Shown in pieces: positions 1-32,000 of a DNA stretch of 32,000 bases. Each line of letters starts with the position of its first letter. Position 1 is the first letter of the stretch. The stretch lies in NCBI RefSeq assembly GCF_000009705.1, contig NC_003272.1, forward strand, positions 5,280,001 through 5,312,000. The letters run 5' to 3'. The notes beneath the pieces were generated by a model, which did no database searches, was not told the origin of the DNA, and was given only the letters and a program-made list of their open reading frames with translations. The translations under genes and the position numbers were made by a program. The DNA is from Nostoc sp. PCC 7120 = FACHB-418 (GTDB lineage Bacteria; Cyanobacteriota; Cyanobacteriia; Cyanobacteriales; Nostocaceae).

Positions 1-362
1 AACTGACTGTGATATATATCCCCATCCAGGGAAATTATTGTGGGAAAATCTGCCCCATCAGCCTGTAAAGTGCCGTTCTTTAACTGATTGGTCAATCCTA
101 GCAACTTAGTAACAACATCACCGCTACCCTGTGCCTCACATTCCACCCGAAAAGCATTACCATTATCTAACTTAGGTTGCGTTGCATTAAAATTTTTTGC
201 AGCTTGGTTACAAAAGTCTCCCAAGGCGCTGCCAACTAGAACTTTGACTTTTAAACCCGTAAAATTATCTGTTGAGTTGGAGTTACTGTTACAAGCGGTT
301 AGTAACAGAACACCAAAAACTGCTACGAGGCGTATTTTTAACCAAGACCCTTTGAGAATCAT
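1..362 (-). CDS. Putative lipoprotein, N-terminal part only (continues past the left window edge); possibly a periplasmic-binding-protein-like domain
   Basis: Missing from the ORF track because it runs off the window. The minus-strand ATG (plus-strand cat at 360-362) translates to MILKGSWLKIRLVAVFGVLLLTACNSNSNS..., open to position 1. This is a signal peptide with lipobox LLTAC. It explains why the overlapping plus-strand ORF 88..390 looks like a shadow. Confidence 0.6.
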   Translation of the reverse strand, partial: MILKGSWLKIRLVAVFGVLLLTACNSNSNSTDNFTGLKVKVLVGSALGDFCNQAAKNFNATQPKLDNGNAFRVECEAQGSGDVVTKLLGLTNQLKNGTLQADGADFPTIISLDGDIYHSQ

Positions 363-719
363 GTATTTATCCCAGCAAGTCGTTTATTGAAAATCGTTGC
401 GCGCTCTAACTACTAGCCATACATTTATTAACACAATATTAGTGCCTGATTACACCAATACCCATCACAACCACAAATCCTTACCAGAGGATTCCTGAAA
501 ACCTGCAAAACAAATTAATGAACGCTCAGGAAAAAATACATCGCATTTATGTGATAATCAGAACTCGTCAGTATTATTCCCCATCAAGACAGACTTCTTA
601 AGGGTTAAGAAATTAAAATTTTGTTAAAAACCACTAAAAGCCGATGGGGAAACCGATGTTGTTTTGCCTTTATGGCAAGATAGAATACATAGGCCTTACT
701 TAACTACAGGGAATCTCTT

Positions 720-1358
720 ATGGCTCTCCGTCTTGGTGATACAGTACCCAACTTTACACAAGCGTCTACACATGGCGACATAGATTTTTACGCATGGGCT
801 GGTGATAGCTGGGTTGTGCTGTTTTCTCACCCTGCTGACTATACCCCAGTTTGTACAACTGAATTAGGAACAGTTGCCAAACTGAAACCAGAATTTGACA
901 AGCGCAATGTGAAAGCGATCGCTCTTAGCGTTGATGATGTAGAATCTCACAACGGTTGGGTAGGCGACATTGAAGAAACTCAAAGCACCACACTCAACTA
1001 CCCCATTTTGGCAGATGCAGATCGTAAAGTTTCTGACCTTTACGACATGATTCATCCTAATGCGAATGCAGCTGTAACAGTGCGTTCAGTATTTGTGATT
1101 GATCCCAACAAAAAACTCCGTCTCACCTTCACCTATCCCCCCAGCACCGGACGTAACTTTGATGAACTGTTGCGAGTCATCGATTCCTTGCAACTCACCG
1201 ACAACTACAGCGTCGCTACCCCAGCCGACTGGAAAGATGGCGATAAGGTTGTCATCGTTCCCTCCCTCAAAGACCCCGAAGTCTTAAAAGAAAAATTCCC
1301 TAAAGGTTACGAAGTAGTCAAACCCTATTTGCGGTTAACTCCTCAACCTAACAAGTAA
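720..1358 (+). CDS. 1-Cys peroxiredoxin (Prx6-type thiol peroxidase)
   Basis: 212 aa. Has the hallmark FSHPADYTPVCTTELG peroxidatic-Cys motif, and the length and C-terminal extension typical of 1-Cys Prx. Confidence 0.95.
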   Translation: MALRLGDTVPNFTQASTHGDIDFYAWAGDSWVVLFSHPADYTPVCTTELGTVAKLKPEFDKRNVKAIALSVDDVESHNGWVGDIEETQSTTLNYPILADADRKVSDLYDMIHPNANAAVTVRSVFVIDPNKKLRLTFTYPPSTGRNFDELLRVIDSLQLTDNYSVATPADWKDGDKVVIVPSLKDPEVLKEKFPKGYEVVKPYLRLTPQPNK

Positions 1359-1426
1359 TGATTGCTGAGTGAGAATAACTACTCAATATTGAGTAGATAA
1401 ATTTTTAAATCAATTCGTTTACAAGA

Positions 1427-1453
1427 CGCAAAGCTTTATCTTTGCGTTTTTTT
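1427..1453 (+). terminator. Rho-independent terminator after the peroxiredoxin gene
   Basis: Stem cgcaaag (1427-1433) pairs with ctttgcg (1440-1446), with a 6-nt loop, followed by T7 (1447-1453). Confidence 0.7.
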
Positions 1454-1497
1454 GTATTTACGTAAGAATGGAAAATAAAGTCAGCTTTTAAAATATT

Positions 1498-2082
1498 ATG
1501 CTGTCATCTTCCTTAGTGATCCAAATGCCGCCATCAATGCAAATGACAGACGAACAATTCTTTGATTTCTGTCAAGTAAATCGTGATCTACGCATTGAAA
1601 TGAATCAATTCGGAGAAATATCAATTATGCCACCTACAGGTTCAGAGACAGGAAATCGTAACTTTAATGTAGCTTTACAGCTAGGAGTTTGGTCAGAAAA
1701 AGATGGTACAGGTATTTGTTTTGACTCCAGTACAGGCTTTACATTATCCACGGGTGCAAAACGCTCTCCTGATGCTTCCTGGATGAAAGTAGAACGGTGG
1801 AATGCTTTATCATCAGAACAAAAACAAAGATTTGCACCGATTTGTCCTGATTTTGTCATTGAATTGCGATCGCCTAGCGACAACCTCCAACCCCTCAAAG
1901 ATAAAATGGCAGAATATATGCAAGAGCCAGGGGTACAATTAGGTTTTTTGATTGACCGCAAACATCGCCAAGTTTATATTTATCGTCCTGGTCAATCAGA
2001 AGAATGTCTAGAAAATCCTGAGACAGTTAGCGCACATCCAATTTTACCAGGATTTTCCTTGAATATGTCTAAAATTTGGTAA
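1498..2082 (+). CDS. Uma2 family (DUF820) PD-(D/E)xK-type putative endonuclease
   Basis: 194 aa with the typical Uma2 layout: MTDEQFFDF..., SPDASW..., PDFVIELRSPSD..., K..Y...GV..G.LID. This family is highly expanded in cyanobacteria. The start is ambiguous, with several in-frame Met codons in the first 16 codons. Confidence 0.85.
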   Translation: MLSSSLVIQMPPSMQMTDEQFFDFCQVNRDLRIEMNQFGEISIMPPTGSETGNRNFNVALQLGVWSEKDGTGICFDSSTGFTLSTGAKRSPDASWMKVERWNALSSEQKQRFAPICPDFVIELRSPSDNLQPLKDKMAEYMQEPGVQLGFLIDRKHRQVYIYRPGQSEECLENPETVSAHPILPGFSLNMSKIW

Positions 2083-2091
2083 TTCTCCACA

Positions 2092-2131
2092 ACACCCCTA
2101 CACCCCTACACCCTTAAACCCCTACACCCCT
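2092..2131. repeat. Five tandem octamer units of ACACCCCT (two degenerate: ACACCCTT, AAACCCCT)
   Basis: Read directly from the sequence: acacccct acacccct acaccctt aaacccct acacccct, followed by T7. The array lies between the convergent Uma2 and STAND genes. It supplies the last codons (KKGV) and the stop codon of the STAND ORF. Confidence 0.8.
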
Positions 2132-3600
2132 TTTTTTATAATTGTTGTGATATTACAAGCAATATAACCAGTTGCTAAAGGGGATTTATCATTTAAAAGT
2201 AATAAAATTTGTTGAAGATTCTGTACGAGATTTGCTCCATAAATCTGCCAGAGTTTTTCTTGTAGTTGATGCAAAATGCGATCGCCTACAATATCATCAC
2301 TACCCGGACGCAATAACCAATGGGTTCGCAGAACTTTAAAATCAGCGATATCTTGACTCTGCATCACCTGAATTATCTCTTGAGTTGCACGTTCTACTAA
2401 TTCATCAGTGACAATTTTCATCACCAGTGGTTGCAAGGTAAAAGCTGGTGCATCACTACAAATCCATTTTTCTAAAAGCGATCGCCTCTCCAAGCTGACA
2501 ATTGCTGCTAAAACTGTGGCAGGATCAAGAGAAATGAGTAAATTAGTTTGCAATCGGCTAAAAGAAATGGGTTGTTGCCAGATTGCTAACCAATAGAGAA
2601 TCTCTTGTTCTAAATCACTCAGTTGTTCAAATTGTTGTTGGAGGATAGCACGTAAGCGATCGCCAATTACTATCGTATTTTGACTCAGAAAAGCCGCAAT
2701 ATTCCCACCAAACACCGACTGAATCAATGGGGTGACAAGTTTTAGTGCTAAAGGATTACCGCGATAAAGTTGAATTAATGTTGATAGTCCGAGTTCCTTA
2801 CCTGTGAATCCTCTCCCTTGCAATAGTTCTACAGCCGCAGCTTTTGGTAATCCTGTTAACGTGAGACTGTGAACAGTTTTTGTATTCGATTCAATGATGT
2901 TGGGTTGCTGACGACTGGTGAGAAGAATACAACTTTGATGGCGATCGAGGCTTAATTGCTGGATGAATTGATGATAGTGCTTTTCTGACTCATCCAAACC
3001 ATCAAGTATTAATAAATACCGACGCTGTTGCAGATGGTGAATAAGTTTTGCTGTGTCTTGGGGAATATCATCAACAGGAGTTTCCTTAAAGGTGTGGAGA
3101 AGTCCATCTAACAGCGAAACCAGGGATGGTGCAGAATGAAGGGTTTTCCAGATTAAACCATCAAATTGTAACTGAAGGCGGTCAGCTAAAGCCAGTGCTA
3201 GAGCCGTTTTGCCAATGCCAGCAATCCCTGTAATAGTGATTAGTTTACAGCGATGGGCTAAAATCCATTGCTCTATCTGAGCTAATTCCTGAATGCGTCC
3301 ATAAAAGCTTTCAACATCAGGTGCTTCATCCCAGTCGAGGTATTGTGTAGAGAGTTCCTCTAAGTCTGTATGAGGGATTTCTGCAATACTTTGCCAATCG
3401 TTAATGCCAACAGCCTGACAGATAGCGATGAAAATTTCTTGTTGAATGCGATCGCCTTGCCAAAATCGCCGTAAAGTAGCTCTAGAAGTGTGAGCATCTT
3501 GCCACCAACGCGCCGTGCTGGTTTTCGTCCAGCCAAGACGTTTTCGCGCCTTGTCTACAATGGTCAGTCCAGTCGTTGATGCTTTGAGCGAGTTTGACAT
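2122..3600 (-). CDS. STAND NTPase: N-terminal HTH-like domain, NB-ARC (AP-ATPase) module and winged helix, with no C-terminal repeat sensor
   Basis: 492 aa. Walker A is GIAGIGKTALALA, Walker B is RRYLLILDGLDE, the sensor-I-like motif is ILLTSR, and the NB-ARC GxP motif is RGNPLALKL. The N-terminus (GWTKTSTARWWQDAHTSRATLRRFWQGDRIQQEIFIAICQAVGINDW) resembles the HTH module found at the front of many cyanobacterial STAND/WD40 proteins. Confidence 0.85.
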   Translation of the reverse strand: MSNSLKASTTGLTIVDKARKRLGWTKTSTARWWQDAHTSRATLRRFWQGDRIQQEIFIAICQAVGINDWQSIAEIPHTDLEELSTQYLDWDEAPDVESFYGRIQELAQIEQWILAHRCKLITITGIAGIGKTALALALADRLQLQFDGLIWKTLHSAPSLVSLLDGLLHTFKETPVDDIPQDTAKLIHHLQQRRYLLILDGLDESEKHYHQFIQQLSLDRHQSCILLTSRQQPNIIESNTKTVHSLTLTGLPKAAAVELLQGRGFTGKELGLSTLIQLYRGNPLALKLVTPLIQSVFGGNIAAFLSQNTIVIGDRLRAILQQQFEQLSDLEQEILYWLAIWQQPISFSRLQTNLLISLDPATVLAAIVSLERRSLLEKWICSDAPAFTLQPLVMKIVTDELVERATQEIIQVMQSQDIADFKVLRTHWLLRPGSDDIVGDRILHQLQEKLWQIYGANLVQNLQQILLLLNDKSPLATGYIACNITTIIKKGV

Positions 3601-3628
3601 ATATCTGTTAAGTGAGCAGATTGTCTTG
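3448..3628. repeat. Direct repeat copy 1 (STAND gene codons 1-51 plus 28 nt of leader)
   Basis: Aligns without indels to 4433-4613 (offset 985 bp), with 11 mismatches in 181 nt by hand alignment. The left boundary is a HIP1 site (GCGATCGC at 3448). Confidence 0.9.
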
Positions 3629-3692
3629 ATATTTTTCTACTAGATGCTGTGTTTTAACATCGCCTTGCCACAATCTGCTGTGTATCCTAGTT

Positions 3693-4055
3693 TTAGCCTG
3701 AATCACCATAAAAATCAGCCAGAATATCTCGAATTTCATTAGCACCAATATCTTCTCGATCAGATTTAGAATAGATTGTTAGCAACACAATATTCGTGGG
3801 TGAATCAACTTGATAAATCAGTCGGTATCCAGCACTTTTACCTTTTTGGATATTACTGTTGCGAACTCTCACCTTGTAAACAAAATATTCTTCCCCAAAT
3901 CCGCTAATTCTATCGCCTACAAAATCCCCTTGTTGTAACTGCTCGATAATCGGTTGGACATCAGAGCGAATCTTGCGGAATCTTTTTGAGAGTCTGTAAA
4001 GTTCTGCCTCAAACTCATCGGAGAAACGAATTGATACTGTGTTGTCACTCTGCAT
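3693..4055 (-). CDS. RelE/ParE-family type II toxin
   Basis: Has family-typical blocks (YRLIYQV, VLLTIYSKSDREDI) and small size. I prefer the ATG at 4055, which overlaps the antitoxin stop by 11 nt (ATGCAGAGTGA), over the track start at 4076. Confidence 0.85.
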   Translation of the reverse strand: MQSDNTVSIRFSDEFEAELYRLSKRFRKIRSDVQPIIEQLQQGDFVGDRISGFGEEYFVYKVRVRNSNIQKGKSAGYRLIYQVDSPTNIVLLTIYSKSDREDIGANEIRDILADFYGDSG

Positions 4056-4302
4056 CAATTCTGTCCCATAGCTCACTAATTGGTCTTGTTTGACCCATCT
4101 TTGCTTGCTGTAAGGCTCTCCTCAAGCTGGCTTTAATTTCCTCAACTGGTGTATCGTCTGGGTCAAACTCTTCTGTTTCTTCCTGTTCTGGAATTAACAC
4201 AATCACCCGTACTTGATCAGGGTAAGTTGTTCCCTGAATCGGCTGATCTAAAATTAAATTTCCTTGAGCATCTATTTTGCCAGTTACTTCGATCGCTTTC
4301 AT
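4045..4302 (-). CDS. Putative cognate antitoxin
   Basis: A small acidic protein directly upstream of the toxin and overlapping it. The C-terminal ...LRRALQQAKMGQTRPISELWDRID block is typical of cyanobacterial antitoxins. I prefer the ATG at 4302 (MKAIEVTGK...) over the GTG at 4359. Confidence 0.65.
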   Translation of the reverse strand: MKAIEVTGKIDAQGNLILDQPIQGTTYPDQVRVIVLIPEQEETEEFDPDDTPVEEIKASLRRALQQAKMGQTRPISELWDRIDAE

Positions 4303-4414
4303 CTTGGCTCTACCAGATTTTGTAGGAGATCCTAACACGCCCAAATACAAGCCACGCACCCTTCAATATCGGCAATCTATGCGATCGCCTCTTTATTCTA
4401 AAACCTGAATGCGA

Positions 4415-4585
4415 TCACACAGTGATGTGTAGGCGATCGCCCTGCCAAAATCGCCGTAAAGTAGCTCTAGAAGTGTGAGCATCTTGCCACCAACGCGCCG
4501 TACTAGTTTTCGTCCACCCAAGACGTTTTCGTACCTTATCTACAATTGTCAGTCCAGTTGTTGATGCTTTGAGCGAGTTTGACAT
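4415..4585 (-). pseudogene. Truncated duplicate of the STAND N-terminus (56 codons: MSNSLKASTTGLTIVDKVRKRLGWTKTSTARWWQDAHTSRATLRRFWQGDRLHITV*)
   Basis: Hand translation of the second repeat copy. It matches the first 51 residues of the 2122..3600 protein except A18V, then diverges and stops. It falls below the ORF-track length cut-off. Confidence 0.7.
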
Positions 4586-4613
4586 ATATCTGTTAACTGA
4601 GTAGATTGTCTCT
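4433..4613. repeat. Direct repeat copy 2 (see 3448-3628)
   Basis: About 94% identical to copy 1. It also begins at a HIP1 site (4433-4440). Confidence 0.9.
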
Positions 4614-4690
4614 ATTTTGCCTTAATATAACCTCCATTTGCGCTTGATAAATAGAGCAATAAATTAGCCATATGGGTCAATATAATGTTA

Positions 4691-5836
4691 CTACTCTTCT
4701 AATATTTCATCTTCGGCGTTAACATATTCTTCTTCTACATTGAACTCGACTTTACTCTGTAAAACTATTTCCTCTATTACATTTCTACCTCTATTTCGTT
4801 CTAAAATTGTTTCAAGGCGACTCATTAATTCTGGAATGTTTATTACTTCTTCTATTGCCATCATATATCTATTGACAATAGCTTTAACTTTATATCTGAT
4901 AGTTGCCTGTTCCTTAATTTTGTCCAATATCTTCTGAATTGGCTGCTCAGTTTTTACAACAAACGTAATTGGATACCTTTGAACCTTATCAATATCTAGA
5001 AAATACTTACCAGCATCTATAGTTTCTGTTACCTGAAAGAAACGACCAAGAGGTTTCATTACAAAGTCTATGCCGCCATCATTAGCATTTGTACGACCTG
5101 TCTTATAAAGTATTAAAGATTCAAGATTAATCTCGTCTAGAGACCAACCCCAATATATCTGTTGTTCACCATAATATTCTTTTAAAATCGCATAACTAAC
5201 AATTTCAAAAACTCTAGCGTCTATATTTGGTCGTAGTAGATTTCGGATAAATGCTAAAGCACGTTCGCTGTCTTGTTGTATAGCCATCATTTCTTGGCAA
5301 TAGTTTACAAAATCGTTGAATGCGTCCGTTCTAGCTTTCACATAAGCATCAATGATATCCTTAACAGCTTCAGCAATATTTACCTGAAAGTTATTAATTG
5401 TAAACCTTAGTAGATTTTCGTTGATCCAATATCGATTGGTTACTTGGTCTCTGATAATTGGAACATAAACAGATGTAGGAAAGTATTTTTTAAATTCTGC
5501 ATTTAAGCGGTTATTTAGTGCATGATTTTGAAGTTTTTTACCAAAAGGTAGCTCTCTCTGTCTCTGAAATAAAACAGAGTATTGAACACCTTGATAATCC
5601 TCATAACCATTGTTTAGATGAAACTCTTTGTTCAAGTAGTCTTCAACTAGAACATAAATTGCATAGTGGTTAGCGAATGATGCTCTTGATTTTGAGCCAC
5701 GGTTTGCAGCTTTAGTTTTAATATTTAAATACTGTAATAACTCACTATACTCTAATATTTGATTACCATAGCTAGGAAAATAAGAATTGAGAATTGCAAC
5801 TATATTTTGGGTAAACTCATGCTGTGGTATCGGCAT
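4691..5836 (-). CDS. Putative type II restriction endonuclease (Mrr-like PD-(D/E)xK core)
   Basis: 381 aa, translationally coupled to the upstream methyltransferase by a 20-nt overlap. The block VFEIVSYAILKEYYG...KTGRTNANDGGIDFVMKP...FFQVTE resembles the Mrr-type catalytic core (FE...G...DGGID...Q.x). Specificity is unknown. Confidence 0.6.
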   Translation of the reverse strand: MPIPQHEFTQNIVAILNSYFPSYGNQILEYSELLQYLNIKTKAANRGSKSRASFANHYAIYVLVEDYLNKEFHLNNGYEDYQGVQYSVLFQRQRELPFGKKLQNHALNNRLNAEFKKYFPTSVYVPIIRDQVTNRYWINENLLRFTINNFQVNIAEAVKDIIDAYVKARTDAFNDFVNYCQEMMAIQQDSERALAFIRNLLRPNIDARVFEIVSYAILKEYYGEQQIYWGWSLDEINLESLILYKTGRTNANDGGIDFVMKPLGRFFQVTETIDAGKYFLDIDKVQRYPITFVVKTEQPIQKILDKIKEQATIRYKVKAIVNRYMMAIEEVINIPELMSRLETILERNRGRNVIEEIVLQSKVEFNVEEEYVNAEDEILEE

Positions 5837-6704
5837 TAAAAAGGCTCTGCTGTAATGAATCTAAACTCTGATGACTTTTATTTCTGCTAATATGTGTTTT
5901 AATTGGTGGTGAAAGTTGTTCTCCCTTATATTCTTCCCAACCTAATACACGTCTTAAACCTATTTTCAAATATTCTTCTTGAGACTCTATACTAATTGAT
6001 TTTCTCCCTAAACGCTTTGCTACAGAAGCAACTGTAAACGTCCCCGCAAAGGGATCTAATACCAAACTATCTTCATTGCTACTGGACAAAATAATTCTTT
6101 CTATTAATGATTCTGGTTTCTGTGAAGGATGATTTTCATATTCTGGCATCCGATATCTCACACGAGAAAAATACCAAACATTGCCAGGCACTTTCTCTGT
6201 ATTGTATGGTGCTGGAACTGCCTTTCTATAATCAATTAATTTTCGTTGTGCGCCAGTTTTCGCTTCAATTTTGATTTCTTCTGAATTAAAAATATAATTA
6301 CTTTTGTTCTTAACACAATGAAGTATCGGTTCATACATAGAACCGAAATACTTAGTTGCTTGAACTCCAGAACTATCATAATGCCATACTATTCGACTCA
6401 GAATTGTTAATTTCTGCCGCAAATAAATATCAAAATATGGCATGGCTTGTGTACTGGTCATAACATAAATAGTTCCGTGAGATTTTAGCACCCGAATGCA
6501 CTCATCTAGCCATTTATAAGCCCAGTTTGCATATTCTTCCTCAGATTCCCATTTATCATGAAAGTTAGAGAAATGTTTTCCTATGTTGTACGGGGGGTCT
6601 ATAAAAATAAGATCTACAGATTCACTTGGAATGTTACTTGACAAAATATTTAAGGCATCTCCATGAAATAAGATGTGTGCTTCGTCTTCATATGTTTCAA
6701 ACAT
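5817..6704 (-). CDS. Beta-class N6-adenine/N4-cytosine DNA methyltransferase (N6_N4_Mtase family); the DPPY motif favours m6A
   Basis: Motif IV (IFIDPPYNIG) precedes motif I (VLDPFAGTFTVA), the beta-class order. The HPSQKPESLIERII block is also present. Confidence 0.9.
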   Translation of the reverse strand: MFETYEDEAHILFHGDALNILSSNIPSESVDLIFIDPPYNIGKHFSNFHDKWESEEEYANWAYKWLDECIRVLKSHGTIYVMTSTQAMPYFDIYLRQKLTILSRIVWHYDSSGVQATKYFGSMYEPILHCVKNKSNYIFNSEEIKIEAKTGAQRKLIDYRKAVPAPYNTEKVPGNVWYFSRVRYRMPEYENHPSQKPESLIERIILSSSNEDSLVLDPFAGTFTVASVAKRLGRKSISIESQEEYLKIGLRRVLGWEEYKGEQLSPPIKTHISRNKSHQSLDSLQQSLFNADTTA

Positions 6705-6954
6705 TATGTTATTAATCTATAAATAAAACTAAACAGGTTTAATATTATAGCTATTAATACTATTTTTAGTAAACAATATAAATAATTTAGAACAACTGTT
6801 TCAATTCTTGATATTCTGCACAAGCAAGCAGTATTTGGTACTAATGTGATAAGTGAACCAACTACTGAGCATCAAGTGAACACAAAACTGAGCATATCTG
6901 CCGAGTAAACGCGCTTACGCTAGAGACATAACAAAACAGCGCGAGGTAACGAAT

Positions 6955-9417
6955 ATGACTCAAACTATAGAACGCCAGGCTGGTGGCTTATATATTCAAA
7001 CTCCTGAACAACAGCAAATTGCTTTCCCCCTGAAGCATACTGAAGTACAAGCCAAAATTGCGGGGAATATCTCACGGGTGGAAGTTACCCAAAGCTTTGA
7101 AAATCCCTTCACAACTACGTTAGAAGCTGTCTATATTTTCCCGTTACCGGATGAGGCGGCTGTTGATGATATGCTGATTCGGATTGGGGACAAGACTATT
7201 AAAGGTAGTGTTAAAAAACGCCAAGAAGCACAGCAAATCTACGAGCAAGCCAAGCAGCAAGGGCGCACCGCCGGACTGTTAGAACAAGAACGAGACAATA
7301 TTTTTACTCAATCCCTCGCCAACATTCAACCGGGTGAGCAAATTGATGTGATTATTCGCTACTCTGAAAGTTTGAAATTTACTGCGGGTAATTATGAGTT
7401 TGTTTTCCCGATGGTGGTTGCTCCGCGTTACATTCCAGGGATACCAATTGAGGGAAATGCAAGCGGTGTAGGTTCGGCGACTGCACCGATGACGCAAAAC
7501 CAAGATACAGATATAGTTCCTGATGGTTCACGGTTGAATGCACCTATCTTACCATCGGGTATGCGATCGCCCCACGATATTAATGTCACCATAGAAATCG
7601 ATGCGGGGGTTAAGGTGCAAAATATCCAGTCTCCTTCTCACCAAGTTCAGATAAGTTATGCAGAAAAGCAGGTGTTGGTGAAGTTGGCGGGTGGGGATAC
7701 TATTCCGAATAAAGACTTGATTTTACGTTATCAAGTAGCCGGCGAATCTACCCAAGCTACCGTACTCAGCCAAGCTGATGAAAGGGGTGGACATTTTGCA
7801 CTATATCTAATTCCTGCGATTCAATATCGTCAGGATCAAGTGGTTCCTAAAGATGTAGTGTTTCTCATCGATACTTCTGGTTCGCAGATGGGTGCGCCAC
7901 TAATGCAATGTCAGGAGTTGATGCGCCGCTTTATTAATGGACTTAATCCTGATGACACTTTTAGTATTGTTGATTTTTCAGATACGACTCGGCAACTATC
8001 GCCTGTTCCCCTCGCCAATAATGCCCAAAATCGCACAAGAGCCATCAATTATATTAATCAATTGAGTGCTAATGGCGGCACGGAAATGTTACGCGGGATT
8101 CGTGCTGTGTTGAATTTTCCCGTCACAGATCCTGGACGGTTGCGGAGTATTGTATTGTTGACGGATGGTTATATCGGCAATGAAAACCAAATCCTTGCTG
8201 AAGTGCAACAACATCTCAAGTCTGGAAACCGCCTTTATAGCTTTGGCGCGGGTAGTTCGGTGAATCGGTTTTTACTCAACCGCATTGCAGAATTAGGACG
8301 GGGGATAGCGCAGATAATTCGCCACGATGAACCAACGGATGAGATAGTCGATAAATTCTACCGTCAAATTAATAATCCTGTTTTGGCTAACATTAATTTG
8401 CAATGGGAAGGCGATGGCGATTCCCCAATTATTTATCCTTGCAACCCACCAGATTTGTTTGCGGAACAGCCGTTAGTTTTATTTGGTAAAAAGCCTGATG
8501 CGCGTGGGGGAAAACTGCACATTACGGGAATTGTTGCGGGTGGTACACATTATCAGCATACTTTTGACTTGAACTTTGAGGAAACTGGAAACCCCGCCAT
8601 CGCTCAACTTTGGGGACGTTACCGCATCAAGGAATTGATGAATCTTATGGTGAGTGGTGAAACTAAGTTAGGAGTGGAAGCGGTGACGGATACGGCTTTG
8701 ACTTATCAGATGTTGTCGCAGTATACAGCTTTTGTGGCGGTAAGTGATGATGTGCGAGTTGATTCGCTTCAAGAGACGGTTTCAGTGCAAGTACCTGTAG
8801 AAATGGCTGAAGGTATCAGCTATCTAGGTATTTTCGGGAGTGCTGTTAGTGCTGCTGCTCCCATCATGGCAAATATGGTATCTCCTGCGCCTGTTGTCCA
8901 ACGTAAACGAAGCCTACTATCTCCAGGCGCACCGGAAGCGGAGAGTTTTCTGTTTGAACCACCTCCAGTAATAGCACCAGGTGAAGAACTGGAAAGTCTA
9001 TCATTATACGATTTTTCCGGCGGCATTCTTGAGGAAGCACCACCACCAAAAATGTCGCGTTATGAAGAACAGTATCGTGCTTTCGATGAAAGTATTGAGG
9101 ATGAAGAACCTTTTTTAGCGGAAATTTCGCCTGTTGAGCTTCTAGAGGTTGTGAGTGTGACAGGATTGGATCAGCAGATGATTGCTCTTCTGACTCAGTA
9201 TTTAGAATCTCTCCCATTACATACAGCTTACAGTGGCGATTTAGTGTTTGAGTTGCAGATAAGTAAGGGACGAGTGAGACAGGTGTTGTTAGATGAGCAA
9301 GCTTCTACTTTCAAGGAACAGGAAGTAATTGATATTATCAGGCGATCGCTCATCTCCTGGCAACCCCCTCAAATACTCACAGCTACAGTTTTGCTAACGA
9401 TTCGAGTGCAAGCATAA
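6955..9417 (+). CDS. VIT domain plus von Willebrand factor A domain protein with a long C-terminal extension
   Basis: 820 aa. The N-terminal VIT-like region reads LKHTEVQAKIAGNISRVEVTQSFENPF...AVYIFPLP. The vWA MIDAS motif is VVFLIDTSGSQMG, followed by ...LLTDGYIGNE. A good SD (GAGGTAA) lies upstream. Confidence 0.9.
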   Translation: MTQTIERQAGGLYIQTPEQQQIAFPLKHTEVQAKIAGNISRVEVTQSFENPFTTTLEAVYIFPLPDEAAVDDMLIRIGDKTIKGSVKKRQEAQQIYEQAKQQGRTAGLLEQERDNIFTQSLANIQPGEQIDVIIRYSESLKFTAGNYEFVFPMVVAPRYIPGIPIEGNASGVGSATAPMTQNQDTDIVPDGSRLNAPILPSGMRSPHDINVTIEIDAGVKVQNIQSPSHQVQISYAEKQVLVKLAGGDTIPNKDLILRYQVAGESTQATVLSQADERGGHFALYLIPAIQYRQDQVVPKDVVFLIDTSGSQMGAPLMQCQELMRRFINGLNPDDTFSIVDFSDTTRQLSPVPLANNAQNRTRAINYINQLSANGGTEMLRGIRAVLNFPVTDPGRLRSIVLLTDGYIGNENQILAEVQQHLKSGNRLYSFGAGSSVNRFLLNRIAELGRGIAQIIRHDEPTDEIVDKFYRQINNPVLANINLQWEGDGDSPIIYPCNPPDLFAEQPLVLFGKKPDARGGKLHITGIVAGGTHYQHTFDLNFEETGNPAIAQLWGRYRIKELMNLMVSGETKLGVEAVTDTALTYQMLSQYTAFVAVSDDVRVDSLQETVSVQVPVEMAEGISYLGIFGSAVSAAAPIMANMVSPAPVVQRKRSLLSPGAPEAESFLFEPPPVIAPGEELESLSLYDFSGGILEEAPPPKMSRYEEQYRAFDESIEDEEPFLAEISPVELLEVVSVTGLDQQMIALLTQYLESLPLHTAYSGDLVFELQISKGRVRQVLLDEQASTFKEQEVIDIIRRSLISWQPPQILTATVLLTIRVQA

Positions 9418-9423
9418 AATAAT

Positions 9424-9446
9424 ACCGGGTTTATCCCGGTTTTTTC
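9424..9446. terminator. Likely bidirectional terminator hairpin between the convergent vWA and dynamin-J genes
   Basis: accggg (9424-9429) pairs with cccggt (9435-9440) around a 5-nt loop. A T-run follows on the plus strand and an A/T-rich U-tract on the minus strand. Confidence 0.6.
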
Positions 9447-9453
9447 TTCCTCT

Positions 9454-9469
9454 AAACCCCTACACCCCT
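9454..9469. repeat. Two units of the same octamer family (AAACCCCT ACACCCCT)
   Basis: Identical to the last two units at 2116-2131. The TAG stop of the dynamin-J ORF (cta, 9468-9470) overlaps the end of the repeat. Confidence 0.7.
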
Positions 9470-11696
9470 ATTTTTGATCAGACAATACTGTATAAGCTTC
9501 ATTAAACAAACGCATTTTTTCTTGCGCTTGTTTTTGCATCTGCGGTTGATTTACAAATAAATCTGGATGCCATTTTTTGACTAAAGTTTTATAAGTCTGT
9601 TTAATATCAGCAAAAGCTGCATCTTGTGGTAGTCCTAAAACCTTATAAGCATGAGCAATTTTATCTTTTTCTGTTTGGCTTTGGGGTGGTTTAGGTGCTT
9701 GCGTATTTTGATTTGGTTGCTGCTTACCATTCTGATAACCAGGAGAACGCATCTCTGCTTTCATCCGTGCTATTTCCTCATCCATTTCCCATTTGTGAAA
9801 CTTCGCTTCTAATTCGGCTGGATTAGGTGAGGGAGTAGTTTTTGGTGGTGGTGAATAAACTTGCTGCTTTGGCGGTTCAACTTTTTTCTCAGTAGTTTTG
9901 GCTGTATTTTCCTGTCGTGGTGGGTTAGGTGTAGCTGTAGATGGGCGAGTATATATGCGTTCTTGTTTTTGCCCAGATTTTTGTTGAGTTTGAGTAACTT
10001 GTGGCGTTTCTACATAAGGTTGATAGTTAGAAGAAATTTTAACTTTTGCTAACTCACCCAGTAGTTGATTAAAACCCTGTTGTAATAGTTGTAACTCTGC
10101 ACGTTTTTTAGTAATTTCTTGTGGTTCTTGAGTAACTTTAAAGCAAATTACTTTTTCAGCTTGACGTTCGTATTCAGCTAAGATTGATAAGCCTTGATGG
10201 CTAAGATGAGAAAAATACTCTTCCGTTGCAGCTATACAAAGTTTGGCAACTTGTTGATGATAGGATTCCTTCGCCAATTGGTCATCTTGCTGTTGTACAT
10301 TTTTGTTGAGTAAATAGGAAACACTACCAACCACAGCCGCACCAACAGGCCCACCTAATAGCCAACCGATACCACCACCGACAGCAATTGAACCTGGTTC
10401 GCTCCAAGTATCACTATGATCAGACTTAGGAGGTAGGGTAATAATTGGTTCACTAGGTAAAGGAATTAATAAATCTTCTGGTCGTTCTGCGTGGAAAAAT
10501 TCATAAGCTTGATAGAGCCACTTCACGACAGATATTTGTAACTCATTCAAGTCTTTTTTCAGATTGTTTATTTGCCAAGATTTGAAATTATTTTCTGCCA
10601 AAGCAACAGCAGCATTGGCTTGGTATTTGGCAAGTAAATTAGGTAGAGATAGCCAATCGTTTAATTCAGAAATACTAGCAGCAAAGCCTCTGCTAATTAA
10701 ATCTTGAGCCTTTTGTTTGATAGAAATTTTAGCATTGTATTTCTCATCAAAAGCATTAAACTCATTAGCAATAGGGTCAATTTTATGCTTTAATGATAAT
10801 TGAATTTGGGATGCGATCGCCTCCACTCTTGGCAACCTTACACTACCCCGATTTTGTTGTAAGATACCCACAACATTTTGCAAAGCTGTTTCAAACGCCG
10901 CTAAACCGCTACTACTAGCCGCCGCCACATCACCTTTTAACCTGGCGCGTAAAGCAGGTAAAGCATCAACCCGATACAAATTACTGAATCCTGCTGGTAA
11001 CTCAGCCCGGAAACTTTCTGCAACAAACCTGAGCCGACTTTGTACCTGTTGTTGTTCCTCCGGCTCCAGTAAATTAATAAAATTAGCAACAAAAATAACT
11101 GTTTTAATACCCCTATCCAATAACCAATCACGCAAATTTTCCCGTTCACCCAAAGTCATCAACTTGCGCGCATCCAGTAATTGCACCACCAAATCTGCAC
11201 TCAATAATTGCTCCTTAACTAAATTATCTTGCTCCTCCCGATCATTAGTTCCTGGTAAATCAACAAACTCAACACCAGTTTCTAAAAACGGATGGGGACA
11301 AAAAACCTCTACAGATGCCACATCTCGGCGCATCTGTCTATTACCATCAAGAATAGCAAACTGCTGTAAAACATCGGTACCACTGCGATAGACTTCTGTA
11401 CCGTCTACCAACATGATACGCGATCGCACACTAGAACCATACTTAACCGTAATAGCCGCCCCTGTAGTGGGAATCAAATCAATTGGTAAAGCACGACTAC
11501 CCAAAACCGCATTTAACAAAGTAGACTTACCATGATTAAAAGGGCCAAAAACCGCAATCCGAAAATTAGGATTCTCTAAATAACCACATATAGACACCAA
11601 ATCCTGATGTAACCGAGAAGTCCGTTCCAACCCCAACAAACCAGACGCAGACTTCAACACCTCAATCAAACTCCCATAACCTGCATACTGCTCCAT
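9468..11696 (-). CDS. Dynamin-like GTPase with a glycine-rich membrane paddle, a Pro/Gln-rich linker and a C-terminal DnaJ (J) domain
   Basis: 742 aa. G1 is FGPFNHGKSTLLNA and G2/G3 is VDLPGTND. The paddle reads GSIAVGGGIGWLLGGPVGAAVVGSV. The C-terminal J domain is YKVLGLPQDAAFADIKQTYKTLVKKWHPDLF...FNEAYTVLSD, with HPD encoded at 9561-9569. Confidence 0.85.
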   Translation of the reverse strand: MEQYAGYGSLIEVLKSASGLLGLERTSRLHQDLVSICGYLENPNFRIAVFGPFNHGKSTLLNAVLGSRALPIDLIPTTGAAITVKYGSSVRSRIMLVDGTEVYRSGTDVLQQFAILDGNRQMRRDVASVEVFCPHPFLETGVEFVDLPGTNDREEQDNLVKEQLLSADLVVQLLDARKLMTLGERENLRDWLLDRGIKTVIFVANFINLLEPEEQQQVQSRLRFVAESFRAELPAGFSNLYRVDALPALRARLKGDVAAASSSGLAAFETALQNVVGILQQNRGSVRLPRVEAIASQIQLSLKHKIDPIANEFNAFDEKYNAKISIKQKAQDLISRGFAASISELNDWLSLPNLLAKYQANAAVALAENNFKSWQINNLKKDLNELQISVVKWLYQAYEFFHAERPEDLLIPLPSEPIITLPPKSDHSDTWSEPGSIAVGGGIGWLLGGPVGAAVVGSVSYLLNKNVQQQDDQLAKESYHQQVAKLCIAATEEYFSHLSHQGLSILAEYERQAEKVICFKVTQEPQEITKKRAELQLLQQGFNQLLGELAKVKISSNYQPYVETPQVTQTQQKSGQKQERIYTRPSTATPNPPRQENTAKTTEKKVEPPKQQVYSPPPKTTPSPNPAELEAKFHKWEMDEEIARMKAEMRSPGYQNGKQQPNQNTQAPKPPQSQTEKDKIAHAYKVLGLPQDAAFADIKQTYKTLVKKWHPDLFVNQPQMQKQAQEKMRLFNEAYTVLSDQK

Positions 11697-11810
11697 ACAA
11701 CCCCTCTCCTCAATAAAAACAAAGAGAGAAGAAAAAACTCCCCTCTCCTCTTACATCTCTGCGCCCCTCTGCGCCAACCTCAGCGCCCCTCCGCGTTAAA
11801 AAAACCTCAT

Positions 11811-13892
11811 TTAGCCATAATAAGCCAACAAATTACTATAAGCAGCCTCAATATTTTGCAACTGAGCAATCACATCCTCCTGCAAACTCTTAAACCTTTT
11901 CAACTCACCTTCCCGATTAATTTCCCGTGTTTCCTTCTGCTTCAGTAAATTATCTAACTCCGACTTCCGAGCAGTAATATCGTCATTAATCCGTTTACTC
12001 ACTTCCCTTTCATAAGCATCAAAACATTCCTTCACCGCATCATATACAGTTTGCGATTGTTCATGTGCTACCTGTGGGAGATATTTAACTAACTCCTTCT
12101 TCGCAGTTTTCACCAACTCCTTCCGCGCTTGGTCTGCTTGTAAAAAGCCTACACCCAAACCAAGTAAAGCAAATCCGATAGGGCCGAGAAATACCCCTGT
12201 AACGGCCGTAATGATTCCCCCAATCCCAACCACAGTAAAGTAATTTAACAAAATATTTTTCCAATCAAAGCCAGCACCAGCTAACGCCACACCCGCCAAA
12301 TTTCCGCGAGACAAAGATAACAATCCCATCGCCCATTTTGCCCAACTAGGAGATTTATCATCTTCTGTGGTGGTTGTAGGATTAACCGTAACTTTTTGTC
12401 CCGTAAGTTTTTCGGTTATTTGGTCTGTAACTTGGCTGTAAGATGCACCATATTGGAATGCACTGCGGGAAAGTTCTTTAAAAGCCACATTGATATCTTT
12501 TTCGGCTGTCAAAGTCCAAGCCGCAAATTTATCAGTAATGTATTGCTCAAAGGCTTTTTGTAGTGCAGTATTAAACGCTTCCCGCTTACCATTACTCAGA
12601 AAATCTAACAGATTTAACTCTGGTTGATAGCGTAAAAAATCAGTTTCAAAAGTATTACCCAAATTTAAAACATAGCTGCGGAAAGATTCTGAGACTTTGC
12701 GCGCTTGGGTATCCCTAGTAGTGAAAATTTCCTTTTGAAATTGGTCACGAATATGATTGAGTTTGGTAAACTCCGGTTCAACAGAATCAATCCGTTTCTT
12801 TAATTCATCCACATCTTGGTCTAGTAATGGTAAGCGTCTCCCAATTGCTTCGCGGGTATGGTTGACAGCTTGTCTTGCTAATGTTCTGGCTTGTCGTAGT
12901 TCTGCGATCGCCCGTTCTCTGGTAAGAAATGTATTTAGAGAACCCATAAACTCAGGAAAGCCGGTTCCAGTTAAATCCGCTTGGGAATCCTTCAACCGTC
13001 GCCGCAGTGCTTGAATTGATGACAGTTCAAACACCCTCTCATCATAAATATTTTGACCATCTACATAACAATATTCTGTCAAGTTCGCCTTAAATACTTG
13101 TCGTAGTCTATCTTCTGACGCTTTTAACTCATCTACATCATCAGGATCAATCAATGATTCCTTCACCTGATCCCAAGCATTAATTAAAAAGAAAACAGAT
13201 AACCCCCGACCTTTAATGTAGTTTTCTAAATAACGACGCTCCCCTAAAGTACAAGGTTGGGAAGCTCGCATAACAAATAAAATTGCATGACAGTTATTGA
13301 CATATCCCAAAGATAATTCGTTTCGTGCTTCCGTGTCATTTAACCCAGGACTATCAACAATTTCAATCCCCTTTTCTAGTAAAGTCAGAGGATATTCTAC
13401 AACTGCATAATCAACGTCAGGAAAAGCTTGTTTTTTCTCTTGTTCTAACTTCTTTGCTTCCGCCGGATCAATAGTGTATTTATATTTAAAGCTTTGAAAA
13501 TCTAAGGTTTGTGGGCTTTTGCCATCATTAAAGTGAATTGTAACTTTTTTTTCTGCCCCGTAGCGTAACACTGTTAATACTGCTGTGCAAGGATTAACAT
13601 CACTAGGTAATAAATTTTCTCCAATCAAAGCATTAAGAAATGTACTCTTACCCCGCTTCATATCGCCTAAAACCAATAAGCGAAATACTCCTTTTTTCAG
13701 GTTCTTACTTGCTACAGAAATATCTTCTAAATCTCTTTCTAAACTTAACTTACCTGATGATGTGTCCCCAGCTAATTCTGCTTGATTAATTGTGTCAGAT
13801 AATTTTTGTAAACAGACCGCAATCTTAGAACGCACTTGAGCAACACGTTCTAAATCCTGAATAAATTTATCAGTTGCTACTTGATTAACCAC
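11811..13892 (-). CDS. Bacterial dynamin-like protein (BDLP), an apparent ortholog of the Nostoc punctiforme BDLP
   Basis: 693 aa with a GTG start. G1 is LVLGDMKRGKSTFLNALIG, followed by DSPGLND. The hydrophobic paddle reads ILLNYFTVVGIGGIITAVTGVFLGPIGFALLGLGVGF. From memory, the length and N-terminus (MVNQVATD.FIQDLERVAQ) match the crystallised N. punctiforme BDLP. Confidence 0.95.
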   Translation of the reverse strand: MVNQVATDKFIQDLERVAQVRSKIAVCLQKLSDTINQAELAGDTSSGKLSLERDLEDISVASKNLKKGVFRLLVLGDMKRGKSTFLNALIGENLLPSDVNPCTAVLTVLRYGAEKKVTIHFNDGKSPQTLDFQSFKYKYTIDPAEAKKLEQEKKQAFPDVDYAVVEYPLTLLEKGIEIVDSPGLNDTEARNELSLGYVNNCHAILFVMRASQPCTLGERRYLENYIKGRGLSVFFLINAWDQVKESLIDPDDVDELKASEDRLRQVFKANLTEYCYVDGQNIYDERVFELSSIQALRRRLKDSQADLTGTGFPEFMGSLNTFLTRERAIAELRQARTLARQAVNHTREAIGRRLPLLDQDVDELKKRIDSVEPEFTKLNHIRDQFQKEIFTTRDTQARKVSESFRSYVLNLGNTFETDFLRYQPELNLLDFLSNGKREAFNTALQKAFEQYITDKFAAWTLTAEKDINVAFKELSRSAFQYGASYSQVTDQITEKLTGQKVTVNPTTTTEDDKSPSWAKWAMGLLSLSRGNLAGVALAGAGFDWKNILLNYFTVVGIGGIITAVTGVFLGPIGFALLGLGVGFLQADQARKELVKTAKKELVKYLPQVAHEQSQTVYDAVKECFDAYEREVSKRINDDITARKSELDNLLKQKETREINREGELKRFKSLQEDVIAQLQNIEAAYSNLLAYYG

Positions 13893-13915
13893 AATAATTA
13901 CACCTTAGTTAAGAA

Positions 13916-14230
13916 TTATTTTTTTCGAGATACAAAAAATAGCTGGTAAGATACCCACCCCAGAGTTGCAATAATAATCAACCCGGCTAAAGCCGAAGCA
14001 ATTCTGACTGCAACTAACGCCGCTACACCCAAAGCAAACAACTTTGCACCCAGAATTGCTTTTTTGATCCAGGGTTTTTGTTCTGGTTGGTGCTTGACTG
14101 TTTTATGAAAAGTAACATCGTTGGGAGAAATTTGTTGTTCTATTTCCCGCAACCGCAATTCTACTTCCTTCTCTCGTAGTATCCGTTCCCGTTGCTCAAG
14201 TTCCTGATGGCGATCGTTTGGAAATGTCAT
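13916..14230 (-). CDS. Small membrane protein (charged coiled-coil N-terminus, two predicted TM helices), first gene of the BDLP operon
   Basis: 104 aa. The sequence reads ELEQRERILREKEVELRLREIEQQ, then AILGAKLFALGVAALVAVRIASALAGLIIIATLGWVSYQLFF. Its stop lies 23 nt from the BDLP start on the same strand. Confidence 0.6.
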   Translation of the reverse strand: MTFPNDRHQELEQRERILREKEVELRLREIEQQISPNDVTFHKTVKHQPEQKPWIKKAILGAKLFALGVAALVAVRIASALAGLIIIATLGWVSYQLFFVSRKK

Positions 14231-14620
14231 TGATGTCCACCCCGGCTAGGACGTTAATGATGATATTCACACTTATAAAACAATGTATATTAACTTACTT
14301 AACTTTTTGTTAGCCACAGTGAAACTACTATTGTAACTTGATAAACTCTCCAGTTGATTTGTTAAAAATAGATCCCACGAGCTAGACTGACTTTTCGGAA
14401 ATTATTGGAGCAATTAAATAACGGACAAGTCATTCATAAAATACTACGACTATCAATTGTGATTACGTGTTGCCGAGATTTGTATTAAATTGAAATAAAA
14501 TCTGCTGGCGATGACATATGGTTGGTCGGAGAGAATCACTGGACAACTTAGATTAACTGTATATCCTGCCACCGCTATAAGTCACAATTTTTATATGCAC
14601 TCCACTCAAGTCAAGACACA

Positions 14621-15595
14621 ATGGATATCAAAAATGGCTTTATAGGAACTGTTGGCAACACACCACTAATTCGTTTAAACAGTTTTAGTGAAGAAACAGG
14701 ATGTGAAATTCTCGCTAAAGCAGAATTTCTCAATCCTGGTGGTTCAGTCAAAGACCGCGCCGCACTTTACATCATCCAAGATGCAGAAGAAAAAGGACTC
14801 CTCAAAGCAGGCGGAACTGTTGTAGAAGGAACTGCTGGTAATACTGGCATTGGATTAGCGCATATTTGCAATGCCAAAGGCTACAAATGCCTGATAATTA
14901 TTCCTAACACCCAATCACAGGAAAAGATTGATGCACTCACAGCTTTGGGTGCAGAAGTCCGTCCCGTTCCTGCTGTACCTTACAAAGACCCAAACAATTA
15001 CGTCAAACTATCTGGGAGAATTGCTGCGGAGTTAGACAACGCAATTTGGGCAAATCAGTTTGATAATTTAGCTAACCGCCGCGCTCATTACGAGACTACC
15101 GGCCCAGAAATCTGGACACAAACCGATGGTAAAGTTGATGCTTGGGTAGCTTCCACTGGTACTGGTGGCACATTTGCCGGTGTAGCCATGTATCTGAAAA
15201 ACCAAAATCCCGCCATTAAATGCGTAGTAGCTGACCCACTAGGTAGCGGACTATATAGTTACATCAAAACTGGTGACATCAAGATAGAAGGAAATTCTAT
15301 CACCGAAGGTATTGGTAACAGCCGCGTCACAGCTAATATGGAAGGCGCACCAACTGATGATGCCATCCAAATAGATGACCATGAAGCTTTGCGGGTAGTT
15401 TACCAACTGTTGCGGAAAGATGGTTTATTCATGGGTGGTTCGACAGGTATTAATGTTGCCGGTGCTGTAGCTTTGGCGAAGCAATTGGGGCCTGGTCACA
15501 GGATTGTCACCATATTATGTGATAGTGGTTCCCGCTACCAATCGCGTATATTCAACCGTGATTGGCTTGCATCCAAAGGACTAACGGTAGATTAG
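14621..15595 (+). CDS. cysK: Cysteine synthase A / O-acetylserine sulfhydrylase (PLP-dependent, fold type II)
   Basis: 324 aa. The PLP-lysine motif is NPGGSVKDR, with further blocks GNTGIGLA and TGTGGT. The cysK/cysM/CBS-like subfamily cannot be assigned without a search. Confidence 0.8.
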   Translation: MDIKNGFIGTVGNTPLIRLNSFSEETGCEILAKAEFLNPGGSVKDRAALYIIQDAEEKGLLKAGGTVVEGTAGNTGIGLAHICNAKGYKCLIIIPNTQSQEKIDALTALGAEVRPVPAVPYKDPNNYVKLSGRIAAELDNAIWANQFDNLANRRAHYETTGPEIWTQTDGKVDAWVASTGTGGTFAGVAMYLKNQNPAIKCVVADPLGSGLYSYIKTGDIKIEGNSITEGIGNSRVTANMEGAPTDDAIQIDDHEALRVVYQLLRKDGLFMGGSTGINVAGAVALAKQLGPGHRIVTILCDSGSRYQSRIFNRDWLASKGLTVD

Positions 15596-15852
15596 TTATG
15601 AGTCATTAGTTAGGTTTCTGGGCGTTGCTGATTAAGGGATAAATTTTGTTGTGTGCATACCGCCACGGCGGAACTTGCAGAGTAGATACAGAAATCAATC
15701 TTTCACTTTGCTTAAATCTCTCAATTCATCCCGCATTCAAGCAACGCCAGTTTTTACCATAGATTTGGGATTTTAGGTTTACATCTGTTTCCCTGTTTTA
15801 GAGAATTGGTACATACAGGTCTGCACTATTTTTGACTGAAGCGAGGCATCCG

Positions 15853-16728
15853 ATGGACATTCAGGAGCTGCGTCAATCCTTGAAGATGAAGTGGCTGAGT
15901 TATTACGAGCAAAATCGTTCTTGGTTGGTCAAAATGAAGGTTTGGGCTACTTATAATGGTTTGCGTAGACCTTCCTCTGGATTTATTTTGGCAACGCTAT
16001 CTGTTTTAGAACCACAGTTTGAGCAGACACTTGCTTTTATTATGGAACTGAATAATAATCCCGATGAGATTGTTGCTGCTTTGGGTCTGAATTTTAATCC
16101 CGATGTTGAATTACGTTTAACAGAATCTCACACCAACCAGGAAAAACAGCAGACAGAAAGCGAAGTCATCACATTAAATGAATTTGCTCTCAAGAATGCG
16201 TCCCACAAACAACATTGGGAAAACCAACCTGTTTTGTCACTGGTACATAAACCTTTGCGATCGCCTACAGAAACTCAGGAGGCTGATAAGACACATCAAC
16301 TTGAACCAGCAGTTCTCTCTTCGGGAAATGCTCAAACAGCAATCAGCTACGCTACATCCAAGGTAAACGCAGTTTCTAGCAATTTTCAGCCAGGGCGATC
16401 GCCTGCAATTGACCGTAGGTCATCACCATCTCTAACTATGGAAGCTCCTGACAAGACTAAACCTTTAGCATCCTTAAGATTAGCCTTAGCTACCGAGAAT
16501 CACCGTAATGGTAAAGCAGTGAGAGTACTAGAAATTATCACTAATGTTTCGAGTCAGCCAAAAACTCTACCATCACCAACATTAGCTACGGAAGTTACCC
16601 AAAATGGACAGTACACAAATAAACAAACACCAGCACCTAGCCACAAAGTTCAGCCATCACTTGGTACTAATGCCAGTAGTCTAGCTTCTTGGGTGGATGA
16701 GTTTTGTCAGGGTACTGGCTGTTATTAA
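15853..16728 (+). CDS. Conserved cyanobacterial hypothetical protein (DUF5331-like N-terminal domain plus a long low-complexity tail)
   Basis: I prefer the ATG at 15853 (MDIQELRQSLKMKWLSYYEQNRSWL...) over the TTG at 15832. The C-terminal ~190 aa are rich in S, T, P and Q. The DUF assignment is from memory. Confidence 0.65.
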   Translation: MDIQELRQSLKMKWLSYYEQNRSWLVKMKVWATYNGLRRPSSGFILATLSVLEPQFEQTLAFIMELNNNPDEIVAALGLNFNPDVELRLTESHTNQEKQQTESEVITLNEFALKNASHKQHWENQPVLSLVHKPLRSPTETQEADKTHQLEPAVLSSGNAQTAISYATSKVNAVSSNFQPGRSPAIDRRSSPSLTMEAPDKTKPLASLRLALATENHRNGKAVRVLEIITNVSSQPKTLPSPTLATEVTQNGQYTNKQTPAPSHKVQPSLGTNASSLASWVDEFCQGTGCY

Positions 16729-16755
16729 AATGAAACTATTTCCATATCTCAGTGA

Positions 16756-17799
16756 TTAGTCTTTCAATGCTAAAACTTTGGTAGTTTCCGGTTGTAGTAA
16801 TTCATTCAATAGGGATGCAGGACGTTCACCATAAGGCCAAGCAAAGGCATGGCGGAAAGCTGCATCCTGGCAAGCTTGTAACTGTTCAAAGTTGATAATG
16901 TCGTAAGTTAGGAGATTTTCATACTCGAATGGCAAACGTACATTATGCAGCCCAGCGTTATCAGTACAGATGGCGATATCTACCCCAGCATCAAAACATC
17001 GGTCAAAAACTAACTTGAGTTGGCGGATGTCTTGTAAAGTACCTGTTTGAATATAAGTTGTGGGACACACTTCCAAACACTGGCCGCGCCTAGCTACATC
17101 TGGTAGTAGCTCTGGATACAAGAGGGGAATTTGGATACCGTGACCAATCCGCATGAGGTAAGGTAGGAGTTGGGGGTAACAACCAGATGGGGTTTCGTAA
17201 AAGTGTCCAGTGGTGTTAATCCCTAGCGATCGCCCATACTCATATAAACTGATCCATTCGGGAAGGCGATCGGCGTAATGGCTATCACCCCCAGCTACAT
17301 CTATTCCACACACATAATTTTTGTTTTGCGCCGCCAAATCAATAATTGCCTTGTTCACCTCATAAGGTAGACGCGTGTGCATACACAAAATCTGGCTTGT
17401 GATAATAGGATACTCTGGCTGGCTACTAGCCTCCCCTACAACTTTGACGATCTCGGCCATCTTGTCAATTCTTTGGGACTGGCTGAGATGTTCTGGTGTA
17501 CGTAAGTAGGGAGTGTAGCGCAGTTCCAGATAAGCCAAATTTTCAAAAATGTAAGCACCCCGCACCAAACGATAAATAAAGTAAGGCAGAGTTTCTACCG
17601 TCTGTACACTTTCCACAAGGGTGTGCAGTTCTAAGTACTCATCGAGGGTATTGCGGGGACGGGTATAAAAGTCTTCAAACTCTGGGTACTCGGCAAACCG
17701 AGAAATCAACTCCGATGAGTGTCGCTCAAAATAGCGCCATAAGACACGGGGGACAACGGAACCACCCAGGTGTCTATGCAATTCTGCATATAATGCCAT
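16756..17799 (-). CDS. Adenosine/adenine deaminase family metallo-hydrolase
   Basis: The N-terminal metal-binding motif is ELHRHLGGS, with later HG.. and CTDN(A) blocks. I prefer the ATG at 17799 (MALYAELHRH...) over the TTG at 17838. Confidence 0.85.
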   Translation of the reverse strand: MALYAELHRHLGGSVVPRVLWRYFERHSSELISRFAEYPEFEDFYTRPRNTLDEYLELHTLVESVQTVETLPYFIYRLVRGAYIFENLAYLELRYTPYLRTPEHLSQSQRIDKMAEIVKVVGEASSQPEYPIITSQILCMHTRLPYEVNKAIIDLAAQNKNYVCGIDVAGGDSHYADRLPEWISLYEYGRSLGINTTGHFYETPSGCYPQLLPYLMRIGHGIQIPLLYPELLPDVARRGQCLEVCPTTYIQTGTLQDIRQLKLVFDRCFDAGVDIAICTDNAGLHNVRLPFEYENLLTYDIINFEQLQACQDAAFRHAFAWPYGERPASLLNELLQPETTKVLALKD

Positions 17800-17890
17800 A
17801 GTGTGACTTTTTGATAAAAATTTTAATAATATTAACAAAATTACTGAGAGAAAAAATCTATATCTTCAGGAAGATTCTGTAAATTCACTG

Positions 17891-18139
17891 TTAATTATCA
17901 GTGTGGACGGTATGAATTGTTTGTACTAACTCTTTGGCTGTGCAGGGTTTAGATAAAAATGCTTTTACCCCCATGTTAGCAATTGCACTCTCATGGGGTT
18001 CAGATAAAAGTCCACTAATGGCGATAATTTTGATCTGGGGATGAAAGCGATCGCTCCATCTATATGATGGCATCATCATATCCAAACAGAATGACACTAA
18101 TTTGCTCTTGGTGTCCTGTTGTGGTGAAGCAAGTTCCAC
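17891..18139 (-). pseudogene. N-terminally truncated or degenerate response-regulator receiver domain (remnant, or a short GTG-initiated product)
   Basis: The ORF keeps the phospho-acceptor region LDMMMP, the IIAISG block and the conserved Lys region (FLSKPCTAKEL). It lacks the beta1/DD acidic pocket. The frame is closed by a TGA 37 codons upstream of the GTG start, and that stretch (IRGVGVKKAYTLLKFGSIALAGKEE...) has no start codon and no DD pair. Confidence 0.5.
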
Positions 18140-18200
18140 AAGTCCTGCATGAAAGTGGTCTTTTCTACTCTCCTCTTTACCAGCTAGAGCTATAGACCCA

Positions 18201-18239
18201 AATTTTAAAAGGGTGTAAGCCTTTTTAACACCTACACCC
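18201..18239 (-). terminator. Terminator-like hairpin after the priming transferase gene, built from octamer-repeat sequence
   Basis: In the minus-strand RNA, GGGUGUAGG (18239-18231) pairs with CUUACACCC (18219-18211). That gives 9 bp including one G-U, with an 11-nt loop, followed by UUUUAAAAUU. Confidence 0.5.
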
Positions 18240-18268
18240 CTTATTCAAAACCTTGATGTTGATTCAAA

Positions 18269-19699
18269 TCAATGTGCGCCTGTCTTCTGAATCACAACCT
18301 TAAAGGTTTGTAACAAGATTCTCCAATCTAGCCAGATAGACCAATTTTCGATATAGTCCATATCTAGTTTGAATGCGTCATCAAAATTATCAATGTTGGA
18401 ACGTCCAGAAACCTGCCACAAACCAGTGATACCAGGAAGAACTTCTTGGCGAATAAAATGATTATTCTGAAACTTCTGAACATCGCGCATCGGTAAAGGA
18501 CGAGGCCCGACAAGGCTCATTTCTCCCAAGAACACATTAAATAATTGTGGCAATTCATCCAAACTATAGCGGCGTAAGAATTTACCAACTGTTGTGATGC
18601 GAGGGTCGTCTTTCATTTTGAAAAACACACCATCTTTCATTTCGTTTTTAGCTTCTAGAGAGGCTTGAATTTTTTCCGCATTTGTCACCATTGTCCGGAA
18701 TTTCCAAATCTTGAAGGTTTGGCGATGTAAGCCAACACGTTCTTGTTTGAAGAATACCGGCCCAGGAGAATCAAACTTGATTATCAAAGCGATCGCCACA
18801 TATACGGGTAAAAGCAAGATGATGAGGATGGAAGAAAAGCAAAGATCAAAAAATCGCTTCATCCAAAAATCACCGCCAACAATTAAGGGTGCGGGGATTG
18901 TGGGATAAAAGACCTCTCCAATCATATCAAACGTAGATTTAGGGAGAGAAAATTCACTCATTGTTGGCAATAAGCGCAAGGTAATGCCAGCATTGTAGAA
19001 ATACCAGCAAAGGAACAACCGATTTTTGATGGTATCCCAAGCAATAAAAACTTCATCTACATTTTGAGCGCGAAGATACGCAAAGGTTCTTTCTCTATTA
19101 GCTAAATCTAAACATTTGGAGTTAGCATAACCTTGAATTGCAAAGTAATTCTCTCGTTCCAGCAGCTTTACATGATAAGGCTCTTTTTCTTCATCATCAG
19201 CAATAATAAAAATCCGGTGACGTACTGCGCCTTTTTGACGGATTGAATTAGTAAAGAAGTTAAATAAATAACGAAAAGAGCAAATGAAGCTGATGGACAA
19301 TAACCAATGCACTAGAAAAGTTGCATAGGGAATATAAGTATTTTCTCCATAGAGAACCTCTACAAATAACAACAATACAGATGATAAAGAAATTGCTTTA
19401 ACTATACCTGCATAGTTCCGCCTGTGAATACCTGCTTTATAAAGCCCTGTTGTTTGAAATATAGCGATCGCCAAGCTCAAATTGAGCAGCATAAACGATA
19501 TATTTTGTATCGAAAATAATTCAATGGAATTACTGGACAAAACTGCTAAATTCCATGCAGAGGCTATAAATACTGCATCCAAAAATACCAGAATTACCAC
19601 ACGCATTAATCTGATAAACAATCCCCTCTGGATTCTGGGACTGTTAGCAGAGCGTAAGTCTGGTTTTAAACTTTCTATAGAAATGTTACCAGAAACCAT
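18269..19699 (-). CDS. Polyprenyl-phosphate hexose-1-phosphate transferase (WbaP/EpsB-type priming bacterial sugar transferase)
   Basis: 476 aa. It has N-terminal TM helices and a C-terminal bacterial sugar transferase domain (FKIWKFRTM, SLDELPQLFNVFLGEMSLVGPRP). Confidence 0.9.
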   Translation of the reverse strand: MVSGNISIESLKPDLRSANSPRIQRGLFIRLMRVVILVFLDAVFIASAWNLAVLSSNSIELFSIQNISFMLLNLSLAIAIFQTTGLYKAGIHRRNYAGIVKAISLSSVLLLFVEVLYGENTYIPYATFLVHWLLSISFICSFRYLFNFFTNSIRQKGAVRHRIFIIADDEEKEPYHVKLLERENYFAIQGYANSKCLDLANRERTFAYLRAQNVDEVFIAWDTIKNRLFLCWYFYNAGITLRLLPTMSEFSLPKSTFDMIGEVFYPTIPAPLIVGGDFWMKRFFDLCFSSILIILLLPVYVAIALIIKFDSPGPVFFKQERVGLHRQTFKIWKFRTMVTNAEKIQASLEAKNEMKDGVFFKMKDDPRITTVGKFLRRYSLDELPQLFNVFLGEMSLVGPRPLPMRDVQKFQNNHFIRQEVLPGITGLWQVSGRSNIDNFDDAFKLDMDYIENWSIWLDWRILLQTFKVVIQKTGAH

Positions 19700-19952
19700 A
19701 AGTATATTATTCCTCCATATTACAGCAAAATTGACAACAAAAAATATCAGCTATGATTTTATGGTTTATGCAAAATCAATCTTCCTAAAAGTTTTAATGA
19801 CATCCGTTTATTCTTTGAAAAAATCAAATACCTATGTTTTTACAGTCACTTATTCTGGAAAATATTGTCATCACCAGTATTTAAAAACACAAGTTTGAAT
19901 CAACTTGACGTATTGATTACACTAACCTCAAAGTCTGACAAATAATGCCCAC

Positions 19953-20726
19953 CTATTTTGATTGACTAGACAAACTCCAAATTTCTCGTAAGAAGAGAGT
20001 GCCTAAAAACCACGGCTCAAGTAAGTAACGTCTCCACAATCTAGTTGGTTCGGTCAACAACCTATACAACCATTCCAGCCCCATTCTCCCCATCCAACGA
20101 GGTGGCGTAGGTATCGCTCCTGCCACATAGTCTAGGCAAGCTCCACTGGTCAAAATAGCATTGGGTTGAATACGTTCCAAATTTTGGGAAATCCAATGCT
20201 CTTGTCGTGGCATCCCCATCCCCACCATTAACACATGGGGTTTGTAATCATTGATGGCCTTAATAACAGTCAGATTTTCTTCACTCTCTTCACTAGTATC
20301 AAAGTAGCCATGAGAGCAAGCAATTTTTAACCCAGGAAACTTTCGGCGCAAAATAACTGCCCCTTGTTCAGCAACTCCTGGTTTTGAACCTAGATAGAAA
20401 ATACGCCAACTTTTATTGGCTGCTTCCTCCATGAGAGGCCATACCCAGTCGGCATAGGTTACTCTCTGTTCCCTCTTCATAGGAAAACCTAGAAGCTTGC
20501 CAATAAAAACTATAGGCATACTATCAATATGGATGTATTCGGCCTTAGCATAAAAGGCTTGCATTTCTAAGTCCTTGTGAAATAGATAAAGACTATGCAG
20601 GTTGTGATTAGCGATAATCCATTTTTTTCCCTGCTCAATAGACTCTCCAATTAAACAATTTAATTCAGGGATAGAAAGAGCATCTACGCTAACCCCAAGA
20701 AGTTTATAAGAAGGCCGCTTCTTCAT
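19953..20726 (-). CDS. WecB/TagA/CpsF family glycosyltransferase
   Basis: 257 aa with family blocks: GVSVDALS, FYLGSKPGVAE, LMVGMGMPRQEHW and LEWLYRLLTEP.RLWRRY. Confidence 0.9.
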   Translation of the reverse strand: MKKRPSYKLLGVSVDALSIPELNCLIGESIEQGKKWIIANHNLHSLYLFHKDLEMQAFYAKAEYIHIDSMPIVFIGKLLGFPMKREQRVTYADWVWPLMEEAANKSWRIFYLGSKPGVAEQGAVILRRKFPGLKIACSHGYFDTSEESEENLTVIKAINDYKPHVLMVGMGMPRQEHWISQNLERIQPNAILTSGACLDYVAGAIPTPPRWMGRMGLEWLYRLLTEPTRLWRRYLLEPWFLGTLFLREIWSLSSQSK

Positions 20727-20886
20727 GACTTGTAACTATTTTGTAAATCTAAGAGTCTGGAACACACAAAAACTAAGGTTTTTATAATTAATTCGTTAAA
20801 TCTATATTATCATTTACCTACGTAAATACACTAAGATTTTTGGTTAAATCTTTTGTGAAGAGAGGGAAACATTGTTAAGATTCTAT

Positions 20887-22026
20887 TTACTTCATCAGTA
20901 TTTCTGCTGTATATTTAGCCTTTGCACTCCAAGAGTATTTTTCTCTAATCAAAAAATATGCCTGTTGGACAAGCTCTTGATATTCATCGATATTTGTAGT
21001 AGCGTCCACAATCGTATTAGCCACATCTTCGCAAGAGTATCCAGATATTAAAAGATGCTCCTTGTGACGAAAGTCTTCTAAACCTCGTAAGCCTTCTGGT
21101 GTTGACACAACTAACTTTTTACTGGCAAAAAAATCTAAGGCTTTATTGCGAGCGCCACCCGCTACTGCTTGCTTAGGAAATGGCAGCAAGGCAATGTCTG
21201 AATATTGAAGATGGTCAAGGAAATCTTCACGTTTAGGTAGAAACCCTAAGAAAGAAATATTAGAGGGAATGGGTTCTGCAATATCGCTACTATCCCTACC
21301 AATGACAACAAAATGAATCTTTTGCTGATGAATCTCAAGGGATTTTGCAACCTCCATAGTCATTAATACGGACATATCATTAGTAGGGAACTGAAATGTT
21401 TTAGGAGCAATAACAACTACTATTTTGGCTGGTCTCAATGCTTGGTAAGGGTCTTGACCCAAACGAGATTCATTATTCAGTAAGTATTCAGCTACTCCAT
21501 TACCTATACAATAAATCTTTTGAGGATTCTTAGCATACCACCGGGAAATTAGATAAGGTGTTGATTCACCCGCCGCAATTATTGGGCATCCGGAGAACAC
21601 TAATAGTCCTTGAGCAATATATGTTTTAATTAATTGAGTAAATTCTTTAAAAGGATTAGCTACTGAAAATAAGCGTGTCCAATATTCATATGGTGAAAAA
21701 GTGTGAAAATCTAATACCAGAGAAAAATTATTCTTTTTCCTTAACTTTGTTGCAATGAGAGCAGCTAAACCAGGTAACGTTTCTTGAGCATAGACAACAT
21801 CTGGTTCAAACTCATCAATACACTTTTGAATATTTTGAATGTACGACTTCAGACTGCGTGAGCCAATAGAAAGAGAAGGGGCATAGTCTACAGCCGAACA
21901 GTCTAGACCCAACTGAAAAACTTGAAAGTATTCAGTAAGATTTTGTCCTAAGTAAAAAGGTCTAGTAAAAGCGCCAAATGGTTGGCTGGAGTCAAGGTTA
22001 GAGACAATTAGTAAGCGTTTACCCAT
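20887..22026 (-). CDS. Glycosyltransferase, GT-B fold (family 4-like)
   Basis: 379 aa. The C-terminal half has the GT1/GT4 pattern (ALLPF...GGARNKALDFFASKKLVVST.EG). Confidence 0.75.
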   Translation of the reverse strand: MGKRLLIVSNLDSSQPFGAFTRPFYLGQNLTEYFQVFQLGLDCSAVDYAPSLSIGSRSLKSYIQNIQKCIDEFEPDVVYAQETLPGLAALIATKLRKKNNFSLVLDFHTFSPYEYWTRLFSVANPFKEFTQLIKTYIAQGLLVFSGCPIIAAGESTPYLISRWYAKNPQKIYCIGNGVAEYLLNNESRLGQDPYQALRPAKIVVVIAPKTFQFPTNDMSVLMTMEVAKSLEIHQQKIHFVVIGRDSSDIAEPIPSNISFLGFLPKREDFLDHLQYSDIALLPFPKQAVAGGARNKALDFFASKKLVVSTPEGLRGLEDFRHKEHLLISGYSCEDVANTIVDATTNIDEYQELVQQAYFLIREKYSWSAKAKYTAEILMK

Positions 22027-22147
22027 AAGAATATTTAAGATATTGTTTCTGATTTAAGGTGGGTATTTTTTTAAAATTTATTCAAGTATTTACCAAAAGT
22101 AATGTCTCCTATTCAACTACATTTGATAAATACCGCTACAAGAATAA

Positions 22148-23041
22148 TTAAACTTCTGGTTTCGTTTCTTTTGGGTCTTCGGAGAATGTGGGAGAAGTTG
22201 CCAAATTCTTGTAACCAATGATTGCTCTGATATAAGGCAAAAACCAATAAAATATCCAGAATGGCCCAGAGTGTCTGCTACAAAATGTAGTCCAGGGTTT
22301 CAACGGAAATCCTTTAATTTGTAGGATTTTTCGCAAACGTTCTAATACAGGAAGTTTTGTATCCACCCAGCTATTACGGACGGAATTTTTATTACAAGTG
22401 CCTATATATCCGGGTGCTACCCATACATGACAACCTAGATTACGCGCTCTGAGAGCGTAATCTAAATCTCCCAAACTATGAATAAAAGCAGTATCAATAT
22501 TACCAACTTTTAGGGTGACACTGTGAGGAATGAGAACACAGTTGCCATACATAGCATCACATTTTTGTACATCTGAAGTTGGTTCTAAAAATTCAAATTT
22601 ATTAGAGTACCACTTTTTCGATTTAACTGCTCCGCCATAAGTGGCTTGCTTCGTAATCGGGTCTTGAGTGGAACCAACTACAATTGATTGCCCATAACCT
22701 TCTACCGCTAAATTCTCATGAACCTGCAATAACTTCTCTAAAGCATCAGCTTCGAGAAATGTGTCATCATTCAACCACAGGTAGTAATCATACTGATTTT
22801 TGATAGCTTCTCCAAAGGCCAGGTGCATTCCCCCAACCCAAAATAAATTGCCATCACCCTGAAAAATTTTTACATCTGGATATTCTGCTTTAATAAACTC
22901 TGCTGTACCATCAGTACTACCATCATCAGTTAAATAAACATCAAAATGATTTTTTTGTTGATATAGAGCTTGTAAACAAGCAAGAGTGGTATTACGCCGG
23001 TTGTGGCAAGTCATAATTACCGCTAGGGTTGGCTGCTTCAT
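22148..23041 (-). CDS. Glycosyltransferase family 2 (GT-A)
   Basis: Motifs LAVIMTCHNRR and DDGSTDGT, plus a DxD-like LNDDT. I prefer the ATG at 23041, which has a GAGGTAA SD, over the TTG at 23074. Confidence 0.85.
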   Translation of the reverse strand: MKQPTLAVIMTCHNRRNTTLACLQALYQQKNHFDVYLTDDGSTDGTAEFIKAEYPDVKIFQGDGNLFWVGGMHLAFGEAIKNQYDYYLWLNDDTFLEADALEKLLQVHENLAVEGYGQSIVVGSTQDPITKQATYGGAVKSKKWYSNKFEFLEPTSDVQKCDAMYGNCVLIPHSVTLKVGNIDTAFIHSLGDLDYALRARNLGCHVWVAPGYIGTCNKNSVRNSWVDTKLPVLERLRKILQIKGFPLKPWTTFCSRHSGPFWIFYWFLPYIRAIIGYKNLATSPTFSEDPKETKPEV

Positions 23042-23119
23042 CTCATTTACCTCATATAATTTTTTTGAAAACAATCTTTAAAAATAGAAAACTTTTCGTT
23101 ATTTTTGCAGATTTGATTT

Positions 23120-24136
23120 TCAAAATTTGGCTGTCTTCTCTATCAAACTACTCAAATTAATTTTTATATTGAATTTTTGTAGTTTTTGCTCTATTCTTCT
23201 AATTGCTAACATATATCTATGTAACACTGATGTACGAGGCATATTGAGCCTGATAACTTCTTGAGATAACCACTTATATTTATTAGAATTAATATTGAAT
23301 TTTTTCAATTTTCTAATCTGTATATTCCAGTCGTTATAAAAAAATAAATTGAAATAATGAATGGATGTAATGTCATCCCATTTCTGCAACCGTAGTTCTG
23401 GTGATAAGCGATTATGTAAAGGTAAAGGATAACTGTAGTTAAGAGAGAAATGTTCTACATTATCTGCTAAGGCACATAGTGTCACAGACAAGACAGACTG
23501 TTCAACGAAGTAAATTCCTTGAGGAGGAGTGATGTCAAGGTGCATTACTTTTGTAAAATTTTCTTTCCAAGCTGTAAATATACCTGCACTTCTTCTCACA
23601 GCAACTAAACCAGAATTCCAATAGGCTCTAATTCTTTTATTCCCGATGGGCGTGTTAACAAATATCTCACGCTTAACACCCAGCACTTGATATAATTTCT
23701 GCCAGTACCATTCTTGAGGGTCTTGTGAACCTGTCGAGCCGATTCCTTGACCATACTCAGGACGCACCCGCACGTTACAATTTTTCGGCAGTAAAAATTC
23801 TGTTGGTTCAGCAAACAAGCATTTATCACTATCGAGAAAAACTAATATTTCTGCATCAATGTTCTGTTCTGCATAGGCACAAACTAAGGGTTTATTTGCT
23901 AAATAGTACTCATGAAATTCTTGGTTAATTGGAATTTGTTGGTGAATGACCTGTAATGCTGCAAAAGCTGCTTGGGTTTGCTGGGATATTGGCTCACCAA
24001 CTCTAGGATGAAAACTATATATAGGTGTGTCTTTTAAATTGCCACAGAACTTACGAATACTGGTAGCCAGCATTAAAGATTGGGCTTCTAATCGACCAGG
24101 TTCTGTACAAATTATAAAAGCTAAAGGTATTGACAT
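23120..24136 (-). CDS. Putative nucleotide-diphospho-sugar transferase (GT8-like GT-A fold)
   Basis: 338 aa. Has a DxD motif (ILVFLDSDK) and a downstream YWNSGLVAV block reminiscent of GT8. The assignment is tentative. Confidence 0.5.
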   Translation of the reverse strand: MSIPLAFIICTEPGRLEAQSLMLATSIRKFCGNLKDTPIYSFHPRVGEPISQQTQAAFAALQVIHQQIPINQEFHEYYLANKPLVCAYAEQNIDAEILVFLDSDKCLFAEPTEFLLPKNCNVRVRPEYGQGIGSTGSQDPQEWYWQKLYQVLGVKREIFVNTPIGNKRIRAYWNSGLVAVRRSAGIFTAWKENFTKVMHLDITPPQGIYFVEQSVLSVTLCALADNVEHFSLNYSYPLPLHNRLSPELRLQKWDDITSIHYFNLFFYNDWNIQIRKLKKFNINSNKYKWLSQEVIRLNMPRTSVLHRYMLAIRRIEQKLQKFNIKINLSSLIEKTAKF

Positions 24137-24171
24137 AATAATTACTTGTAAAATTTATGATCCAGTAAAAA

Positions 24172-25425
24172 CTAATTTTTGTTATGTAATATTTCCTGAA
24201 AAAGGGCTGAATAGCGGCGAGCTTGCAGCTCTAAAGTAAATTCTCGTTCAGCTTTTTCTCTGGCGTAAAATGACAGTTTTTGCAGTCTCTGCTCATTTTC
24301 CAGTACCCAATTAATTCCTTGAGCAAAATCTTCGGCTTCATAAGGTTTAGCCAAATAGCCGTTTTGCTGATGGTCAATAATATCTTTTAAGCCAGTGGCA
24401 TTAAATGCCACAACCGGAGTACCACAAGCGAGTGATTCAGAGGCTGTCTGTCCAAAAGACTCTTGCAGAGATGGTACTAACATTACATCTGCTGCTGAGT
24501 AGACTGTTGCTAACGATATATCATCGTGCAAGTGTCCTAAATAGTGGGTTTTGAAGCCTAAATCAATGGGTTTTTCGGGTTGGGATGCGCCAAAAATGAC
24601 TATTTCTAAGTTATCTCGCCAAGCAGACTGGCTTAATTGTTGTAAAGCTGGCTGCAAAAGATGAAACCCTTTATTTCTATCACTGGTTGCTTGTATCGCT
24701 CCAAACAGTACCAGTTTTTTATCTTGGGGTAGATTGAGTATCTCCCGCGCAGAATGTTGACTGATGGGACGGTATTTTTGCGTATCTAGTCCGTGAGGAA
24801 TCACTTCTATGGGAAGATTTTGGAACAAAGGACTAGAGCGAGCGCACTCTGCTAACCAACGACTGGGTGAAACCAAAGTGATATTCAGATTTTTCCAAGC
24901 TTTGGCTTTACGTTGCCATATCCAACGTGATATGTCTTGTTCATGATCACTATTGAGTTGAGGACAAGCTCCGCAGGAAAATTGATAGCGATCGCACTCT
25001 CCAATAACGTGACATCCTCCAGTAAAATCCCCTGTGTCATGAATAGTCCAAACTAGAGGTTGTTTCAGCTTTGCGACTGTTTCTATTTGCATAAATCCTC
25101 CTCGAATCCAGTGCAAATGGATAATATCAGGAGCGATTTTTGCCACTTTAGAAGCTACAGTGTCAGGCAACCACTGAACCGAATATGGGTTATTACTGCG
25201 CCGAGGATAAAACTTTAATGGTAAGGTTTCAAATGTCAGTTTTGCTCTAGCAATTCCTTGAAATAGTCTAATTTCGGGTGCAATTACTGTTTTGTCATTA
25301 GTCAGTTTCTCTTGCACCAGCATCTGCGACTTGATCCCAATATTTCTTAGTCCACAATGCAATCTATAGGCTGCACGAGCTGCACCACCATCAATATCAG
25401 ATTTATTAATTAGTAAAACATTCAT
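24172..25425 (-). CDS. Glycosyltransferase family 4 (GT-B)
   Basis: 417 aa. The N-terminus reads MNVLLINKSDIDGGAARAAYRL and the C-terminal block reads PSLQESFGQTASESLACGTPVVAF (E-x7-E-like). Confidence 0.85.
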   Translation of the reverse strand: MNVLLINKSDIDGGAARAAYRLHCGLRNIGIKSQMLVQEKLTNDKTVIAPEIRLFQGIARAKLTFETLPLKFYPRRSNNPYSVQWLPDTVASKVAKIAPDIIHLHWIRGGFMQIETVAKLKQPLVWTIHDTGDFTGGCHVIGECDRYQFSCGACPQLNSDHEQDISRWIWQRKAKAWKNLNITLVSPSRWLAECARSSPLFQNLPIEVIPHGLDTQKYRPISQHSAREILNLPQDKKLVLFGAIQATSDRNKGFHLLQPALQQLSQSAWRDNLEIVIFGASQPEKPIDLGFKTHYLGHLHDDISLATVYSAADVMLVPSLQESFGQTASESLACGTPVVAFNATGLKDIIDHQQNGYLAKPYEAEDFAQGINWVLENEQRLQKLSFYAREKAEREFTLELQARRYSALFQEILHNKN

Positions 25426-25466
25426 TGCAATATTTTTTCATTAGGTTTTTGTAAATATTTCAGTAA

Positions 25467-26402
25467 CTATTTGATATCTAAGTATTCTGATGAACGCATT
25501 TCTAGATAGGGACGTTGAGACTTTGGTCTTAAGTTAACCTGTAGCCAATAACGCCAATGTCTAATACTGGCTTCTGCATGATGCAGCAAGTTCTTCTTCC
25601 AAGAAAGGATATTCGGATTAGTAGAAATTACAGTAGGTTTCACCCTGGAAATGCCTAATCGACTATATCCTTCTGGTAGAAAGTGTGCAGTAAAAGATTT
25701 TCGAGAATACTTTGGGTTAGTATTTTGAAAAGCACCATGAATGAGATAAGGATGCCAAAAGAGGACTGAACCTTTTTCCAGCAGCATTGGCTGTATTGGA
25801 TAACTTTGCTCATTGATTAATTTTTGAATGTTTTTGGCGTATTCTTCATGATCACTAAACAAGGGAACATCTGTTTTTCTGGGTATTACAGAACCCTTAT
25901 GACTCTTGGGAACTACAAAAAAAGCGCCTGCATCCTCTTGAATATCTTCAAGGGCATACCAACACGCAATTAAGTTACCAGGGGGATCACTATCTAAATA
26001 GTAATGATCTTGGTGGGCTACAGTGCCAGTTGATTTGTCAAAAAACATTGTTTGCCAGATGGTGTGTTTCTGTTTACCTGTGAGTGTTCTTAATATCTGA
26101 GAAACAGAATCTGCACAAATAATATTTGACGATGAACGACAAAAATCTTTTTGGTATACTAACTCTAATGGATTGAGAATAGAACGCTCTATGAATCCCT
26201 TTTCGTTGATGGCAAGTTTTTCTGCCCTGTTAGTATCTTGAGATCGAAAGTAATAGTTTTTTGATATCTTAAAATTCTCATACTTGTTGATAAAATCTGT
26301 TATTTTTTCAAGGGATACAGCATTTTTTACAACTACATAACCATTCTCTTCATAATAATCTTTAATCTGTTCATTTTCGCTCGCTAAGAAAGCCTGTGAC
26401 AT
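25467..26402 (-). CDS. Phytanoyl-CoA dioxygenase (PhyH) family Fe(II)/2-oxoglutarate oxygenase
   Basis: 311 aa. Has the HxD facial-triad motif (VAHQDHYYLD), a distal His (WHPYLIHGAF) and Arg/Ser (SRKSFTAHF). Confidence 0.8.
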   Translation of the reverse strand: MSQAFLASENEQIKDYYEENGYVVVKNAVSLEKITDFINKYENFKISKNYYFRSQDTNRAEKLAINEKGFIERSILNPLELVYQKDFCRSSSNIICADSVSQILRTLTGKQKHTIWQTMFFDKSTGTVAHQDHYYLDSDPPGNLIACWYALEDIQEDAGAFFVVPKSHKGSVIPRKTDVPLFSDHEEYAKNIQKLINEQSYPIQPMLLEKGSVLFWHPYLIHGAFQNTNPKYSRKSFTAHFLPEGYSRLGISRVKPTVISTNPNILSWKKNLLHHAEASIRHWRYWLQVNLRPKSQRPYLEMRSSEYLDIK

Positions 26403-26427
26403 AATTTGTTCTCCTAAATTTATTTGA

Positions 26428-27663
26428 CTATATAAGCTCTTCTTTGATACCCATACGTATTCGCTGATAGCTAAGACCTAAGGATAAGGAAGTTGTGATA
26501 TACATTAACCAATTCCAACTAGGAGTTAGTAATCTAGCTTCGGAAAAATTGACGATAACAATGATAATTAACATTTGCATCGGCCAATAATCCTCTGGCT
26601 TTTTGGCTACTGAAATAATTCGACCTAGTGCTAGGACAAAAAATCGTATAAATCCGGCTGCAAATACCAAGAAGCCTAAAAATCCTATGTCTAATAACAT
26701 TTCCAAGAAACCATTATGGGAATTACTCGCCCATTCGTAGGTCGCTCTAACATTAGCCGCTTCAGAGCTATTCCAAAACCCATAATATCCATAACCGAAC
26801 CAAGGTCTTTCCCAAACCTTGGAAATTATTGGTTCCCAGAGGTCAACACGCCCATTAAAAGTTAAATCTTTACCTGAAGTACCCACTATATTTTCAATAT
26901 TAGTCATCAGTAATATTGTAGAAAGTGTGAGTAGTATTAAGGCTAAACCAATCATGATAACTTGTAATTTATAATTGGTTTTTTTGAAAAATCTGTAAAA
27001 AGGTAAAAGCAGGATTATTGTTAATAAAATTGTCAAAGATGTTGTAGATCGGGAAAGGATAATGAGGGATGTAGCTGTACTACATAATATCCACCTCAAC
27101 CAAGTATATTGATAATTACTCAAAGCTAGATGCAGAAAAATTCCTGCACTCCAGGCCATCATGTATCCTAGTTCATTTTTATGTCCATAAATTCCACTCC
27201 ACATTCCTGCTAATTCAGGCGCTTTGTGAATATAATCTGGCAGGAATGCAGAGAAAAACAGAGATAATAATGTGGCTACACCAAGAGCTAAAGCTATGAG
27301 TCTCATTTGCTCTCTTATGGAATAGCGCATTGCTAAATATATTGCTAATAAATATATTCTGATTAGCCCTCTTGTATAGTTCAGAGCAGTCCTGATATCT
27401 TCAGACCACAAAAGAGACAATATAACTATTCCTAATAAAATGAACTGTAAAGGCTCTTTGGTAATGACATATAAAAAACCTTTCCAGTAAGAGATGATAA
27501 AGAAGAAGAGAATTAAATATGAAACTATATTAAATAGAGTATCTAGCTTGTCACCGCCCAAAGGGGAGGTTGAAATTTCTTGTGCAGGATGTATTGTTAA
27601 TGCGCCTACAGCAATTAATAATAGTAATATAGTTAATATTTTTTCTGGTAGCTTTACATTCAT
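26428..27663 (-). CDS. O-antigen ligase/polymerase family membrane protein (Wzy-type candidate)
   Basis: 411 aa and polytopic (about 10 or more hydrophobic segments). Has the GIYGHKNELG loop typical of the Wzy_C/O-antigen ligase family. Confidence 0.8.
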   Translation of the reverse strand: MNVKLPEKILTILLLLIAVGALTIHPAQEISTSPLGGDKLDTLFNIVSYLILFFFIISYWKGFLYVITKEPLQFILLGIVILSLLWSEDIRTALNYTRGLIRIYLLAIYLAMRYSIREQMRLIALALGVATLLSLFFSAFLPDYIHKAPELAGMWSGIYGHKNELGYMMAWSAGIFLHLALSNYQYTWLRWILCSTATSLIILSRSTTSLTILLTIILLLPFYRFFKKTNYKLQVIMIGLALILLTLSTILLMTNIENIVGTSGKDLTFNGRVDLWEPIISKVWERPWFGYGYYGFWNSSEAANVRATYEWASNSHNGFLEMLLDIGFLGFLVFAAGFIRFFVLALGRIISVAKKPEDYWPMQMLIIIVIVNFSEARLLTPSWNWLMYITTSLSLGLSYQRIRMGIKEELI

Positions 27664-27698
27664 GGTGTGATTCTACTAGTTGTAATAATTATGAAAAA

Positions 27699-28625
27699 TT
27701 ATTTATGGGATTTTGAATAATTAATTTTTTTCTTCAATTCCTCTTTAAAAATGTCTAAAGTCGTTGCTTTATAAACTATTTTTTGTGTAAAAGTATCCGC
27801 CTCTACGTTGCGGATAATATATGGTGGATGCTTTAAGGGAAATTCCATTGATTGGGTCGGTAGATTGATAAAAGAAAATTCTTTATCAGATGTAAAATGA
27901 GTTGCATCAGCACCAACGCCCACATTAGCAACTAAATTAACGTTGGGTGTAATACTTAAACTACCCTGCATCCAACAAGCAAAAGTCCATTGGTAATCCC
28001 AAGTGATGCCTGTAGGATTGTCGTAAATAGTTTGAAAGGTTCTACGCCAATAATTGACTGCTTTGGAGTCGAGCAGAATGTCATGTAGAAGATTTTGTGC
28101 TTGAACTTCTTGCCAGAGTTTGATGTTTAAATCATAATGTTGCCAAGCACGTTTCCATGTTGCCCAACCCCAACAGTGGCTATAGCGAGAGAAGTAGTAA
28201 CTATAATTTGTGCGTGGTTGCCCAGCTTGGACGTTTTGTGCAGAAATACTAGAGATTCTAGTATCGTTTTGGTATTTTTCTAGTAACTCTTCACTGAATC
28301 GGAAAAAGCTATTATGTGGTATGCAATCATCTTCCAAAATGATTGTCTGTTCTACTTTACTAAATACCCAATCTAAACCACTAGAAACTCTCGTTGCACA
28401 ACCTAAATTAGTATCCGCATAATTTTTGATAACTTCGCATTCCCAATCTACTCTGTCAATAATAGCTCTGCTTGCTTCGCACTTTTCCGCCTCACCTGGG
28501 CGGTCAGTTCGGGGGCCATCCGCAATGACAAAAAGTTTTTTTGGTTTGACTTGTCGAATCGCCTGGAAAACTTTTTCTGTTGTTTGTGGGCGTTTAAAAA
28601 TAATGAAAGTTACTGGTGTTTCCAT
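27699..28625 (-). CDS. GT-A fold glycosyltransferase (HlpA-like / GT2-related)
   Basis: 308 aa. Motifs FIIFKRPQTT...LFVIADGPR and IILEDDCIP (DxD). The family name is from memory. Confidence 0.6.
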   Translation of the reverse strand: METPVTFIIFKRPQTTEKVFQAIRQVKPKKLFVIADGPRTDRPGEAEKCEASRAIIDRVDWECEVIKNYADTNLGCATRVSSGLDWVFSKVEQTIILEDDCIPHNSFFRFSEELLEKYQNDTRISSISAQNVQAGQPRTNYSYYFSRYSHCWGWATWKRAWQHYDLNIKLWQEVQAQNLLHDILLDSKAVNYWRRTFQTIYDNPTGITWDYQWTFACWMQGSLSITPNVNLVANVGVGADATHFTSDKEFSFINLPTQSMEFPLKHPPYIIRNVEADTFTQKIVYKATTLDIFKEELKKKINYSKSHK

Positions 28626-28664
28626 TTTTAGTATTAGTTAGTATTTTAGTTAGTTTTAAACAGG

Positions 28665-29987
28665 CTAATATTTATAGAACAGCAGAAGTGACTGCAATTG
28701 AATCTTAAATATTTTTTGTGTTCTTCTATCGAAAGCATTGCAAAGGAAAGCTGCCGCAGCTTGGGATATAATTGTGGCGATCGCCGCACCAAGTCCTGAA
28801 TATTGGGGAATCAGCAAGAAGTTGAGAATAATGTTCAATATAGCCCCAAATACAGTCTTACCTAGAGTTACATGATTTAACCCTTCGGCAATAAACCAAG
28901 GTGATGACGCAAAACCAAGGAATACAAATATAGAAGTCCAAATATGTACGGCGAGTATTGCGCCAGCACCTGCGTATCCATTACCAAATAACACCATAAC
29001 TATCTTGTCAGAAAGGAAAGTCATTGGCACAGCGATCGCTACAGCTATACAAGTTAGCAGCCGAAACAATTGTCCTAGACGCTGATAGTAAACTTTATCT
29101 GACTGATCCTTCGCTGCATAAATTGATGGAGCTACAGAGGGGACAATCGCTCCGGGGATAAAGTACCAAATTTCTGATAGCCGCACAGCCGCAGAATAAA
29201 TTCCTACCTCCTTATCCCCAATCATTTGACCCAACATGATCTGGTCAATTTTCATAAAAATCATGATGGCAAAGCCAGAAAAAATTAAAGGTAAACTCTC
29301 TTTGAGGAGTGTTTTAGCAACCTGAAAATTCCAACGCCATGACAAAAATGAAAAGCCTTTATACTGGTAAACAATAGCTAAACCAACTGCATTCATGGCA
29401 AATTCGGCCAAGGTTACCCAAGCAAATGCTAATAATGGTGCTTTTGTTAAAATCAGGGCTACTTTGATCAGAGTATTTAATAAAAAAGCTATATTTTTAG
29501 CAATAACAGCATATTTTGACTGCACCTGCGACTGGAACCATAGCTCAATAGTATCCGCAGCCCTAAAAATTCCCGCTATTGCTAAAATAGCCACTAACGA
29601 TATCTTCAAAAATTCGCGTTCACCCAAGAATATCGTAATACCAACTGCTAATAATACAGAGGCAATTCCTCCTAAAAGTTTTAGCCAAAATGTGGTTCCT
29701 AAAATTTCCTCTTTATTTGATGATTCACGCACTACATGGCGAACCACTATTTCATCTAGACCTAAAGTCAAAACAGGAGTAAATAAAGTAACAAAGGCTA
29801 GTGCATAGTTAAATAGACCATACTGTTGCACCCCTAAATAGCGGGCTATCCACACTCCCACCACCAGGCTTGCACCCATACGCAAGATGCGATCGGCAAA
29901 TAACCAACCAGCATTAGCAATGATGGCACGTAACCGAGAATGAGATTTTAATTTAGATAAGTTTGACAGCCTCAATTTACTTAGCAT
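28665..29987 (-). CDS. Polysaccharide flippase of the MOP superfamily (Wzx-type)
   Basis: 440 aa with about 12 hydrophobic helices and the typical N-terminal ...NAGWLFADRILRMGASLVVGVWIARYLG. Confidence 0.85.
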   Translation of the reverse strand: MLSKLRLSNLSKLKSHSRLRAIIANAGWLFADRILRMGASLVVGVWIARYLGVQQYGLFNYALAFVTLFTPVLTLGLDEIVVRHVVRESSNKEEILGTTFWLKLLGGIASVLLAVGITIFLGEREFLKISLVAILAIAGIFRAADTIELWFQSQVQSKYAVIAKNIAFLLNTLIKVALILTKAPLLAFAWVTLAEFAMNAVGLAIVYQYKGFSFLSWRWNFQVAKTLLKESLPLIFSGFAIMIFMKIDQIMLGQMIGDKEVGIYSAAVRLSEIWYFIPGAIVPSVAPSIYAAKDQSDKVYYQRLGQLFRLLTCIAVAIAVPMTFLSDKIVMVLFGNGYAGAGAILAVHIWTSIFVFLGFASSPWFIAEGLNHVTLGKTVFGAILNIILNFLLIPQYSGLGAAIATIISQAAAAFLCNAFDRRTQKIFKIQLQSLLLFYKY

Positions 29988-30063
29988 TTTAACTATATTT
30001 TTTTCTATTTGTCAAAATTCATCATATTTAAAGAAAATAATCTGTGTTTTATTTGATTAATAT

Positions 30064-31017
30064 TTACCTTATTTGTAGTTTTCCATTCAGCAAAAATTTG
30101 CCAAGATAATTAAATAATAAAAATATGCCCTTAATTTTCCAATACACATTCTTCTCAAACAGAAATATTATTTTTAAATACGATATAAAATCTTGATTAT
30201 TAGGACATGGTATTGTTTTTAGCTCATTCAGCGATGTAAAAGCTAATAAAAAAGGTAACTCTAAATTATTTTTTTGCAGGATGTAATTAAATAATGAATT
30301 GCGCTTCCAAAATCTCTTATATTCGTAATCTTTATCTGTATTTACAAATTTACTGTTATGAAATTGGTTGTTTTGATGTATTCTGTACCTTACTAAAGGT
30401 TGAGATAAATAAAATTTCTTCGCCCCCACTAAAGAAGCTCCCCACACCAAACAATCATCAGCCCTAACGCGCCAATCTTCTGTATTGGGAATAGGTAAAA
30501 CTTTCCTCAGGATGTCTCTACGCATTGACAATGTTGAAGTTATAGAGCCAATCCATTCGCCATTACATAAAGTTCTAATGACTGAGTAACCCAAATCTAC
30601 ATCTATTTCATAATCTTGAAATGTGCCTTCTACTGCTCCAAATTTTTTATAGGCACAAAATACAAAATCACATTCGCTACGTCTATTATAAAAATTCAGA
30701 ACAGTTTCTAAATACTCAGGTTCATAAGCATCATCAGCATCTAAAAAAAAGATGATGTCTCCAGAGGCATTTAAAAAAGCTTCATTGAATGAGGATAATT
30801 GACCTTGATTTTTTTCTTTTAATATATATTTAATATCTGCTTGTTGAGCAAATTTAGCGATCACTTCAGCAGAGTTATCTGTAGATGCGTCATCAACAAT
30901 AATAATTTCATCAAATTTAACTGTCTGCCGTAAAGTACTAGCAACTGCTTCTGACAGAAATGCTGCGTAATTATAATTATTAATTAAGCAAGACGTTTTG
31001 ATTTTTTTTGTATCCAT
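30064..31017 (-). CDS. Glycosyltransferase family 2 (GT-A)
   Basis: Motifs SCLINNYNYAAFL, VDDASTDNS and FLDADD (DxD). Confidence 0.85.
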   Translation of the reverse strand: MDTKKIKTSCLINNYNYAAFLSEAVASTLRQTVKFDEIIIVDDASTDNSAEVIAKFAQQADIKYILKEKNQGQLSSFNEAFLNASGDIIFFLDADDAYEPEYLETVLNFYNRRSECDFVFCAYKKFGAVEGTFQDYEIDVDLGYSVIRTLCNGEWIGSITSTLSMRRDILRKVLPIPNTEDWRVRADDCLVWGASLVGAKKFYLSQPLVRYRIHQNNQFHNSKFVNTDKDYEYKRFWKRNSLFNYILQKNNLELPFLLAFTSLNELKTIPCPNNQDFISYLKIIFLFEKNVYWKIKGIFLLFNYLGKFLLNGKLQIR

Positions 31018-31214
31018 AGGAAAGGGTCTGAAAAGGGAACAAAAAACAAGAACGTTGGTTGATAAAAACCAATTTTTCTGAACTCACAAAAAGACTTTTA
31101 TTATGCTGTATTCAGTTGCAAGCGATTATTCCCATAATTTACTTTTGATATTCTTGTAAAAATGCGAATGGAAATAATCGCCTCAAAAATACTCTGCAAT
31201 ATCCCTACATTACA

Positions 31215-32000
31215 TCAACTTTTTCTAGACAACTTGCTCAAGCTACTAGATAGTGAATCTGGTTCAAGTTGTCTGTATTTTGAGGAATAAATGTAACCGT
31301 TCGGTTCATTTTTAATATTCACTCCATTGATGACTATGCCTAAAACCTTTTGACCAGACTGAGTTAAAAATTCTTTAGCCGCATTAGCACTATTAAAATC
31401 AACTACCCCTGGACGAACAACTAATAAAATGCCATCAGTCAGGGTACTTAACACAGCCGCATCTGCTATGCCTGTTAGGGGTGGTGTATCAAAGATAATA
31501 AAGTCGTAATCCCTAGCAAAGTTACTCATCAATGTGGCCATGCGTTGAGAATCTAACATGGCTACAGGATTAGGTGGTAGAATTCCGCACGGAAGTACCT
31601 CTAAATTTGGCATTACTTCTTGTACTGCTTCATCTAAAGTAACTTGACCAATCAAGACATTGGTTAACCCGATCGCATTAGATAGATCCCAAATATGATG
31701 TTGTATGGGGTGGCGCATATCTGCATCTACCAACAACACCCGACGACCCGCCTGAGCCATAGTTACAGCTAAATTTGCCGATACTTCTGACTTGCCTTCT
31801 TTAGGGACGGAACTGGTGACTACAATACTTTTGAGTGGTTTATCGGAACAGAGGAACTTTAAATTAACTTGTAGTATCTGATATGCGTCACCTAGAGGAA
31901 AGTAAGGGATATCTCTACCAATGATTTTGGGAACAGCTCTATCAAGTCCTGGTATGGGTGTATCGTCTTTACCGTTTCTACCTAATGTGGGGATGACTCC
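31215..32000 (-). CDS. Polysaccharide co-polymerase / BY-kinase (Wzc-type tyrosine autokinase), C-terminal part; the gene continues past the right edge
   Basis: The frame is open from 32000 (GVIPTLGRNGK...). Walker A is SSVPKEGKSEVSANLA, Walker A' is VLLVDADMRHP, Walker B is FIIFDTPP, and the Tyr-containing tail is NGYIYSSKY. The track's Met at 31760 is internal. Confidence 0.85.
   Translation of the reverse strand, partial: GVIPTLGRNGKDDTPIPGLDRAVPKIIGRDIPYFPLGDAYQILQVNLKFLCSDKPLKSIVVTSSVPKEGKSEVSANLAVTMAQAGRRVLLVDADMRHPIQHHIWDLSNAIGLTNVLIGQVTLDEAVQEVMPNLEVLPCGILPPNPVAMLDSQRMATLMSNFARDYDFIIFDTPPLTGIADAAVLSTLTDGILLVVRPGVVDFNSANAAKEFLTQSGQKVLGIVINGVNIKNEPNGYIYSSKYRQLEPDSLSSSLSKLSRKS

Follow-up and report, generated by a model that had tools for sequence, protein, structure and literature searches.

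BDLP1 of Nostoc punctiforme (PDB 2J68/2J69/2W6D) is the protein on which the structural model of bacterial dynamins was founded, and it also serves as a reference for how mitofusins work. GTP hydrolysis and lipid tubulation have been reported for this protein in the literature; self-assembly does not stimulate its GTPase, a hint that it has a partner (PMC5827413). Tandem pairs of such genes, with B upstream of A, form the 'Tandem B' and 'Tandem A' clades of Jilly et al. (2018; PMC5827413). The neighbour of BDLP1, B2IZD2, carries a DnaJ-like C-terminal domain for which either DnaK binding or a role in assembly was proposed (Liu, Noel and Low, 2018; PMC6104087), and paired bacterial dynamins work as heterotypic complexes (PMC6104087). 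In a separate clade of cyanobacterial dynamins a DnaK gene lies downstream (PMC5827413), which connects dynamins with Hsp70 a second time at the genomic level.

Two different dynamin-like genes are also adjacent in Campylobacter jejuni (Cj-DLP1/Cj-DLP2, PDB 5OWV/5OXF), where one product bears an extra domain on a flexible linker. This is an assembly domain and not a J domain, and the third gene of the operon codes for an HcpA-like beta-lactamase rather than a membrane hairpin protein (PMC6104087). Paired or fused dynamins involved in membrane stress, division or repair are further known from mycobacterial iniBAC (the IniA/IniC pair), Streptomyces (DynA/DynB) and B. subtilis (DynA), none of them known to carry a J domain. 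In iniBAC, a non-dynamin gene encoding the small protein IniB stands upstream of the pair. Outside the dynamins, auxilin/GAK with Hsc70 and E. coli DjlA have a flexibly tethered J domain at the C-terminus that brings Hsp70 to a membrane-bound protein assembly. The client of auxilin is the clathrin coat, not dynamin, and DjlA is anchored by a transmembrane helix of its own.

The window analyzed here comprises 32,000 nt of Nostoc sp. PCC 7120 = FACHB-418 (NC_003272.1, 5,280,001-5,312,000; all positions below are window positions) and contains this strain's copy of the already well known cyanobacterial dynamin-like gene pair. Three genes lie on the minus strand: S (13916..14230, 104 aa, ATG start), coding for a small membrane protein; B (11811..13892, 693 aa, GTG start), a BDLP1-type or 'Tandem B' bacterial dynamin-like protein; and A::J (9468..11696, 742 aa, ATG start), in which a J-protein module is fused to a dynamin-like protein of the 'Tandem A' type. 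The open reading frames, the 23-nt spacer between S and B (13893..13915) and the 114-nt gap between B and A (11697..11810) agree with the original prediction. An opposite-strand gene bounds the unit on each side, a VIT-vWA gene convergent with A::J (6955-9417, plus strand) and a cysteine-synthase-like gene divergent from S (14621-15595, plus strand). The dynamin pair as such cannot be called novel: both the A/B tandem and the DnaJ-like C-terminal domain of B2IZD2, the counterpart of A::J, had been noted before (PMC5827413; PMC6104087). Our literature search returned no functional paper on S, B or A::J of PCC 7120.

Gene B is the direct orthologue of the crystallized N. punctiforme BDLP1, as its reading as a classical BDLP had implied: it scores 1361.7 bits against PDB 2J68 over residues 1-692. 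It matches Pfam Dynamin_N (7.7e-34) and the full model of the BDLP helical domain PF21808 (1e-184), and its dynamin-type G domain has G1 (GDMKRGKS), G3 (DSPG) and G4 (NAWD) motifs within a G1-G4 series. Hydropathy places the hydrophobic paddle at aa 546-586 (nt 12135-12257, minus strand).

The second dynamin has a predicted BDLP/mitofusin fold and an unusual nucleotide pocket. A::J matches Dynamin_N at 1e-26 and DnaJ at 1.1e-13, and profile-profile comparison relates the A type to the B type with a probability of 99.8. The G domain spans aa 45-262 (nt 10911..11564, minus strand), and its G1 (GPFNHGKS, nt 11523-11546, minus strand), G2 (PTTG) and G3 (DLPGT) motifs are intact and invariant in 91 orthologues. 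The G4 region reads V-A-N-F-I-N-L-L; its N-F-I-N core (nt 11073-11084, minus strand) has no Asp, the region has zero acidic residues, and the base-specifying Asp of an (N/T)KxD motif is thus absent. Three independent alignments place a gap, an Asn or an Ile of the A sequence opposite the Asp of NAWD in BDLP, NRWD in MFN2 and TKAD in Cj-DLP1. A-type proteins as a group have no acidic residue in this motif, while N205 and N208 are invariant in the 91 orthologues. Nucleotide use by A is uncertain because of the missing Asp.

The AlphaFold2 model of A::J (pLDDT 75.6) has BDLP 2J69 (E 6.8e-17), IniA (E 2.4e-14), Cj-DLP1/2 (E ~1e-12) and the mitofusins MFN1/2 as best Foldseek matches. IniA is thus a close structural match, and sequence identity to the Cj-DLP pair is ~15%. 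Pfam PF21808 was not detected in A, and global TM-scores are low (0.25-0.33) owing to hinges and a disordered tail. The model nevertheless points to a BDLP/mitofusin fold with a helical-bundle neck and trunk. At the position of the BDLP paddle lies a Gly-rich, moderately hydrophobic segment (aa 426-475, nt 10272..10421, minus strand; core aa 434-461, with G444 and G452 invariant), a putative membrane-binding tip whose hydropathy stays under the transmembrane threshold and whose AlphaFold2 confidence is low.

By its composition, the region that follows (aa 556-680, nt 9657..10031, minus strand) is a Pro/Gln/Lys/Thr-rich linker. The G domain, Gly-rich segment, Pro/Gln-rich linker and J domain that the original prediction assigned to A::J are all present, but disorder does not extend over the whole linker, which includes a conserved stretch, PAELEAKFHKWEMDEEIARMKAEM (aa 626-649, nt 9750-9821, minus strand), predicted by AlphaFold2 to be helical, with A631, F633, W636, E637, E641, I642, K646 and M649 invariant. 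The C-terminal J domain (aa 681-742, nt 9471..9656, minus strand) scores 51.5 bits against PF00226 (cut-off 27.8) and has J-domain matches in the PDB. It looks functional, judging from its sequence: the HPD motif (aa 710-712, nt 9561-9569, minus strand) is in place, helix II is basic (KQTYKTLVKKW), and all of 30 sequences share H710, P711, D712 and the helix-II residues K699 and K707, with K703 and K708 varying. AlphaFold2 predicts three J-domain helices, II and III among them, with confidence. The J domain exceeds the Pfam threshold and combines the HPD loop with a basic helix II, which would place A::J among the class C/III J-domain proteins. It was rejected as a DnaJ proper (class A/B): of the N-terminal J domain, Gly/Phe region, Zn finger and C-terminal client-binding domains of that class, only a J domain matches, here at the C-terminus, and NCBIfam DnaJ_bact gives 47.6 bits against a cut-off of 377.

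The fused J domain was found only in Nostocales-like sequences, and most A-type orthologues lack any J domain; DnaK recruitment can therefore not be essential to the core mechanism. In six loci of non-Nostocales lineages (L116, L124, L132, L134, L137, L142), a separate J protein of 116-151 aa is encoded directly downstream of A, its gene overlapping the A stop codon by 4 nt in L134 and L137. In a seventh (L171), a database-called 119-aa gene with PF00226 occupies this position. The free-standing proteins keep the HPD motif and begin with the helix motif of the Nostocales linker, so that A::J looks like a gene fusion. This Rosetta-stone type of link is independent evidence that ties the J protein to the A dynamin.

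The small upstream gene is the other recurrent companion. As had been proposed from the sequence, S combines a charged N-terminal helix, predicted to be cytoplasmic (aa 7-35, nt 14126-14212, minus strand), with a hydrophobic hairpin that hydropathy resolves into two tightly spaced helices over 47 residues (aa 55-101, nt 13928-14068, minus strand). Conserved features of the hairpin are an Arg at its centre and a W..YKLF end. IniB, the Gly/Ala-rich product upstream of the mycobacterial pair, is not known to be related to S. A family HMM detects S homologues in this position in >100 loci, with E values from 1e-19 to 1e-59.

We compared ~160 related loci, among them 81 from Nostocales, in which 74 species genomes could be evaluated for the complete S-B-A::J unit. 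The unit is present in 70 of these 74, and S-B-A without the J domain is found in other cyanobacteria; the three-part arrangement is therefore no accident of the PCC 7120 genome. Each of the 81 Nostocales loci has B upstream of A, an order that recurs in many other cyanobacteria, and, as expected of a heterotypic pair, two non-identical dynamin-like genes are adjacent on one strand across species. S stands ~16 nt upstream of B in ~90% of the B-carrying loci, including those of non-Nostocales cyanobacteria whose A has no J domain, and is present in most B-containing loci outside Nostocales; beside an A without B it is rare (2/14 evaluable loci). Four evaluable Nostocales loci (L020, L025, L043, L072) and some B-A clusters outside Nostocales lack S, and in some lineages an unrelated membrane protein of ~180 aa takes its place, so S is dispensable or replaceable. 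To judge from this survey, the accompaniment of B by S, the free-standing J gene, the linker helix and the A-type G4 without an acidic residue are new; the literature searched makes no mention of the small upstream S, the free-standing J variants, the linker helix or the atypical A-type G4.

We put the probability at about one half that the unit encodes a heterotypic membrane-remodelling dynamin pair, equipped with a membrane partner and a DnaK-recruiting module. We infer its physical interactions, DnaK client and physiological role as follows. B and the shorter A would form the heterotypic pair, joined in Nostocales by two accessory modules. S, an integral-membrane hairpin with a charged cytoplasmic helix, would share a message with B, probably being produced in step with it, and could mark or anchor the target membrane (cytoplasmic or thylakoid) or nucleate B/A assembly there. 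The J module, which consists of the conserved helix, a low-complexity spacer and the J domain, and which a long flexible tether joins to the C-terminal end of A, would recruit ATP-bound DnaK to the assembled dynamin coat and trigger ATP hydrolysis. DnaK would then clamp a nearby client. This could be the dynamin polymer, which would be disassembled and recycled once nucleotide has been hydrolysed, or else membrane proteins damaged at a site of repair. Overall, the unit may carry out nucleotide-driven membrane tethering, fusion or repair.

A more specific version, which we regard as speculative and rather unlikely, is a self-contained prokaryotic machine for coating and uncoating. Here S would nucleate a B/A polymer on the thylakoid or plasma membrane and the J domain, docked via the helix at aa 626-649, would load DnaK to strip and recycle that polymer, with A as a regulatory partner of divergent nucleotide specificity, as its missing G4 Asp might indicate. 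If true, this would be a bacterial counterpart of uncoating by auxilin/Hsc70. The parallel with auxilin/GAK and DjlA is a reasonable functional analogy, drawn from a J domain on a tether; homology is confined to the J domain, and A::J has none of the clathrin- or PTEN-like domains of auxilin/GAK. The survey supplies candidate partners for BDLP1 (a co-encoded membrane hairpin protein, a dynamin with an unusual nucleotide pocket, and a J module that is fused or separate). The occurrence of the J module both fused to and apart from the dynamin gives a genomic rationale for suspecting Hsp70 in a prokaryotic dynamin cycle. Genetic work is feasible in Anabaena PCC 7120, and confirmation would tie dynamin-type GTPases to Hsp70, both of them ancient machineries, in the maintenance of thylakoid or plasma membranes.

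The J-like domain could instead serve to dimerize or assemble, docking A onto B without Hsp70 in the way of the Cj-DLP1 assembly domain. Assembly is the alternative that Liu, Noel and Low put forward for B2IZD2 (PMC6104087), and Cj-DLP1/2 are a documented case of heterotypic coupling by an extra domain that hangs on a random-coil linker (PMC6104087). Pure docking, however, would not need the Hsp70-contacting HPD motif and the two lysines that are invariant in the fused forms, nor the HPD motif kept in the free-standing ones, and the linker helix is a better docking candidate than the J domain itself; we consider this reading improbable. Slightly less probable still is that A::J is chiefly a membrane-tethered co-chaperone like DjlA, whose dynamin part, with a degenerate nucleotide cycle, delivers DnaK for quality control of membrane proteins. 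The lack of an acidic residue in G4 would fit, as would a weak NCBIfam DjlA-like match over aa 636-742 (37 bits, under the cut-off) and the membrane-associated DnaK paralogues of cyanobacteria (a reference cited in PMC9950537). The intact and invariant G1, G2 and G3 argue for a working nucleotide switch, however, and the same G domain is found in the majority of A orthologues, which have no J domain.

As for S, it might be an unrelated cell-envelope protein of the DUF3040/SCO2097 type that merely sits beside the dynamins, leaving B and A as the only functional unit. S of the window marginally passes the threshold of Pfam DUF3040 (PF11239; 27.9 bits, cut-off 24.7), a precomputed match carried by many of its close homologues and not by others; the actinobacterial DUF3040 proteins SCO2097, Rv2169c and Cgl2168 are linked to cell-wall synthesis and not to dynamins, and the B-A clusters without S would also fit. 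Yet its score against NCBIfam SCO2097_fam is 28.2 bits, far under the cut-off of 110, and a non-Nostocales member of the S family gives no DUF3040 match at E<=1. The position and the ~16-nt spacer are kept in >100 loci across divergent cyanobacteria, S stands directly upstream of A where B is missing (L087, L117, L119), and its neighbours are dynamin genes, with no cell-division or cell-wall gene cluster nearby. We hold a chance association to be about as doubtful as a docking J domain. The same low standing as the DjlA-like reading goes to anti-phage defence of the dynamin type, as in Eleos (LeoABC) or B. subtilis DynA, with genomic position reflecting that role. The original prediction had placed the operon ~2.8 kb from a defence island. 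A type II restriction-modification pair does lie 2.76 kb away (4691-6704), adjoined by an NB-ARC NTPase, a Uma2 gene and a ParE/RelE-like toxin ORF that has a 104-aa ORF beside it, so that restriction-modification, ParE/RelE-like and STAND NTPase genes occur 2.8-7 kb from the unit; in one Scytonema locus (L005), GmrSD and Cas6 genes are upstream. PADLOC models for LeoA (54-58 bits) and LeoBC (41-44 bits) match both dynamins, and DynA contributes to phage defence (PMC12998192). This neighbourhood is not conserved, however: across the 81 related loci the restriction enzyme adjoins the unit in none and the methylase is represented by only two weak matches. Eleos, although likewise based on dynamin-like GTPases, differs in gene composition; the PADLOC matches are weak (28-58 bits overall, 41-58 for the Leo models) and partly local (residues 41-73 only in A), in keeping with general dynamin homology, and the unit shows neither strong LeoA, LeoB and LeoC profile matches nor a kept defence-island context. 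Virtually all of the sampled Nostocales genomes carry the unit, 569 species genomes contain relatives of A, and a cysteine-synthase gene adjoins the unit in 42/81 loci, a core-genome pattern rather than the patchy one of mobile defence islands. On these comparisons a defence link is unsupported; by analogy with DynA, passive help in surviving phage-induced membrane damage is conceivable.

From the sequence we infer that the three genes may form one operon, but the spacing is tight between the first two genes only. The spacer between S and B has a median of 16 nt (12-19 nt in 76 of 102 loci), and this tight, conserved spacing fits co-transcription and coupled translation. B and A are separated by a median of ~157 nt (range 4-2274) with frequent terminator-like hairpins, so A::J may be expressed separately or at a lower level. 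A terminator had been claimed only after the last gene. There, a hairpin at 9424..9440 (6-bp stem with 5 G-C pairs, T-runs on both strands, -9.4 kcal/mol) reads as a bidirectional terminator common to A::J and the convergent VIT-vWA gene. The claim is wrong, as the B-A gap holds a more stable one (11721..11750, minus strand, -15.0 kcal/mol), terminator-like, with a 13-bp stem followed by CUUUGUUUUUAUUG, a U-rich tail. It may act as a partial terminator or attenuator; not kept family-wide, it has similar counterparts in the closest relatives (L006, L007, L013, L022).

Three consecutive minus-strand ORFs lie where the original prediction placed them and encode a small membrane protein (S, 104 aa, 13916-14230), a BDLP1-type dynamin (B, 693 aa with a GTG start, 11811-13892) and a dynamin carrying a J domain (A::J, 742 aa, 9468-11696), with measured gaps of 23 nt between S and B and 114 nt between B and A::J. 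Their products are identical to the deposited proteins BAB76114, BAB76113 and BAB76112, respectively (entries named Anabaena sp. FACHB-709 and other Nostocaceae), and no NCBIfam model matched any of the three above its cut-off. Genes on the opposite strand bracket the unit on both sides: a plus-strand gene for an 820-aa protein with VIT and von Willebrand A domains (6955-9417) converges on it, and a plus-strand gene for a cysteine-synthase-like PLP enzyme (14621-15595) diverges from it. In the most likely reading, to which we give roughly even odds, the unit encodes a heterotypic B/A dynamin machine with S as membrane partner and a DnaK-recruiting J module. The homology, architecture, conserved gene order and J-gene fusion can be read directly from the loci compared, and we infer every contact among S, B, A::J and DnaK, as well as their physiology.

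Both the dynamin pair and its J-like tail have been reported before. In their classification of cyanobacterial dynamins, Jilly et al. (2018; PMC5827413) described a 'Tandem B' clade, which includes BDLP1 and is encoded upstream of a 'Tandem A' gene, and proposed hetero-oligomerisation for Tandem A/B; they also distinguished a separate 'chaperone clade', whose genes have one for DnaK downstream. A C-terminal DnaJ-like domain on the neighbour of BDLP1 (UniProt B2IZD2) was reported by Liu, Noel and Low (2018; PMC6104087), who suggested that it may bind DnaK or serve as an assembly domain. Our literature searches found no functional work on A::J or S, no mention of S in any paper found, and no functional study under locus tags guessed for PCC 7120 from the accession numbers (all4413-asl4416) or under those of N. 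punctiforme. As far as could be found, the conserved S partner, the atypical G4 of the A-type dynamins and the fused or separate J gene with its common helix motif are undescribed.

The charged helix and membrane hairpin expected of the first protein were both found in the sequence of S: its N-terminal helix, RHQELEQRERILREKEVELRLREIEQQIS, is charged, and a hydrophobic region of 47 residues, interrupted by a conserved Arg, looks like a tight membrane hairpin of two helices. S was found in 70 of the 74 Nostocales loci with enough upstream sequence. Among the four evaluable loci lacking it, L020 has no ORF in its place, and L025, L043 and L072 have repeat DNA there, together with a 156-aa ORF in L025 and L043. 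Since the gap between S and B is short and fixed (median 16 nt; 12-19 nt in 76 of 102 loci), the two genes are almost certainly co-expressed. The replacement of S in a few Nostoc genomes is by tandem heptamer-type repeat DNA (L025 3952-4692, L043 3731-4706, L072 3733-4086, L143 3534-4214) that translates to FVQNTSP/FVHNTSP repeats, and an unrelated ORF of 116-156 aa lies beside it in L025, L043 and L143.

The second protein is a classical BDLP: it aligns along its full length with the N. punctiforme BDLP of known crystal structure (1361.7 bits) and matches the BDLP helical-domain model at 1e-184. A terminator hairpin had been expected only after the last gene, but the 114-nt gap between B and A::J also has one, a hairpin of 13 bp that runs into a U-rich tail (11721-11750, -15.0 kcal/mol), which recurs in the closest relatives and is stronger than the hairpin after the last gene (9424-9440, -9.4 kcal/mol), itself common to the VIT-vWA gene and the dynamin unit. 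Only these local hairpins are notable in the gap and at the 3' end, since whole-fold z-scores (-0.88 and -0.62, respectively) make neither region distinctive. For S and B their tight spacing makes the proposed operon likely, but its extension to A::J is not established because of the gap hairpin. Across loci the gap between B and A ranges from 4 to 2274 nt around a median of about 157 nt, and 31 of the 113 gaps scanned (those of 40-600 nt) contain a terminator-like hairpin; a gap so long, so variable and in part so structured suggests that A::J may be subject to attenuation or to control of its own. The coding strand of the gap (11697-11810) is very G-rich, the GC skew of the plus strand over 11001-12000 is -0.41, and a short direct repeat, GAGGGGCGC, occurs twice upstream of the gap hairpin. 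Terminator detail aside, what the original prediction observed is real; its interpretation is partly supported.

All the elements ascribed to the third protein were located in A::J: a dynamin G domain at 1e-26 (G1 GPFNHGKS, G2 PTTG, G3 DLPGT), a Gly-rich segment that is conserved and placed where BDLP has its paddle, a linker and a J domain. A first AlphaFold2 model, built from 30 close homologues, was too poor (pLDDT 63, pTM 0.39) and was replaced by one from a 91-sequence alignment (pLDDT 75.6), the best structural matches of which are BDLP (E 6.8e-17), IniA, Cj-DLP1/2 and mitofusins. Judged by these matches to a predicted structure, A (the 'Tandem A'-type dynamin, with or without a J tail) is a genuine BDLP/mitofusin-class dynamin. 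Its G4 region reads V-A-N205-F-I-N208-L-L, with no acidic residue within V203-L210, and all 91 orthologues aligned keep N205, F206, N208 and L209. The G4 motif is NAWD in B, NRWD in MFN2 and TKAD in Cj-DLP1; in its place A has N-F-I-N, without Asp (aa 205-208 of A::J, window 11073-11084, minus strand). The G4 Asp of GTPases reads the guanine base, so the nucleotide specificity of A may be altered or relaxed, and A may serve as a regulatory, non-canonical partner.

The J domain at the C-terminus of A::J is bona fide (51.5 bits against a cut-off of 27.8; HPD at 710-712). The Pro-, Gln-, Lys- and Thr-rich linker (aa 556-680) has the low-complexity composition expected of the disordered segment first proposed, but it is not uniformly disordered: it contains a predicted helix (aa 626-649, window 9750-9821, minus strand) with the motif KF..WE[IM][DE]EE[IL]..[LM]K..M, the key residues of which are invariant in 30 Nostocales sequences. 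Pfam has no family for the linker or this helix. A J domain was detected in 79 of 81 Nostocales loci, and the other two (L038 and L061) are cut off soon past the core of A. The closest 120 homologues listed for the A::J of the window all have a J domain, and the named ones are nearly all Nostocales. An exhaustive profile search of 1.84 billion representative proteins gave a single full-length representative with a J tail, at 60% identity; every more distant A orthologue, at 35-54% identity, measures 540-600 aa and ends at query residue 512-563, mostly 540-550. The best 120 matches to a Pseudanabaenales orthologue, among which Leptolyngbya, Leptothoe, Acaryochloris, Oculatella and similar genera are named, have Dynamin_N and MMR_HSR1 only. 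Because the tail is present in the closest 120 homologues listed and not in the distant orthologues, the J fusion appears to be specific to Nostocales.

Just downstream of J-less A-type dynamins, free-standing J proteins of 116-151 aa are encoded, the best matches of which are metagenome proteins; the J genes of L134 and L137 each overlap the A stop codon by 4 nt. These proteins begin KFR.LEID.E.Q.LKQ or F.AWEIE.EL..LK.QM, the same motif as that of the Nostocales linker helix, AELEAKFHKWEMDEEIARMKAEM, and some hold it twice (loci with the motif: L116 7852-8202, L124 4003-4368, L134 7608-8030, L171 8763-9122). Since linker helix and free-standing N-terminus have this motif in common, the Nostocales tail is best explained as a downstream J-protein gene fused to A via a low-complexity spacer. 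Of the evidence gathered here, this pattern of fused and separate J genes speaks most strongly for a joint function of J protein and dynamin.

The best 80 of 569 matches in a genome-collection scan were all Nostocales; 80 species-representative loci plus Scytonema made up the Nostocales sample of 81, in all of which B lies upstream of A. Other orders were sampled by a metagenome scan seeded with the Pseudanabaenales orthologue, plus exact-protein look-ups. The co-occurrence of the three genes across cyanobacteria was borne out, the order S-B-A being found also outside Nostocales, there without the fused J. As judged from gene arrangements, the metagenome scan showed a modular family: S-B-A::J (23 loci), S-B-A or S-B-B'-A without J, B' being a second B-type copy (10), B-A without S or J (5), A alone (12), S-A without B (L117 and L119, with L087 a third case from an exact-protein look-up), and B-A with a small, separate J gene behind it (6 loci: L116, L124, L132, L134, L137, L142; the automated count was 5, L132 having been filtered out with its A gene cut by the contig end). 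A separate look-up, L171, has the order S(127)-B(691)-B'(693)-X(179)-A(558)-J(119), its J being a database-called gene with PF00226. X denotes unannotated membrane proteins of about 180 aa, without a Pfam family, beside A or B in several non-Nostocales clusters; they have several hydrophobic helices, start MRNWPxWIPNP and are placed between B' and A or upstream of B (L171 6336-6875, L170 5453-6001, L124 1217-1753, L117 5367-5891, L130 5106-5642, L134 3320-3847). X was not found in the window or in any Nostocales locus examined.

Outside the three genes the Nostocales neighbours vary, and no fourth universally conserved gene was found among the related loci. The cysteine-synthase gene is upstream in 42 of 81 loci, and the VIT-vWA gene adjoins in 4 of 81 at 64-88% identity, two more matches being weak (26-29%). 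In 57 related loci (for example L050 9446-10174), A::J is followed on its own strand by a DUF305-like lipoprotein gene (about 234 aa, repeated HHQGAV), which is absent from the window. Contigs from three metagenome-assembled genomes assigned elsewhere, L054 (Acetobacteraceae), L057 (Chroococcales) and L022 (Leptolyngbyaceae), have a dynamin locus 78-83% identical to that of Nostoc, J fusion included, and are probably mis-binned Nostocales contigs.

In the heterotypic dynamin machine that we favor, the B/A pair would carry out membrane tethering, fusion or repair, S would be a co-produced, membrane-embedded receptor, nucleator or curvature wedge, and the J module, on its tether, would recruit DnaK, the client of which might be either damaged membrane proteins or the dynamin polymer, which would then be recycled. 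S could instead be an unrelated DUF3040 envelope protein, and the Pfam DUF3040 model does pass marginally (27.9 bits, cut-off 24.7), with literature searches on this family returning actinobacterial cell-wall contexts only; however, the position and spacing of S are fixed, and SCO2097_fam fails (28 bits against 110). A purely assembly-related J domain was considered as well, but HPD is invariant in the fused forms and kept in the free-standing J proteins. We further considered A::J as mainly a DjlA-like membrane co-chaperone.

An Eleos/DynA-like anti-phage role for S-B-A::J was also weighed: a defense-type cluster of low GC (0.33-0.34) does lie at 1498-6704, but PADLOC matches are weak and the adjacency is not conserved. 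The restriction enzyme adjoins the dynamin unit in none of the 81 related loci, and the cluster is not kept beside the dynamin genes in relatives, so the link to a defense island was rejected. The heterotypic machine with S and the J module has a clear experimental path, the organism being genetically tractable. The defense-type cluster comprises a Uma2-family endonuclease (1498-2082, plus strand), an NB-ARC/STAND NTPase (2122-3600, minus strand), a ParE/RelE-like toxin ORF (3693-4076) overlapping a 104-aa ORF without a family match (4045-4359), possibly as a toxin-antitoxin pair, a type II restriction enzyme (4691-5836) and an N6/N4 methyltransferase (5817-6704). Elsewhere in the window, a long, same-strand polysaccharide-biosynthesis cluster of low GC (18269-31017, minus strand) encodes a sugar transferase, a WecG/TagA-type enzyme, several GT1, GT2 and GT4 glycosyltransferases, a Wzy-type O-antigen ligase/polymerase and a PhyH-family dioxygenase.
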